Shown: piece after piece, positions 1-64,000 of the stretch
How positions within the stretch are numbered: the stretch's first letter is position 1
Layout: each line of letters starts with the position of its first letter
Source of the DNA: Heteronotia binoei
Lineage: Eukaryota
Length of the DNA: 64,000 bases
Reading direction: 5' to 3'
Assembly: GCF_032191835.1 (NCBI RefSeq)
Contig: NC_083237.1
Span: 41,850,001-41,914,000, forward strand
Made by a program: the position numbers and the translations under genes
Notes under the pieces: model-generated
Database searches by the model: none
What the model was told of the DNA's origin: nothing
The model's input: the letters and a program-made list of their open reading frames with translations, nothing else

Positions 1-3000
1 TATTAAAACTTAAAGACTTTTTAGACAAGCAAGCCAAAAATTGGGGAAAAAAACAAAAGAAAGAAAGGAATAATTTGAGAAGTTCCTCTGAAAGGTCAAG
101 TGACCTTGAACAAGAACCAGAAATAGACCAGGAAGGGAGAACAGGAATATAGACAAGACTCGAGAAAAAGGGAAAAAAATCTATAATTTCCAAGCAGAAG
201 CTAAATAACAAAAAAAAAAAAATGGCAACCCAAATGAAAATAATCTTGATAAATATAAATGGCCTTAACTCCCCACAAAAGAAGAAGAAAATATACCATC
301 AACTTAAGAGATGAATGTTGACAATATGCCTTCAGGAGATGAAAGTAAGAGCAAAAGATTGCGCCTTTTTGGAAAATAAAAAACTGTAATTTGTATACAG
401 CTTCACTTATAGATAAAAAAGAGGCTTGGCAACTTTTGTTAAAGGGAAATTTAATTCCAAAATGATTTTTTAAATCTGAAGATGTGAGAATTCTAATCGT
501 GGAGATAGAAAGACTAGATTAGAAATTATTATTAGTTAACATCTATGCTCCAAATGAGAACCAGGAACCATTCTTGCATCAAATTGCATCAAATTCTATC
601 TGAATATGATAATGAAAATATATGTATTGTGGGAGATTACAATGCGGTGTTTGATAAAGGAGAAGATAGAAAGACATCAAGCACAAAAAGTAAAACAGGC
701 CAAGTATTGCCAAGAAGCTTTTCCAAATGGTGGAAGAATACAAATTAGTGGATGCCTGGAGAACATGAAACCCAAATATAAAGGATTTTACATTTTTTTC
801 GCATAGACATAACTCCTGGCCACAGCTGGATATGTGTTGGATGACTCTTGGAATGATACAACACCTAGAAGAGATAGAAATTCTACCAAGGACTTTTGCG
901 GACTATAGCCCACTGCTGATAACTATAAAAGATCTACAAAGGAAATGTAATTGGAAGCTTAACACACATATTTTGAGAAATAAAAACTTTGTCCACTAGA
1001 CTAAAAAAGAACTTTAATCTTATTTTGACATCAACAAATGGTGAAACCTCTTATAAGGTTATCTGGGATGCTAGTAAAGCCTTATTTGAAAATACAAACA
1101 AACCTGGTAGCTGGATGTCTTACAGAATCAGAAAGGAGTAAGAAAAAAAATCGATAACGTCATTAAGAGATAATAAGGGCGTAGAGAAATTTCATCTTCA
1201 AGATATCAAAGAAATTGCAAGAAAGTTTTATACTGAGTTATATCAAAGAACTGAAGTCAAAACTTCTCAACAATGTCAGTATTTAGATAAACAAAACCTG
1301 CCACAAATCAATGATGAACTTTCGAAAAACTTGAATAGTTCTATCACAATGCAAGAAATTACACAAGCTTGGGAAAAACAAAAGAAAGGTAAATCATCGG
1401 GTCCTGAAGACTTACCGATTGAGTATTACTTTGCATTTGAGGACTGTCTCTTGCTGCCCTATAAGAAGTTAATAGACTTTATTTGGTGTGACGGAGAAAT
1501 ACCAGAATCATGGAGACAAGCTAACATCTCATTAATACACAAAGAAGAAAAAGATCCTAAAGAAATTATGAACTATAGGCCAATATCCTTATTAAATGTC
1601 GATTATAAAATCTTTGCGACCATATTGGCAAACAGATTGAAAAAAGTGTTAAACACCAAGACCAGTCGCGATTTCTCCCCAAAAGACAGCTCCGAAACTG
1701 TGAGAGTGATATTTGACACCCTTGAATATTATGAAGCTAATCCGGATAAAGAACTTGCATTAATCTTTCTCGACGTGGAGAAGGCATTAGATAAAATGAA
1801 CTGGAACTTCCTAACAACAACTCAAGATAATGAATTTCAGTGAACACTTTATTTCTATGATCCAAACTATATATAACAAACAAGAAGCAAAAATTTCAGT
1901 GAATGGAGATCTAACAAAATTGAGCTTTGGAAAGGAGCCAAACAAGGATGCCCTCTATCACCCCTGTTGTATATACTAACACTAGAGGTCCTCAACATAG
2001 CCATCTGAAACAATGTGGAAATTAAAGGGTTAAAAGGGTTAAAAACCAAACAAGAAGAATTTAAATTACAGTCCTTCGCAGATGATATGGTCTTCATTTT
2101 GGAAAACCCAGAAGACTCAATTGAGATACTATTGAAAGAACTAGAAGAATCTGGAACAATGGCTGGTTTAAAAGTTAACAGGCAAAAGACAAAAATTGTG
2201 ACTAAAAATATATCTATTCAAAAAGGGAGAGGTTAAGAAGAAAAAACAGGTTTTCAGATAGAGAAGAAAATAAAATATTTGGGCATACAAATTACAAATA
2301 GATGTAGTTCCCTGTTTGATGATAATTACCTCAGAACTCTCTAAGATACTGAAAAGCAATTGTTGAGTTGGGGAAAATTACATTATTTCTTAGGATTTCT
2401 TACGACTTATTGAGATTGTTTGAAATAAAAAATAATAATTTTGGTAAAATCATCATCTAGGGCTATTCTCCCTAGAAAGTCCTAAGACATCCTTTTTTTC
2501 AAAACCTGAATAAAAGCATGTCAAAATTTATCTAAGCAGGAAAAAATACCCAAATTAAATGGAAAATAATGCAAGATACAAGAGACAGAGGGGAGTTGGC
2601 ATTGCTGGACTGGCAACTATATCATAGAGCGAGTACTCTGGTATGGATACGGGATTGGATTGCCTTGGATAATAAAAGGTTATTAGCCATTGAAGGTCAT
2701 GATTTAAGACTAGGATGGCATGCTTTTATATGGTACAACATTCAGGCCATAAATATTTTAATAATCATATAATCAGGAAATCTTTACAAATTAGAAGAGG
2801 AGACAGTCAAAGAGACAATGATTAAGTGGTCGCAAAATCTAGAGGTTGAAATAAACATTGACCAATGGTCCCAAATGTGGAAAATAAGTTATAAAATGAC
2901 AAAATCAGTAACTCTTAAGGAAAATTTGGTAAAGATGTTTCTTTCACCATTCGTATTTAACACCCAGTAGATTATCAAAAATCTATCCTAAAACCTCAAA

Positions 3001-3381
3001 CTTGTGTTGGAAGTATAAAGAGAAACCAGGTAAGTTTTTTCACGTATGGTGGCTATGTAAAAGGGCTAATAATTATTGGGGGAAGTTACATGAATGGTTA
3101 CAGAAAGTGCTGAAAAAATTATACCTTTTACGCCGCAGATTTTTTTCCTTAGTATGATGCAACAAGAAATTGAGAAAGAAGACAGACATATGGTAGTACG
3201 TTCTGTAATGACAGCCAGAATTCTCTATGCTGCTCATTGGAAACAGATGCATGTACCTACAAAGGAAGAGCTCATAGGAAAAAATTTAGAAATTGCAGAA
3301 CTAGAGGTTCTGACCGATATGGTAAACGGTAAATCTAAGGAAGAGGCGTTAGCTAAATGGAAGAAATTTTATGATTTATGA
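1..3381 (+). mobile_element. Degenerate L1-clade LINE (end of ORF1 region plus disrupted ORF2: APE endonuclease, RT, C-terminal Cys-His motif)
   Basis: ATG at 222 opens MATQMKIILININGLNSPQKKKKIY (APE start). Fragments read IVGDYNAVFD, NYRPISLLNVDYKIFATILANRLK, LIFLDVEKALD, QGCPLSPLLY, SFADDMVF and CWKYKEKPG-FFHVWWLC, ending AKWKKFYDL-stop at 3381. Many stops and frameshifts. Confidence 0.9.
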
Positions 3382-3473
3382 AACTCTGGGCCATCAGTAT
3401 GATCCCCATGTTATTCTAACAATAACCCTGTAAAGTACTTTAGAGTGAGGCAGTGACTAGTGCAAGGTCAACT

Positions 3474-4055
3474 GAGAGCCAGCTTGGTGTAGTGGTTAAG
3501 TGTGTGTAATCTGGGAGAACTGGGTTTGAATCCCCACCCTTCCACGGGCACCTTGGGCCAGCCACAGTTCTTGCAGAGCTGTTCTCTCAAGAGTAGTTCT
3601 CTGAGACCTCTCTCAGCTCCCATTTGCCTCTCAGGGTGTCTGTTGTGGGGAGAGGAAGGGAAAGAGATTATAAACTGCGCTGACACTCCAAGGGAAGGAA
3701 AGAAAAGGTCCCCTGTGCAAGTACCAGTCATTTCTGACTCTGGGGTGATGTTGCTTTCACAACGTTTTCATGGCAGACTTTTTTACAGGGTGGTTTGCCA
3801 TTGACTTCCTCAGTCATCTACACTTTCCCCCCAGCAAGCTGGGTACTCATTTTACTGACTTGGAAGGATGGAAGGCTGAGTCAACCTGGAGCCAGCTACC
3901 TGAAAACCCAGCTTCCGCCAGAGATCGAACTCAGGTCGTGAACAGAGCTAAGGACTGCAGTACTGAAGCTTTATCGCTCTGCGTCATGGGGCTCTTATCC
4001 AAGGGAAGGGCTGAGTACATATAATCCTACTCCTCCTCTTCCTTCTTCTTCCTCC
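3474..4055 (+). mobile_element. Squam3-like tRNA-derived SINE, interrupted near its 3' end by a Sauria SINE
   Basis: Head gagagccagcttggtgtagtggttaag (A box) and ctgggtttgaatcccc (B box), body ctcagggtgtctgttgtggggagagg, CTT-rich tail resuming after 4009. Confidence 0.85.
3699..3997 (-). mobile_element. Sauria (Squam1)-type SINE with 12-bp TSD
   Basis: Reverse complement reads gagccccatgacgcagagcg...caggtagctggctccaggttgactcagccttccatcc...gcacaggggaccttt. TCCAAGGGAAGG lies at both 3687-3698 and 3998-4009. Confidence 0.85.
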
Positions 4056-4377
4056 ACTGAGTTTCCTGGCAGGTTTGAACACACACTTCCCCAACTAGTA
4101 GCTTGGCACTACTAGTCCTATACCACACTGATCCTACCTTTTAGATGGCCAACTATCAATCAATATCTCAGTAGGACACCTTCGCTAAACAGCCATTTCC
4201 TGGATTGAAAATATAGCCTCACATCCACTTTATTCCACCAGGAGGGTCAGGATTAGATTAATCATTGGGCAACAAAAGGGTACAAATTAAAAACTTTTTT
4301 TTTTTTGCCCAACTGTGACTTTTTGTGATAACACCATTTTCCCAAGCATGTCCTCTCAGTGTTAGTGAAGAACAAGA

Positions 4378-4473
4378 GGTTGGACCCAGCCAGTTTTTTT
4401 TTCACTTAGTTTGGTGGTCCAAGAGGACTACATCCTCCTTTTTTATCCACATTAACACTGGTTGGATCCAACT
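4378..4473. mobile_element. Short MITE-like element with ~16-bp TIRs (paralog of 38260-38416)
   Basis: ggttggacccagccag ... ctggttggatccaact. Confidence 0.55.
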
Positions 4474-4639
4474 AATGGATTATTCTATGCTGGATGTCTT
4501 TCCTTGTGAGATGAGACTTGAAAGTATGGGCGGGGGGGAAAGCTAAAGTAATCTAACCTCTACTTCCTTCAAAAATAATATTTTCAGAAGCTTAAGAGAA
4601 AATATTATTCTATGGCCAAACATCCCATCTTTAGCATGG

Positions 4640-5569
4640 TCAAAGTTTTCTATGAAACAGTTTCTTCATGCAGTTCTTCACGTCTCTGTTTCTCAAGGTA
4701 TATACAAGCGGGTTAAACATTGGGACTAAAATGGCATAGAACAAAGAAAGCCATTTGTTGATATCTTTTGTCTCTTTCGATCTGGGAGTCAGATGGGCAA
4801 TAATTGCTGAGCCATAGAATAAAGATACCATGATGATGTGTGAGGAGCAAGTAGCAAACATTTTCTTCTGACCTTCTACTGAAGGCATCTTCAGAATGGT
4901 GGAGATGATCTTTATGTAAGACGCAACAATAAGGAAAAATGGGAGGATTAGGATAACTATGGAAGCTGCAAACAAATAAACTTCATTCACAAAAATGTCA
5001 GCGCAAGCCAACTCCAGCACTGGACTCAAATCACAGAAGAAATGGTCAATTTCACGAGAGCCACAAAAAGGCAGTGTAAACAGCAGGTATGTTTGCCCCA
5101 TGTGCACAAGCATGCTAAGAGTCAATGGCCCAGTAACAAGTCTTAAACAGACCTTCCTGCTCATTATAAGTTTATAATGTAAGGGGTGACATATGGCCAC
5201 ATATCGATCATAGGCCATTGCAGCCAGAAGGAAGCACTCTGTGCTTGCTAGTACATACATAGCATACATTTGGACAGCACAGCCAACAAAGGAGATGTTC
5301 TTGTTTTCTGCCAGAAAGTTAACCAGCATCTTTGGGAGGGTGATTGAGGTGTAGAAGATCTCCAGAAAGGATAGCTTCCTCAGAAAGAAATACATTGGGC
5401 TATCTAGAGCAGCATCAGTCAAGGTAACATAAATTGTAAGTCCATTTCCTAATATGATGCCCACATAGATGAAAAGGAACACCATAAAGAGCAGAACCTG
5501 TAGAACAGGAAATTCAGAATATCCAAGGAGAATGAAGTCAGATAGTGCTGTGTGATTCTCTTTTATCAT
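4640..5569 (-). CDS. Olfactory receptor, family-10-like, intact 309 aa
   Basis: OR motifs: N-glycosylation site NHT, GN in TM1, LDSPMYFFL, FVGC, MAYDRYVAICHPLHY, HFFCD, FATCSSH, PMFNPLVYTLRN. Confidence 0.95.
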   Translation of the reverse strand: MIKENHTALSDFILLGYSEFPVLQVLLFMVFLFIYVGIILGNGLTIYVTLTDAALDSPMYFFLRKLSFLEIFYTSITLPKMLVNFLAENKNISFVGCAVQMYAMYVLASTECFLLAAMAYDRYVAICHPLHYKLIMSRKVCLRLVTGPLTLSMLVHMGQTYLLFTLPFCGSREIDHFFCDLSPVLELACADIFVNEVYLFAASIVILILPFFLIVASYIKIISTILKMPSVEGQKKMFATCSSHIIMVSLFYGSAIIAHLTPRSKETKDINKWLSLFYAILVPMFNPLVYTLRNRDVKNCMKKLFHRKL

Positions 5570-8044
5570 TGTTGGTGGTATCTGCTTGCTCTAGAATAAA
5601 AACAACATGAAACACACATTAATCACCCCAAACAAAATAGTTATACATTTCACACAATCGGAATTTCAATTCTTTGTTACATAGTTAAGTGTCTAAATTC
5701 AATTGCTGCCTTTTACAAACATATACTACATATATGCTGTCTGGGTTGTCTCCTGCTAGTTTTTCTACTGATTAGAGAGGAAGATCAAGCTGGTTTGAAG
5801 ACTGCTTTGCACATAATTTAGCAAAAGCAATCTGACTTTCTGCAACCTGACATGGATGGCCCAGGATTTCCTTTACCTCAAACAAGATTAGACATAGCTG
5901 CTCAAAGTCTGTAGTCTTAAATTCACTTTCCTGGGAGTAAACCCCATCAAATAATATAGACCTTTTGAGTAGACTTGCTTTGTATTGATCTCCCCCTCTC
6001 TTTTTAAAAGATAGGCTCAGAGTTCTTAATTTGCACTGTATGGTATGTACATGAAAGAGATTTAAATTTGCACTGTATGTGTGTACATGAAAGAGATTTA
6101 TACTAGGATCTTCAGTATTCAAAATGCTGCTCTTATGAACAAACAGGTCATTGCATCTTTGATAAAATAACTGTCTGGCTAAACTTAGTTTTTATGAAAT
6201 ACCACAGAAACACAGGAAAGTAGTTAAGGAAGACAACTCACTTCCAGTGCTTTATTTGGGAATTAGTCATGACTAAGTTTTATGAGGACTGGGGCTGAAA
6301 ATCACAGGGAAACCATGACCTTCTTATTTATCATGTTTCAATACTTCAGTAAAACTGTAACCACCCTACCAGTGTATTTCAGAAGTGCTCCCATTTATAA
6401 GGCCTTAATGTTCCTCTATAGCAGTGGATATTTCTGCCTTTTACTAATAGAAGAGGTATATGTTCCATGAAAGTTTTATTTAATACCTTTATAGAACCTT
6501 TAGATCAAACTGTTTGCCATGTAAACACTATGACAGCAAATTGAGAAATTATCTTTTAACCAGTAGACATTCTAACCAATGAGGCAATGAGATGCTAAGT
6601 ATAGTTCGTAAGACTGAGAAAATTATAGAAGAATATATTTGCCAGTGAGTAAATACAAATCTTTTAATCAATTAAAAATAAATATTATATCTACGGTTAA
6701 ATATTCCACCAAGTATATGCATCAGTTATTTACTACAGAGCATAACATAGAATATCCAGGTTTCCAGGAGCTTCCCCATGTACAAACTGACCAGTTTCAG
6801 ATCTGCTGAACTTCAGTAATGTTAAGCATACCCTGGGACTAGATTCGACTTGCAATCTTGGCCGAAGGAACTGATTTTAACGGTTCATGCCTGTGTGGAT
6901 TCAAAAATTTATAGTTCTACATTGGTGAGTGGTCTAATATTATTTATCTTGCATTCTATTTGTATGGAAGAAAGGTATGCTTATAAATATTTAATTTTAA
7001 TATATATGTGAGGATATATTGGGCCACTGGAGATTTTGATAACTGTCCAGTTTGCTAAAATTCTTACCCATATTTCTGGTATCTGTTAACACTGCAGATT
7101 CAGTGCACAGAAAAAAAAATATGGTTGGCCATTATCATTCCTATCTTCACATCATCCACAAGCATGGAAGATCCCAAACAGACTTGTGCTTTCTTAGCAA
7201 AGCACTTGCAATACATCATGTATTCTTGATGCATTATATGAGAATTGGTATACTTCAAAAGATGAACAATTCAGAAAATAGCATTTTTTTTTACCTCTAC
7301 TGTTTCATGGGTCTCCAATTATATGTTCATGTAAACTGGACAGCAGTGGGTCTTTTCTTGTTTCTTGTTTCTCCCGTGCTCTTGATACTTAAGTAGAAAG
7401 ATTTGTGTACCATTAACAGCTTAGTGTGATTAAATACTTCTTGGGAGGGATTCCACTGATTTTTGCTGTTGTTCAGGATGTCAAAATGAATAGTGTTCTA
7501 TGGTCTGTAGGGAAAACCTCCTCATTAAAAAGAACACACACACACACCTCCCGGATATATTTGAATCTGAGAAAACAAGAATGTTATATCAAATTGAGTG
7601 CTTTCTGTGACAATTGGTTGATTAATACCCACAAGAATATTTTGCTAGACCAAATAAATTGTGAATAAATTCACAAGGGACACATAACTCCACAATGATT
7701 TTAATTTGGAATACCATGGGACAGTTTTGCTCTAATACTATAAAACATTTTTTAAATATATATAATATTGTCCTGTGGCATACTGGAACAATATCCTGGT
7801 AAGAGAATTATCCCTGATACATTTGATTCTGAGAAACCTGGATCTGGATCCCAGGAAACAAAGGTTTTATCTAGGATGTAATACATTCCCTGAGATTTTT
7901 TTAGTTAATACACAAAAAAACATATTCCCAGGACTCATAAACTCTGAGTTAATTCACAAGGGACATACAACTTTGCCATCAGTTCCTTTGGCAATCACAA
8001 CACAGTTGATCTGTGCCATCAAACACTGACGTTATTGTTGTCTG

Positions 8045-8414
8045 CATCAGCATATCCTTGCTGCTTAGTAAGACATCAGGCTGGAGTCAGATGCCAGTGA
8101 TCTATGACAGTTCCTGACAGCTTACCTTATCTGGTTTATACCGGTTCTGTCCAGTCTACTGTGCCTATGCAAGATGACTTAGCACTAAGTGCTGATTGGT
8201 GTTTCTGTATTGCTGTATGTATATAACTGTGAATAGTTTATACAGTTCATCTCTGCTCTCAATTGTGTTGTCTGGCGAAGCACTTTGTCAGTGTATACCA
8301 GCATAACTGTATATTTGTAAATAAATGTAAATAGTTAGCATAAGTCAGTGTGCAACTGTTGCTGTCTATTATTAAGCCTCACAACTCCAGAGCATACCAG
8401 CACATACACCAACA
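8045..8414 (+). repeat. Copia 5' LTR (370 bp)
   Basis: Aligns with 12730-13081, ends in CA at 8413-8414 directly before the PBS, contains AATAAA. Confidence 0.93.
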
Positions 8415-8437
8415 GGGTTATGGGCCCAGCACGCTTC
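8415..8437 (+). promoter_or_regulatory. Primer binding site complementary to the internal (5'-half) region of initiator tRNA-Met
   Basis: gggttatgggcccagcacgcttc is the reverse complement of GAAGCGTGCTGGGCCCATAACCC of vertebrate tRNAiMet (23/23). Confidence 0.9.
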
Positions 8438-8490
8438 TACTGCGCTGTGCTCTGGAGGTTCTGAACGAGGTTGGACTGCTGTGGTGACCT

Positions 8491-9342
8491 GTGACTGAAT
8501 GGATGTCTGCAGCTGCTGCTTCTGGAGACAAGATGGAAGATGTGCTCAGCCAGGCTTCTGATAACAGCTCGGAGGTTGGGAGCGAGTCTGAGGACCAGCT
8601 GCCGGATGGAGATGACAGCATGGCCCAGGCGCCAACTGCTCTGCTGGTGGAGAAGCTCATCTCTACTAATTATAATGTGTGGGGTCTTCAGATGGAACAT
8701 TATCTTAAGCATGAGGGTCTATGGCTGTATGTTGAGGCTCCCCTGGACCCGCCAGCTGCTGGAGACGACGTCAAGGATGAAAAAACCGTTGCAACCATTG
8801 TTTGGAGCATGGCAGATGACCAGTTTGTGCACGTGTCCAGTAAGACTAAGGCTAAGGAAGCGTGGGACAGTCTGAAGGCAGTATATGTGCAAAGCACAGC
8901 CGGGTCTCTAATAGCAATTACCCGTCACTTGTACCGGATGGTCATGAGACTGGAGGAGTCTGTGAGGGTTCATCTAAACACTTTGGCTGAGTGCTTTCAG
9001 CAACTGGAACAGCATGGAAAAACTGTACCGGATGAGGATAAAATGTTCATTATTCTCAGTTTTCTGTCAATGGATTATAACATGCTGATAACTTCGCTCG
9101 AGTCTACTGAAGCAAACAGATTAACCTTGGCTTATGTTATTGGATGGCTGCTGGAAGAAGAATCGAGGCAGAGGGAGTCCAGTTTCTCAGAGACCTGGCA
9201 GTATTCCAGGGCGGGAGAAGCGACTAAGGCCAGCTGTGAGACCGTCCGAGCAGAGAGCACAAAGCAACATGGAGAGGCATCTCAAATTGCTCTGAAAGTA
9301 TGCAGATGTTTCTGCTGTGGATATACAAAGCACCTGAAATGA
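8491..9342 (+). pseudogene. gag: Copia gag (UBN2/Retrotran_gag-like) with degenerate zinc knuckle
   Basis: EKLISTNYNVWGLQMEHYLKHEGLWLYV, TAKEAWDSL-like segment, ILSFLSMDYNML, CFCCGYTKHL knuckle remnant. Confidence 0.85.
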
Positions 9343-9417
9343 TCATACCCAAAGTGGGAGAAGAGAGGCAGACCTGGGGGGCTGCTTCACAACTCTTCAC
9401 ATAACCAGAATGCCACA

Positions 9418-12400
9418 TTGGTGGTCACTGACATGGCTGCTGCATGTGGGGTGTGGATTTTAGTTTCAGGAGCATCCGAGAACTTTGGCCAAGATGAATG
9501 CCTGCTACACAACACACAGTCCTCATTGCTGCAGCATGTGAGTCTATCTGATGGCTGGAACTCTGAGGTGCGGTGTCAGAGAAGTGTCACATTCCCAGCT
9601 CTTCAATACACATTCACAGAAGTGCTATGTGTCCCTGCTCTTGAGAACAATTTGCAGAGCGTGCTTGCTTTGGACAAAGCTGGATTTACTGTTACTTTTG
9701 CCAGCAACTCAATCAAAATAATGAAGGGTGGCAGAGTGTTCACTGTGGGAAGGTTGCAAAACAATGTCTATGTGATAGAAAATTTATCTGTGGGAGCACA
9801 GGTGGTAACTAACACAAGACCTCATGATAATTGTGTTCATTTGCTCCACCGAAGGCTGGGGCATGCCAGTTTTAACACTATCAGCAAAACATTTGCTATA
9901 GTGGGACATGAGGGAGTGAATGAGTGCAAGGTGTTTCTTGTTTGTGAGGTGTGCAAATGTACAAAATCAAAAGCATTCCCGGTTGCCAGGAAAAGTGAAA
10001 GAGTGTCTGTGAATCCATTGGCTTTGGTGCATGCAGATGTAATAGGACCTTACCCCAAAAGCCACTCTAATAAGAGGTTTGCACTAATCCTTGTTGATGA
10101 TTTTTCCAAATTCTCATGGGTGTATGTACTCAAAAAGAAGTCTGATGTGTTCACAATGATAAAATATTGAGCCCGAAAGGTACACAAACAACTGGGTGAA
10201 TTGTGTGCTTTGAAAACTGACATGGGGGGCGAATTTATGTCTTCTGAGTTTAGCGATGGTTGCAAGCACAAGGTATAACTCACAAAGTGGCAAATGTATC
10301 AACGCCACAAGAAAACTGTGGCTGAAAGAAAGGGGGGAGTTTTGCAAGCTATGATGCAGTCTATGCTTACTGATGCTGGTTTATCTATTACTTACTGGGC
10401 TGAAGCATTGAATCCTGCGTGCTACATCAGCAACAGGATTTGGTCTAGGCCCATAGATAACATTTCCTACAAGGTGTTGTACAAGAAAAATCCCAGTTTG
10501 GGACATTTAAGAATTTTTGGCACCAAGGCCTGGGTGAATGTTTCTTTAAACCAGAGGTGAAAAGGGGGAGCTCACTTCAAAAAGCTTCTCTTCCTCGGTT
10601 ATCATACAGGAATGAAAGCATACAAGTTTGCAACCGAACATCAAACACTAAGTTTTAGCAGGTCTGCCAATTTTAATGAAGCCCAGAATTGGCACAGAGT
10701 GTATACTAACAAGTTGCCTCCGCAGGTTGCGCTCCCCATATCAGAGGAAACCACAAGTGTAAAACAGGCGATTGTTCACACTCAGAGGATTGTCGCCTAG
10801 GAGAAACTGAATGAGCAAGAAGAAGAAGAAGATATTGGATTTATATCCCGCCCTCCACTCCGAAGAGTCTCAGAGCGGCTCACAATCTCCTTTACCTTCC
10901 TCCCCCACAACAAACACCCTGTGAGGTGGGTGGGGCTGGAGAGGGCTCTCACAGCAGCTGCCCTTTCAAGGACAACCTCTGCCAAAGCTATGGCTGACCC
11001 AAGGCCATGCTAGCAGGTGCAAGTGGAGGAGTGGGGAATCAAACCCGGTTCTCCCAGATAAGAGTCCGCACACTTAACCACTACACCAAACAGGTGCCAA
11101 GAGGTTCTACCAGAAGTACAAAGGGTATAGCACCAATCAGATTTGGGTTTAATATCACTGCTCTAAATTATGTGTATGTAAAAGAGCCAAAGAGTTATCA
11201 GGAAGTGTTAACTTTGCCTGAGTCAGAGATGCAAGCCTGGCAAACTGCCATGCAGGCTGAACATGATTCTCTTTCTGCAAATGTGGTATTTACTCTGACT
11301 AATTTACCTGCTGACAAAAATGTTATCAGTTGCCGCTGGTTATTCAAACTGAAATCCTTACTGGATAGTGGGATGCAGAGAAAAGCCAGGCTAGTAGCAA
11401 GGAGTTTTTCCCAAGTTGAGGGACTTGACTATGATGAAGTGTTTGCTCCTATGGTCAACTGATATGCTAAAAGCAGCATTGTGCAAGGCCGGGCTTGATA
11501 AAATGCAGGTGCACCATTTTGATTTCACTATTGCTTATTTAAATGCCTGAAGAGATGAAGAGCTCTACATGGAGCAAATTTCGGGGTTTGAAAGCACTAA
11601 CCAAAACCTTGTGTTAAGACTTAACAAAGCTCTGTATGGTTTAAAGCAAAGTCCAAGAGCGTGGAATCAATGTCTGAGTAAAGCTTTAACTGATCTTGGA
11701 TTCATATAGGCAATTGCTGACCCATGTATGTTTAGCAAAACTATCAGGAAAACTAAATGCTATCTGTTTATATTTGTGGATGATTTATGTCTTCTGTTTC
11801 ATGACAACATGCAGCTGCAATGGTTTACACATACAACTCAACACCTGTTTAAGATTAAACATTCGGGCAGCATTCAGCACTACTTGGATGTGGACATTAT
11901 AAGGAACACAAGGATGTTTTGAGTTCAGTTAGAAGAATAAAATAACTAAGCTGCTTGAAGACTATAATATGACAAATGCAAACTGTGTTACCATACCAAT
12001 GACCACGGGCTATAGAAAAGAGCCTGATGACAATGTGTTTGAAAACAAAGCATTGTATCAATCACTAATTGGATCCTTACTATATATATAGCATCTTGCT
12101 CAAGACGAGATATCTATAGTGCGATTCATATGTTGTGTCAGAAGTGTGCATGCTTTTTTTATGAAAGATTGGACTGCAGCAAAAAGGGTATTAAGGTATC
12201 TAAAAGGTACTGCTGCAAGCAAATTAGTGTTAGGCACTACCTCAACACAACAAATAACAGCTTACAGTGATTCAAGCTAGGGAGATAGAAAGGATGGAAG
12301 GTCCACAACAGGCTATGCTGTGTATGTGCATGGGGCTCTTGCGTTGTGGAAATCTTTGAAACAAATACACGTTTCAACCAGTACTTGTGAAGCAGAGTAT

Positions 12401-12700
12401 CCTGCATTAAGTGATTGTGGTGTTCAGCTGGAATGGTTATATCAGCTACTAATAGACCTAAACATGCAATGTAACTTACCTATGTGTGTATTTTGTGACA
12501 ATACTGCTGCTCAACAGTTGGCAAATGCAGAAGGTGTCAAAACAAGAAGTAGACACATTAACATTCATTATCAGAATGTCAGGGAGATTGTACATAGACG
12601 TTTGATCATGTTACCGTACTGTTCTTCTGATGTTAACATAGCAGACATGTTCACTAAATGTTTGAGTATGGACAAATTTGTAACTCTGAATTCAAAGACT
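9418..12700 (+). pseudogene. pol: Copia pol (protease, integrase, RT, RNase H), disrupted
   Basis: WILVSGAS (protease DSGAS with D>V), LHRRLGHAS...CEVC, LVHADVIGP, KTDMGGEF, VAERK, WQTAMQAEHDSL, KARLVARSFSQVEGLDYDEVFAP, FVDDL, TCEAEY, CDNTAA, ADMFTK. Many stops. Confidence 0.9.
10817..11093 (-). mobile_element. Young Squam3-like SINE inserted in the Copia IN-RT linker
   Basis: Reverse complement tttggtgtagtggttaagtgtgcggactcttatctgggagaaccgggtttgattcccc, (CTT)n tail, CpGs retained. Confidence 0.9.
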
Positions 12701-12720
12701 AGGACTCACCACCTGAGTCT

Positions 12721-12729
12721 TAGGGGGAG
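12721..12729 (+). promoter_or_regulatory. Copia polypurine tract
   Basis: TAGGGGGAG immediately before the TG start of the 3' LTR. Confidence 0.8.
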
Positions 12730-13081
12730 TGTCAGCATATGCTTGTTGCTTAGTAAGATATCAGGCTGATCTATGACAGTTCCTGACAGCTTCACTTATC
12801 TGGTTTATACCAGTTCTGTCCAGACTATTGTGCCTATGCAAGATGACTCAGCACTAAGTGCTGATTGGTGCTTCTGTATTGCTATATGTATATAACTGTG
12901 AATAGGTTGTACAGTTCATCTCTGCTCTCAATTGTTTTGTCTGGCGAAGCACTTTGTCAGTGTATACCAGCATAACTGTATATTTGTAAATAAATGTAAA
13001 TAGTTAGCATGTCAGTGTGCAACTGTTGCTGTCTATTATTAAGCCTCACAACTCCAGAGCATACCAGCACATACGCCAACA
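12730..13081 (+). repeat. Copia 3' LTR (352 bp)
   Basis: TG...CA ends. By manual alignment to the 5' LTR: about 17 substitutions plus 16-bp and 2-bp deletions. Confidence 0.93.
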
Positions 13082-14074
13082 GTCTGTGGATGCATTACTG
13101 CACAATTCATTGATGGTGGAGCACAAGTCAATTTCCAATATCAAATAGAATGGATACAGTTTTTTATCTAATATGTTGTATGTGGACTGCTGTGTCATGT
13201 TTAAAGATTGCATTAGACCAATCTGAATTAGTATCTCTTTACATGACCTATAAATCATATGAAAACATTTCTCATAGTGCAATTCTAGATACAGTTAAAG
13301 CTTTCTAAATTTAGTTAAATCAATGGACTAAGAGTGGTGTAAATTGCACTGTTGTTTGCTTATTTATTTGTTACATTTATACACAAATAATTCTGCAGTT
13401 TCCCCTGCCCTATCCATTGCTCCAAAAAAAGAGGACAAAATATGAGCACCACCATTTTTTGTTGGTGAAAGCAATGCCAGAACAAGACAGGAGAGACCGA
13501 AAAGTAAGGAGGTTGAACTTTTGTTCATTCAAGAACAGTTTCAGGTTTTGGAGGACCCTCTCATTTTCTGTCTGTGCATCCTTCCCCTAACCTGCTCAGA
13601 AGTCCTCCCATTGCCCATGCTCATAGCCATCTGCACTGATTGCAGCCCTTTCCCAGATGGCACTGGACAGTGTGTGCAGCTGGATGCATGGATGACAAAG
13701 CACTCACAAGTGAGGTGGGATGGCAATAGTATGTTGAGGAGGTTGGTAGCAGTAGGGCTTGCCAGTAGTCCTGGGCCCTGGAAGTTGCCCCTCTAAAGGT
13801 ATGCAGATGTTGGCCCTAAGTTCAGTCACAGATAAGTCTCTTGATTATGGCTGCCATCCCCCAGTTCTGGGCAGGGAATTCCCTGGTTTCAGGACTTCCC
13901 TATACCATGAACTGACTGGTCATTGTGTCAAGGATGTTGCATGGGGGCACTTTGGTTTTTCAGTTCCCAGTGGTGCTTCCACAGATATGTTTGCTATATG
14001 AGTTCTATGAAGAAAATAACCTGTTCTGAAATTAACAAGGGATATTATTATTGTTGTTGTTTTTGTTGTTATTT

Positions 14075-15125
14075 TATTCTTTAAGTTTTATTAGTTTACA
14101 AAAAAGAAAGAAAAAAAAGTAACAAAAATGGAGAATACACTTAAAGCTCTCACTATATTATACAACTAATACGTTAATAATCATTCACCCCAATATTGAT
14201 TACATTTACCATAGAACTGGCTTTGTTCTCACTTATAAATCAAGTTCTCACTTATAAATTCATTCATATCACATAGTCCACTTATCCATAGCTTCCTGCT
14301 TAGATTAAATCAAGTTCTCACTTATAAATTCATTCATATCACATAGTCCACTTATCCATAGCTTCCTGCTTAGATTCTTCTTTCAATAAACGCCTTAAAA
14401 TGTCAGTCTCCACTGTGTCTAGTATCGTCTCTGTGAGTTCTTCCATGGTTAGTAAATTTCTTTTTTTCCAATGCTTAGCAAAAGCTATTCTTGCAGCAGT
14501 TACCATATGTATAATTACATATTCATTTTTTCTCTATTTTTGAGGCATAATATTTAGCAAAAAAAAAAAAGTTCTGGCTTAAAAGGTATAGAGATTTTTG
14601 TATTAGCTCTTGTACCTTTGCCCAATAATGCTTAACCCTTTTACATGATCACCAGACATGATACCTGCTTGGTTTTCACACTTCCAGCACATGTTAGATT
14701 TCTTTGGGTATATTTTGACTATTCTATCTAGTGTCATGTACTAATGGTAGAACATTTTATATAGATTTTCTTTGAAAGATACAGACTTCATAATTTTGAC
14801 ATTGGTTTTCCACAGTTGGAGCCACTGCTCTAAATCCAATATTTTGTGCCCATTCTACCATCACTTCTTTCACTACTTCATCCTCCATTCTCCACTGAAG
14901 TAAAAAATTGTACATTTTTAAAAATTAGCTTGTCATCAGCCTCTGATAAAAGTTTATCAAATAAACCCAATACTTTGTTTTTATTAAACCTTGATTTTAG
15001 TTGTAGATTCAGCCACCAACTGAGACTATATTTTGCCTTGCCAATTCACTATTTGTTTTCAAGATTCCATTCTTGGTCAGAAGGTCCTCATATCTCAGAA
15101 TTTTATCAGAGCTTAATAAATGTGG
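14075..15125 (-). mobile_element. L1-clade LINE 3' fragment
   Basis: Minus strand encodes a CWKCENQAG...HVW.SCK zinc motif and an A-rich 3' end. Confidence 0.7.
14237..14376. repeat. Perfect 70-bp tandem duplication
   Basis: 14237-14306 is identical to 14307-14376. Confidence 0.9.
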
Positions 15126-15129
15126 CTGG

Positions 15130-15285
15130 ATAAGTTTGGTGTAGTGGTTAAGTGGGTGGACTCTTATCTGGGAGAACTGAGTTTGATTCCTCACTCCTCC
15201 ACTTGCAGCTGCTGGAATAGGTTACCCATAGCTCTCACAGCATTTGTCTTTGAAAGAGCAGCTTCTGTGAGAGCTCTCTGCAAGA
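15130..15285 (+). mobile_element. Squam3-like SINE, 3'-truncated
   Basis: tttggtgtagtggttaagtgggtggactcttatctgggagaactgagtttgattcc. Confidence 0.8.
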
Positions 15286-15289
15286 GTTA

Positions 15290-15455
15290 TGGAGGCTACA
15301 TCGGGGATGACAGAGTTTGGGAAGAGGAGGGAATTCAGCTGTGAGTCTGTCTCCAAAGCTGCCATTTAAAGGTCCATATCTCTGTAATTGAAAGTTCAGC
15401 TGTAACTCTGGGAGAACTCCAGACCCTGCATTGGGAAATATACTCAGCCAGCCTA
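15290..15455 (-). mobile_element. Degraded hAT-type MITE related to 49415-49633
   Basis: Reverse-complement similarity to ggagatctcc...ttacaactgatctccag...ggcagctttgga. Confidence 0.5.
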
Positions 15456-15954
15456 TGTTACTAGAGTTCAATGAAAAGAACCTGTACTAGAACCATATTT
15501 CAACAGCCAGGATTCAAAAAAAAAAGAGGTGGGGCTAGAGATTAAACTCCAGAGGCCCAAGTTGAACTAGGAGGCCATGGAGTGAGTAAATCCCTTTTCT
15601 TTCCTTCACATAATGTTTGGGTTGAGTCTGAGCTGTAGGAAAAAGCCCAGAGGTATCTTTATCTGGGGGTCAATGGTAGCTCTTGACAGCTTGCATGGTG
15701 CAACCATCACAAGTCTATAGAAACATACTGTTGAGCACAGGCCACTCTGCTTGCAATAAAGTACGTGGACATAAGGGTTAAATTTGTTTAGGGATTGCAT
15801 GATAAATCCTTTTCATCAAATTAACAGTGTACAGCCTGACATGCATTTACACTGACCCCAAGATCATATTTTAGGAGCTAAGCCTGTCTTAAGAAATTTA
15901 AAATCAAGGCGAGGATTTCTCCCTTTTTCTTTCTTTTTCTCCCCAGATTATCTG

Positions 15955-16080
15955 GACCAATTTATTTATTTACCCTAAATTTTTATCCTGCCTTCTCCGC
16001 AAGTGGACTCAGGGTGGCTAACAGCATTTAAATTTACAATTTAAAATCAATAAAATGCAAATACAATTTTAAAACCAAGA
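15955..16080 (-). mobile_element. L2 3' tail fragment
   Basis: tttatttattt...tatcctgccttctccgcaagtggactcagggtggctaaca is the reverse complement of the L2 tail at 28885-28950. Confidence 0.7.
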
Positions 16081-16154
16081 GCCACACATATGTGTGAAAG
16101 AGCCATAAATGACTCCCAAGACACAGATTGGCCACCCCTGTCCTATAGCATATG

Positions 16155-16360
16155 TGACCTGATCTAACAGCTTAGTCTAGTCTGATCTCATCAGATCTCA
16201 GAAGTTAAGAAGGGTCAGCCCTGGTTACTATATGGATTGGAGGAAACCACCAAAGAAGTCCAGGGTTGCTACACAGAGGCAGGCAATGGCAAACTACATC
16301 TGTTTGTCTTTTGCCTTGAAAACCCCAACAGAGTTACCATAAGTCAACTGTGACACAATG
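16155..16360 (+). mobile_element. 5S rRNA-derived SINE with Sauria/RTE-type tail
   Basis: ctgatctcatcagatctcagaagttaagaagggtcagccctggttac matches the 5S internal promoter region, followed by gaggcaggcaatggcaaac...ccttgaaaacccc...ataagtca. Confidence 0.75.
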
Positions 16361-16582
16361 GCAAAGAAAAGGCACACCAACACCTCATATATGATTTTCT
16401 GAACATTAAAAATAAAACAAATTGTAGTCTATTCTGCAGTCAAGAGGTGCAGAAAAGTGCCTGAAAATACATGGTATGTTGCAATTGGAATTTGATGAAC
16501 TGCAAGCAGCACAATGCTCATTAAATGGGACTTTCCTGCCTTACCACTACTACTAAAAAAAATAATTGAGTCTCCCAAACTG

Positions 16583-17038
16583 TCTCAAGCAATGTTCATG
16601 GTATACTGAATGGTTAATTCCTTTTCTTTAATATGGTTATCAGAATGTAGAAATGTTACTAACTCTGAATTGAGCTCTGCACATCAAAGTAGTAGAACCC
16701 CACTTCCCTTCTCGCTTCTACTAACAAATGCAGGAATGTGCTCTTTGAAGTTCGAGCCTCCGGAGACAGGCTCGCAAGCTAGCATGTCCCAGTCATAAAA
16801 GACATAAGGGAGTAACTGCCGTGTGAATTTTCACACATGAAGACTAGAATGTTTTGAGAATGTAGCTTTGTTTATAGAATCATTGATGTGCCATCTTTAA
16901 GTATGCCTTTCACTGCTAGTATGTATCAGTTCCAATACCTCGCTTGGATGAGTTACTTGGATTATCAATAAACTTAAATTTGTTTCATTAAATCAAAGAC
17001 TGGTTACTTTGGAATCTCATGAACTCCCTTGCTTGACA
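16583..17038 (+). mobile_element. Solo LTR (family distinct from the Copia LTR), probable 5-bp TSD
   Basis: Ends TCTCAAGCAA...TTGCTTGACA, flanks aactg/aattg, homologous to 29151-29596, AATAAA near the 3' end. Confidence 0.7.
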
Positions 17039-17104
17039 AATTGTTAGTTCTGAGGAATGAGGAGACTTAAAGTGTCAGTTGCTAGAAGCACGCATTAGTC
17101 ATCA

Positions 17105-17382
17105 GACAGCCAGTTCGGTGTAGTGGTTAAGTGTGCAGACTCTTATCTGGGAGAACCGGGTTTGATCCCCCACTCTTCTTCTTGCAGCTGCTGAAATGGC
17201 CTTGGGTCAGCCACAAGTTCTCTCAGGGCTGTTCTGCTCAAGGACAGTTCTGGGAGAGCTCTCTTGGCTCCACATACCTCACAGGGTGTCTGTTGTGGGG
17301 AGGGGAAAGGCGATTGTTAGTCTCTTTGAGATTCCCTAGGGTAGCAAAGGGTAGGGGATAAATCCAATCTCTTCTCTTCTTC
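17105..17382 (+). mobile_element. Squam3-like SINE
   Basis: gacagccagttcggtgtagtggttaag head and full body to the tctct tail. Confidence 0.88.
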
Positions 17383-17587
17383 TCATCAAATAACAGTGGT
17401 GGGATGCAAGCTGTTGACTCCAGATTTCAAAGTCAAACTTGTGGTTGAAATGGAAGCTGTTCACATCACAGAACCGACCTTGCAATTTCTGATCCATTTA
17501 AATATGTTTATCCACCTAGTGAAAACAAGCTTTCTCCCTTTCTTAAAATGCCCTCCTGAACAATTCCATTTAACACATTCTGGGGAA

Positions 17588-17855
17588 TGATGATGATATT
17601 GGATTTATATCCCACCCTCCACTCCATATCTCAGAGTGGTTTACAATCTCATTTAGCTTCCTCTTCCACAGCAGACCCCTGTGAAGTGGGTGGGGCTGAG
17701 AGAACTCTTACAGAAGCTGCCCTTTCAAGGACAACTCTGTGAGAGCTATGGCTGACCTAAGGCCATTTCAGCAGCTGCAAGTAGAGAAGTGGGCAATCAA
17801 ACCCAGTTCTCCCAGATAAGAGTCCACACACTTAACCACTGCACCAAACTGGCTG
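17588..17855 (-). mobile_element. Squam3-like SINE (inverted relative to 17105-17382)
   Basis: Reverse-complement head agccagtttggtgcagtggttaagtgtgtggactcttatctggg. Confidence 0.88.
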
Positions 17856-17985
17856 AGTGTAATGAGATGAGTGTGGGTCTGTGAGAGCCCTCCTGACCCC
17901 ATCAAACACACCACAATAGAGCTCAGCTAAGGGCAGGTGTTGATATTACTCATTTGCAAGGTGGCATGCTTTGGCAGATACAGCT

Positions 17986-18070
17986 GCATTGGATGAAGGG
18001 AGATTTGACTCTTGAAAGCTTATGCCCCCCAAAAAATCTTGCTGGTCTCTGGGCTCCTGGCCTCCAATCC
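17986..18070 (+). mobile_element. Penelope-like terminal fragment with degenerate minimal hammerhead
   Basis: gcat-tggatga-agggag..ctctt-gaaagctt-atgc followed by aaaatcttgctggtctct, similar to 40301-40386. Confidence 0.5.
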
Positions 18071-19254
18071 ATCTCTTTACCCAATTATCCTCTTTACCCC
18101 CATTCCACACAGTTTTGTCCATGCAGATGCCATGGTCCCCAGAATAACTTTCTGTTTGTTTGTTTTGGTGATCGAAGGGAAGCCCAACCATCAGTAGGAA
18201 AGCTGGTTGGATTCAACCAACCATCTTTTCTTTGTTTGTTTTGCTATGGGTTGTAAAGTTGAAATGATAGTTTTTTGTGTCATAACATATACAATATGTT
18301 TCATGTTCACATGTATGGGATTTTTGAATAGCCCTGTCTGCCATTTTCCTTTTGGTATCTTTTACAGTTTAATTGTGAATGTTGTCTTGTAACAAGGGTG
18401 ATATCCCCTTAGGTACTAATGATAGGCAGTTTCAGCTCTACTGACAAATCTTAGGCCATAAAAGACAGAGACAGAGATAGGGTCACTGAATCTCTCCACA
18501 GACATAAACACTGGCTCTGTTTAGTTCCAGCTGTATTAACCTTTTTAAAAAGATGATGAGGCTATGTCGTGTTTTTTCTCTGTAAATAATTTACATCTTT
18601 CATAGATGCAAAATAATATTGTAAAAGACATTCCATCTAAACCCTTGGTTTAAGCCTCCATTTGCAACAAAGAACGCCTTTCTTAGAAATATTTATTCAC
18701 TATATATCAGGGAAGATTTCCTATTTCAGTAACATGAATGTAGTGATCTCCTCACCTGGCCCCACAGGTTTATGCTTTCTTCAAAAGACAGAAGAATTAA
18801 GAGGAAAGGTAAAAACTTCTAATTAATTTTCATACTTAATTTGGAGGGCTTGTACTGCATTTGCCTTCCTTGTATTCGAAACTGTAATTTGTGGTGTTGT
18901 TAAGGGAATGAAATTTTCTCTTCCAAAAGTTGCTTTGTTTTCTCCATTTGTTGGCTTTCCTTGTTTTCTTCATTGTTTCTCCATACTTTCTTAATCTGGT
19001 TCAAATATAATCTGAGAAGCACAAAGGAAAAAAAGGAAAAAGGAAAAAAACACAGGAGCTTCGTGGGGCAGAGGCTGTAGTAATGATTGAATTGGCTGAG
19101 ATTGTGCATAATATTTGCTGGAAATGGCCCACTATGTGCAGTTCTTAATTAGATATCCTGATATTTTTGGTGGGACTCAGCTATTTTTTTAAATTGATAT
19201 TCCCCCATTTTATTTCTTATTGTTGCTTCTGTCTCATACAGCTTTTGTCCATGT

Positions 19255-19560
19255 ATTCACTGCCGCAAGAGGTGGTGGCAGCTACAAGCACAACCAACTT
19301 AAAGAGGGGATTGGATAAAAATATGGAGCAGAGGTCCATCAGNNNNNNNNNNNNNNNNNNNNNNNNNNNNNNNNNNNNNNNNNNNNNNNNNNNNNNNNNN
19401 NNNNNNNNNNNNNNNNNNNNNNNNNNNNNNNNNNNNNNNNNNNNNNNNNNNNNNNNNNNNNNNNNNNNNNNNNNNNNNNNNNNNNNNNNNNNNNNNACAG
19501 AGTGTTGGACTGGATGGGCCATCGGCCTGATCCAACATGGCTTCTCTTATGTTCTTATGT
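19255..19560 (+). mobile_element. CR1 3' end spanning an assembly gap
   Basis: SLPQEVVAATSTTNLKRGLDKNMEQRSI matches the CR1 ORF2 end at 32870-33229. Tail gcctgatccaacatggcttctcttatgttcttatg. Confidence 0.85.
19343..19496. other. Assembly gap (154 N)
   Basis: Run of n. Confidence 1.
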
Positions 19561-20562
19561 ACTTCACAAGTAGGCAGAGGCTGATTATACACTGGACAAA
19601 AGATCCAGTAATGCTGCACTTCTGAAAGTGACCATCTACATTACAATCCTCCTTTACTTCTGTCTTGCTCCGGTGTTTTGACTGTCATTTACATTTAAAA
19701 CCCTGAATTGGCTCTGAAAACATTTTCGCCACTGAGTTGCAGCTGACTTTCCAAGACTACTGTTGAATGAGGGTTTTCCAGGAAGCTTTGGATCTAAGGC
19801 CATAAATGTAAATGTTTTACTTCTGATTGGCACATTGTTTAGTTAAAAACAGCAGATGTCCTTTTGAACATCACTTGCTACTGGTGTTGGTACCTATGAT
19901 TTTTCTCAGACCTATAGATCAGCTATAACAATCTGATTTGTATTAATAAAATTGTTATAAGTAGTTATAAGTAGAAGTGCATATGGCTATAGTAGAAGAT
20001 AATATACGATAGAGTGGTTAGGCAAAGTAGTTCCTTTTAAAAGAAAGCATTTGTTTTGACTCTCATCCTGGCTATAGAAATTGCAAGCACATTCCACAGG
20101 ACCATAAAGATGATATATTTCCTGGGAAACAGGGCAATAAACTCTTTTCTCAAGAAAGAACAAAGGAACTCTTAAACTTGCCCCCCTTCCCCTCTCCATG
20201 GCTTCAAGCAACTTTTAAGTTTGGCATGCATATCCTGCAGAAACTTATATAAATTAATGACAAGAAATGCAGTTAAGCAAGCCAGTGTGGAGGGGAAGTC
20301 CAGGAGCAAAATTTTGAGTGTAGATGAAAAAATATACTCTGGATTTCTAGAAGGCTCAGAAAATCTCCGGATTTTAGTGCTCAGAAAATCAGACCTAAAC
20401 ATGAATGTAGAATCAACCAGAGAGGACCCTTCTGCCTTTTTATCAGCAGAAAAGCTGGTTAGATACAACCCACTGAGGCAGATGTGGTGTTACAAGAAAT
20501 ACATAGAAAAGCCTAGATGCTAACTCCAGACAAGGAATTTCTGGTTGTCCTTTTGGTGCTGG

Positions 20563-20779
20563 AAAGTGCCATCATGTCACAGCCAATTTATGGCAACCAC
20601 ATAGGGTTTTCAGTGTAAGAGACTTCAGAGGTGGTTTGCCATTGCCTACTTCTGCATAGTAACTTCCTTAGTGGTCTCCATCCAAGTACTAACCAGAACC
20701 ATCCAAGTATTAACCAGGACCAAACCTGCTTAGGTCCCAGAATCTGATAAGGCTAGTCTGGGTTATCAAAAGTCAGGGC
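20563..20779 (-). mobile_element. 5S-derived SINE with internal 21-bp duplication
   Basis: ggtctccatccaagtactaaccag is 5S reverse complement, catccaagtaytaaccagrac occurs twice at 20679-20720, tail gaggtggtttgccattgcc. Confidence 0.75.
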
Positions 20780-21321
20780 TGGTTAGCCTTTAGTGCCCCC
20801 CCCCCTTTAAATGTTAAAAACATATATTTAAAATTCACACACTTAAATAAGTTAGGAGATTCAGTTTAGGCAAAATATACCAAACTGACTAGAAGCTTAG
20901 TTTGTTTTGCTTTTGCTTCTTCTCTTTCTAGATTGAGTTGCTCTCCTCAGATCTAACACAGCATCTGACGCTTGTTTTGAATACACTGTAATCCACATTT
21001 CATTTAAACTGATTTTATGGCTTTTTACCTAATAAGGGATGTGTGAACCTGGATCCAGAATTCCTGATATATTTTATCTAAGAAGAAATACACACATTTT
21101 GCTTCAGGCTGAGTCCAATTTTATTGGAGGTTACATAGGACCTAATTCCATAGAATCTTGTCGGGATTTGTGGTATTTTGGTCTTTTTTTTCCTCTTGAA
21201 ATTCTGAGGTTAACTTGATGTGAACCTACTTCACTTTCATTTAATATAACTTTTTAATGACAATGCTAGTTGGAGAGCTTGATATAGTGCATAGGTATGG
21301 AAGGAGTCTAGTGCACAACAG

Positions 21322-21765
21322 TTCCCCATACGAACCCCAGAGAGCGCTGAGGTCAGTTGGGAAGAACTTGCTAACTATCCTCGGGCTGAGAGAGGTAAAG
21401 CTTCAGAGCACCCGTGATCGGGCTTTCTCTGTTATGGCTCCACGCCTATGGAACCAGCTTCCAGAGGATATGCGGGCCCTGCGGGAATTTGAACAGTTCC
21501 GCAGGGCCTGCAAGACCACCCTTTTTCGATTGGCCTTCACCGACTAAGGGGGAAACTGCTATGAAATCTGTATAAAATAGCACCAGTATATTAATTTTAT
21601 TAATTTTATTGATTTTAGAGTTTTAGTAGAATTTTAATTAATGTGTTAATTAGTTTTGTTTAAATACCTTGTAAAACTAATGTATTGATTGTGTTGTTAG
21701 CTGCCCTGAGCCTGCTTCAGCGGGGAGGGCGGGATATAAATAAAAATTGAAATGAAATGAAATGC
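21322..21765 (+). mobile_element. L2 3' fragment
   Basis: PYEPQRALRS...RDRAFSVMAPRLWNQLP...RACKTTLF and tail gccctgagcctgcttcagcggggagggcgggatataaat. Confidence 0.88.
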
Positions 21766-23354
21766 TTGAAGTTGTGACTTAGGAATCCTGGAATGAAATT
21801 CCTGCTCTATAATGAAGACTGCTCATTGGCCATGTATAAATCACTTACCTGTTCGATCTACTTGACTTACATGATGGTTATGAGGATAAAATAACATTTG
21901 AACTTATAGACAGGATGAAAATGTATAGATAGACAAATGTAGGTTTTTATCCAGCCAGCTTTTGTGCCAGTGACAAAGAAAGATGAGGTGCCCTTTAACA
22001 TTCAAAAAGGCTGTGTGAGAGGAACCGGTTAGGGTCAGCTTCGGAGGGCAAAAAAAATATATTAATTTGGTTGTTATTAAAACAAATCAGTTGGCAGGTA
22101 GTGGGTTAAATGAATAATCAATCTCTCATCACCAGAAGTATTGTCAGGCTGAAGTACTACTAAAATTGTAAACTGGCAGAAGATATATAAACACTTTGAA
22201 CAGGCAGGCTGAATTGTTATAAACAGTATAAATATAAACAGGCAGGCAGTGCCTATTTGGCACTAGGAACACTAGGCAGAGATGAAATAGATAACCCTAT
22301 GCTCAGACTTCATTATATCATAAAAAATAATAAAAGCCCACACACTCTTTGCCATTCACATTGGGGACTCCTGACTTGTGCCAGATCGATATTCCCTCAG
22401 ACTCACACACTAGCATTCAGGATTCACACCTTTTGGGTGCTTTTCTAGCCCCTCAATCCTATGTGTCCCACTCTAGCTAGATTTCTAGTCTGACTCTTGG
22501 AAATCCTTCCTAGCCACAAGAATCCAGTCACAGTATTTGTTTGTTAGAGTGTTGTCATTTAGACCAGGAGTCTGCCCTGATGTGCTGACAGATCTCCTCA
22601 CAGAAGGTGCCTGGTTTTGCCCCTTTCTGCTCAATAACTCTCTCACAGACAGAAACCTGTCTCCCAAGGAACTCAGCCCACAGGCTGTCTCAGCTCCTTT
22701 CCAGTAGTTTTTTCCCCACAACTGACCAGCTTCAGTACTCTGACTGAACTCTTCAGCTCTCAGACTGAATTTCACAGTTCCCAGACTGAACTGAACTGTT
22801 CCAAAACTCATACTTCCCCCAGAGGCATTTTTTTCTGCTGTCAGCCTCTTGAATTTCAATACAGTCTCATAACCTTGGTTACAGCCCAACCAATCACTGC
22901 AAGCTATCTCCAGTTAACAGGCTAGCTGCCTGAGTCCATTACACTATGCTTGGGATCATGGGACATGAATGGACAAAAGCCATTTAAGATGGAGACTGCA
23001 ATAAGAAGAAGAATGGGACAAGATTTAGTGAATAAAGTTAGCTAAATACCACTATTAGATAGCAGAATAAAAACTATGGAACCAATACACCTCTTATACT
23101 ACCCATAAAGGTCCTTGAATTAGAGGAAGTCTCCACTATTAGTGGAACCAAAGCCTTGGATCCAGCTCATGACCTTTTGCATTCTAATGTTTGATAGTTT
23201 TTGTAAATGATGCATTCTGTAACTGATTATATGTGTCACTAAGTGCTTGAAATTATAGAACATGAACTTGATAAATGAATGTATCCATGCATTTGGGACT
23301 CAATATTAATAATTTCTTTTTCAATTTCCCAGGAGGTAATGATGAGAGAAAGCC

Positions 23355-24293
23355 ATGGAAAATGAAACATCTGTGACTGAATTTATTATACTGGGTTTCT
23401 TGACACTCCCAGAGTTGAAACTTCTACTGTTTGTGGCATTTTCTTGCCTGTATTTCCTTACAGTACTTGGCAACATCATCATTATTGCCATAATTACTGT
23501 TGATGGTGCCTTACAGACTCCCATGTATTTCTTCCTAAGGAACTTATCCTTCTTGGAATTATGCTTCACTTCAGTCACCATACCCAACATGCTAGTGAAT
23601 CTGCTCTTGGAAGAAACCAAAATCTCTTTTGTTGGGTGTGCAACACAGCTCTATTTCTTTTTACTGCTTGGTGTCACAGAATGTCTTCTCCTCACTGTCA
23701 TGTCCTATGACCGCTATGTGGCCATCTGCATCCCACTAAGATACACAGCCATCATGAACAAGAGGATTTGCATCCAGTTCTCTGCTGCATGTTGGTTTGT
23801 TGGATTGTTGGTGGCAGCAGGACACACAGCTGTTATCTTCTCTCTTTCCTTTTGTGGACCCAACATTATTAACCATTTCTTCTGTGATATTCAGCCTTTG
23901 CTCATGCTTGTTTGTGGGGACACTTATTGGAATGAAGTCCAAGTCATTGCTGTCGCTGGTGTGGTGCTGATGTTGCCCTTCATTCTTGTTCTCATTTCTT
24001 ACATCCGTATCATCACTACCATTCTGAAGATGAGTTCAGCCAAAAGCAGGAGCAAGGCTTTCTCCACGTGCTCATCTCACCTCATTGTAGTATCCCTGTA
24101 CTATGGCACAGCAGTCTTTATGTACACAAGGCCTAAGGCCAGTTACTCTTTGGATAAAGACAAATGGTTCACTCTGTTATATTGCGTTGTTACTCCACTA
24201 GTGAACCCTATCATATATAGTCTGAGGAACAAGGAGGTGAAGGGAGCACTATGGAAATTGGGTGACAAAATGTTTCAGAGGCTAGAAAGATAA
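23355..24293 (+). CDS. Olfactory receptor, family-10-like, intact 312 aa
   Basis: NET sequon, LQTPMYFFLRNLS, FVGC, MSYDRYVAICIPLRY, NHFFCD, KAFSTCSSHL, PLVNPIIYSLRNKEV. Confidence 0.96.
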   Translation: MENETSVTEFIILGFLTLPELKLLLFVAFSCLYFLTVLGNIIIIAIITVDGALQTPMYFFLRNLSFLELCFTSVTIPNMLVNLLLEETKISFVGCATQLYFFLLLGVTECLLLTVMSYDRYVAICIPLRYTAIMNKRICIQFSAACWFVGLLVAAGHTAVIFSLSFCGPNIINHFFCDIQPLLMLVCGDTYWNEVQVIAVAGVVLMLPFILVLISYIRIITTILKMSSAKSRSKAFSTCSSHLIVVSLYYGTAVFMYTRPKASYSLDKDKWFTLLYCVVTPLVNPIIYSLRNKEVKGALWKLGDKMFQRLER

Positions 24294-25439
24294 AAGATCC
24301 ACTCCAAAGATCTGTGGGTGGTACATTATGTTGTGGATTAATATGAGTATTCATTAATGTGTTTGTGTATGTGTGTGTTGCAGTTCAATTAATTAAAATC
24401 AATTTCACCTTATCATAGATTACAAAAGAGATGCAAAATCCAACACTTCATATTCAGTGCAGCTTATATAAACTCATATAAATGTATGCATGGTGGCATA
24501 TGGAATCAGAGTGATATCACATGATTCCATAGTCTTACGAGTGGAACATTTGCTAGCATATTAAACATTTTGCATGTGTTGCTTCTATTATTCTGGAAGA
24601 TCAGGTTTGTTCTTACTCTGGAAGGCAAAGGATATTCTCTGGGAAAAAAGGGAGATATTATTGCCTTTCTGGGAGCCAGTGTGGTGTAGTAGCTAGGAAC
24701 TGAATTATGACTGGAGACACCCAAGTTCAAATTACCACATAGCCAAAAAGCCAGGCATTTTCTCCCAGTGCCTCTTGGTAAGGATATAATAGAAAGGAGA
24801 AACATGTATGGCATTCTGAGTTCTTGGTAGTAACAGTGGGATTAAAATGTAGCAAAAAGCAACTGTGAACAGCATTTGAGTTCAAACAAATGTACCCTAT
24901 TTGCTTTGAACAGAAGATAACTCCCTTAGAAAAAAGAAGTGGCTATACATAAAAAGTATACCTGGAACTGAAGATGACCCTCCCCCAAAGAGACAAGCCA
25001 GCTAGCTACAGGTATCATCCTCCAACTAACCTCTATCTTTCCAGCCTCACCCATACCCCAAGTTACAAGTGGGCTTCATAGCCATAGCAACCATGACATC
25101 TGACATTGCCTCTGTGCCTCTCTACCAGTCCAATCAATTTGGAACCAGAAAGCATGAATGAAGGGAGTGCATGCCTTTTTTCCCCTCCATGATTTCTGGT
25201 AGTCAGGAAACAAGAAGAAAAAGATTGCACTGCCATAACTTCCAGCCTGTGTGAATGAACTGCCTATCCTCTTGTCTCTGTCTGTCCATCCCTCTTGTCT
25301 CTCTCAAGCACATTTCACTCCCCGGAGTTCTAATCAAGTGATGCACAGAGAGCTGTAATGTTCTGATGAGATGGCTTGGCTGGAGTTGTCAAAACATGAT
25401 GCTGCAAGTAGCTCATTGCTCCAAAAAGCTCTAATATTT

Positions 25440-25810
25440 ATAACAGTTTAAATGTGCTGTCCCCCTCCTTATTTAACTTCTATATCAATGATTTGGCGTC
25501 GCATATAAATAAACCTTTATGCTGATGATGCTATTTTACTTTCAAGGACTCCCTTAGGCCTCAGAAGAGCCTTGAAAGTTTTCGCTCAATATTGCCTGGA
25601 AAACAATCTAGAGGTAAATTATGCTAAAACCAAAGCAGTGGCCTTTGGCAAAAAGACACCCAGATCACACCATTGGTACTTAAATTCTATTCCCATTGAA
25701 CAAGTTTCATGCTTTAAGTACCTGGGGGTCATGTTTCAAGCGAATGGAAGAACCACCAATATAAATATGATTACCTCAAATGTGAAAAGGATTGCGGGGG
25801 CTTTAATATT
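25440..25810 (+). mobile_element. Old RTE-X-like LINE RT fragment interrupted by an L2
   Basis: LSPSLFNFYINDL...LYADDAILLSRTPLGLRRALKVFAQYCLENNLEVNYAKTK. Clade assignment from motif memory only. Confidence 0.6.
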
Positions 25811-28800
25811 TAATGAAGACCAACAGATCTGAGGGGAGGCGTTAGATCACGCCCACCAATATGTGACTAGTGATGGGCTAGCAGTGATCCAGCTCAGGGG
25901 GCAAAGCTCTCCTCCACCACTCATGGCTTCTAGGCCACAAAAGAGCTGTAAGGAAATACTATAGCCCCATGTTCCTAACTGACAGGTACCTTTGCCTCAA
26001 GTAGTACGTGTATTGGCATGCGTGACCGAGACCTGGGTGCGTGACGGGGAGACTGTAGCTCTCTCCCAGATGGCGCCCCCAGGATACTCGGTCTTTCACC
26101 AGTCACGGATTAGCGAGCGGGAAGGAGGGGTGGCTCTATTCATATGAGAGGCTTACTCCTTCCGGGCTCTCCCGGCCCTGAAGATTGAGGGCATTGAATG
26201 TGCCGGTCTGGCGTGGGACGTTGGGGAGGGGTTGGCGATCTGGCTGGTGTACCGACCACCTAACGCACCGGCTAGCGCCTTACTGTCCCTACTGGAGGCC
26301 GCAGCAGGCTGGGCATTGGAGTAATCGAGGCTCTTGATCCTCGGTGACTTCAATGTCCATGCCGATGACGCGACCTCCAGTCAGGCAATGGACCTGGTGT
26401 CATCCATGGCGACACTAGGACTCTCCCAAATTGTTACAACACCCACCCACCAGGCGGGGCACATGTTAGACTTGATCTTCACGGCGGGAGTTTTAGTGGA
26501 CGATGTTACTGCTGAAGCAGTGCCATGGTCGGACCACTATGCCCTCAAGGCTCATGTGGATGTCCCACCCCAAGCCCGTTTAGGCGGCGAGCGTATTTTA
26601 GCTTGCCCGCGGAGCCAGATGGATCCGGAACGGTTCCTGATGGCTCTACGGGATCCCTGGCGGTTCCTTGGATGACTTGGTAGAGTCTTGGAATGATAGG
26701 CTCTCCCGGGCCATCGACGAGATCGCACCTAGGCGCCCTCTGCGCCCCTGCCAAAAGTCGGCACCCTGGTATAACCAGGAGTTGCGGCAATTAAAGTGTG
26801 GACTCAGACGGCTAGAGAGGCAATGGCGGCATACTCGAGACGAAGCGATCAGAACATCTTATAGAGAAGTAATGAAGTCCTATGAGATGGCAGTCAAGGC
26901 CACAAAGAAAACATACTTTACGGCTAAGATTGCATCTGCAACTTCGCGCCTGGCACAACTGTTTAGTACAATTCAGACCCTTATAACTCTGCCACAAGGC
27001 AGACCAAATTCTAAAGAATTGGAGATTGGCTGTGAGGCTTTTGCGAACTTTTTTGCAGATAAGGTCGCATCGCTCCGCCACGACTTTCCCGCCATATTGG
27101 AGACAGTATGTGAACCTGAGGCTCCGTGCCGGTCTTCAGAGTGTGTCCTGGATGGTTTCAGTGCTCTCAGTCTGGAGGAAGTTGACAGGATCCTCGCATC
27201 TGCTCGCCCTACAATTTGTAATCTGGACCCCTGCCCCTCCTGGCTTATTAAAGCTTGCCAGAGGGAGCTTAGATATCCTGTATGGGATATCATAAACAGA
27301 TCCCTGATGGAAGGGCATTTTCCAGCACCTCTGAAAGAGGCTGTGGTCCGCCCTCTATTGAAGAAACCAACGTTAGATCCTGCCGAATTGATACACTATC
27401 GACCGGTTTCGAATGTACCCTTTTTGGGTAAACTCATTGAGAGGGCAGTGGCATTGCAGTTGCAGAGCTTTCTGGAGGATGCTTCCGTTCTTGACCCCCA
27501 TCAGTCCGGTTTCCCTCCGGGTCATGGGACGGAGATGGTGCTGGTCACTCTGATGGATGACCTCCAGCGGCATCTGGATCGAGGCGGCTCGGTGGTGCTG
27601 GTGTTGTTGGACCTATCGGCAGCGTTCAATACAGTCGACCACCGGCTGCTGACCCGTTGTCTCGCCGACGTGGGGATTCAGGGGTTGGCCTTACAGTGTT
27701 TCTCCTCGTTCCTTGATGGTCGGGGACAAAGGGTGGCAATTGGGGGTGAGCTGTCCCAGAGGCACACACTGGGGTGCCTCAGGGGGCAGTTCTTTCCCCA
27801 ATGCTGTTTAATATTTACATGCGCCCTCTTGCCCAGATTGCTCGGAGGCATGGGCTGGGTTGTCACCAGTATGTTGATGACACCCAGCTCTATCTACTCA
27901 TGGACGGCCGGCCTGACTGTGTCCCAGAAAACCTGGGCTGGGCATTACAAGCCGTGGCTAGATGGCTCAGGCTGAGTAGGCTGAAACTAAATCCAGCGAA
28001 GACAGAGGTCCTTTGCTTGGGTCGCCGTGGTCTGGGCGGGGGAATTCCCCTTCCAGCCCTTGACGGTGTGCCACTGACAATGGCACACTGGGTCAGGAGC
28101 TTGGGGGTACTACTTGAGCCTGCCTTAACTATGGAGGCCCAGGTAGCAGCCACTGCTAAGTCCGCTTTTTTTCATCTTAGGCGGGCGAGGCAGTTGGCTC
28201 CCTTCCTAGAGCAGGACAATCTAGCAACAGTGATCCATGCAACGGTCACCTCAAGGTTGGATTACTGTAATGCCCTCTACATGGGGCTGCCCCTGTGCCG
28301 AACCCGGAAGTTGCAGCTAGTGCAGAACGCCGCTGCCCGGCTGCTATTAGGGCTCCCTAGACGGGAGCACATTCAGTCGGGCCTCCAGGGACTGCACTGG
28401 CTGCCGATAATATACCGAGTCTGGTACAAGGTGCTGGTTATTACCTTTAAAGCCCTATATGGTCTAGGACCTGCCTATCTTAGGGACCGTCTCTTCCCAT
28501 ATGTTCCCCAGAGAGTACTGTGATCAGGCTCCCAAAATCTGCTCGTAATCCCCAGACCAAAGGAGGCCTGGCTGAAGTCAACCAGAGACAGGGCCTTCTC
28601 CATAACAGCCCCTTGCTGGTGGAACCAGTTATCGGAAGAGGTCAGGGCCCTGTGGGATATTGGACAATTCCGCAGGGCCTGTAAGACAGTCCTCTTCCAG
28701 TTGGCCTATAACTGACCGGCACTAAAACTGAAACTAAAACTATGAAAACATCGAAGGAAGTTATAGATAGCACATTGTGGATTTATGTACTGATTTTAAT

Positions 28801-28950
28801 GTTTTTAATGTTTTTTAATGTTTTAATGATGTAAACTGTTATTGTATTTAAAATTAGAATTTTATTGTTAGAACCCTCTGTGTTGTGAGCCGCCCTGAGC
28901 CCGCTTCGGTGGGGTAGGGCGGGATATAAATCAAATCAAATAAATAAATA
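25811..28950 (+). mobile_element. Near-full-length L2 LINE ORF2 (APE + RT), frameshifted
   Basis: LACVTETW, ILGDFNVH, WSDHY, HYRPVSNVPFLGKLIE, DPHQSGF, DLSAAFNTVDH, PQGAVLSP, YVDDTQLY, LKLNPAKTE, LDYCNALY, LHWLP, (TAAA)n tail, candidate TSD AATATT at 25805-25810 and 28951-28956. Confidence 0.93.
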
Positions 28951-29150
28951 AATATTGCAAAACCAAAGCCAAGACCCAATATGTCCCGATGAAATGCAAA
29001 AGGATAAGAACTCTGAAGCTTCCCACCAGTAGGACTGATGTGTTGAGGTGGCAATGAACCCCCAAACTCCCTGGGCACTCAGCCATTGCCAAATGCCCAC
29101 AGATCTTTGGGAAGTTCTCTGGATGCTTGTTCACCCCAGAAACCAATGTG

Positions 29151-29596
29151 TGTCAAGCAATGTTAAACTTTTCTCTGATAGTATAATGTTAACTGAATGT
29201 ATTTACAATGCTCCATAGATGTTACTAACCCTGAACTAAGGTGGGCACATCAAAGTAGAAAATAGCCGTCGCCTCTTTCGCTTTTACTAACAAATGCAGG
29301 AATTTGCTTTTTGAAGATAAACGCCTCCAGGGACAGGATCTCAGGCCTGGTCCCAGGAAAAGAAACCACAGGAGAGATAAGAAAGTTATCGTGTGAAGAT
29401 TCACACGTGAATACAGCATTGTTTAGAATTTGTAGCTTTGTTTAGAGAACCTTTGATGTGCCATCTTTAAGTATGCTCTCTACTGTTACTGTATATCAGT
29501 TCCAATACCTAGCTCAATAGAAGCATATGGATTATCAATAAACCATACTTTGTTTCAACTCAAGGACTGGTTACTTTGAAATCTGCTTGCTTGACA
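29151..29596 (+). mobile_element. Solo LTR with perfect 10-bp terminal inverted repeat
   Basis: TGTCAAGCAA...TTGCTTGACA, homologous to 16583-17038, flanks atgtg/gcgtg. Confidence 0.75.
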
Positions 29597-30094
29597 GCGT
29601 GTGAAAAAACTTTTCCTGAAACTGAGATGATGTGTCCACAATGTCATTATTGGCTTCTGCAATATAGCATGCTGAAAAGCCATGATAGGAAGAATCTGTG
29701 AACCAGACACATAACCTGTTCAAAGCCTGAAAACTGCCAATTAATGACCCTGCCAATGGCTTGGTTATAGCACAAAAAAAGGACCTGTCTATTCTGAAAC
29801 AAATTCCTCCACATAATAACTGCTGCAAAATAGGGGGATTAAAAAAAAAAAAGATTTTCTCTTAATATGTCTGACATGGCCCATTGTGGTGCCCAATGCC
29901 TGAAAGAGCAGCACCCTGAAAAATATATCCTGAAACCTAGACTGCCCAATGCATCATTATGACCCAGAAGGCTGCCTTCAGACACAATTGCCATAGGGAC
30001 ATCCTATTGAAATGTTTCAGAAAGGTGAGCAAAATCCATTGGTCCTCCCTGATGCCCTTTGTATCCCTGATATGGTGATGGGGAGTGTTAACTC

Positions 30095-30260
30095 CAGAAG
30101 TAGCCCAAGCAAGACATCAGATCTCAGAAGCTAAGCAGAGCTGACCCTAGAAAGTACTTGGATGGGAAATCTCCACCAGAGGCAGGCAATAGCAAGCCAC
30201 CTCTCTGAATGTCCAAGCCCCTCTGGAGTTGCCAGAAGTCAACTATAACTTCCAGGCATG
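30095..30260 (+). mobile_element. 5S-derived SINE
   Basis: cagatctcagaagctaagcagagctgaccctagaaagtacttggatggga followed by gaggcaggcaatagcaagccacctct. Confidence 0.75.
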
Positions 30261-31907
30261 CACACATATACATGCATACATGCATACACACATATACATG
30301 CACACACACACACAATGCACACAAAAGGGGGGAAGGGGTGTGAAGTTCTGCAACATTTTTGACCATCAGAATACATTGAGAGACAGAAAAAAAAATGCCT
30401 TTGCTATGTCTTTCAGATGCATTCCTGAGAGTATGCTAACATTGAATAAAATGGGATTTCCTTCAGACTAGTCCTGCTGGGAAGTCTTGCTGTGTTCCCT
30501 TAAGCCTTCATTTCAGAGTTTTACAGGAGTGTTCTAATTAAAACTCCATAAATTGCTGAAAGAATTTGTGTTGCACTTCATGGAGGGTTACCAGGCTGTC
30601 CAGAATTAGAAAAGAACCCCACCTGAATATTAAAAAAGGAAAATGCATTGCTGGAAAATATTCTTTGGATTATTGTTAATTGGCAATCACAGATTCATTC
30701 AATTGGCATTCACCTCATCAAGCAGGTGGTTTTAATAGGTCTCATGGGGCTTTATTTAAGAAGAAGGTCTTTGCAAAGGGCCTAAGCTGAATCTCAGCTC
30801 CTCACTCAGGGACTTATTAAAATCATATCAGTAGCTATTGGTATTACTTCTCCCGAATTTACACTTGGTCAGGATTTAGCCCATTGCATGAGGTAACTGG
30901 AGATATAGTAGACCCTAAGGTCTTTCTCAGTGGGGTTTAAGTTAAACTAAGACCAATGTGTCTTTAATTATAACATTAAATGAGACATCATGGGATTTCC
31001 AGTGTGTGAAAGTAAACTTTCAGAGCCATATCCATAGTGGTGTAAACTGGCATTGTTCTGTTAATTTCTATACAGTAAACTATGTTTGCTTAAGATATGT
31101 GAAGTTCTAACACTCAAAGTGCATTTTTGAGCAAAGGCAAATGTGCTGATCCCTTGAATTCCCCTCTTACTACTATACTTGCTTTTTATCCCAGACAATC
31201 TTTCTCTGGTCCTGGACAAATAGTTAGAGAGAGCTAATCCAGTTGTAGAAACCATGTTGCATAAATATCCAGGGACCAATAGTCCAAGTGTGCACAATGA
31301 AAGCATACAAAATGCCAGACTGACTCTGGATATGGTTAACTGAACCTCATTCTCAGTGTCCTTTTGCATGGTGCACAGAATTGGCAGTTGGCCCGGGAGG
31401 GAGGGGGGGAGTCCTGTCCCTTCCCTTTAAACAGAAGGTTCATATGTGGAATGGGCAATTGAAGCTTTTCCTGGCATGGAGCTAAAAGCATCCATGGAAA
31501 TTTCATTTATTTATTTACTATTTCTTTTACTTACACCCTGGCTCTTGCTTGGGTCACAGGGTCAGGGTGTCACAACACCAATAAAGCAATCTATAAGTAA
31601 AGATCAAAACATACGTACAAAAAAGGTAAATTGCAATCTGCAAAATGGCATCATAGCCTAGGAATCAGAATAAATACATATCCAGTTGATACCAAACAAC
31701 CAGTGCTTCAAGCTGTTGTAAAACACATACACAATTGGGGCGGGGGCGGGGGGCAGGACTGGCAACACTGCCAATAGATGGTAAGAGACTGTCTTCAATG
31801 GAAAGCCTGATGGAACAGCTCCTTCTTACAGAGAGCCAGCATGGTATAGTGGTTAAGAGCAGCAGACTCTAACCTCCTAGAGAACTGGTTTCGATTCCTC
31901 AGTCCTC

Positions 31908-34900
31908 TTTATTTATTTATTTATCTATTTATTTATTTACTTTAAATTTCTATCCCACTCCCTCCGCAAGCGGACTCAGGGCAGTTAACAATATTCATAT
32001 TTACAAGTTAAAACTAATAAACTATAATTACAATTTAAGACCATTATGTGGTGCTGTACCACTGCAATATAAGCGAGTTCTTCTTTTCTGATGGTGATCA
32101 TGTGGTATTGCAGCTCTATAATGATGTGGGGCGGCAGGCCTCCCCCAGTTAGATATTAAAGGCCTGTTGGAACAGTTCAGTTTTGCAGGTCCTGTGGAAG
32201 GTAGAGAGATCCTGCAGGGCCCTCACAACCTCTGGGAGGGCATTCCACATTTCTGGTGCTGCCACAGAGAAGGCCCGTGTATAGCATAGCTTAGCCTCCT
32301 TTGATCCAGGAACGGACAATAGATTTTGTGTCCCTGAACGCAGTGCTCTCTGGGGAACATACAGAAAAAGGTGGTCCCATAGGTAGTCAGGGCCCTGACG
32401 ATAAAGAGTTTTAAAGGTCAATACCAACACCTTGAAATGGACTCAGAACATAATAGGTAGCCAGTGCAGCTCTTTCAGCACTGGCTGAATGTGCTCTCAA
32501 TGAGAGAGCCCCATTAATAGCCATGCCACAGCGTTCTACACTAGCTGTAGTTTCCGAGTCAGGGTCAAGGGTAGCCCCATGTAGAGAGTATTACAGTGAT
32601 CTATTCTCGAGGTGACCGTAGCATGGATCACCATTGCTAAGTCATCGTGCTCCAAGAAAGGGGCCAACTGCCACACCCGCCGAAGATGAAAAAAGGTGAA
32701 TCTGGTAGTGGCTGCTACCTGGGCCTCCATTGCAAGAGAGGACTCCAGGAGCATGCCTAAGCTCTTAAGAACATAAGAGAAGCCATGTTGGATCAGGCCA
32801 ACGGCCCATTCATTCCAACACTCTGTGTCACAAGTGGCAAAAAAAATTATATATACACACACATTGTGGCTAATAGCCACTGATGGACCTGTGCTCCATA
32901 TTTTTATCTAAACCCCTCTTGAAGGTGGCTATACTTGTGGCTGCCACCACCTCCTGTGGCAGTGAATTCCACATGTTAATCACCCTTTGGGTGAAGAAGT
33001 ACTTCCTTTTATCCGTTTTAACCTGTCTGCTCAGCAATTTAATCGAATGCCCACGAGTTCTTGTATTGTGAGAAAGGGAGAAAAGTACTTCTTTCTCTAC
33101 TTTCTCCATCCCATGCATTATCTTGTAAACCTCTATCATGTCACCCCGCAGTCGACGTTTCTCCAAGCTAAAGAGCCCCAAGCGTTTCAACCTTTCTTCA
33201 TAGGGAAAGTGCTCCAGCCCTTTAATCATTCTAGCTGCCCTTTTCTGGACTTTTTGAGGTGCGGCGACCAGAACTGCACAGAGTACTCCAAATGAGACCG
33301 CACCATCGATTTATACAGGGGCATTATGATACTGGCTGATTTGTTTTCAATTCCCTTCCTAATAATTCCCAGCATGGCGTTGGCCTTTTTTATTGCAAAC
33401 GCACACTGTCTTGACATTTTCAGTGAGTTATCTACCACGACCCCAAGATCTCTCTCTTGGTCAGTCTCTGCCAGTTCACACCCCATCAACTTGTATTTGT
33501 AGCTGGGATTCTTGGCCCCAATGTGCATTACTTTGCACTCGGCCACATTGAACCACATCTGCCACGTTGACGCCCACTCACCCAGCCTCAACAGATCCCT
33601 TTGGAGTTCCTCACAATCCTCTCTGGTTCTCACCACCCTGAACAATTTAGTGTCATCCGCAAACTTGGCCACTTCACTGCTCACTCCCAACTCTAAAACA
33701 TTTATTAACAAGTTAAAGAGCATGGGATCCAGTACCGAGCCCTGCGGCACCCCACTGCTTACCGTCCTCCACTGCGAAGACTGCCCATTTATACTCACTC
33801 TCTGCTTCCTATTACTCAGCCAGTTTTTGATCTACAAGAGCACCTGTCCTTTTACTCCATGACTCTCAAGCTTTCTAAGGAGCCTTTGATGAGGAACTTT
33901 ATCAAAAGCTTTCTGGAAGTCTTGACCTTAGGGGCCAGTATCAGCGGCACCCTGTCAAAAGCCGGCAAAGGAATCTCCCCCCTTGGACCACCCCGGCTCA
34001 GATAGAGAACCTCCGTCTTTGTCAGCTTCAGCTTCAACCGACTCAGCCTGAGCCAAGATGCTACAGCTTGAAGAGCCAGGTCTAGATTTTCCAGGGTACA
34101 GTTGGACTGGGCACCCATCAATAGATAGAGCTGGGTGTCGTCTGCATATTGGTGACAACTCAGCCTATACCTCCTGACAATCTGTACAAGGGGGTGCATA
34201 TAGATGTTGAATAGCATTGTGGACAGAACCGCACCCTGTGGCACACCACATATAAGTGGGTGCCTTTGGGATGATTCCTCCCTTATCATCACCCTTTGTC
34301 CCCGACCTTAGAGAAAGGAGGCCAACCCTGTAAGGTGGATCCCTGAATCCCCACATCGGCAAGGCAGTTAGTCTGTAGCTGATTGTCAACTGTATCAAAT
34401 GTGACTGATAGATCTAATAATAACAGCACCGCTGAGCCGTCCCGATCCAGATGTCGCATGAGGTCATCTATGAGGGTGACCAGAACTGTCTCCATCCCGT
34501 GACCTGGTTGAAAGCCAGACTGGAATGGATCCAGTGCGGAAGTGTCATCCAGGAATCCCTGTAGTTGAGTTGCCACTTCTCCCTCTATAACCTTATCCAA
34601 AAAGGGAAGGTTTGATACAGGCTGATAATTTTCCAATACGACCGGATCTGCAAATGGTTTTTTCAAGAGGGGACAGACCACAGCCTCTTTAAGAGGTGTG
34701 GAAAAGATCCCTTCTACGAAGAATCTGTTGACAATACCCTGCAGTCGCTCACGTAGCGATGCCTGGCTAGCTTTTATAAGCCAGCACAGGTCGTAGGGCG
34801 TACAGCAAAAAAGGATCCTGTTACCTCCTTCAGGCTGAGAGGAGTGAAGGAATCCAAAAATGGACCAGAAGACGTGCTCAGTGCCTCGAGTTCTTTCACA

Positions 34901-36200
34901 GTATCAATTGTGACAGGAAGGTCATGTCGGAGCTATGAGACCTTACCTGCGAAAAAGCTCGCAAAAGCCTCACAGCTGATTTCTAATTCTCTAACATTTG
35001 GTTTACCTTGCGGCAGGGTTGTTAGTGACTGAATTATACTAAATAATTATGCTGGGCATGTGGCCCAGACTGCCATCTCATAGGTCTGCATAAATGATCT
35101 ATAAGATGTTCTCATAGCTTCGTCACAAGTGTGTCGCCATTGTCTCGCTAGTCGTCTTAATCGTTGTTTCATCGATCGCAGCTCCAGGGTATACCAAGGA
35201 GCGAATCGTGAACAAGAATGAAGAGGATGTTGGGGAGTGATCTCATTGATGGCTGTAGAGAGCTGGGTATTCCAGACCTCCACCAGCTCATCCAATGAGT
35301 CACCAGAGCGCCAGGGATCCTGTAAAGCCATCTGAAGCCGCAAAGGGTCCATCTCGCTTTGTGGGCGAGTCAAAATTTGCTCACCACCTAAACTGGGTAA
35401 AGGTGGAGTATCCACATGGGCCTTCAGACATAGTTGTCAGACCATGGCACTGCCTCGGCAGAAATCTGATCCACTAATACTCCTGCTGCAAAGCTCAGAT
35501 CCAACGTGTGCCTGGCCCGATGTGTGGGCGTTGTTATATGTTGGGAGAGTCCCAGTGCTGCCATGAAAGACACTAGGTCCGTCACCCAAGTGGAAGCTGC
35601 ATCCTCGACATGGACATTGAAGTCACCCAGGACTATAAGCCGAGGATGCTCCAATGCCCAGCCTGCTACGGCCTCCATCAGGGATGGTAAGGCACTGGCC
35701 AGTGCATTAGGCGGACGGTACCAGTCAGATTGCCAAACTCTCCCCAACATCCCACGTCAGGCCAGCACATTCTATGCCCATGATCTTTGGAGGCAGAAGC
35801 ACCCTGAAGGAGCAATCCTCCTGTATGAAAAAGGCCACCCCTCCCCCCACCCGCTAGTGTGTGCCTGGTGAAGAATGGAGAACCCAGGCGGAGCTAATTG
35901 GGAGAGAGCCACCGTCTCCCCGTTCCGCACCAAGGTCTCCATCACGCAAGCCATGTCCATGTCCTACCTAATTAGGAAATCTTGCAAGACTGAGGTTTTA
36001 TTATTTATGGACCTGGCATTGCACAATACCAGGAATGGAGGCAAGTATTTCCACTTGGTCCCCATACCCGCTATCCTTGGGATGGGACGCAAGCTGGAAG
36101 GGGAGCAAGCCCTCCTGTGTCTCAGTCTCCTTCCATTCCAACTTTGCCTGCTCCCACCACTGTACTTTCCCCTCCCCAGGAGCACTAGAATCCCCTGACC
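31908..36200 (-). mobile_element. Near-full-length L2 LINE (disrupted), interrupted by CR1
   Basis: LVLCNARSINNK, IVLGDFNVH, PWSDN, PVSNLPFLDK, DPFQSGF, PQGAVLS, YADDTQLY, IDHCNTLY, (TAAA)n tail at about 31908. Confidence 0.92.
32767..33919 (-). mobile_element. 5'-truncated CR1 LINE inserted in the L2
   Basis: DFQKAFDKVPH, SGVPQGSVL, KFADDTKL, ERDLGVVVD, RLRGDMIEVYK, RTRGHS, tail ttcttatgttctt, TCTT at 32763-32766 and 33920-33923. Confidence 0.95.
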
Positions 36201-37075
36201 AGACATTTATTGCTGATGGTCTTCACAGAGTCTCAGATCACCAACAGTATGCACATCAACGCATCCTGCTCCTCCCACCCACTCAACCTAGCACTCTATC
36301 AGCTAATATTTTCTATGACCTAGCTAAAACTTATTCCTACTACAATGCAGGAGCAGAGGGACCACAACACAAAAGCACAGTACAGAAACACAGATAGTAA
36401 ATCTCCAAATACCCATGCTAGATGGCAACATGAGGGGGAGACCTTGGATTCTATGCCCTGTTGGTTGGCCACTGTATGATACAGGGTGCTGGTGGACCAC
36501 CATTTTGATCCAGTATGACTGTTATTATCTTCTTTTGTACCAATTTCATAAATGGGGGTACACCTTTATTTGCCACAGATTACAATAGGAAAAAAAAAGA
36601 GTATTTAAGGATGAAAATGTTCCCTTAATAGTAATTGAGCAAAGTAGACAATAATATGTGGAATAAAAGCAATTCTGTTTTCCTATATCTAAAGCATGCC
36701 CATAAATTGTGTGAAATGGTAGGCAAACTAATTGAGAAGTATAAAATTAATTTATGGCTATTCATCATAGAAACCTACATAATCTCCAGCTTCCATTTTT
36801 TCCATACATCAGGTTTAAATTGCATACTGTCCTCCTCCATATTTCCTGCTTATTCAGAAAAGAAATATTCCCAAAGATCACAAAAGAAGGAACACCTTTT
36901 TACATCCACATCTTGGCCAAAGTCTTCTTTCCTGTAAGAGAATTTTAGTATTTTCTTTTTTGTAATAGTTTAAGGGTACAATTTTGTTCATAATTCTGCC
37001 TTGTGCTGATCCTGTGCTGTGCTTTGATCCTGTGCTGTGCTTCCATTTGTGCCCTTCTTTGGCCACTGTGGAACA

Positions 37076-37290
37076 TTTGAACACAAGAAGCTGCCTTCTA
37101 CTGAACCAGACCCCCCTGGGTCCATCAAACTCAGTTTTGTCTATTCAGACTGACAGTGGCTCTCCAGGGTCTCAAGCTGAGGTTTTTCACACCTACTTGC
37201 CTGGACCCTTTTAGTTGGAGATGCCGGGGATTGAAACTGGGACCTTCTGCTTACAAAGCAGATGCTCTACCACTGAGCCACCATCCCTCC
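37076..37290 (-). mobile_element. tRNA-derived SINE with CR1-type tail (Squam2-like)
   Basis: Reverse complement ggagggatggtggctcagtggtagagcatctgc...aggtcccagtttcaatccccggcatctcc...gatggaccc...gtagaaggcagcttc. Confidence 0.75.
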
Positions 37291-37633
37291 TTTCCTGTGC
37301 AACATGTGCTTCTGACCTTGCTATAGACAAAGCTACACTGCAAGGGCAGCAAGTTTTAGTATACAATCTTTGTATATGCGAAATTTAGTATGCAAACTTT
37401 GGCTTTGATCTCACTACTCCTCCAAGGAACTCCAGCCTGTAGGTATGATTTCCATGTTATCTTCACAACAACCCTGTGAGGTATGTTAGCATGAATGAGG
37501 CAGAGTGATTGGTGGAAGATCATCCAGTGTGTTTCATGGCAGGGTGGGAATCTGAACTCAAGCTTCCCCATTAGCAGCCTGGTACTATAATCATGACACC
37601 ACATTGACCATGTCTTTTAGGCAGCCTTCTGTC

Positions 37634-37675
<42 letters not shown>

Positions 37676-38045
37676 TATTATTATTATTATTTATATCCCG
37701 CCCTCCACGCCAAGGCAGGCTCAGGGCGGCTCACAAACATAGAAAGTGCCATGAATTACAATAAATACATTATACGATAAAATACAATAAAATACATTAA
37801 ATAGATTAATTAATTAAAACCACAACAGATAAGGTGCTATAATACAAAACGATGCATATCAGATGGCTGGATGTCATTTCAGGATTCAATCTTGTAGGCC
37901 ATTTGAAAAAGGATAGTTTTACATGCCCTGCGGAATTGATTATAGTCCCGCAGGGCTCGAACCTCAGCTGGTAGTTGATTCCACCAATGGGGAGCCGTTA
38001 CTGAGAAGGCCTGCTCTCGAGTTGTTTTCAGTTTGGCCTCCCAAT
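37676..38045 (-). mobile_element. L2 3' fragment with (TAA)n tail abutting an (AAT)n run
   Basis: tatatcccgccctcc...gctcagggcggctcaca, ccctgcggaattg...agggctcgaacc. Confidence 0.8.
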
Positions 38046-38259
38046 TGACATCTCAATAGGATTCCTTTTTTTAACTGCCATTTCCTGACTTGAAAATCTA
38101 CTCTCACGCCTGCTTTATTCCACTGGGGTGGTCAGGGTTCAGTTAATCTTTGGATCAAAAGAGTACAAATGAAAAATATTTCCACCTAACCTGTGACTTC
38201 TGCTTTGTGATAATAACCAATTCACCAAACATATCCTTTTAATGGTGGGGGGGGGGGCA

Positions 38260-38416
38260 GGTTGGATCCAGCCAGGTTTTTCACTCATTTTTCATTTTAT
38301 CAATTCATTACCCTCACCATAGGCTCTTTTTTTGTGTGGTGGTGGTGGTGGTCCAAGGGAAACACATTCCCCTTTAAAGGGGAACACAACCCATTTAAAG
38401 CTGGTTGGATCCAACC
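38260..38416. mobile_element. MITE-like element with 16-bp TIRs
   Basis: GGTTGGATCCAGCCAG ... CTGGTTGGATCCAACC (15/16 inverted match). Confidence 0.65.
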
Positions 38417-38850
38417 CATTTTATTTATTTATTTAGTCGATTTGTATTCTGCCCTTTCCCAAGAATGGGCTCAGGGTGGATAACTTCATTTTTAAAAAAC
38501 AATTTAAATTAAACAATTTTAACAATTTAAATTAAACAAATAAAATACCAGGATATCAAGCAATACACAAGTTGTAAATCAAATTGTAGATGGTGGCATA
38601 GTTAAGACATTTGCAGCATGCTAAGGTCTGTGACTATGGTTGATGACTTGCTAGGCAGAGGTAAGCAATGGAAAATCACCTCTATTAACCTATAGATTAT
38701 GCTTTGCTGGATGTCTTTCCCTATAGAAGGAAATCTGAAATTACAGAGAAAAGTAGACCTAATCTGACCACCACTGCATTCAAAAAGAAGATTGCCAAAA
38801 GCTTAATGAAAAATATTATATGATGGCCAAACATCCTGTCTTTAGTAGGG

Positions 38851-39780
38851 TCAAAATTTTCTGTTAAACAGTTTCTTCAGGCAAACCTTCACCTCTCTGC
38901 TTCTCAAGCTATAAACAATGGGGTTAAGCATTGGTATTAAAATGGTGTAGAACAAAGACAGCCATTTGTTGATATCTATTGTCTCTTTTGATCTGGGACT
39001 CAGATAAACAATAGTTGCTGAACCATAGAATAAAGATACCATAATGAGGTGTGAGGAGCAAGTAGCAAACACTCTCTTACGACCTTCTACTGAAGGCATC
39101 TTCAGAATGGCAGCGATTATCTAAACATAAGAAGCAAGGATAAGGAAAAAAGGGAAGATTAGGATAATTGTGGTAGCTGCAAACATATAAACTTCATTTA
39201 CAAAAATGTCAGCACATACCAACTCCAACACTGGAGGAAGATCACAGTAGAAGTTGTTGATTTCATGAGAGCCACAAAAGGGCAAGATGAACAGTAGGTA
39301 CACCTGCACCACATGCACAGGCATGTTGATAGTCAATGACCCAGTAACAAGTCTTAAACAGAGCTCCTTGTTCATGATAACTTTATAATGTAAAGGGTGA
39401 CATATGGCCACATATCGGTCATAAGCCATTGCCGTCAGAAAGAAACACTCAGTGCTTGCTAGGACAAACAAGAAATACATTTGGAGAGCACAGCCAATAA
39501 AGGAAATGTTCTTTTTTTCTGCCAGAAAATTAACCAGCATCTTTGGGAGGGTGACTGAGGTGTAGCAGATCTCAAGAAATGACAGATTCTTCAGAAAGAA
39601 ATACATTGGACTATCAAGAGCAGTATCAGTCACTGTAATGTAAATGACAAGTCCATTTCCTAATATGATTTCCATGTAGATGAAAAGGAACACCACAAAG
39701 AGCAGAACCTGTAGAATGGGGAATTCAGAGTATCCAAGGAGAATGAAGTCGGACAGTGCAGTATGATTCTCTGTCATCAT
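38851..39780 (-). pseudogene. Olfactory receptor pseudogene with one in-frame premature stop (paralog of 4640-5569)
   Basis: MMTENHTALSDF...LASYV-TAG(39123-39121)-IIAAILKMPSVEG...NPIVYSLRS. Reading frame is preserved across the stop. Confidence 0.93.
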
Positions 39781-39967
39781 TGTTGGTTGTAACTGCTCTA
39801 GAATTGTGAGAACAGGGAACAAATATTAATCAATCCCAAACAACTTTGTTATAATTTCCCAAGATCAGAAATTGTGTCCTGCTAGTTTTTCTACTGATTA
39901 GAGAGGGAGATTTGACCACTTTGAAAACTGTTTTACACATGATTTAGCATAAGCAAGCATACTTTCT

Positions 39968-40155
39968 GCCCTGACATGTATGCCTGATTTTGTCAGATCT
40001 CAGAAGCAAAGCAGGATTGACCCTGGCTAATAATTGGATGGGTGACCACCAAGAAATTTCAGGCTCGCTAGGCAGAGATAAGCAATGGCAAATCACCTCT
40101 ATTAATCTCTTGCCTTAAAAACTCTACAGGTTCACCATAAATTGTCTGAAATTGT
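39968..40155 (+). mobile_element. 5S-derived SINE
   Basis: gcctgattttgtcagatctcagaagcaaagcagg...ctggctaataattggatgggtgacc and tail gcaatggcaaatcacctct. Confidence 0.75.
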
Positions 40156-40195
40156 CAGAATTTTACATAGATCCAGGTGCACAGCAGTTGAATAA

Positions 40196-40386
40196 AGTTG
40201 GAGTCCAGAGGCACCTTTAAGACCAACAAAGTTTTGTTCAAAGTAATTTACCATCCACTCTCTATATGTAAGATATGTAAGATTCTATTTCCATTTCATT
40301 ATGTCTGAGGAAGTGTGCTTGGCATGTGAAAGCTCACATTTTGAATAAAACTTTGTTCATCCTAAAGGTGCCACTGGACTCCAACT
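40196..40386. mobile_element. Penelope-like inverted terminal repeat remnant
   Basis: 40196-40243 is an inverted match (about 5 mismatches) to 40340-40386 (tttgaataaaactttgtt...aaaggtgccactggactccaact). Confidence 0.65.
40301..40339 (+). ncRNA. Degenerate minimal type-I hammerhead ribozyme motif
   Basis: ATGT-CTGAGGA-A-GTGTGC ttg GCATGT-GAAA-GC-TC-ACAT: core boxes, helix II (with GU pairs) and helix I ATGT/ACAT. Confidence 0.6.
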
Positions 40387-42491
40387 GTGTTTTAAAACTT
40401 TACATATCTAAACACACAGTGCCTTATCTTGTAAAAAAAATAGCCTATGGTGAGAGTAATGTGCTTTTTTAAAAAGCAGCATCAAAGCACATCCACATCC
40501 TGTCTTCCCTTTCTTTACTCACAAGTAGCTACTATGGTTTAACTTGCCTTGCTTTTGAGTAGCCTTCCCCCCCCCCCTATTACCATAAACTAGATTAGCC
40601 ATAGCTTGAAGGCTTCAGTGTTAAATTCACTTTCCTGGGAGTAAGCCCCATTGAATAACATGGAACTTTTGAGTAGACCTGCTTAGATTGTCCCCTCTTT
40701 TTTAAAAATAGTTTTACATAACACTCTTAAGCACTGTTCTGTGAGTAATCCCCACTACGAGGAAGAACCTGAGTAGATTTGCTTAGGAATGTATAATTTG
40801 TGACATATGGTATATACATGAAAGATATTTACACTAGAATCTTGAGAATTCAACAATGCTGCTATTATTTACAAACATCTCATTGCTTCAGATGTGGTAT
40901 ACTATCTGACTTGCTTCATCTAAAATTAGTTATCATGAAATATCACAGAAACACAGTGAAGATGACCAATTTAAATTCGTACCTTTTTTTTAGACTGTGC
41001 TCAATAATTATAGCTAACCTTCTTATTTGTCACATTTTAATACTTCATTAAAGCTATAACCACCAGACTTTATAGTAGTCTTTTTCATAAGTACTTGCAT
41101 GTATAAATTCATATATAAGACTGGATCTTAAAGTTCTATTTAGTTAGCAGAGATCTCTGCCCTTTTCCTAAAGGAATAAGTGTATTCCATAAGTGAAAAG
41201 TTCCATCAATACCGTACAGAACCTTTAAATCCAACAGATGTATATCATTTAACTTTTCAGTCACAAACCATGATTGCAAATTGAGAAATCAGCCAATGAA
41301 GCAATAAAATGTTAATCTACGAGACTGACAAAATTAAAGAAACATGTTTGCTCATGAGTCAATACAAATCTTTTAAACAGACACAAAAATATTATATTTA
41401 TGAGTAAAAAGTACACAATGTATCTCCCTCATTCCTTTACCACAGAGTTTAACATAGCATATCTGGTGTTCCAGAAGTTTTCCTATGTAAAAAGTGACTA
41501 ATTGCAGATCTGCTCAACTTGAGTAACATTGCTACGTCCCATAGATTTAAGCATACACCAGGACTAGATTTGGGTTTTCAATCTTGATGAGAGAGAGAGA
41601 GAGAGAGAGTTCAGTTAATCGTCTAGCTTGCTAAAATCTATACTCCTATCTCTAGCTTTTAATAACGTTGCGGATGCAGTACATAGAAAAAGATCTGGTT
41701 GACCGTCACCATACCTGTGATTTCTCAGCAACCCACTAGATATTCTTGATGTATTATTTGTGAATTGGTATACTTCAGAAAAATCAGCAATTCAGAATTT
41801 CTTTTTCTTTTCTTTTTTTAATCCCTATTTTTTGGGTCTCCAATTATATGTTTGTATAAACTGGACAGTCATGCTTTTCCCAGAGCTTGTTTCTTCCATG
41901 TTCTTGTTACATATATATAGAAATGACTGTATATCATTCAAATACAGGTTAGTATGATCAAATACTTAGGATAAATTGCATTGATTTTTTTTTTTATATT
42001 ATTGTTTCAGATATAAAAATAAATGGTACTGTACTGGAAAAACATCCTGGTCATCCTGATTATATATAAGAAAGCAATTATATCAAATCACGCACTTGCT
42101 ATGACAGTTTAATTTATACCCACAGGAATTTTTTTCTAGGACAAATAAATGGTGACTAAACTCACAAGGGACAAATAACTTGCCCATGATTTAGTTTGGG
42201 AAATCATAGCATAGCTATCATTTGTCTCTTATGGTACATTTACTCACTTCAGAATGAAGCACGAATAAATGTTTGGTGCCTCCACACAATCACCTGAATA
42301 TCTACAAGTGTACGAGGAAGCAATCAGTTTAATGGAAGCACAGGGAACACACAATTCCTTTAAACAATTTCCCCACTTAATTCATGTGTTTCCACAGAGT
42401 ATTAAACTACATAATGCACACAAATAGATCTAAATGAAACCCAACATCCCCTTTTAACTCTAAAAACTGCTAAAGATGTGTGATTGAAAAA

Positions 42492-42552
42492 GCAATCCTA
42501 CAATTAAATTCTCAGAAGTCTATTAATTCAATTGGTTTTTGCTTAGGATTGC
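42492..42552. repeat. Short palindromic MITE-like repeat
   Basis: GCAATCCTA...TAGGATTGC. Related copies at 51856-51930 and about 63660-63740. Confidence 0.5.
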
Positions 42553-42659
42553 ATGGTTAAAGTAGGAATTTATGGAATTTCATGACTATTCTGGTTCAAC
42601 CAAAAGTATATTTGACAAACAGCCATTCATAAGTCATTTACTTCTCATGCAGATATGTA

Positions 42660-42975
42660 GTAGGGGTGGGCAACAACAAAAATCAGTAAAATTCAAATTC
42701 AGGTTATTTTGGGGCCTGAATCTGTTTCAAGAGATATTCAGCTATTCCTGAAGATACTGCTCCATTATACCCTATGTGCCATTGAAGCCAAAACATTGGG
42801 TGCAATGTCTGTGGGCTTGAGGAAGAGGCACCAAATTTGCAATGAAGCTTTAGGAACCTCTCCCCTGGAGAACTCCCAAGTTTCAAAAATATTTGACCAG
42901 GGGTCCAATTCTAGGGACACCCAAAGAGGGTGCCCCCATCCCACTATTGTTTCCTATAATGGGGGGGGGGAGTAA
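42660..42975 (+). mobile_element. Fragment related to the internal part of the hAT element at 52500-53323
   Basis: Shared cccaagtttcaaaa...gaccag.gggtccaattcta...ggtgcccc.atcc block. Confidence 0.55.
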
Positions 42976-45569
42976 TCTGGCAATTTTCCCACTTAAAAAA
43001 ACCATACTTCAGAAATCACACAACACTGTGCAACAAAAACAAACCTCAACAGTACTAGGAAGGAAAGCAAGCAGACCCACAACACAACCCATACTCCAGC
43101 AGCTGCCCCTCTTATTTGGTGGAATTCAGGGCTTAAATAATATCATGAGTGCTATGCATTAGCAAGACTAATGTCAGATTGAGTAGGACAAATATGTGTT
43201 GCTATATTCAAGCAGAGGATGGTGGGATCAAATCTGCCAGTTTGCCATTACAAGATTTTATTATTTTCCTGAGGGTGGGAACAGATGTTTAGGTTGAGGA
43301 AACTAAATCATATTTTCAGCAATGTGTGCACACTTGCAATAAACTGTCTCATAGAAAATGACTAGATATTTGGAATGGTAGAAAATAGAAAAAAAAAAGT
43401 AGAATGTTCCATTGTCCAGTAAGGAAATACTCCTTCCAGTGAACTTAAATACCAGGAGGTGTAAAAGTCCTTCAAAAGATCTCTGGTGGGGCAACAATGA
43501 ACATGGCAGCATGAACTGGTTGATGATAGAAAGTGGCACTTTCCTAAATGGTCACCTTTCTATCCAGGTGGCATCATAATATGTTTGGACCCCATTCTTT
43601 CTGAAGAGATCATAGCAAAGGAGGTCTGCAAAAGCATGCAGCAAAAGGGGGAGGGGTTAAGAGGTAGAAAATATACAAATGATATAGTGTGGATGCTCTA
43701 AAAACTATTCTCCAATTCAGGTGCTAAAGTAGAGAATCACATCTTTGTGGATTCATCCTGGGCTCCCCACTGCATCACTTTTAACAGTGTCACTGGAATA
43801 TCCCTGTTTACTTCAGTTCACGGTGTTGGAACTTCACTTTAAAGGACCCCATGATTTCAGACCTTCATATGTTCAGGATTTACTCTTCCTGTATGAACCC
43901 ATGTATTAGCTTTTCTCCATTCTCTTGCTTCTGACGCAGATGAAAGGAGCAAGTAGCATAACACACACTGAAGTCATGATTGCTGGCTTGTGAGTCTCCA
44001 CATGAGGGAAGCAAGCATATGATATCTTCCCATGATCCAGAACACTGCTTTTCAAATGTTCCGAATTATGGGAAGGGAATTTATGAGTGTAGATGTTGGG
44101 TTTATGAGGTAGTGATAACATCTAGACAGGGAACAGGGTCAGCATGCTCATACCTACTCTCCCTCTGTACAGGCTGATGTATGATGTCATGTGTAGAAAG
44201 CTTCTTAGTAGCTATTTTTGTGTTTACAGGTCCAGTGTTAATTGTCTCTTAACTGTTAATTAAACACACAAGTCATCATTATGAGGAAAATGAACAAACT
44301 GTGTGTAGGTGCCACAAAGTCACTTCCAACGTTCGCCAACTCTGAATTAATTACCCCCAAAATGTCTTATCATTAACAGCCTTGCTCAGGTCTTGCAAAC
44401 TGAAGGCTGTGGCTTCCTTTATTGAATCAATCTATCTCATATTGAGTCTTTCTCTTTTCCTGCTACCATCAGTGATTCCTAGCATTACTCTCCTTGCCAG
44501 TGAATCTTATCTTCTTTTGATGTGACTGAAGTTTGATGGCCTCTCTTTAGGCACTGCAGATTCTAGGGAGGCTTAATTTGATTTAGAACCCACATTTGTC
44601 TTTTTGGCAGTCCATAGTATCTGTAAAACTCTCCTCCAACACTACATTTCAAATGAATCAATTTCCTATCTGTCACCTTTCTTCATTAAAAACAATGCTA
44701 TCCATACTTCATTGAACTAATGTGCAGCAATTAAGTTGTTTACTTAGAAAAATCCTAGGAGAATTGTACTCACTAACTTAGGGTCTTTCTGGCATAGCTG
44801 TAGCATATATCAACTGAGTTTTTTGTCATGGGAGGGAGAAAAATAAAGCTCATTTCAGTAGTATTGATCTAACACAGTTACTGGTTGCTCTGAACAGCTT
44901 GAGATCAAATTAAATGGTGGCTTCATCCTCAAAACTCATATCAATTGTTTAAAATGTGTGGGGTTTCTAACTGCAATCTACATAAATAGTAAAATATTAT
45001 TCATCCCCCTGCCTTGTGAAATGTGACTCTGCAGGATAGAGAGCTAATATTCCTTCCTGAAACCCCCATATATCTCTGATTGTGACTGAGATGGACTTTT
45101 TTCAGGTTGTATTTTTTTTTTAGGGGGGGGGGAGGTAATAATTATGACTGAAGAGAGGAGGCTAAAAGCATGTGAAATCTAGTGTCGATAGGAAAGACAG
45201 AGAGATATTAGAAAAAAGATGAATAAAGAACAATTGGAAGAGACTGGTGAGGGGACTGAAGAAGAAAAGATTGTGTGATAAGTCATTCTGAGAATTGATG
45301 GACTAGTAAAAATGTATTTATGAAAGACTCATGAAAAGCAAAAGTAAGTCTAGTTAAACTGATCTTTAGCAAAGACAGGAACAACAAAAGTGGAAATGTA
45401 AGCTGACCTAAACAGGCTTGTACAAAACAGAGAAAATGGGAGAGTTCCCAGTGACCAATCACTGAAAACATGAGGGCAGAGAAAGCAGCCAAGGTGCTCA
45501 TTTAGTTAAGCATGAATTTTATAAAATGCTTTCTAGTTGCACTGTAGAAAGTAATGTCTTTTCAATATG

Positions 45570-45768
45570 TGGAGAGGCCATGGCTCTGTGGTAGAGTACC
45601 TGTTGTGCAAGCAGAAGGTTTTAGGTTCAGTCCTTGATGCCTCCAGTTAAAAGGAACAGGTAAGAGATGGTGTGAAAGACTGGAACCCTGGGGTGGCACT
45701 GCCAGCTAGTTGACAACATTGATTTTGATGGACAAAGGGTCTGATCTGGTAAGGCAGCTTCATGTGCT
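45570..45768 (+). mobile_element. Squam2-like tRNA SINE
   Basis: ggccatggctctgtggtagagtacctg...gcagaagg...ttcagtcc and tail gatggacaaagggtctgatc...aaggcagcttcatgtg. Confidence 0.7.
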
Positions 45769-46025
45769 AATGGATTCAATGTACTTTGCATGCTCTGATA
45801 TGTTTGCAAAACTGCAAGAAATAAAAGGAGTCGTACATAGGCAGTTGAACAGAACTACAGTCTAACATCATAGTAAACTGTCATCCATATAATTGATCCC
45901 TGAATACCGAATCTGTGTACTATAGTAATGGAAAAATGCCTGCTTGACAAATTATCTGTGAAATGGCTGTGTCTGTTTTTATTTTGTTTGTTCTCCTCAG
46001 ATGAGATGTCCTGACGGTATGAAAT

Positions 46026-46952
46026 ATGAATAAGACTTCCATCACCCATTTCAATTTTCTTGGATTTCCCAGCTATTTGGAAGTGCAGATTCTCATGTTT
46101 ATTCTGCTTTCTGCTGTCTATGCAGTCACTGTAACTGGTAATTGTCTCATCATCCTTATTACATGGGCTGACATGACCCTTCATACACCTATGTACTTCT
46201 TTCTGAGAATCTTGTCATTTCTGGAGATCTGCTACATCTCTGTCACCCTCCCCAAGATGCTACACGACTTGGTCTCAGAGGACAAGTCCATCTCATTCAG
46301 TGGGTGTGCTGCCCAGATGTATTTTATCTTGTTCTTGGGGACAGTTGAGTGTTTTCTTTTGGCCTCCATGTCTTATGATCGCTGTGTTGCAATATGCCTC
46401 CCTTTGCATTATACAGTGCTAATGTCCAAAGGAGTTTGTATCTATCTGACTTTGGCTTCATGGATGGGTGGCATTCTTATCCCACTGGTGAACACAACCT
46501 GGGCATTTAGTTTGCCCTACTGTGGCTCTAACAAGATCAACCATTTCTTCTGTGACTTCCCACCAGTTCTGAAGCTAGCCTGTGCTGACACATCTCTGAA
46601 TGAGACAGTGATGCTAGTGAGCAGTTTAGTCATCACTCTGATACCTTTCATCTTCATACTGGCATCCTATACCTGCATCCTGAGCACTATATTAAGGATT
46701 CCTTCATCTGAAAGTAGACATAAAGTGTTCTCCACATGTTCTTCACATCTCATCATGGTGACCCTTTTCTACGGCTCGGCCAGCTTTATGTACTTACATC
46801 CCAAATCCAGTTATTCTTTGGAACGAGACAAATTCCTCTCTCTTTTTTACACAGTGGTAACACCAATGCTAAATCCTATCATCTATAGCTTGAGAAACAG
46901 TGAAGTAAAAAAGTCCCTAGCAAGAATGTTTAAAAGGAAAATATTGTCCTAG
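46026..46952 (+). CDS. Olfactory receptor, family-10-like, intact 308 aa
   Basis: NKT sequon, LHTPMYFFL, FSGC, MSYDRCVAIC, NHFFCDFPPVLKLAC, KVFSTCSSHL, PMLNPIIYSLRN. Confidence 0.95.
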   Translation: MNKTSITHFNFLGFPSYLEVQILMFILLSAVYAVTVTGNCLIILITWADMTLHTPMYFFLRILSFLEICYISVTLPKMLHDLVSEDKSISFSGCAAQMYFILFLGTVECFLLASMSYDRCVAICLPLHYTVLMSKGVCIYLTLASWMGGILIPLVNTTWAFSLPYCGSNKINHFFCDFPPVLKLACADTSLNETVMLVSSLVITLIPFIFILASYTCILSTILRIPSSESRHKVFSTCSSHLIMVTLFYGSASFMYLHPKSSYSLERDKFLSLFYTVVTPMLNPIIYSLRNSEVKKSLARMFKRKILS

Positions 46953-47315
46953 GAAATTGTTCTAATATAGGGATCAAATGTGTCAGACAGCAGAATACTG
47001 GTAATTGTATTATATGTAATAGAAATATGTCTGTCAGTCAAATGTACCTTCCTAACTATACTATCTATATCCTAAGCATGGTCAATAAGAACTCATTAGA
47101 TTTATTGAGAACTAATCCACATTTATGAAGTTCTCCAGATGTGGATATGTGCAAGGTTTTCATGTCATGTAATATTATTTTGAGCATACACGTAATCCCT
47201 ATCTTCACAAGGTTCATTCAAAAGGATAAATATAACAATGAAGTAAGCAAAAATAATTCCCATGGATATAGTGGCTTATGCTGTGATTACAAGAATTTTC
47301 ACTGACTGGATAAAT

Positions 47316-47501
47316 GTGCCAACTTATGTTGACCCCATAGGGTTCTCATGACAAGAGATGAATAGAGGTGGTTTGCCATTGCCTGCCACTGCCTTTAAAC
47401 TTCTATAATGGTCACCTAACCAAGTACTAATTAGGGCCAACCTTACCTAGCTTTCAAGACCTGATAGGATCAGGCTACCCTGGGTCATCCATGTCAGGGG
47501 G
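47316..47501 (-). mobile_element. 5S-derived SINE with 12-bp TSD
   Basis: GACTGGATAAAT at 47304-47315 and 47502-47513. Empty paralogous site at about 49655-49680. Confidence 0.85.
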
Positions 47502-47750
47502 GACTGGATAAATACAAGCTCTAAATTTACTTAAATTAATATGGAATTATTATTTTATTTTAAATTACAGTTTTACTTGGAAGGGATAATTTTGTTTTCC
47601 ATCTTTGAACTTTGGTTTTTATATAATGCCTTAAAAAGCACAGGAAAGGACTTTGATATGGAAAAAAAAACCTTAAACTTGTCCCTGGCAAATTAACCTT
47701 AAATGGTTGGATAAAGGGGGCATTTTCAAGTGATCAAATTGCATAGGGTG

Positions 47751-48030
47751 AAGAAGAGAGAAGAAGAAGAGCTTGGATTTATACCCTGCCCTTCACTTAG
47801 AGTCTCAGAGTCGCTTACAATCTCCTTTCCCTTCCCCTCTCCACAACAGACAACCTCTAAGGTAGGTGGGGCTGAGAGTTCTTTCCAAGAACTGTTCTTG
47901 AGAGGAACAGCTTTGAGAGAGTTATCATTGATCAAGGTCATATCAGCAGATGCAGGTGGAGTGGAGAATCAAACCAAGTTGTCCCAGATTAGAGTCTGCA
48001 TGCTTAACCATTATACCAGATTGGCTCTCA
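47751..48030 (-). mobile_element. Squam3-like SINE
   Basis: Reverse-complement head gagagccaatctggtataatggttaagc and (CTT)n tail. Confidence 0.85.
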
Positions 48031-48150
48031 AGAATTGGGCCCTGGTTATCTTGTCTCTTTTGAGAGCTGTCCAAGTCTGCTGATGAGCCTAGTGGAATTC
48101 AGGGATTGGGCATAATAGATATCATTAAGGGTTTCCTATCTTTCTCATTA

Positions 48151-48866
48151 GGAGCCCCATGATGCAGAGTGGTAAGCTGTAGTACTGCAATCCAAGTCTG
48201 CAGTTCAGGGACGAAAAATCTATTGTCATCCCTGGACCAAAAGAAGCCAGGTTGCGTACGACACGAGCCAGGGCCTTCTCAGTGGCAGCGCCAGAACTCT
48301 GGAACACTCTCCCAAAGGCCATAAGGGCCCTGCGGGATTTGTCTACATTCTGCAGGGCCTGTAAGACCGAATTGTTCTGACAGGCCTTCGACATTTAACC
48401 AAGAGAGAGCTGCCACTGGACATTATATAGAGCTCCATGCAGAGTACCGATGGTCACCATCGAATTTTCAGAACCACTATACTGTACTGTATTAATACAG
48501 CACCATTAAATGTTTTAAATAATTTAAATATGTAATTATGTTTTATTGGTTTTTAATGGAATTAATGTGATGTTGTGAGCCGCCCTGAGTCTGCTTGCGG
48601 AGAGGGCGGGATATAAGCTTAACATAATAAAATAAATAAATAAATAAATGCTCATGATCTGAGTTTGATCCCAATGGAAGCTGGGTTCAGGTAGTCTGCT
48701 CAATGTTGACTCAGCCTTCCATCCTTCTAAGGTTGGTAAAATGAGTACCCAGCTTGCTGAGGGTAAAGTGTAGATGGCTAGGGAAAGCAATGGCAAATCA
48801 CCCCATAACAAAAAGTCTGCCAAGAAAATGTCATGGGTTCTTACACAGAGAACTACCTTTACCTTT
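48151..48866 (+). mobile_element. Sauria SINE interrupted by an L2 3' fragment (about 48200-48649)
   Basis: ggagccccatgatgcagagtggtaagctg, then L2 RAFSVAAPELWN plus tail, then gctcatgatctgagtttgatccc...gttgactcagccttcc. Confidence 0.85.
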
Positions 48867-48947
48867 TTATCTTTCTCATATGATTTGAGTATCATTGTGA
48901 TTTTTTACTATGTATTCTGGTTTTTGCCATACACTGGTTTAAACTAC

Positions 48948-48968
48948 TAAAGGAAAATATTGTTCTAG
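48948..48968 (+). pseudogene. Vestige of the last codons of an OR paralogous to 46026-46952
   Basis: taaaggaaaatattgttctag resembles the OR4 end taaaaggaaaatattgtcctag, and the downstream flank to about 49830 is homologous to 46953-47680. Confidence 0.55.
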
Positions 48969-49414
48969 AATATTGTTTTATTACAGGAATCAAATGTGTT
49001 AGACATTTGATTCCTGTAATACACAACACTGCTAAATCTATTATATGTAATGGAAATATGTCTCTCCACTAAAATCAATGGATGTACATTCCTAATTATC
49101 AGGGATCATTTTGTAGAAAAAATAGGTGGTGGAGCTCATCCATGGATTGTTATGCAGCTGCACATCCTATTCAATGGACAAGGTGGGGAGGAGGAGGGGG
49201 AACCATCAGAAAGATTCAGGAGCTGTGCTCCTGTGAGCTCCTAGTGAATCCGAGGCCTGCTAGCTATAGTATGCATACTAAGTATGGTAAATAAGAATGT
49301 ATTAGAAAGCAAAATTCCAAGTGCACCAGGTCTGGATATATTTTCATGGCTGTTCATGTCACATATTCTAAACCACATGCAACCCCAATTTCACCATGTA
49401 ACCAAAAGACTGAG

Positions 49415-49633
49415 TAGGGTTACCATCCTCCAGGTGGGGCATGGAGATCTCCCACTTTTACAATTGATCTCCAGCTGGTAGAGATCAACTCCCCCGGAGA
49501 AAAAAGCTATTTTGAAGGGTGGACTCTATGGAACTGTACCCTGCTGAGGACCCTCCCCTCTCCAAGCCACACCCTCTCCCAGATCCACCCCCAAAGTCTA
49601 TTGGTATTTTCCAACACAGACCTGGCAAACCTA
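49415..49633 (+). mobile_element. hAT-type MITE
   Basis: TIRs TAGGGTTACC...GGCAAACCTA, degenerate 8-bp TSD agactgag/atactgaa. Confidence 0.8.
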
Positions 49634-50935
49634 ATACTGAATCACAAAATTTTTTCACTGACTAGATCAATACAAGCTCTAAAATTCCTTAAATTATGAT
49701 GGAAATTCTATTTTAATTTAATTTTCAGTGCTCATCTATTTTACTTGAAAGAGATTATTTTTCTTTTCAATTTTCAACCTTAATTTTTGTATGATGCCTT
49801 ATAAAGTATAGGAAGGGACCTTGACACTGAAATATATACACACAGACACACACACATTTCAGTGGGATAATAGTAAACAGTTGAAAGAATAGGAAATAAA
49901 TACCTAACTTTTTTTTTCAAAATTACAGATGGGGGGGGGGGGATGTTTACTCCAAATGGCTTAAAGAGTATGCCCAGATCTGATTCAATCTTGTTAAAAC
50001 ATCCCCCACACAAGATGATGCTTTCATATATAACTAAAATACTTTTATCTACAAAAGACTTTCTTGTTGGAATTTTCATTTCCAAAGTTTAACAAATATT
50101 AATTGGGCAGCTGTAAATAGCATATTAAGAGAACACTCAAAATTCATTAGGAATAAACAACCCAGTGGAAGTGGGGTACCCCTCCTCCAGGCTCAATCCC
50201 CAGCCACTGATGAGCATGTTGGGGGAAGGGGAGATTACCAGAAGAAAAACAAGGTTTAGATCTCATGGCTAGTGTTACACAGGAAATGACATCATCACAC
50301 CAGTGATGTTTGGACAGCACTCTGGTATTTGGACAAAAACTCTATGGTAGAAGCTGGTTGGAGATACAGAAATACAAGAATTGACCCATTACTGTTTTCA
50401 GATGTGAAATTATATTGATTTTTGAATCTTTCCTCAAATTGCAGTACCTACCCAATCCTGATCTTTCCCATAGTAGACTGTCTGCATTTCTCCACCTTGC
50501 TCTAGATGCCAATTCCCTTACTACTGAGAGCAAATGAGAGAACTGTGGAGATAGCTTACTGCTAAACTTATTCCAAATTCTATGCTAATAGAACAATTGT
50601 TGTTAGATGGTATAAACCAGCTTCCTTTTCTGCAATGTTGCTAAAATCACTTTTCCCATCCATTGTATGGGTTCACATGTGGATGACCATCACTTGCGGA
50701 ATGCAAAAGGAAGCTCATAACTCTGACTTCAAGAATGAGTTACACAGCACAATATGGATCCTTTTCTTCCCAATCTGTGTCAAAATGTAGCACCAACGGC
50801 TTGTATTCTTCTTCTGTCCTGAGATATTTAATGTCTCACAAGTATTAACCATTCTAATAGTGATGGCATCTTAGACATTCCCATGCAATTAGGATGCATA
50901 CAGTTAAAGGGGCAACTAATTACCTAATTATATAT

Positions 50936-51715
50936 ATGGCTGCCAACTTCCAGGTGTTTATTTATTTATTTATTACACTTGTATCCCACCCTCCCCAAAC
51001 GCACTCAGGGCAGCTAACAACAGTCACAATTTGATGACAGATTCACATTATAACGATAAAACATTATTAAAACATTAAAATATTAAAACAGTTGAATACA
51101 GTTCAGATGGCATTCTATCTGTTTTGAATTAATTTGGGATGATATTGTGGGGTAGATAGTACCCACCCCCATAGATGTTAAAAGTACCTCCATTTAGTTA
51201 TTAAAAGCCTGCCTGAACAGATACGTCTTACAGGCCCTGTGGAATTGTGATAAATCCCGCAGGACCCTAATCTCCTCAATGGAGGGCATTCCAGAGGGCA
51301 GGTGCAGTCATGGAGATGGCTCTTGCCCTTGTAGTGATCAAACGGGCATCCTTTAGCTTGGGGATCTTTAACAGATTTAACGAGCTTGATCATAGTGCTC
51401 TCTGGGGCTTGTTGTTACGGGACAATGTACTATTTATTTCTGATTGTTGATATGCCAATAAAGGTCTATGAATTAATTAATTAATTAATTAATTAAAGAA
51501 CTTCCAGGTGGTGGCTGGAGATCTCCTGGGATTACACTTCATCTCCAGCAAATAGCAATTAGTTAATCTGGAGAAAATGGTTCTTTTGGGAGATGGACAC
51601 TATGATATTATACCTCATTGAATTTTCTCCCCTTCTCAAAACCTGCCTTCCTCAGGCTCCATCCCCTAAATCTCTAGATATTTCCCAATCTGGAATGAAT
51701 CATCACTGACTCTAA
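50936..51715 (+). mobile_element. hAT-type MITE interrupted by a composite retroposed insert (50957-51498)
   Basis: ggctgccaacttccaggtg...gtggctggagatctcc, 12-bp duplication AACTTCCAGGTG at 50945-50956 and 51499-51510. Confidence 0.75.
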
Positions 51716-52334
51716 TTTCTTCAGACCCTAAACCTGATCTAAGATAGCATCACCTTCTTACCCTTATGCTGCTGTTTTACAAAGAGTAGTTCCGCAATAT
51801 ATGCTACCCTAATTTCTGTAGCACTGAAGCAACCTAATTCAAGAAAATAATAGTTCCATCCTTAACAGTTACACTTTTTAAACTCACTACATCCAATCCA
51901 TTTAGAAGAATATAACTCTGCTTAGGATGGTATTGTATTGAAAGTGTGTTCATGTTCATTGTGGACTGCATGAAAACACTTAACTTCCTGGATTTTTTGA
52001 AGAGTACTACTATCCAGTTACCTGAAAATACTTCTGCTGTTTGTAGAAGTGCTATTTCTCTTGGTTTTTATTGCTAACGTTGTCCCTCAATCCCACTATT
52101 TGTCCCTCTGTTTGTGTGGGTCAATGCAGAGTGGGGTGTGTGTGTGAGAGAGAGAGGGCTCCAATTTTATAAATAATGAGGAAAAAACTTTACTTGAACT
52201 TACAAATTGCATGCAACAAAGAAGAAGTGGAAAAATCAAGCAAGGACATGAGCTATTAGTGACAAGTCAACAAAGTTACACAACTGTAAGAAAAATAGTT
52301 TTATCTCCACACATTTCTTAAAGAACAGAAGGTT

Positions 52335-53383
52335 GTTATACCTCATATTTCTCTATTTTAAGAAGTCTCAGAGCAGCTTACAATCTTTACATTCCCTTCC
52401 TCTTCCCACAACAGGCACCTTATGAGGTAGTTGGGACTGAGACAGTTCTGAGAGAAATATGACTGGCCCAAGGTCACTCAGCTGGCTTCATGCAGAAGAT
52501 AGGCTTCCCAATCCCCCCGCTTTTCCGGGAGGCTCCTGGGTTCCCAGCTTCATCCCCCGGTCTCCAGAAATCAGGAAGCGGGGGGGTGGGGGGGTGGAGG
52601 GGGGGGGAGAACATACCTGAAGCGTTCATGTTGGTGTAGAGCTCCTGAGTCCTGAGCAGTTTGTAAAATTTCTGCCCCTTTAAGGCTGGGCAGGAAGGAG
52701 GAAACAGGAAGGGCTTCGGAGAACGGCCCCGCCCTTTCTTTGCTTTCGTTTTCAGAGCAGGCAGAGGGAAGAAGACCAAGTGCGGTAAGTGTTTGTTTGT
52801 GTGTGTGAGAGAGGGAGGGGGCAGGGAGGGGGGAATTCCCTGGTATGGAGGCCCTCCCCCTTCCTTTAGAAAGCGTGCGGGGGGAGGGAAATGTCTACTA
52901 GGCACTCTATTATTCCCTATGGAGAACAATTCCCATAGGGAATAATAGGGAATTGATCCGTGGGTATTGAGGGCTCTGGGGGGGCTATTTTTTGAGGTAG
53001 AGGCACCAAATTTTTAGTATAGCATCTAGTGCCTCTCCCCAAAATACCCCCCAAGTTTCAAAACGATTGGACCAGAGGGTCCAATTCTATGAGCCCCAAA
53101 AGATGGTGCCCCTATCCTTAATTATTTCCTATGGAAGAAAGGCATTTAAAAAGGTGAGCTGTCCCTTTAAATGTGATGGCCAGAACTCCCTTGGAGTTCA
53201 ATTATGCTTGTCACATCCTTGTTCCTGGCTCCACCCCCAAGGTCTCCTGGCTCCACCCCCAAAGTCTCCTGGCTCCGCCCCCAAAGTCCCCAGATTTTTC
53301 TTTAATTGGACTTGGCAACCCTAGCAGAAGAGTAGAAAATCAAATCTGGTTCTCCAGTCCACTGCTTTTACTACACCAAACTG
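52335..53383 (-). mobile_element. Squam3/MIR-like SINE split by a hAT element
   Basis: ccacaacaggcaccttatgaggtag...caaggtcactcagctggcttcatgcagaaga | gtagaaaatcaaatctggttctccag...ctacaccaaactg. Confidence 0.75.
52500..53323. mobile_element. Non-autonomous hAT element (824 bp) with perfect 8-bp TSD
   Basis: TIRs TAGGCTTCCCAA/TTGGCAACCCTA, GCAGAAGA at 52492-52499 and 53324-53331, subterminal 22-bp unit x3 at 53224-53289. Confidence 0.9.
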
Positions 53384-53593
53384 AAATGATGGTGCAGTAG
53401 GAAGGCCAATAAACTCAATATTTCAAAATTAATTCCCAGTCACCTGATGGTTGAAATCTAGATATAATTTGGCTTCCATTTGGAATTCATTAACTCGCGT
53501 CAACATTATATCCACCATCTTTTTTTTTAATTAAAACTAGAGAGACAACATTAAGTACCATGGTCCTCTTCCCCTTTCTTTCTCTCAACAACC

Positions 53594-54538
53594 CTATGAG
53601 GTACAATCAGGCTGACACGTTCCAAACAATTTTCTCAAGGAAACCTTCACTTCTGTGTTTCTCAGGTTATAGATGATGGGATTAAGCATAGGAATCAAAA
53701 TGGTGTAGAACAAGGAAAGCAATTTATTCACAATTAATGTCTCTTTTGACCTGGAACTTACATAGACAATAGTTGCTGACCCATAGAAAAGGGATACCAC
53801 AATAAGGTGTGAAGAACATGTAGCAAACAGTTTCTTCCAACCTTCAACTGAAGGCATCTTCAGAATTACAAAGATTATTTTGACATAAGAAGCAAAGATA
53901 GGACAAAAAGGGAGGACTAGGATTAATGCAGAGGCTGCAGCCATGTAAACTTCACTTGCAAAGGTATCTGCACAGGCCAGCTCCAGCACAGGTGGTATAT
54001 CACAGAAGAAGTTGTTAATTTCACAAGTGCTACAATAGAGCAAGGTAAACAGGAGGTATATCTGTCCTATATAGACAGGCATGTTGATGATCAATGCCCC
54101 TGTAACAAGTCCTAAACAGAGTTCTTTGCACATTATGAGTTTATAATGCAGGGGGTTACATATGGCCACATATCGGTCATAGGCCATGGTGGCCAGAAGG
54201 AAACACTCAGTGCCTCTGAGAAAAAGTACAAAGTAGATCTGAGCAGTCCAGCCAACAAATGAGATTGTCTTGTTTTGTGCCACAAAACTGACCAGTATTT
54301 TTGGAAGGGTGACTGAGGTGTAGAAGATCTCCAGGAAGGCCAGGCTCTTCAAAAAGAAATACATTGGAGTATCAAGGGAAGGATTAGTCACAATAATGTA
54401 AATGATAAGTACATTTCCTGTTATGATGGTCATGTAGATCAAGAGGAACACCACAAACAGCAACACCTGCAGAATTGGAAGTTCAGAATATCCAACAAAA
54501 ATGAAGTCAGATAATGCAGTATGATTCTCTTTTATCAT
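53594..54538 (-). CDS. Olfactory receptor, full-length 314 aa, possibly non-functional (C97W, Arg in TM3, foreign C-terminus)
   Basis: LDTPMYFFL, FVGW in place of FVGC, MAYDRYVAIC, FFCD, FATCSSH, PMLNPIIYNLRN. Confidence 0.85.
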   Translation of the reverse strand: MIKENHTALSDFIFVGYSELPILQVLLFVVFLLIYMTIITGNVLIIYIIVTNPSLDTPMYFFLKSLAFLEIFYTSVTLPKILVSFVAQNKTISFVGWTAQIYFVLFLRGTECFLLATMAYDRYVAICNPLHYKLIMCKELCLGLVTGALIINMPVYIGQIYLLFTLLYCSTCEINNFFCDIPPVLELACADTFASEVYMAAASALILVLPFCPIFASYVKIIFVILKMPSVEGWKKLFATCSSHLIVVSLFYGSATIVYVSSRSKETLIVNKLLSLFYTILIPMLNPIIYNLRNTEVKVSLRKLFGTCQPDCTS

Positions 54539-55363
54539 TTTTTTTTTGCTTGCAGCTGGTTTAGAACAATGACATTGGTAATTGATATCTAATTTCTATT
54601 ACCTTGGGTCATCAAAACAATTATTAACATAGTCCTATGGTGAGCTACACCCACCAAGCCTTTTAATTTCAAGGTAGAAGGGGTTTGATTCTGCTTAGAC
54701 TTTCATAGTATATATTAGATCCAGTCAGCATTTTTTTCTCCATCTCACAAAACTCTTCTCTTTACTGCAGCCCACAATTACAGATAGCTTTTGACCATAG
54801 AGGTTCCATGGTCTACTTGCATAGGCACATTGAGTCATCTGGAGACTTCACTTGCCTTTTCTCCTGCAAAAATGCTGCTGGGGTCAATCTTAAATCTCTG
54901 CATGCTCACATTCAGTGTCCATGGATTCCCACATTAACCTATATCAAACTATTTATACTAATCTATCTTTAATTATGTAAATACAAAACTGACTTTCAAC
55001 ACTTAAGGAAATCCATAAAGTGCATATGTAATTATTTACGGCACATGGAAAATGAGTATCCAAAAATCACCAATGTACCCACCTGGAGTACATTAATATA
55101 ATTTGAATGACCTTTTGACTCGTTATGACTAAAAATGACATATAAAGTATGGCACTAGAATTTTGCTAAAACAAATATAAGTTCTTTTAGATTACTTCTG
55201 CATACCAATGCATGATGTAAACATTTTGCTCTTTTTTAAAAAAAAATGCGGCGCCATGGAATGTTTAGTCCATTCTCTGAGACAGTTTTAATAAGCATAT
55301 TCCATGAATCGAATAAACATTTGTATAGTGGGGCTGCAGAAAGTGGGTAGGTGCTAATAGGCT

Positions 55364-55407
55364 AAAAGGCCCTAGCAAGAATGTTTAAAAGGAATATATT
55401 GTCCTTG
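55364..55407 (+). pseudogene. Vestige of the last ~14 codons of an OR paralogous to 46026-46952
   Basis: aaaaggccctagcaagaatgtttaaaaggaatatattgtccttg matches the OR4 3' end, with no upstream ORF homology visible. Confidence 0.7.
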
Positions 55408-55456
55408 GATATTGTTTTAATATAGGGGTCAAATATGTCAGACTGGTAAGTGTATT

Positions 55457-55870
55457 GCCCCCCCATTCGGAATAAAGAGACATACAACAAGTTGGGATGA
55501 AGGGCCACTTTATTGAATTTATGGCAATGGGGAAAAAACCTGGGGCCAGGCTGAGCCAGGGGTCAACACCAAGACCACCTCCCCAACCTGAAACAGGGCG
55601 AGCCACAGGCCCCGGGATTGAGCCGACCCAACGGCTCAAAACCGGCCGGCCAGGCACCAGATCCAGTCCGCACGAGCTCCACCCTCCCCGTGCCGTACAG
55701 CCTGGGCTGTGGACCACTCCCTAATGACTGGATCACCAGGCTTCCCTGGAGCCAACCTTGCGCCGTACAGCATAGGTTCCCCAGGTAGGCCCTGCACCCC
55801 CAAAGGTGCGTTGCCATGTGCGCTCACCGAAATGCCCCGAATAGAACATGTCCCCAAGGGTAAACCTGCC
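55457..55870 (-). repeat. B2 repeat (414 bp), 3' terminus of the element
   Basis: No difference found versus 56210-56623. Minus-strand AATAAA at 55514-55509. Confidence 0.93.
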
Positions 55871-56039
55871 CGTGACCGCCTATGAACAGCACCGCCAAAA
55901 CCAATTGCCAACACACCTCCAGCAGTGTAAGGTAGGCGAAAACACTTCCAAACCGGCCAATCATTTGGAAGCGAAAAATTCCTACCTGGCCCCGTAATGG
56001 CGACCAGCCTGTGCCTACACTGCATAAAGGGCGGGCGGG

Positions 56040-56206
56040 CCGAACAAACCTAAAACTAACTGCGCCACAAGGGGATGGGCCAGCCAATATAAGGCTGCCC
56101 GCCCCCATGCAGCAGGAGTAAACCATTGTCTCCCATCCTGCAGGGGAGGCAATGGACGGCCCCCAGCCTAAGGCGACCGATGGGTCGCTCGGCTGGGAAG
56201 TGCCGA
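56040..56206 (-). repeat. A2 repeat (167 bp)
   Basis: No difference found versus 62023-62189. Confidence 0.93.
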
Positions 56207-56209
56207 ATT

Positions 56210-56623
56210 GCCCCCCCATTCGGAATAAAGAGACATACAACAAGTTGGGATGAAGGGCCACTTTATTGAATTTATGGCAATGGGGAAAAAACCTGGGGCC
56301 AGGCTGAGCCAGGGGTCAACACCAAGACCACCTCCCCAACCTGAAACAGGGCGAGCCACAGGCCCCGGGATTGAGCCGACCCAACGGCTCAAAACCGGCC
56401 GGCCAGGCACCAGATCCAGTCCGCACGAGCTCCACCCTCCCCGTGCCGTACAGCCTGGGCTGTGGACCACTCCCTAATGACTGGATCACCAGGCTTCCCT
56501 GGAGCCAACCTTGCGCCGTACAGCATAGGTTCCCCAGGTAGGCCCTGCACCCCCAAAGGTGCGTTGCCATGTGCGCTCACCGAAATGCCCCGAATAGAAC
56601 ATGTCCCCAAGGGTAAACCTGCC
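56210..56623 (-). repeat. B1 repeat (414 bp)
   Basis: Copy of 55457-55870, joined to A2 through ATT at 56207-56209. Confidence 0.93.
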
Positions 56624-56645
56624 AAGGACAGCGCCAAGCCTCTGC

Positions 56646-57239
56646 TTAGGCGACTGACCCCCCACAAGACAGGACATGCTCTAACCCATGCCTAAGGTCG
56701 GCCAAAAAGACCTCATTGCCCTTCCTTGATAAGTGGACACCATCAGGCCTGTACAGTTCTGCCCGTTTGGCCCGAATGGATGGATGCGGAACATACTTTC
56801 CCAGACCCGCCTCCATGGCGATAAACAAGGCTCTGTTAGCCTTCATCCTTGCCCGCTCCAAGCCCTCGGGGTCCCAAGCCGCCCGCCACACCCGGCGCGG
56901 CAACATGGCCGACCACAGGACGAGGACGCCAGGCCACCTGCGCTTTATCAAGGTGATGTCATCACGGGCCTGAATTGACAGGGCCTTACCCTTGACTAGG
57001 CCCAGATCATTCTCACCCAAGTGAATCACCAAGATATGTGGGGGCAGGCCCCTCCTCTCCTTAAACAAAAGTGAGAGGAGTCCTGCCCACCTCATTCCAC
57101 GCCGGCCCTGCCACTCAATCGTGGCCTGCTCACTCAGGCCCAACTGAGATCCTCCTGGCATCCGACGTGCCTGATGTGCCGCCCAGAAGACAATACTGTG
57201 GCCGCAAATGAGGATCCTCCTCCTTCCCTGGCCAGCCAC
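56646..57239 (-). CDS. SGNH/GDSL hydrolase (esterase) domain ORF of the Ngaro element, no 5' AUG
   Basis: Block I ILICGHS, block II GMRW, block III HLGENDL, block V PDGVHLS. The track start is GTG. Confidence 0.88.
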   Translation of the reverse strand: MAGQGRRRILICGHSIVFWAAHQARRMPGGSQLGLSEQATIEWQGRRGMRWAGLLSLLFKERRGLPPHILVIHLGENDLGLVKGKALSIQARDDITLIKRRWPGVLVLWSAMLPRRVWRAAWDPEGLERARMKANRALFIAMEAGLGKYVPHPSIRAKRAELYRPDGVHLSRKGNEVFLADLRHGLEHVLSCGGSVA

Positions 57240-57306
57240 AGCACCTAAGAAGAAACGGTAAATATAATAACATTAATAACAACATAACTAATAACGCATT
57301 GCGTGC

Positions 57307-58248
57307 TTACGGCACCAGGGGGCGAATGTAAGACCTGAAGGCCCGGGACCTCCAACGGCCCACCCGGCGAATAGCATCGCCTCCATATCCCATAGCCGCG
57401 GCTGTGGAAGCCGCACCTATGCGGAAGGAGTGGGTACCAAACCTAACCCCACCAAGTCCCAACTTGTTTAACGCCCGGGAAGTGACGGCCCAAAACTGGA
57501 ACCGGGAAAGAGGGGAGCAGTCTTCATGGCAGAATAGCAAGCCGTTAGACTTACCACGCATGTCCAAATATAACTCCAAAGCCCGCACCGGGCATAACTC
57601 TTCCTCCGTACAAGGGCCCAGGGTGATCACACTCCCCCTCTGTTTCTGATCAGTTTTGGACCTGCGGACCCGGATGACAGCCTGTCCCCCAACCAAGCTG
57701 ACGTCATCCAGCATCAGGGCCCTACCGGACTCGTCGTTACGCGAGCAGGCCACCAACTCTGAGACCCGCAATGCCCCAAAAAATGCAGTTAACGCCGCTG
57801 CATGAAAGAGTGCCTGCTCGAAACTGGACCCACAAACTACTGCCCATGTGGAATGAAGACCCCGCAAGATAGATGGGGATATTGGGACCCTGGTGTCAAC
57901 CTGACGTCCCGCCTCGCGGGCCCATCCTTCCAACATTTTGGCAATGCGGAAGTCCTTAGTAAACTCTGGGAACCCCTTGGATCTGCTGGCGAAGGCCAAG
58001 CCCGCCAGTTGGCCCCTGATAGACTTAACGGACAGGCCACGTTCCTTCTGAAACACGCAATATTGTAACAACTGCTCGACTGGGGCCGGCCAACATGCCT
58101 CAAGCCCGGCACCTGCTCTGAACATGGAAAACTGCTTAGCCGCACGGTCATATGCCCTCCTTGTACTGGGTGCAACCGAGAGTTGAATGGCCCGTGTCAC
58201 TTCTTCCCTCCAATTCGCCACAGCTCCGCGGGCATTGGCACGGGACAA
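57307..58248 (-). CDS. Tyrosine recombinase
   Basis: APSTRRAY N-terminal helix and catalytic set FGALRVSEL (R), RSKTDQ (K), HSFRIG (H-x-x-R), GRW (W), SYIR (Y). The track start is TTG. Confidence 0.95.
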   Translation of the reverse strand: MSRANARGAVANWREEVTRAIQLSVAPSTRRAYDRAAKQFSMFRAGAGLEACWPAPVEQLLQYCVFQKERGLSVKSIRGQLAGLAFASRSKGFPEFTKDFRIAKMLEGWAREAGRQVDTRVPISPSILRGLHSTWAVVCGSSFEQALFHAAALTAFFGALRVSELVACSRNDESGRALMLDDVSLVGGQAVIRVRRSKTDQKQRGSVITLGPCTEEELCPVRALELYLDMRGKSNGLLFCHEDCSPLSRFQFWAVTSRALNKLGLGGVRFGTHSFRIGAASTAAAMGYGGDAIRRVGRWRSRAFRSYIRPLVP

Positions 58249-60047
58249 CTGTCGGCCTCCGGGGCGAGTTGGCGGAACCGCTCCATCTGTTGGCGAGACA
58301 GGGCGTCCGCCACTCCGTTATTGGACCCCGGTACATGCCGGGCGGCAAAAAGCACATTCAGTTCAAGACAGCGCAAGGTAAAACGCCTAACCAAACCCAT
58401 AACGGGGGGGGACCTGGACGTAAGGTTATTGACAACATGCACAACAGCCATGTTGTCGCACCAAAAGTGCACCGTATGATTGGCCAAGTCCCTCCCCCAA
58501 ATAAAAACGGCTACAACAATCGGAAAAAACTCCAAAAATGCTAAGTTGCGGATCAAATCGGAGGAGCGCCATTCAGCCGGCCACGGTTCGGCGCACCACT
58601 GGCCCCGAAAATAGACTCCAAATCCGGTGGAGCCTGCAGCATCTGAAACAATCTGCAGTTCGGCCTCTAGCAACATGGCCTCCCGCCAAAAGGATGTCCC
58701 GTTGTAATGGCGGAGGAAAGACTCCCACACCTCCAAATCCTCACGCATACGCCGAGTTACGCGCGTGACATGGTGAGGCGAGCGCAACGCGGTCATGCCG
58801 TCGCAAAATTGCCTCAAAAAGGCTCGGCCGGGAGCAACCACCTTGCATGCAAAGTTCAAATGGCCGACTAGCTGTTGCAGTTCGACCAACGAGACTTTCT
58901 TCCTCCCCTTCAAGGCAGTGACCATTTCCCGCATATTGCGCAGCTTATCCGGGGGCAGTCGCGAAGCCTGCTGGATAGTGTCCAATTCTATACCTAAGAA
59001 AGTTAACACCGTCGCGGGGCCCTCAGTTTTCTCTGGTGCCAGAGGCACGCCCAGTTCCGCCGCAAGCCGCTCAAACGACCGCAACAAGTAAGCACATTGG
59101 CCAGAACCCGCGGGGCCCACAAACAAAAAATCATCAAGATAGTGCGCCGTGTCGCGCAAGCCCGTCCTAAACTGCAGTGCCCACTCCAGGAACGAACTAA
59201 AACGCTCAAAGGCGGAACAAGATACAGAACATCCCATCGGGAGGGCCCTGTCCATATAAAAACTACCCTCAAAACAAAACCCCAACAATTCAAAGTCCTC
59301 AGGGTGCACGGGCAGCAAACGAAAAGCCGACTTGATGTCACATTTGGCGACCTCCGCGCCAAGCCCACAATGCCGCACTATACGCACTGCCCGATCAAAG
59401 GAGGTGTACCTAACCGAGCAAAGCTCGTCGGGGATGGCATCATTAACCGACTGGCCCCTTGGATATGACAAATGATGTATCAGCCGGTACTCACCCCTTG
59501 CCTTCTTAGGTACCACCCCTAACGGGGAGACCCTCAAATTAGGCACTGGTGGCTCGGCGAAGGGGCCCAAAACCCGGCCCTCTGCGCACTCCTTCCGAAT
59601 CTTGTCCCGCACAACATGTTCTAACCCCTTAACAGACCTCAAATTAGAACACATGAAGGGGGTACGAGGACCTTGGTATGGAATCCGGAACCCAAATTCG
59701 AAACCTTCCAACAAATAACGCTTGTCCTCCAAACGTGGGTAATAGCGTAAAAACTCAGTGAGAACCGCTATCCTGATGGGGCTGGGCCCCTTTTCCAGGC
59801 GGCTGATTAGAGCCTCCGGGCCTCTTAAAACCCCCTCTCTGCTTGGACTTACTACATGCCGTGAAAGCATGAGGACCTCCGCACACCGGGCATTCGTGCC
59901 GGTACCTGCAAAACTTCCTAGAGCACGCCCCCTGGGAGGTAAACTCCCAACAGAGCAGCCGGGGTTGAACCGACTGCCCCGCGGGCACGCGGGTGCCGGC
60001 GGGATGACTGGATTTCTGGACGATGTGGCCGCTGTCCGATCTCTCAC
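58197..60047 (-). CDS. pol: Reverse transcriptase + RNase H (pol), first AUG at 59870
   Basis: SPLGVVPKK, YRLIHHLS, KCDIKSAFR, LPMG, HYLDDFL, TFLGIELD, VSDAAG, LAFLEF, CDNMAVV, ADALSR. No stops. Confidence 0.95.
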   Translation of the reverse strand: MRDRTAATSSRNPVIPPAPACPRGSRFNPGCSVGSLPPRGRALGSFAGTGTNARCAEVLMLSRHVVSPSREGVLRGPEALISRLEKGPSPIRIAVLTEFLRYYPRLEDKRYLLEGFEFGFRIPYQGPRTPFMCSNLRSVKGLEHVVRDKIRKECAEGRVLGPFAEPPVPNLRVSPLGVVPKKARGEYRLIHHLSYPRGQSVNDAIPDELCSVRYTSFDRAVRIVRHCGLGAEVAKCDIKSAFRLLPVHPEDFELLGFCFEGSFYMDRALPMGCSVSCSAFERFSSFLEWALQFRTGLRDTAHYLDDFLFVGPAGSGQCAYLLRSFERLAAELGVPLAPEKTEGPATVLTFLGIELDTIQQASRLPPDKLRNMREMVTALKGRKKVSLVELQQLVGHLNFACKVVAPGRAFLRQFCDGMTALRSPHHVTRVTRRMREDLEVWESFLRHYNGTSFWREAMLLEAELQIVSDAAGSTGFGVYFRGQWCAEPWPAEWRSSDLIRNLAFLEFFPIVVAVFIWGRDLANHTVHFWCDNMAVVHVVNNLTSRSPPVMGLVRRFTLRCLELNVLFAARHVPGSNNGVADALSRQQMERFRQLAPEADSCPVPMPAELWRIGGKK

Positions 60048-61245
60048 CTGCGTTAGGCTTAGCAGGAGCCATAAGCTGTAGCCAGAGCTGCTGGCTGATC
60101 TGATCCCAAGGAAGATTGGGATTCACAGCGGCCCTCATCCGGAAGGCCTCGTCATACTGAAGCCAGGCCCCTCCCACAAAATCACTGTAGGCGCGATAAA
60201 TAATATCGCAATACTGAAACAGCGGAGCCGCACGCCAAGGCTGAGCCCTGGCAATCACTCCCGCATAAATTAAGAACCCTGGCAACCAATTGGACCAGGA
60301 CCGATCAATTTTTCTCTTTCTAAGCTTCTCCTTATCCTTTTCGTCCATTTCTTCCTTCGGCTTTTTCTCCAACTCCCTAAACAGTAGACTAAAAACGTCC
60401 ACATACTCGCCTTTCAATATCTTTTCTCTAGTCGCCGCCGTAAGGTGATCGCCTAGCGGTAAAGCCGAATCGCCAAAGGGAATGGCGTGGAAAGGAACTG
60501 AAGCATAGGCAAAAGAGGGGTGGGCGGGAAACCCCAACCCTCCCCACTGTTGAGCATGCCACGGAACTGCAGGTGACCAAGCAGTCTGGGAGCCCCAGGG
60601 AAGGGCGCCACCTCCTAAAGGGTTCGAAACACCCCCAGTAACATTAGGTTGGCCCCCTGCCATGGATGACGACGCAAAGGCAGATACCGTTCCTGGTTGC
60701 CCCTGCATTCCGGGCAGGAGGGATGGCCACATCACCTGAGACTGCTGGCCCGACTGGGCACCCCCTACCGGGCATTGAAAACCCAGCCCTTGTGTTGGCA
60801 GAGTTGAACCCGCCCCAGGTCCTACCACAGGGCCCCACGGGCCCCAAGGCCACACCCCATCACGAGGCTGCAATGGGCACCTACCTTCCTGCTGATGTGG
60901 AACCACCGCCACCTCCTCAGGCTCCTGCCCTTGTTCCTCTTCCGGCGTCACCTGGTCTGACGTCTCACTGCTCCCCGCACCCTGTAGGGCAGATAAACGC
61001 GCCAGAACTTCCTTTTGAAATGCAATGGTCGCCGCCCTGCCGCCGCCCGTTAAACCTGAAACGCGCCGTGAAGGGCCCGCAACACCCTTTTCACCCTCCA
61101 ATGCAGCCAAGCTTTCAAGAATAGCCAGGCGCGTGCTGGCGTCATCCCAATCATCGCTAGGGGGCTCGGCAGGGACTGGCCGTTTTGCAGGCTTTTTTGC
61201 CGGCTGTTTCCCCTTCGAGGGGCCCTGGCCCTTCTTTGGCCCCAT
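59755..61245 (-). CDS. gag: Gag-like ORF1 with C-terminal CCCH/CCHC zinc fingers
   Basis: ATG start, Lys-rich N-terminus, PG-rich linker, WLQYDEAFRMRAA-type core, CWEFTSQGACSRKFCRYRHECPVCGGPHAFTAC. Confidence 0.88.
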   Translation of the reverse strand: MGPKKGQGPSKGKQPAKKPAKRPVPAEPPSDDWDDASTRLAILESLAALEGEKGVAGPSRRVSGLTGGGRAATIAFQKEVLARLSALQGAGSSETSDQVTPEEEQGQEPEEVAVVPHQQEGRCPLQPRDGVWPWGPWGPVVGPGAGSTLPTQGLGFQCPVGGAQSGQQSQVMWPSLLPGMQGQPGTVSAFASSSMAGGQPNVTGGVSNPLGGGALPWGSQTAWSPAVPWHAQQWGGLGFPAHPSFAYASVPFHAIPFGDSALPLGDHLTAATREKILKGEYVDVFSLLFRELEKKPKEEMDEKDKEKLRKRKIDRSWSNWLPGFLIYAGVIARAQPWRAAPLFQYCDIIYRAYSDFVGGAWLQYDEAFRMRAAVNPNLPWDQISQQLWLQLMAPAKPNAGERSDSGHIVQKSSHPAGTRVPAGQSVQPRLLCWEFTSQGACSRKFCRYRHECPVCGGPHAFTACSKSKQRGGFKRPGGSNQPPGKGAQPHQDSGSH

Positions 61246-62022
61246 CTCTCAATTAATTGATGCCCTGCCCCCGCCCAACTGTAGCTGGACGTGGAGCTTT
61301 GAAAACCCCCTCGGATACCGCCGTCTGCACCCACCCCCTGTTCAGCACAGCAGACCAATACAAAGCCCCAGCAACAGTCTTATCTATTCAGTCTGGCAGC
61401 AGCTCTCCAGAGGCTTGAGCTGGTGCCTTTCACTCCTTAACCCTCAGAGTTGGAGGTCCCGAGGACTAACCTGGGACCCTCTGCCCCCAAGCAGACACTC
61501 CACCCCTGAAACACCGTCTCTCCCTACCAATTGAGGGATGAGTATGATGCCCCCAGCCCCTTCAATAACCTGCACCAATAGCGCCCGCTACCAGGTGGGA
61601 GGGGGGAGGGGGGGGCAGGCTGGAGTGCCGATCGATAATAGGCCTAAGAAACTAAGAGGGTGGGGGGGCGTTAGGGCTGCTAAAGAAATCCCCTATGCCA
61701 CCGCCAAGCCGCTACTCCCTGAGGAAATCCACGCCGCCGCTCCGTCCGCCGCCCGAAGCTCCGACGGGCCTCAGCTGGCTCTTCCTCGTTGTCCGACTCC
61801 CCGCGCCGATCAGGGGCCGCGCCCACAAAACAGCCGCAGGCACCGGGGAAAAGCGCGACGCGCCGCTCCGATGCCTTTCGCTGCCCGAGTCCCGACCAGC
61901 TCTGGCTGTCAATCAACGCGACGACGCCGCAGGCCCCCGCCGCCGATCAGGAAGCGCTCTTCGCAACCGTCAGCGAGCCGGGCCCTAACGAAGACACTCA
62001 GCCACGCACAATCGTGGCTGCA

Positions 62023-62189
62023 CCGAACAAACCTAAAACTAACTGCGCCACAAGGGGATGGGCCAGCCAATATAAGGCTGCCCGCCCCCATGCAGCAGGA
62101 GTAAACCATTGTCTCCCATCCTGCAGGGGAGGCAATGGACGGCCCCCAGCCTAAGGCGACCGATGGGTCGCTCGGCTGGGAAGTGCCGA
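62023..62189 (-). repeat. A1 repeat (167 bp), 5' terminus of the element
   Basis: Copy of 56040-56206. Confidence 0.93.
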
Positions 62190-62485
62190 ATTATATGTAA
62201 TAGCAATATGTGCCTTCCTGACTATACTATCTATATCCTAAGCATGGTCAATGAGAACTCATTGGAAAGACTTCTTGAGAACTATTCCATGTTTATCAAG
62301 TTATCCAGGTATGGATTTGTGAGAGGTTTTCATGTCAAATATTATTATTTTGACCATACATGCAATCCCTATTCTCACCAGGTACATTCAGAAGGATAAC
62401 CGTAATAATGAAGTAATCAGAAATATTTTCTATGGATATAGTGCCTTATGCTGTGATGACAAGAATTTTCACTGACTGGATAAAT

Positions 62486-62630
62486 GTCCCACTTTATGGA
62501 GACCTCATCTCAATGCAAGAGATGAACAGAGGTGGTTTGCTATTGCCTGCCTCTGCCTCTAGACTTCTACTATGGTCACCTACTCAAATAGTAATCAGGA
62601 CCAACTCTACTTAGCTTCCAAGATCTAATT
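62486..62630 (-). mobile_element. 5S-derived SINE at the position paralogous to 47316-47501
   Basis: Same left flank gactggataaat, gaggtggtttgctattgcc tail, ttagcttccaagatc 5S segment. Confidence 0.75.
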
Positions 62631-62733
62631 AGATTTATTTATTGGATTTATATCCCACCTTTCCAACCGTAGTGGACTTAGGCAGCTCACAGGCCCAATT
62701 GCAATTTAAAACATAAGAACGGGAAAACAAAAA

Positions 62734-63008
62734 AAGGTAAAGGTGCAAACACCAGTCATTTCCAACTCTGGGCTGACACTGCTTTCACAACATTTTCATG
62801 TCAGACTTTTTAACAGGGTGGTCTGTCATTGCCTTCTCCAATCATTTACACTTTACCCTCAGCAAGCTGGGTATTCATTTTACCAATCTTAGAAGGATGG
62901 AAGCATGAGCCAGGTACCTGAACCCAGCTACTGCTGGGATCAAACTCAAGTCTTGAGCAGAGTTTGGACTGCAGTACTACAGCGTTACCACTCTGTGCCA
63001 TGGGGCTC
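62734..63008 (-). mobile_element. Sauria SINE
   Basis: aaggtgcaaacaccagtcatttcc...gcaagctgggtattcattttacc...ccactctgtgccatggggctc. Confidence 0.85.
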
Positions 63009-64000
63009 TTCACGTAGTGGCTGCTATATAACAAATATACCACATGATTAGCATATTAGGGTAACTAGGCACATTTTGTGATCTTCTTCTTCACCATAGT
63101 TGCTTTCCTGGGAGGAGCCAGCATCCTTTGACTCGAAATGCTTGGGAATGGAGTGTGAATATATGAAGATCTGCACAACCCCAGTCTGAATATCTGGCAA
63201 GGCTATGAGTGAAAAGGCTGGTTCCAGCCTGCGTCCCTGTGAATAGCTTAGAAATTTGGGGTTCAGCCTTTGTCTCCACTTATAATCACCAAAGAAGAGC
63301 ACTGGTTTTGCTTCCATATCACTTAAATGATTGCAGTGGAAATTGACATGTTTTTAACTGCTGTTTGGTCATATCCCGGTCTCAGCAGGAGTTTGTTGGG
63401 TCAAAGTGAAGAAGGAAAAAAATGTAGTTGTTTGTATTGTTTATTTTGTATACTTGGAATTGTTGTATTTCAATCCTTTGAATATTACATTTATAATTTT
63501 GTAAAATTGTTGTTTACCAGTAATTCACAGTCATGAGCCTTTGGGTACCTTTGTCTGTGTTTATTCCATGGCTTCTTCTTGCAGTTTTTGGTTTACCCTA
63601 ATAACTGTGGCACTAAAGCAACACTTTCATTAATAAACAAACCTCAAGTGAATAATAGTGCCATCCTTAGCAGAGTTACAGTAAATTTTCTAAGCTCATC
63701 ACATTCAATCAATTTAGAAGGCCAAAACTCTGCTTAGAGTAGCATTGTATTGAAAGTGTGTTTGTGTTCATTGTGGACTGAATGAAAACACCCCTCGCCT
63801 GCCCATCTCCTCCCCTCCCCCTCTTCTGGGGGCTATCCAGGAGTACAGTTAGTGCAAGGTGCACCCCCCCCCCCCATTATCACATTTTCAGGTGCACTCC
63901 TGTCTTGGGAATGGGGGGCCTGGAAATCATCTGGTGGGGGTGTGTTTTTCGGGGACAGGTTAAGTAGAGGTGGCATGGTGCCCAAGGAGGGTCAGGGCAC

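Follow-up and report, generated by a model that had tools for sequence, protein, structure and literature searches.

To our knowledge, Ngaro elements have been lost from birds and mammals. A four-ORF Ngaro-like element described from Xenopus carries an SGNH hydrolase ORF and split repeats that are 100% identical (PMC9210276). Such a hydrolase ORF is present in only some Ngaro elements (PMC9210276; PMC7192593). Even in human, protein fossils of Ngaro elements that predate the amniotes have been described (PMC9004415). In the published model, integration proceeds by recombination at a 3-bp junction and creates no target-site duplication (TSD) (PMC3266345; PMC7192593). Outside the Ngaro elements, the SGNH-type esterase of the zebrafish LINE ZfL2-1 has been reported to bind lipids and liposomes (PMC3905857); lipid binding or activity is known for ZfL2-1 only, and for no Ngaro protein.

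We analyzed a 64-kb window (the whole stretch examined, 64,000 nucleotides of contig NC_083237.1) from the gecko Heteronotia binoei. The window contains what is very probably a young, structurally complete Ngaro-like copy (order DIRS), a member of a gecko clade within a squamate-wide lineage whose sister group consists of the amphibian Ngaro elements with an SGNH ORF, vertically inherited and not a recent import.

Results

Repeat anatomy and class of the element

The H. binoei element comprises 6,739 bp on the minus strand (Table 1). The initial annotation had placed it at 55457–62189; the element is indeed there, and its true ends lie 3 nt further out on each side. Exact extension of the repeats gave a 417-nt pair and a 170-nt pair, both 100% identical. 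The earlier reading of repeat pairs A and B as free of differences thus holds across all 584 repeated nucleotides. The internal copies B1 and A2 share 3 nt (ATT on the plus strand, AAT on the element strand), which recur as ATT at either outer end. At the internal junction the sequence is GGGGGGGC-AAT-TCGGC, and the AAT overlap of A2 with B1 may represent the image of a circle junction. A1 holds a TATA-like CCTTATATTGG approximately 50 nt from its 3' end, a candidate promoter.

The element has a GC content of 0.576 and a CpG o/e of 0.70, compared with 0.398 and 0.15 in the left flank and 0.412 and 0.13 in the right flank, so that the abundance of CpG against a depleted background, noted earlier, is confirmed. 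No Rfam families or tRNAs were found inside the element, and no further copy of it was found in the window. The GCCATTTT-type repeats present in the leaders of two related elements (loci L003 and L004) are absent from it.

Table 1. Features of the H. binoei Ngaro-like element and its empty-site paralogue (window positions; a slash marks the predicted exon-intron junction)
Feature	Position	Strand	Remarks
Whole Ngaro-like element	55454..62192	-	ATT (AAT on element strand) at both ends
A1, 5' split direct repeat, 170 nt	62023..62192	-	identical to 56040-56209
GC-rich leader, 777 nt	61246..62022	-	between A1 and ORF1 AUG
ORF1, gag-like, 496 aa	59755..61245	-	
Predicted splice donor in ORF1, AAG/gtaggt, phase 1	60879..60890	-	intron starts 60884
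ORF2, RT + RNase H, 616 codons	58197..60047	-	overlaps ORF1 in +1 frame; first AUG 59870
Second candidate phase-1 acceptor, ctcgccaacag/ATGG, start of ORF3 coding region	58282..58300	-	exon would start 58286; speculative
ORF3, tyrosine recombinase, 313 codons	57307..58248	-	frame open from 58317; first AUG 58125
Predicted acceptor ahead of SGNH domain, ccgtttcttcttag/GT, phase 1	57240..57258	-	exon starts 57244
ORF4, SGNH hydrolase, 197 codons	56646..57239	-	frame open from 57272; first AUG 57161
B1, internal copy of 417-nt repeat	56207..56623	-	identical to 55454-55870; AATAAA at 56267-56262
A2, internal copy of 170-nt repeat	56040..56209	-	overlaps B1 by AAT
Unique spacer A2-B2, 169 nt	55871..56039	-	
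B2, 3' terminal copy of 417-nt repeat	55454..55870	-	AATAAA at 55514-55509, ~55 nt from element end
Paralogous 'empty site'	46909..47465	+	82-91% identical to joined flanks; single ATT at 47009-47011 where element sits

The element combines RT/RNase H with a tyrosine recombinase (YR), has split direct repeats in the arrangement A1/B1-A2-B2 and lacks a methyltransferase, all characters of Ngaro elements. The order gag-like, RT/RNase H, YR is followed by an SGNH hydrolase ORF, as in the amphibian Ngaro elements, and integration at a short shared sequence without a TSD is that of a YR retrotransposon. The Ngaro assignment made by the initial annotation therefore stands, as does its statement that the DIRS methyltransferase is missing: Pfam detected none in any ORF, and ORF2 stops 35 residues past the final RNase H Asp, with ORF3 coming directly after.

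It is extremely unlikely that the element belongs instead to another YR superfamily (DIRS1-like or PAT-like) or is an LTR element or ERV. The repeat search returned 0 pairs of inverted repeats in the element, which excludes the inverted terminal repeats and ICR of DIRS1-like elements; PAT-like elements do have split direct repeats (PMC3266345), but the methyltransferase that would accompany them in such an element, or in a DIRS1-like one, is absent. A distant relation to the RTs of Ty3 and foamy viruses is visible in the ORF2 family profile (a phmmer search of the PDB with the single ORF2 sequence was uninformative, whereas the profile did match), yet no terminal direct pair corresponding to LTRs was found in the repeat search, no DDE integrase was found by Pfam, and the 4–6 bp TSD of LTR elements and ERVs is missing. 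An SGNH ORF after the YR has been reported for Ngaro elements only (PMC9210276; PMC7192593). Within a tree drawn from database proteins, and so without the reference elements DrNgaro1 and LvNgaro2, the relatives of ORF2 include proteins of like architecture from Xenopus, other frogs and Lytechinus.

Coding frames and protein motifs

All four ORFs align unbroken, end to end, with the ORFs of an Eublepharis element. Pfam matches were to RVT_1 (2.4e-10), Phage_integrase (5.5e-6) and Lipase_GDSL_2 (3.9e-5). The N-terminus of ORF1 is basic/acidic and carries two helical motifs of the ILARLxALE type; beyond it come a middle rich in P, G and Q, a helical domain that is conserved, and CCCH and CCHC zinc motifs. 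ORF1 gave no Pfam match and no structural match. A model of its C-terminal domain had a mean pLDDT of 66 (~90 in the helical core), and a Foldseek search of the PDB with this domain returned nothing significant. This weak model is compatible with a capsid-like fold but does not establish it.

The AUG at 59870 is the likely start of ORF2, ~30 codons ahead of the conserved SRLEKGPSP, as in the Eublepharis protein P0001. Residues D237, Y303-L304-D305-D306, D469, E506 and D581 of ORF2 are invariant among the aligned relatives, and D531 is nearly so. The ORF3 recombinase matches Cre at Arg, Lys, His-x-x-Arg and Trp in the alignment; its catalytic Tyr lies outside the Cre-aligned stretch and was taken from the sequence. 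In ORF4, S15, G48, N77, D166 and H169 are conserved, and the AF2 model (pLDDT 93.5) has an SGNH fold (TM ~0.74). Among the solved structures of the PDB, 4c1b is the closest in sequence to the profile of the ORF4 family. Every catalytic motif named earlier (YLDD, RNase H D-E-D-D, R-K-H-R-W-Y and S-G-N-D-H) was recovered in these alignments, apart from the Tyr, as above.

The earlier description of four ORFs without stops or frameshifts is correct as to the open reading frames, but ORF3 and ORF4 are not conventional AUG-initiated genes. Their first AUGs fall inside conserved domains, and the catalytic Ser15 of ORF4 lies upstream of its AUG. A 34-nt stretch of closed frame lies between ORF3 and ORF4, and a scan of the ORF2/ORF3 overlap found no −1 slippery heptamer. 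Both the misplaced AUGs and the missing heptamer would suit a copy that only looks intact, being inactive or non-autonomous for want of usable AUGs in ORF3 and ORF4, or having repeats made perfect by an assembly or gene-conversion artefact and not by youth. We regard this as improbable. Relatives 36–68% identical, whose frames are otherwise open, lack the AUG as well, which marks its absence as a selected family trait and not as decay; expression could proceed through the conserved, phase-matched splice signals (see below). Identical repeat pairs are found in four other assemblies from different species, and CpG is undecayed. That the family is potentially active is a plausible reading.

Predicted splicing of ORF1 to downstream domains

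ORF1 contains a predicted splice donor whose position and phase match the donors in locus L004 (gene model P0147) and in the Eublepharis element (L002; P0127 junction). Phase-1 consensus donors occupy the aligned ORF1 position in four elements, and a polypyrimidine-AG phase-1 acceptor lies directly before the SGNH domain in six of six elements, from frog to gecko. The joined H. binoei coding sequence, ORF1N-SGNH, is open over 319 aa, and ORF1N-SGNH fusions occur in RefSeq gene models, which are computational, from 13 genera. Judged from these sequence signals, the donor and the conserved acceptors predict a spliced ORF1N-SGNH product and perhaps an ORF1N-recombinase.

A simple pattern search picked up no strong phase-1 donor in the Anolis sagrei element, whose ORF4 frame contains an AUG of its own; a 531-aa predicted A. 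sagrei model starts at the ORF1 AUG and has a Phage_integrase match. Gnomon also yields inconsistent chimeras (P0139, P0163, P0165 and P0002). The ORF1-ORF2 splice of P0002 was rejected as unreliable; it cuts out the conserved start of ORF2. A search for intron-less (cDNA-type) contigs encoding ORF1N-SGNH gave genome-annotation models only.

We tentatively suggest, as a possibility that falls short of an even chance, that tetrapod Ngaro elements use retrovirus-like splicing, in which alternative phase-1 acceptors would be used with a single phase-1 donor ~120 codons into ORF1 to give an ORF1N-SGNH esterase and perhaps an ORF1N-recombinase. These products would share a Gag-like N-terminal module and might be recruited into the same particle. 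We found no description of retrovirus-like splicing in Ngaro elements in the searchable literature; the founding Ngaro papers may mention one.

Insertion site and age

The filled site has an ATT at each end of the element and its empty paralogue a single ATT (Table 1). Integration occurred at this single ATT without target duplication and was of the recombinase type. An Eublepharis element at an unrelated site likewise has AAT at both ends. The H. binoei element was inserted after a local duplication.

The identity of the repeat pairs, the undecayed CpG and the insertion postdating the duplication indicate that the element was very recently inserted, as the initial annotation had maintained, and it is probably less than 1–4 million years old. 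The surroundings are an amniote OR cluster, also as annotated, with four intact ORs and one truncated OR in the window. An intact OR gene in the same orientation lies 916 bp downstream of the insertion, and the insertion could matter for that gene's expression.

Relatives and mode of inheritance

The best matches to ORF2 were from Eublepharis (70–72%), followed by other squamates (54–64%), amphibians (~46–53%) and sea urchin (48%). In the RT tree, a gecko clade that includes a second H. binoei family lies inside the squamate clade, which is sister to the amphibian elements (support 98/96 for squamates and 95/90 for the window element with Eublepharis). The second family has ~66% DNA identity to the element and is located on the same chromosome at a distance of 6.5 Mb; H. 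binoei thus carries at least one further, diverged Ngaro family. Apparently intact relatives with identical repeat pairs are present in Eublepharis and A. sagrei, and a frog element has a like layout, identical repeat pairs and a frameshifted ORF1. All three share the four-ORF, split-repeat design and are rich in GC and CpG. The A2-B2 spacer, missing from schematic A1...B1A2B2 drawings, is also present in the Eublepharis, Anolis and frog elements. Exact-sequence look-ups of the ORF1 and ORF3 proteins returned no record, and a literature search for Ngaro in geckos found nothing.

The base composition had been taken to hint at horizontal acquisition, with comparison of the RT and host phylogenies offered as a check. 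A GC- and CpG-rich element in AT-rich, CpG-poor surroundings (CpG o/e 0.70 compared with 0.13–0.15, GC 0.576 compared with ~0.40) might indeed betray foreign origin, and the protein collection contained no identical or near-identical H. binoei protein. The same contrast, however, is seen for the Eublepharis and A. sagrei elements, the second H. binoei family, and an unrelated LINE at 26–28 kb of the window, and any insertion too young to have decayed is expected to be high in CpG. The nearest relatives are gecko elements with only 68–72% amino acid identity on long branches, which fits old co-residence, and Ngaro fossils are older than amniotes (PMC9004415). Recent horizontal transfer into Heteronotia is therefore very unlikely. 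The kinship with Eublepharis and other squamates and an RT tree that follows the host relationships (gecko within squamates, amphibians outside) instead identify the element as a vertically inherited resident; transfer between closely related geckos is possible. The surprise that had been implied in finding Ngaro in an amniote also dissolves, because squamates keep such elements, in apparently intact copies with identical repeats, and fossils extend even to human (PMC9004415).

Discussion

Proposed life cycle

Element anatomy and the published DIRS/Ngaro model suggest that the transcript would start inside the 5' 170-nt repeat and end at the AATAAA in the 3' 417-nt repeat. RT/RNase H would copy this transcript, with the internal B1-A2 junction supplying the missing ends, to give a closed unit with a B-AAT-A junction. 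The circular intermediate is a model; for DIRS-1, experiments found the cDNA to be mainly linear and single-stranded, and PCR for the junction was unsuccessful (PMC7192593). The sequence footprints show that the tyrosine recombinase joins the AAT of the unit to a genomic AAT, leaving AAT on each side and no TSD.

Translation of ORF1 and ORF2 would use full-length RNA. Spliced RNAs, in which the first 120 ORF1 codons are joined to phase-matched acceptors, would supply the SGNH hydrolase and possibly the recombinase, as a 319-aa ORF1N-SGNH and possibly a 446-aa ORF1N-YR. For a membrane- or lipid-related step, the esterase may be anchored on the ORF1 particle through the ORF1 N-terminus that both proteins share.

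Significance

The H. binoei element is an apparently intact member of an old, vertically inherited Ngaro lineage of lizards and frogs. Its clean empty-site footprint documents recombinase-type integration at AAT for a gecko Ngaro. Comparable, apparently intact copies in Eublepharis and A. sagrei suggest that potentially mobile Ngaro elements persist in squamates, in contrast to birds and mammals, which lost theirs; squamates can therefore serve as models for a mechanism of transposition that is poorly understood. The conserved splice signals, every one of which is intact in the H. binoei copy, provide a concrete idea of how the SGNH esterase, a protein with no proven function, might be expressed. 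For annotation, many 'uncharacterized protein LOC...' entries are Ngaro element products, and RefSeq models derived from Ngaro elements have been misnamed as, for example, 'filaggrin-2-like', 'cyclin-dependent kinase 13-like' or 'semaphorin-6A-like'.

Comparison with known systems

Dictyostelium DIRS-1 (PMC7192593) resembles the H. binoei element in having RT/RH and a tyrosine recombinase, an internal image of the joined termini that restores the ends, and integration at a matching trinucleotide that then flanks both sides. DIRS-1 differs in its inverted terminal repeats and ICR, its methyltransferase, and its lack of an SGNH ORF. By its traits as described in PMC9210276, which cites Goodwin and Poulter (2004), zebrafish DrNgaro1 and the Ngaro superfamily are alike in being YR retrotransposons with split direct repeats and no methyltransferase.

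The splice signals link the Ngaro SGNH esterase to the ORF1p esterase of LINEs. The ZfL2-1 ORF1p esterase (PDB 4c1b; PMC3905857) belongs to a non-LTR retrotransposon and has ~22% sequence identity, but it shares the SGNH fold (ORF4 profile E=1.2e-9). ZfL2-1 ORF1p combines a coiled coil with an esterase, and the predicted spliced Ngaro product would consist of an N-terminal helical segment and then an esterase. If the splicing is true, the arrangement would resemble that of CR1/L2-type LINEs, whose ORF1p joins a coiled coil to an esterase.

The Xenopus element (PMC9210276) has the same ORF order (gag-like, RT/RH, YR, SGNH hydrolase), no methyltransferase, and the layout A1...B1A2B2 with 100% identical pairs (236 + 152 bp, compared with 170 + 417 bp in H. 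binoei). Unlike the H. binoei element, whose host is a squamate and whose ORF3 and ORF4 do not touch, all of its ORFs are said to overlap, and ORF2 identity is only ~50%.

The nearest relative found is the Eublepharis macularius element (locus L002, 6808–13836; 'uncharacterized protein LOC...'), with 49–68% identity per ORF. It belongs to a different family whose DNA does not align at high identity, and in-frame AUGs lie upstream in its ORF4 frame. It agrees with the H. binoei element in its repeat layout (180 + 427 nt, both 100%), terminal sequences (AATTCGGC... ...GGGGGGGCAAT), AAT at both ends, GC/CpG contrast and ORF1 donor position.

Structure of the Ngaro-like element

The GC content changes abruptly from ~0.40 to 0.58 on entering window positions 55454–62192, and CpG o/e is 0.70 inside the element versus 0.13–0.15 outside. 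Exact extension of repeat seeds delimits two perfect direct repeat pairs (see table of window features) and places each end 3 nt beyond the interval of the initial annotation (55457–62189), which had correctly detected the element; its four ORFs, identical repeat pairs and CpG-rich composition amid depleted flanks were also confirmed. The minus strand carries all of the long ORFs. On that strand the order is a 170-nt repeat (A1), a 777-nt leader, ORF1 (gag-like), ORF2 (RT/RNase H), ORF3 (tyrosine recombinase), ORF4 (SGNH hydrolase), a 417-nt repeat (B1), a 170-nt repeat (A2), a 169-nt spacer and a 417-nt repeat (B2). This A1 ... B1-A2-B2 split-direct-repeat layout is the defining trait of Ngaro elements (PMC9210276; PMC7192593). 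ATT (AAT on the element strand) is present at both termini and exactly once in the internal B1/A2 overlap. A repeat search found no inverted repeats in the element, which contains neither a trace of a methyltransferase nor space for one. The split repeats, RT/RNase H and tyrosine recombinase, with no methyltransferase, support the Ngaro-type classification proposed initially.

Features of the window
Feature	Position	Strand	Remarks
417-nt direct repeat pair	55454–55870 = 56207–56623		perfect
170-nt direct repeat pair	56040–56209 = 62023–62192		perfect
Predicted ORF1 donor	60884	minus	phase 1
Intact OR gene, 314 aa	53594–54538	minus	start 916 bp downstream of element 3' end
Truncated OR frame, 233 aa	39121–39822	minus	7tm_4 positions 1–189 of 280 only
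LINE-type RT ORFs (RVT_1)	26668–28523	plus	GC 0.55, CpG o/e 0.66
LTR/Copia remnant	8491–10170	plus	Copia-type Retrotran_gag_2 and GAG-pre-integrase / Pol beta-barrel fragments
Fragment of other, unrelated retroelement	29677–30098	minus	37% identical to ORF2 RNase H part
tRNA-Thr(TGT)-like sequence	37216–37288	minus	Rfam 46.9 bits; ARAGORN
Non-LTR-type RT fragment (RVT_1)	1331–1843	plus
Non-LTR-type RT fragment (RVT_1)	33226–33798	minus
Run of 154 N	19343–19496

Encoded proteins

Pfam searches identified RVT_1 in ORF2, Phage_integrase in ORF3, Lipase_GDSL_2 in ORF4 and no domain in ORF1. Across the 25 sequences of an alignment of ORF2 relatives, D237 and Y303-L304-D305-D306 of the RT never vary; the same holds for D469, E506 and D581 of the RNase H, with D531 nearly invariant. 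In the PDB, the ORF2 family profile matches foamy-virus and Ty3 RTs. ORF3 aligns in register with Cre recombinase at Arg (ALRVSEL), Lys (RRSKT), His-x-x-Arg (HSFRIG) and Trp (GRW). The catalytic motifs listed initially (YLDD, RNase H, recombinase, SGNH) are all present, the ORF3 Tyr (RSY) having been identified by reading the sequence just past the Cre-aligned stretch. ORF4 residues S15, G48, N77, D166 and H169 are conserved among 30 relatives, and the AlphaFold model (pLDDT 93.5) superposes on SGNH acylhydrolases with a TM of about 0.74; the best match by sequence to ORF4 among solved structures is the zebrafish LINE ZfL2-1 ORF1p esterase (4c1b, E=1.2e-9). ORF1 comprises an N-terminal module (ORF1N; a basic stretch, an acidic stretch and two ILARLxALE-like helices) and a conserved helical domain, beyond which come a CCCH and a CCHC zinc motif, both invariant. 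A structure search with the conserved-domain model gave no relative.

Integration footprint, age and surroundings

The joined flanks of the element are 82–91% identical to a paralogous segment (46909–47465) just downstream of an intact OR gene (46026–46952). The paralogous site is empty, with a single ATT at 47009–47011 (...GTAATTGT-ATT-ATATGTAATAG...), as against ...GTAAGTGT-ATT[element]ATT-ATATGTAATAGC... at the filled site. The Eublepharis relative (L002), at an unrelated locus, also has AAT at both boundaries. In a tyrosine-recombinase crossover, the junction trinucleotide recombines with the same trinucleotide in the target and no target-site duplication arises (PMC3266345; PMC7192593); the ATT pattern is the footprint expected of such a crossover. 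Because the paralogous site is empty, with one ATT, the insertion must postdate the local duplication. Within the left flank, 80 nt (55364–55443; reading ...KALARMFKRNILS) survive from the 3' end of an OR gene on the plus strand; with the flank paralogue, this indicates that local duplications predating the insertion enlarged the OR cluster.

The repeat pairs differ at 0 of 584 repeated nucleotides. If the pairs were identical at insertion and the assembly is correct, substitution rates between 2.4e-9 and 0.7e-9 per site per year put the 95% upper bound on insertion age at roughly 1 to 3.7 million years; the bound drops if the 26 CpGs mutate faster. This bound and the empty paralogous site bear out the recent insertion proposed initially.

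The window contains four intact OR genes and a truncated one. One OR protein encoded here has an exact counterpart on chromosome CM063339.1 of GCA_032191835.1, the reference genome of Heteronotia binoei (PMC12811818). As the 314-aa OR gene starts beyond the 3' end of the element on the same strand, the element lies within its upstream region. The truncated OR, 79% identical to that gene in DNA, is probably a pseudogene. The LINE is another comparatively young retroelement, and the tRNA-Thr(TGT)-like sequence is possibly a tRNA gene, or else the head of a SINE derived from a tRNA.

Relatives and history

Best database matches of ORF2 are from Eublepharis macularius (70–72% amino-acid identity), other squamates (Anolis, Hemicordylus, Rhineura, Erythrolamprus, lacertids; 54–64%), amphibians (about 46–53%) and sea urchin (48%). 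Five comparison loci contain related elements.

Elements compared, with predicted phase-1 splice signals (slash, exon–intron boundary)
Element	Source	Repeat pairs	ORFs	Predicted ORF1 donor	Predicted SGNH acceptor
Window	H. binoei			AAG/gtaggt	ttcttcttag/GT
L002	Eublepharis macularius	180 + 427 nt, 100% identical	four open	CTG/gtaaga	ttctttcttttag/GT
L003	Logan contig	not found	four-ORF order as in window element	TGG/gtaagt	ttttattacag/GT
L004 (9974–14509)	H. binoei CM063339.1:35,299,024–35,326,441	split repeats not detected at locus	stop in ORF3	GAG/gtaggt	ttctctttttag/AT
L005	Anolis sagrei	164 + 401 nt, 100% identical	four open		atcgttgcag/GT
L006	Eleutherodactylus coqui (frog)	206 + 627 nt, 100% identical	ORF1 frameshifted		ttattttacag/AT

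L004 is a second, diverged H. binoei Ngaro-like family (DNA about 66% identical) on the same chromosome at a distance of 6.5 Mb, with third-copy fragments at 19851–20558 and 26125–27399; a separate element at 20558–25781 is delimited by identical direct repeats 300 nt or more in length and has a 1166-aa minus-strand ORF. The apparently intact L005 element (CM073872.1, 3032–11410) lies within a glypican-gene intron; its termini overlap by GACAA, not AAT, and its leader contains a 107-bp tandem repeat x7 (4341–5282). Leaders of L003 (509–878) and L004 (17687–17947) contain tandem repeats rich in GGCGGCCATTTTG, which resembles a YY1-type motif; the window element has no such repeats.

In the ORF2 maximum-likelihood tree, squamate elements form a clade (98/96) apart from amphibian elements, with the window element and Eublepharis grouped (95/90). 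Adding L004 places the two H. binoei families together with three Eublepharis proteins and the Logan contig in a single clade whose internal branches are long. The initial annotation had raised horizontal acquisition on the basis of composition. The tree gives no sign of it, and every relative examined is likewise GC-rich and CpG-rich amid AT-rich, CpG-poor DNA; since these relatives and the unrelated LINE share this composition, it reflects family habit plus youth. Nothing in these sequences points to a horizontal origin, although transfer among close gecko relatives could have occurred. The implied rarity in amniotes likewise fails to hold, given the intact-looking Eublepharis and Anolis sagrei relatives and the pre-amniote Ngaro protein fossils reported in the human genome (PMC9004415).

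Predicted splicing

ORF1 has an AUG start, and ORF2 overlaps it in the +1 frame, with an AUG at 59870, about 30 codons ahead of the conserved start, as in Eublepharis protein P0001. In ORF3 and ORF4 the first in-frame AUG lies downstream of the conserved N-termini, including the ORF4 catalytic Ser15, and the ORF4 frame opens just 11 codons ahead of the domain, past the end of ORF3. A scan of the ORF2/ORF3 overlap found no -1 slippery heptamer.

A polypyrimidine tract and AG lie directly 5' of the SGNH domain, in phase 1, in 6/6 elements, and four have a consensus phase-1 donor ~120–160 codons into ORF1. The L004 pair is exactly that of H. binoei RefSeq model P0147. Some gene models at the comparison loci are clearly unreliable. 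Equivalent ORF1N-SGNH models of about 304–420 aa occur in Eublepharis, Paroedura, Rhineura, Elgaria, Hemicordylus, Pogona, Anolis sagrei, Bombina and Spea, and longer ones (603 and 622 aa) in Xenopus and Eleutherodactylus. Joining window positions 61245–60885 to 57244–56646 gives an open 319-aa predicted ORF1N-SGNH product. A second phase-1 candidate acceptor, (Y)nCAG/ATGG (frog CAG/TGGG), is conserved within the ORF2 3' end at the opening of the ORF3 frame. Used in the window, this acceptor would yield an open ORF1N-recombinase product of 446 aa, a speculative reading because a conserved stretch of ORF2 is encoded by those nucleotides too. At L005, a gene model of 531 aa begins at the ORF1 AUG and has a Phage_integrase match.

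Three RefSeq models bear host-gene names: P0186 ('Semaphorin-6A-like', H. binoei; residues 1–55 82% identical to ORF1), and the ORF1N-SGNH type proteins P0274 ('Filaggrin-2-like isoform X2', Xenopus tropicalis) and P0320 ('cyclin-dependent kinase 13-like', Eleutherodactylus coqui). These Ngaro-derived models are probably annotation artefacts or exonisations.

Comparison with known systems

The structure, conserved catalytic residues, integration footprint, phylogenetic placement and splice-signal conservation established here can be set beside the published DIRS/Ngaro model. By that model, transcription would start inside A1 and run to the B2 AATAAA (55514–55509), the transcript would be reverse-transcribed, the B1-A2 image would serve to restore the element ends, and the recombinase would insert the element at AAT. 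By analogy with ZfL2-1 (PMC3905857), the ORF4 esterase may act on or bind lipids or membranes, and the ORF1 N-terminal module shared by the fusion could bring the esterase to the ORF1 particle. The element represents a new gecko family within the known Ngaro type, and its conserved splice architecture, as predicted, might be the sole feature here that is new to the field.

Follow-up and report, generated by a model that had tools for sequence, protein, structure and literature searches.

The window analysed here, a 64,000-nucleotide stretch of Heteronotia binoei DNA (NCBI RefSeq assembly GCF_032191835.1, contig NC_083237.1, positions 41,850,001 to 41,914,000), carries on its minus strand a young, intact Ngaro-type tyrosine-recombinase (YR) retrotransposon of 6739 bp, in which gag, pol and YR are followed by a fourth open reading frame (ORF) encoding an SGNH esterase. 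The features of this element are as follows (a slash within a sequence or between two coordinates marks a splice boundary):

55454..62192, minus strand: complete Ngaro-type YR retrotransposon, with the order A1, then gag, pol, YR and SGNH, then B1-A2-B2
62023..62192, minus strand: split direct repeat A1 (170 nt)
59755..61245, minus strand: gag ORF (496 aa), translated from unspliced RNA
60885..61245, minus strand: shared coding exon 1, Gag residues 1-120 plus the first base of a Gly codon (361 nt, phase 1)
60879..60887, minus strand: conserved 5' splice site AAG/GTAGGT (intron starts at 60884)
60042..60050, minus strand: second donor-like site CAG/GTGAGA, probably not functional
58197..60047, minus strand: pol ORF (RT/RNase H), in the +1 frame relative to gag, lying inside both introns
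58287..58305, minus strand: YR 3' splice site CCCTGTCTCGCCAACAG/ (AG 58288-58287), inside pol codons ..ADALSRQQ/ME..
57307..58286, minus strand: YR exon
57245..57306, minus strand: AT-rich spacer with pyrimidine tract and the SGNH 3' splice site TTTCTTCTTAG/ (AG 57246-57245)
56646..57244, minus strand: SGNH esterase exon
56207..56623, minus strand: split direct repeat B1 (417 nt), containing AATAAA at 56267-56262
56040..56209, minus strand: split direct repeat A2
55454..55870, minus strand: split direct repeat B2, containing AATAAA at 55514-55509

The two copies of each split direct repeat are 100% identical and lie in the order expected of Ngaro elements, and all four ORFs are intact. Pfam searches identified RVT_1 (E 2.4e-10) in pol, Phage_integrase (E 5.5e-6, at 26.7 bits just under the 27.1 cut-off) in YR, whose homologs carry PF00589, and Lipase_GDSL_2 (PF13472, E 4.4e-5, below the curated cut-off) in the fourth ORF, while no methyltransferase domain, which marks DIRS and PAT elements, was found in any of the four ORFs, and there is no DDE integrase. 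The homologs of the gag product are squamate Ngaro Gag proteins, including C3H1-type zinc-finger proteins. The esterase contains the expected catalytic blocks (GHS, HLGENDLG and DGVHLS).

The initial annotation of this locus proposed that the esterase is expressed by splicing from gag, and the sequence features on which it was based are correct at every coordinate. The SGNH frame is closed by a TAA at 57275-57273 and has no ATG before Met27 (counted from GTG 57239), whereas the catalytic Ser lies in the GHS motif at residue 15. The 60 nt between the YR stop and the acceptor (57306-57247) are 72% A+T, against 42% for the whole element, which makes this essentially the most AT-rich 60-nt stretch of the element (maximum 73%; 18 of 6679 sliding windows reach it), and the stretch ends in TTTCTTCTTAG/GT. 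The two donor-like sites in gag, AAG/GTAGGT (60885/60884) and CAG/GTGAGA (60048/60047), are both phase 1, and joining either to the SGNH acceptor gives an open frame, of 319 aa with junction ..HQQE-G-AVAGQ.. or 598 aa with junction ..KPNA-G-AVAGQ.., respectively. Within the window alone this coincidence of phases is weak evidence, and it is the comparative data that lift it above chance.

In order to evaluate the short splice, we looked for related proteins and elements. NCBI gene models of 320–379 aa in seven squamate species (Eublepharis, Heteronotia, Rhineura, Hemicordylus, Elgaria, Anolis sagrei and Pogona) start like Gag (MPPKKG.G.SKGKQPAK..) and continue into the esterase (..E/D-G-AV..RILICGHS..). 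Exact exon mapping of five loci from three species gave two exons separated by an intron of 3440–3574 nt, with a phase-1 G/GTRAGT-like donor and an acceptor consisting of a pyrimidine tract plus CAG, both homologous to those in the window. In two of these loci, L001 and L002 (L numbers denote mapped loci or contigs and P numbers protein models), ORF lists confirmed that the intron holds the rest of gag, pol and YR. Exon 1 of the window is 40% identical to exon 1 of the Eublepharis fusion P0002 and occupies the same position as exon 1 of the mapped models (394–445 nt). The donor in the window ranked second best of 437 GT sites in the element by a crude score, and the homologous donor is used in L001, L002, L005, L007, L008, L010 and L011. 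In all eight elements compared, the window and seven mapped loci from three annotated species, the donor Gly codon is GGT, against a pooled Gly usage of 24% (about 1e-5 if the elements were independent, an optimistic assumption given that they are related), and the wobble base at +5 is G in 8 of 8. Homologous acceptors with a pyrimidine tract and YAG/G or YAG/A lie 14–16 codons before GHS in L001, L002, L005, L007, L008, L011 and L012, although our crude acceptor score ranked the SGNH acceptor of the window only 6th of 428 AG sites, and the annotated acceptors 1st to 17th in other loci. Some of the modelled loci are degenerate copies, as gag is broken in L008 and L011.

The same donor also serves a conserved phase-1 acceptor inside the pol C-terminus (AG 58288-58287), which was missed in the initial annotation. 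Joining exon 1 to this acceptor gives a 446-aa GagN-YR fusion with no internal stop (junction ..HQQE-D-GAVPPTRP..), while the YR frame itself has no ATG before codon 42 of the listed ORF. The site is nearly identical to the acceptor annotated in the Eublepharis locus L010, CTCTGTCTCGCCAGCAG/ATGGAGCG. A CAG lies at this position in the window, L001, L002, L005, L008, L010, L011 and L012, and in each the donor G plus the exon opens a YR frame of 322–332 codons. NCBI GagN-YR models of 449–493 aa exist in six squamate species and share the same exon 1 as SGNH models (pairs P0070/P0015, P0101/P0195, P0133/P0205 and P0124/P0031). Locus L010, in which donor GAGG/GTAAGT maps to acceptor ..TCTCGCCAGCAG/ATGGAGCG, almost identical to window 58305-58279, carries both an unspliced gag isoform (P0057, single exon) and the spliced GagN-YR isoform (P0070).

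Furthermore, one 1677-nt Logan contig (L009, run SRR6291285) carries the joined exons with no intron, in a single 394-aa ORF running from a Gag N-terminus to SGNH. Its first junction falls exactly at ATGGAGCG, the start of the YR-acceptor exon, where the pol motif MERFRLLAP reads in another frame. As the library type and species of this run are unknown, L009 could be a genomic retrocopy or a deletion derivative rather than an mRNA, although a retrocopy would still imply splicing.

The esterase showed a single sequence match in the PDB, 4c1b (E 3.6e-5), the esterase of ZfL2-1 ORF1p, which also had the highest identity among the fold hits. In esterase-type ORF1ps a predicted coiled coil and a poorly conserved linker precede the esterase, and the ZfL2-1 esterase binds acidic lipids (PMC3905857). 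The AF2 model of the fusion P0006 shows a matching layout, with a basic disordered N-terminus, two helices (residues 38–56 and 80–93) predicted at moderate confidence, a disordered linker and a predicted SGNH fold with pLDDT mostly 85–95. These data support the resemblance to L2-type ORF1p suggested in the initial annotation.

Taken together, the conserved sites, their phases and the matching public gene models suggest, in the absence of RNA reads from this locus and with the support behind the NCBI models (RNA-seq, protein chaining or ab initio) not visible to us, that the element uses one 5' splice site early in gag and two alternative 3' splice sites, a reading that we consider likely. Unspliced RNA would be the genomic RNA and the Gag message, splicing to AG 58288-58287 would remove 2598 nt and yield the Gag(1-120)-YR protein, and splicing to AG 57246-57245 would remove 3640 nt and yield the Gag(1-120)-SGNH esterase. 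This would give both downstream enzymes, which lack their own AUG, the gag start codon and a common N-terminal module, a basic tail followed by two leucine-rich helices. Because full-length Gag carries the same module, we infer that it probably serves as an assembly or localisation tag that brings the recombinase and the esterase into Gag/RNA particles, in which case GagN-SGNH would be a functional analogue of the coiled-coil-esterase ORF1p of L2/CR1 LINEs, which binds acidic membranes. More tentatively, squamate Ngaro elements, and possibly YR retrotransposons more widely, may run a single-donor, two-acceptor splicing programme in which a common Gag N-terminal module of 120–150 residues acts as an assembly tag loading both enzymes into Gag particles, which would replace the frameshift model for YR expression and would mean that a Gag-bearing element rebuilt a LINE-type membrane-binding ORF1p by splicing.

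An alternative possibility is that the esterase is translated without splicing, from GTG 57239 or an equivalent non-AUG codon on the full-length or a 3'-coterminal RNA, by reinitiation, an IRES or an internal promoter. GTG lies 14 codons before the catalytic Ser in the window and a GTG lies at the same position in L012, L001 and L005 have an in-frame Met further upstream, and some published Xenopus Ngaro consensus sequences have all ORFs overlapping (PMC9210276). However, an upstream in-frame Met was found only in this minority, as the window, L002, L007, L008 and L012 have none before the catalytic Ser and the apparent Met of P0014 is a GTG. Moreover, the esterase would be the fourth ORF on a 6.7-kb RNA, the Val codon is retained as an internal residue in the modelled fusions (..G-A-V..), and a pyrimidine tract and an AG in the correct phase are kept upstream in every element. 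This reading, which does not explain why the donor is conserved in a poorly conserved part of gag, seems unlikely.

It is similarly doubtful that YR is made by programmed -1 ribosomal frameshifting from pol, which Poulter and Butler (2015), quoted in PMC13003380, call probable, with the spliced models being annotation artefacts or non-productive by-products. YR is in the -1 frame relative to pol and overlaps it by 52 nt as listed, or 121 nt of open frame. Nevertheless, there is no canonical X XXY YYZ slippery heptamer in the 121-nt overlap, and, as pol itself is in the +1 frame of gag, a Gag-Pol-YR chain would need two different shifts. In addition to its conservation at the same pol codon in eight elements, the CAG acceptor is annotated by NCBI in Eublepharis and Hemicordylus, a Rhineura isoform (P0055), placed on a related locus by tblastn, points to the same site, and L009 begins its second segment exactly there.

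The long Gag1-399-SGNH form, which the initial annotation proposed would be produced from donor 60048/60047, is not supported. Although this is the best-scoring GT in the element and the join is in frame, the GTGAGA is simply the codons for Gly-Glu-Arg, and relatives with Gly-Asp-Arg use GGG, GGC or GGA, so that the GT is present only in the window and L011 among six alignable elements. No model of about 600 aa carrying an SGNH domain appeared in the gag search. Least likely is that gene predictors chained two ORFs across chance GT and AG sites and that protein-based annotation propagated the error between species, since, even though all fusion proteins but one come from a single pipeline, propagation would still need in-phase consensus sites at homologous positions in elements only 40–68% identical, the GGT and +5 G conservation argues against chance, isoform sets with alternative mini-exon donors (L011 X2 and X3) are probably typical of transcript evidence, and L009 is independent of NCBI.

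Hydrolase-bearing Ngaro elements of amphibians and fish are already known (Goodwin and Poulter 2004; Repbase DIRS-53_XT and DIRS-54_XT), and share with the element described here the split direct repeats, the order gag-RT/RH-YR and an extra SGNH ORF after YR (PMC9210276). In the papers we consulted the function and expression of the hydrolase are called unknown and no splicing is mentioned, whereas here, in a squamate-like rather than amphibian host lineage, a donor and acceptor pair would explain its expression. The esterase-type ORF1p of CR1/L2 LINEs (ZfL2-1 ORF1p; PDB 4c1a and 4c1b) has a homologous esterase and a matching layout of N-terminal helical region, disordered linker and esterase, and no RNA-binding domain was detected by Pfam in our case, but the LINE protein is encoded by one contiguous first ORF, whereas here the layout would be assembled by splicing a Gag N-terminus onto the fourth ORF of a YR retrotransposon that also has a full Gag with zinc fingers. 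GagN-SGNH is therefore not a member of the class, although it may work like such an ORF1p.

The proposed strategy, of which we found no description for this class of mobile element, resembles retroviral subgenomic splicing, with its major 5' splice site near gag and acceptors before env and accessory genes, and the env splicing of gypsy-type elements, in having one upstream donor, alternative downstream acceptors and unspliced RNA that serves as both the genome and the gag message. However, the donor lies 361 nt inside the gag coding sequence, so every spliced product would be an in-frame Gag-N fusion, the downstream genes are a tyrosine recombinase and an esterase, and the element is not an LTR element. 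The proposed logic is also that of Gag-Pol fusion by frameshift in retroviruses and LTR elements, where enzymes are tethered to a Gag-derived module so that they co-assemble with Gag, but here tethering would be by splicing, not recoding, and only the first 120 Gag residues would be shared. In terms of annotation, dozens of 'uncharacterized protein LOC...' and 'integrase/recombinase xerD homolog' entries in reptile RefSeq sets would be spliced transposon products and not host genes.

Within the window, one complete Ngaro-type tyrosine-recombinase retrotransposon of 6739 bp was found on the minus strand. It carries the diagnostic split direct repeats, and both repeat pairs are 100% identical, so the insertion is young. 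All four of its ORFs are intact. The features of the element, all on the minus strand, are as follows:

55454-62192, minus strand, complete Ngaro-type element
62023-62192, minus strand, split direct repeat A1
61245-59755, minus strand, gag ORF (496 aa)
60047-58197, minus strand, pol ORF with an RVT_1 domain
58248-57307, minus strand, YR ORF with a Phage_integrase domain
57272-56646, minus strand, open frame of the SGNH/GDSL ORF
56207-56623, minus strand, split direct repeat B1
56040-56209, minus strand, split direct repeat A2
55871-56039, minus strand, 169 nt between A2 and B2, repeated nowhere else in the element and not predicted by the canonical A1..B1-A2-B2 scheme
55454-55870, minus strand, split direct repeat B2

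The initial annotation had proposed that the SGNH hydrolase is expressed by splicing from one of two donors in gag, and every sequence detail on which this proposal was based is correct. The hydrolase frame is closed by a TAA at 57275-57273 and has no ATG before Met27, while the catalytic Ser lies in the GHS motif at residue 15, counted from the GTG at 57239. The spacer at 57306-57247 is 72% A+T, against 42% for the element, which makes it practically the most AT-rich stretch of the element, and it ends in a pyrimidine run and an AG at 57246-57245. The donors AAG|GTAGGT (60885|60884) and CAG|GTGAGA (60048|60047) are both phase 1 and are the two top-ranked of 437 GT sites under a crude matrix. 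Both joins are in frame, giving proteins of 319 and 598 aa, respectively. A similarly crude scoring of acceptors was too unspecific to be useful, as the window site ranked 6th of 428 and the annotated sites in relatives ranked 1st to 17th.

In order to test the short splice by comparison, we searched protein databases with the SGNH ORF, which returned many NCBI models of 320-358 aa from squamates. These begin like the window Gag (MPPKKG.G.SKGKQPAK.., an acidic SSSDDE stretch and two ..RL.ALE.. helices) and continue through ..E/D-G-AV.. into ..RILICGHS.., which is the predicted junction. A profile search and a cluster look-up added models from Elgaria, Anolis sagrei and Pogona. Five of these proteins were mapped exactly onto their genomic loci, namely L001 and L007 from Eublepharis, L002 from Rhineura, and L005 and L008 from Hemicordylus, and each has two exons. 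Exon 1 comprises 394-445 nt of gag and ends in a phase-1 donor (G|GTAAGT, G|GTGAGT, G|GTACGG, G|GTGAGC), the intron is 3440-3574 nt long, and exon 2 starts 14-16 codons before GHS, behind a pyrimidine tract and CAG. ORF lists for L001 and L002 show that the intron contains the rest of gag, pol and YR. The window values, an exon 1 of 361 nt, phase 1, and an intron of 3640 nt, fit this pattern. Exact mapping found no solution for two further models: P0028 (Heteronotia, locus L006), which has a divergent C-terminus and a 7.4-kb gene range, and P0133 on the Hemicordylus locus L011, for which the gene range shown belongs to other isoforms.

The donor sits in an otherwise poorly conserved linker, just before the WPWG region of Gag. 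Even so, its Gly codon is GGT in 8 of 8 elements, against a pooled Gly usage of 24%, and the wobble base at +5 is G in 8 of 8, although these figures assume independence, which is optimistic for related elements. A further unspliced contig, L012, keeps the acceptor (..CTTTCTTTTCCAG|GA) and has only a GTG, not an ATG, before the catalytic Ser. One model, P0014, appeared to provide the esterase with its own start ('MAGRS..'), but this 'M' is a GTG read as a start by the gene caller, and a strong acceptor lies just upstream.

The initial annotation did not propose a splice to YR, but the same conserved donor also appears to serve this ORF. A Rhineura isoform, P0055, contains a piece of YR between the Gag and SGNH parts. 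Neither P0055 nor P0200 is on record as a gene product, and P0055 was instead placed on L002 by tblastn, which located an acceptor, ..CACGGAACCAG|AT, inside the pol codons for ..SRNQ|ME... A search with the window YR then returned NCBI models of 449-493 aa in Eublepharis, Anolis sagrei, Pogona, Elgaria, Hemicordylus and Tiliqua, which start with the Gag N-terminus and continue ..E|DGA(L/V)SP.. into YR. Several of these share exon 1 with an SGNH fusion (pairs P0070/P0015, P0101/P0195, P0133/P0205 and P0124/P0031). P0070 maps on the Eublepharis locus L010 as donor GAGG|GTAAGT to acceptor ..CTGTCTCGCCAGCAG|ATGGAGCG, and the same gene also has an unspliced gag isoform, P0057. The window reads ..CTGTCTCGCCAACAG|ATGGAGCG, with the AG at 58288-58287, and joining this site to exon 1 gives a 446-aa protein without stops, with the junction ..HQQE-D-GAVPPTRP... 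This CAG lies at the same pol codon in eight elements, each of which has an open YR frame of 322-332 codons after the junction. In amphibians (Pseudophryne, Ambystoma, Ascaphus, Xenopus, Rana and Mixophyes), NCBI models of YR proteins (P0158, P0162, P0177, P0182, P0145 and P0147) also carry N-terminal extensions of 100-170 residues unrelated to YR, and it is possible that a similar spliced leader exists in amphibian YR elements.

The published view, quoted in PMC13003380, is that YR is probably made by programmed frameshifting. However, the 121-nt pol/YR overlap has no canonical slippery heptamer for a -1 shift, and the listed YR ORF has no ATG before codon 42. In the interval 58197-60125 on the minus strand, pol itself is in the +1 frame relative to gag, with a 293-nt overlap, and the only XXXYYYZ heptamer in this overlap, GGGTTTT at 59833, would shift to the -1 frame and not to pol. 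A good acceptor-like site, ..CTTTTGCCTATGCTTCAG|TT (60497-60520, minus strand; AG 60499-60498), also lies inside gag. It is phase-1 compatible with the conserved donor and is in the gag frame, and its use would delete the Pro/Gly/Trp-rich residues 121-249 of Gag in frame.

Evidence from outside the NCBI pipeline comes from Logan contig L009 (run SRR6291285, 1677 nt), which carries a single 394-aa ORF running from a Gag-like N-terminus to SGNH. The segment after the Gag part begins exactly with ATGGAGCG, where the pol motif MERFRLLAP reads in another frame, and the sequence upstream of it is not pol. This is what a spliced RNA with exon 1, a YR mini-exon and the SGNH exon would look like, although we could not learn whether the run is RNA or DNA; a retrocopy would also imply splicing. 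The same pattern is seen in Hemicordylus isoforms X2 and X3 on L011. In these isoforms, in Rhineura P0055 and in L009 (L011:5925-6070 and L009:963-1030), a short mini-exon starts at the YR acceptor, ends at a donor inside YR and is then joined to the SGNH exon. In the window the Rhineura-type internal donor is absent, as GGC replaces GGT at ..SIRG|Q...

In contrast, the long form proposed in the initial annotation, from donor 60048|60047, was not supported as a conserved signal. At the homologous codon the GT is present only in the window and L011, whereas L007, L010, L005 and L008 read GGG, GGC, GGA and GGC, respectively. The GTGAGA is simply the codons for Gly-Glu-Arg, and no gag-length model with an SGNH domain was found, nor was this donor used by any model found. 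We regard this donor as chance.

The window esterase has the SGNH blocks, and its only sequence match in the PDB is 4c1b, the esterase of the zebrafish ZfL2-1 ORF1p (E 3.6e-5). That protein class has a predicted coiled coil, a poorly conserved linker and an esterase, and the ZfL2-1 esterase is active and binds acidic phospholipids and liposomes (PMC3905857). An AlphaFold model of the natural fusion P0006 shows a disordered basic N-terminus, helices at 38-56 and 80-93 (predicted at moderate confidence), a disordered linker and a confident SGNH fold, the best fold matches of which are PAF-acetylhydrolase-type enzymes, TesA and 4c1b. The analogy with ORF1p drawn in the initial annotation therefore rests on real homology of the esterase and on a similar layout of the modelled fusion, but the protein is not a member of that class, because it is not the first ORF of a LINE.

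Beyond the sites themselves, their phases and conservation, the matching gene models and the one intron-less contig, we infer that partial use of a moderately strong donor leaves unspliced RNA for Gag and for replication, while the two spliced RNAs supply YR and the esterase with the gag AUG and a shared N-terminal module. Because full-length Gag has the same module, that module may mediate co-assembly or co-localisation. The hydrolase ORF of Ngaro elements is already known. Splicing of a DIRS/Ngaro element, or a Gag-hydrolase or Gag-YR fusion, is not described in any of the papers that we could search or read, although prior mention, for instance in Goodwin and Poulter 2004 or in the 2015 review, cannot be fully excluded.

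The Ngaro element is inserted in an olfactory-receptor gene cluster. Five olfactory-receptor ORFs (7tm_4) were found in the window, the third of which is truncated:

4640-5569, minus strand, olfactory-receptor ORF
23355-24293, plus strand, olfactory-receptor ORF
39121-39822, minus strand, olfactory-receptor ORF, truncated
46026-46952, plus strand, olfactory-receptor ORF
53594-54538, minus strand, olfactory-receptor ORF

Copia-type LTR retrotransposon remnants (Retrotran_gag_2, gag_pre-integrs and Pol_BBD) are present at 8491-10170 on the plus strand, and a run of N, either an assembly gap or masked sequence, lies at 19343-19496. Another reverse-transcriptase-bearing element, with its RVT_1 domain split over two ORFs, was found with, next to it, a fragment 37% identical to the RNase H end of the Ngaro pol (26668-28523, plus strand, and 29677-30098, minus strand). 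The sequence just outside the 5' end of the Ngaro element (62204-62399) is 84% identical to a stretch 15 kb away (47039-47229), and is probably an older interspersed repeat into which the Ngaro inserted.
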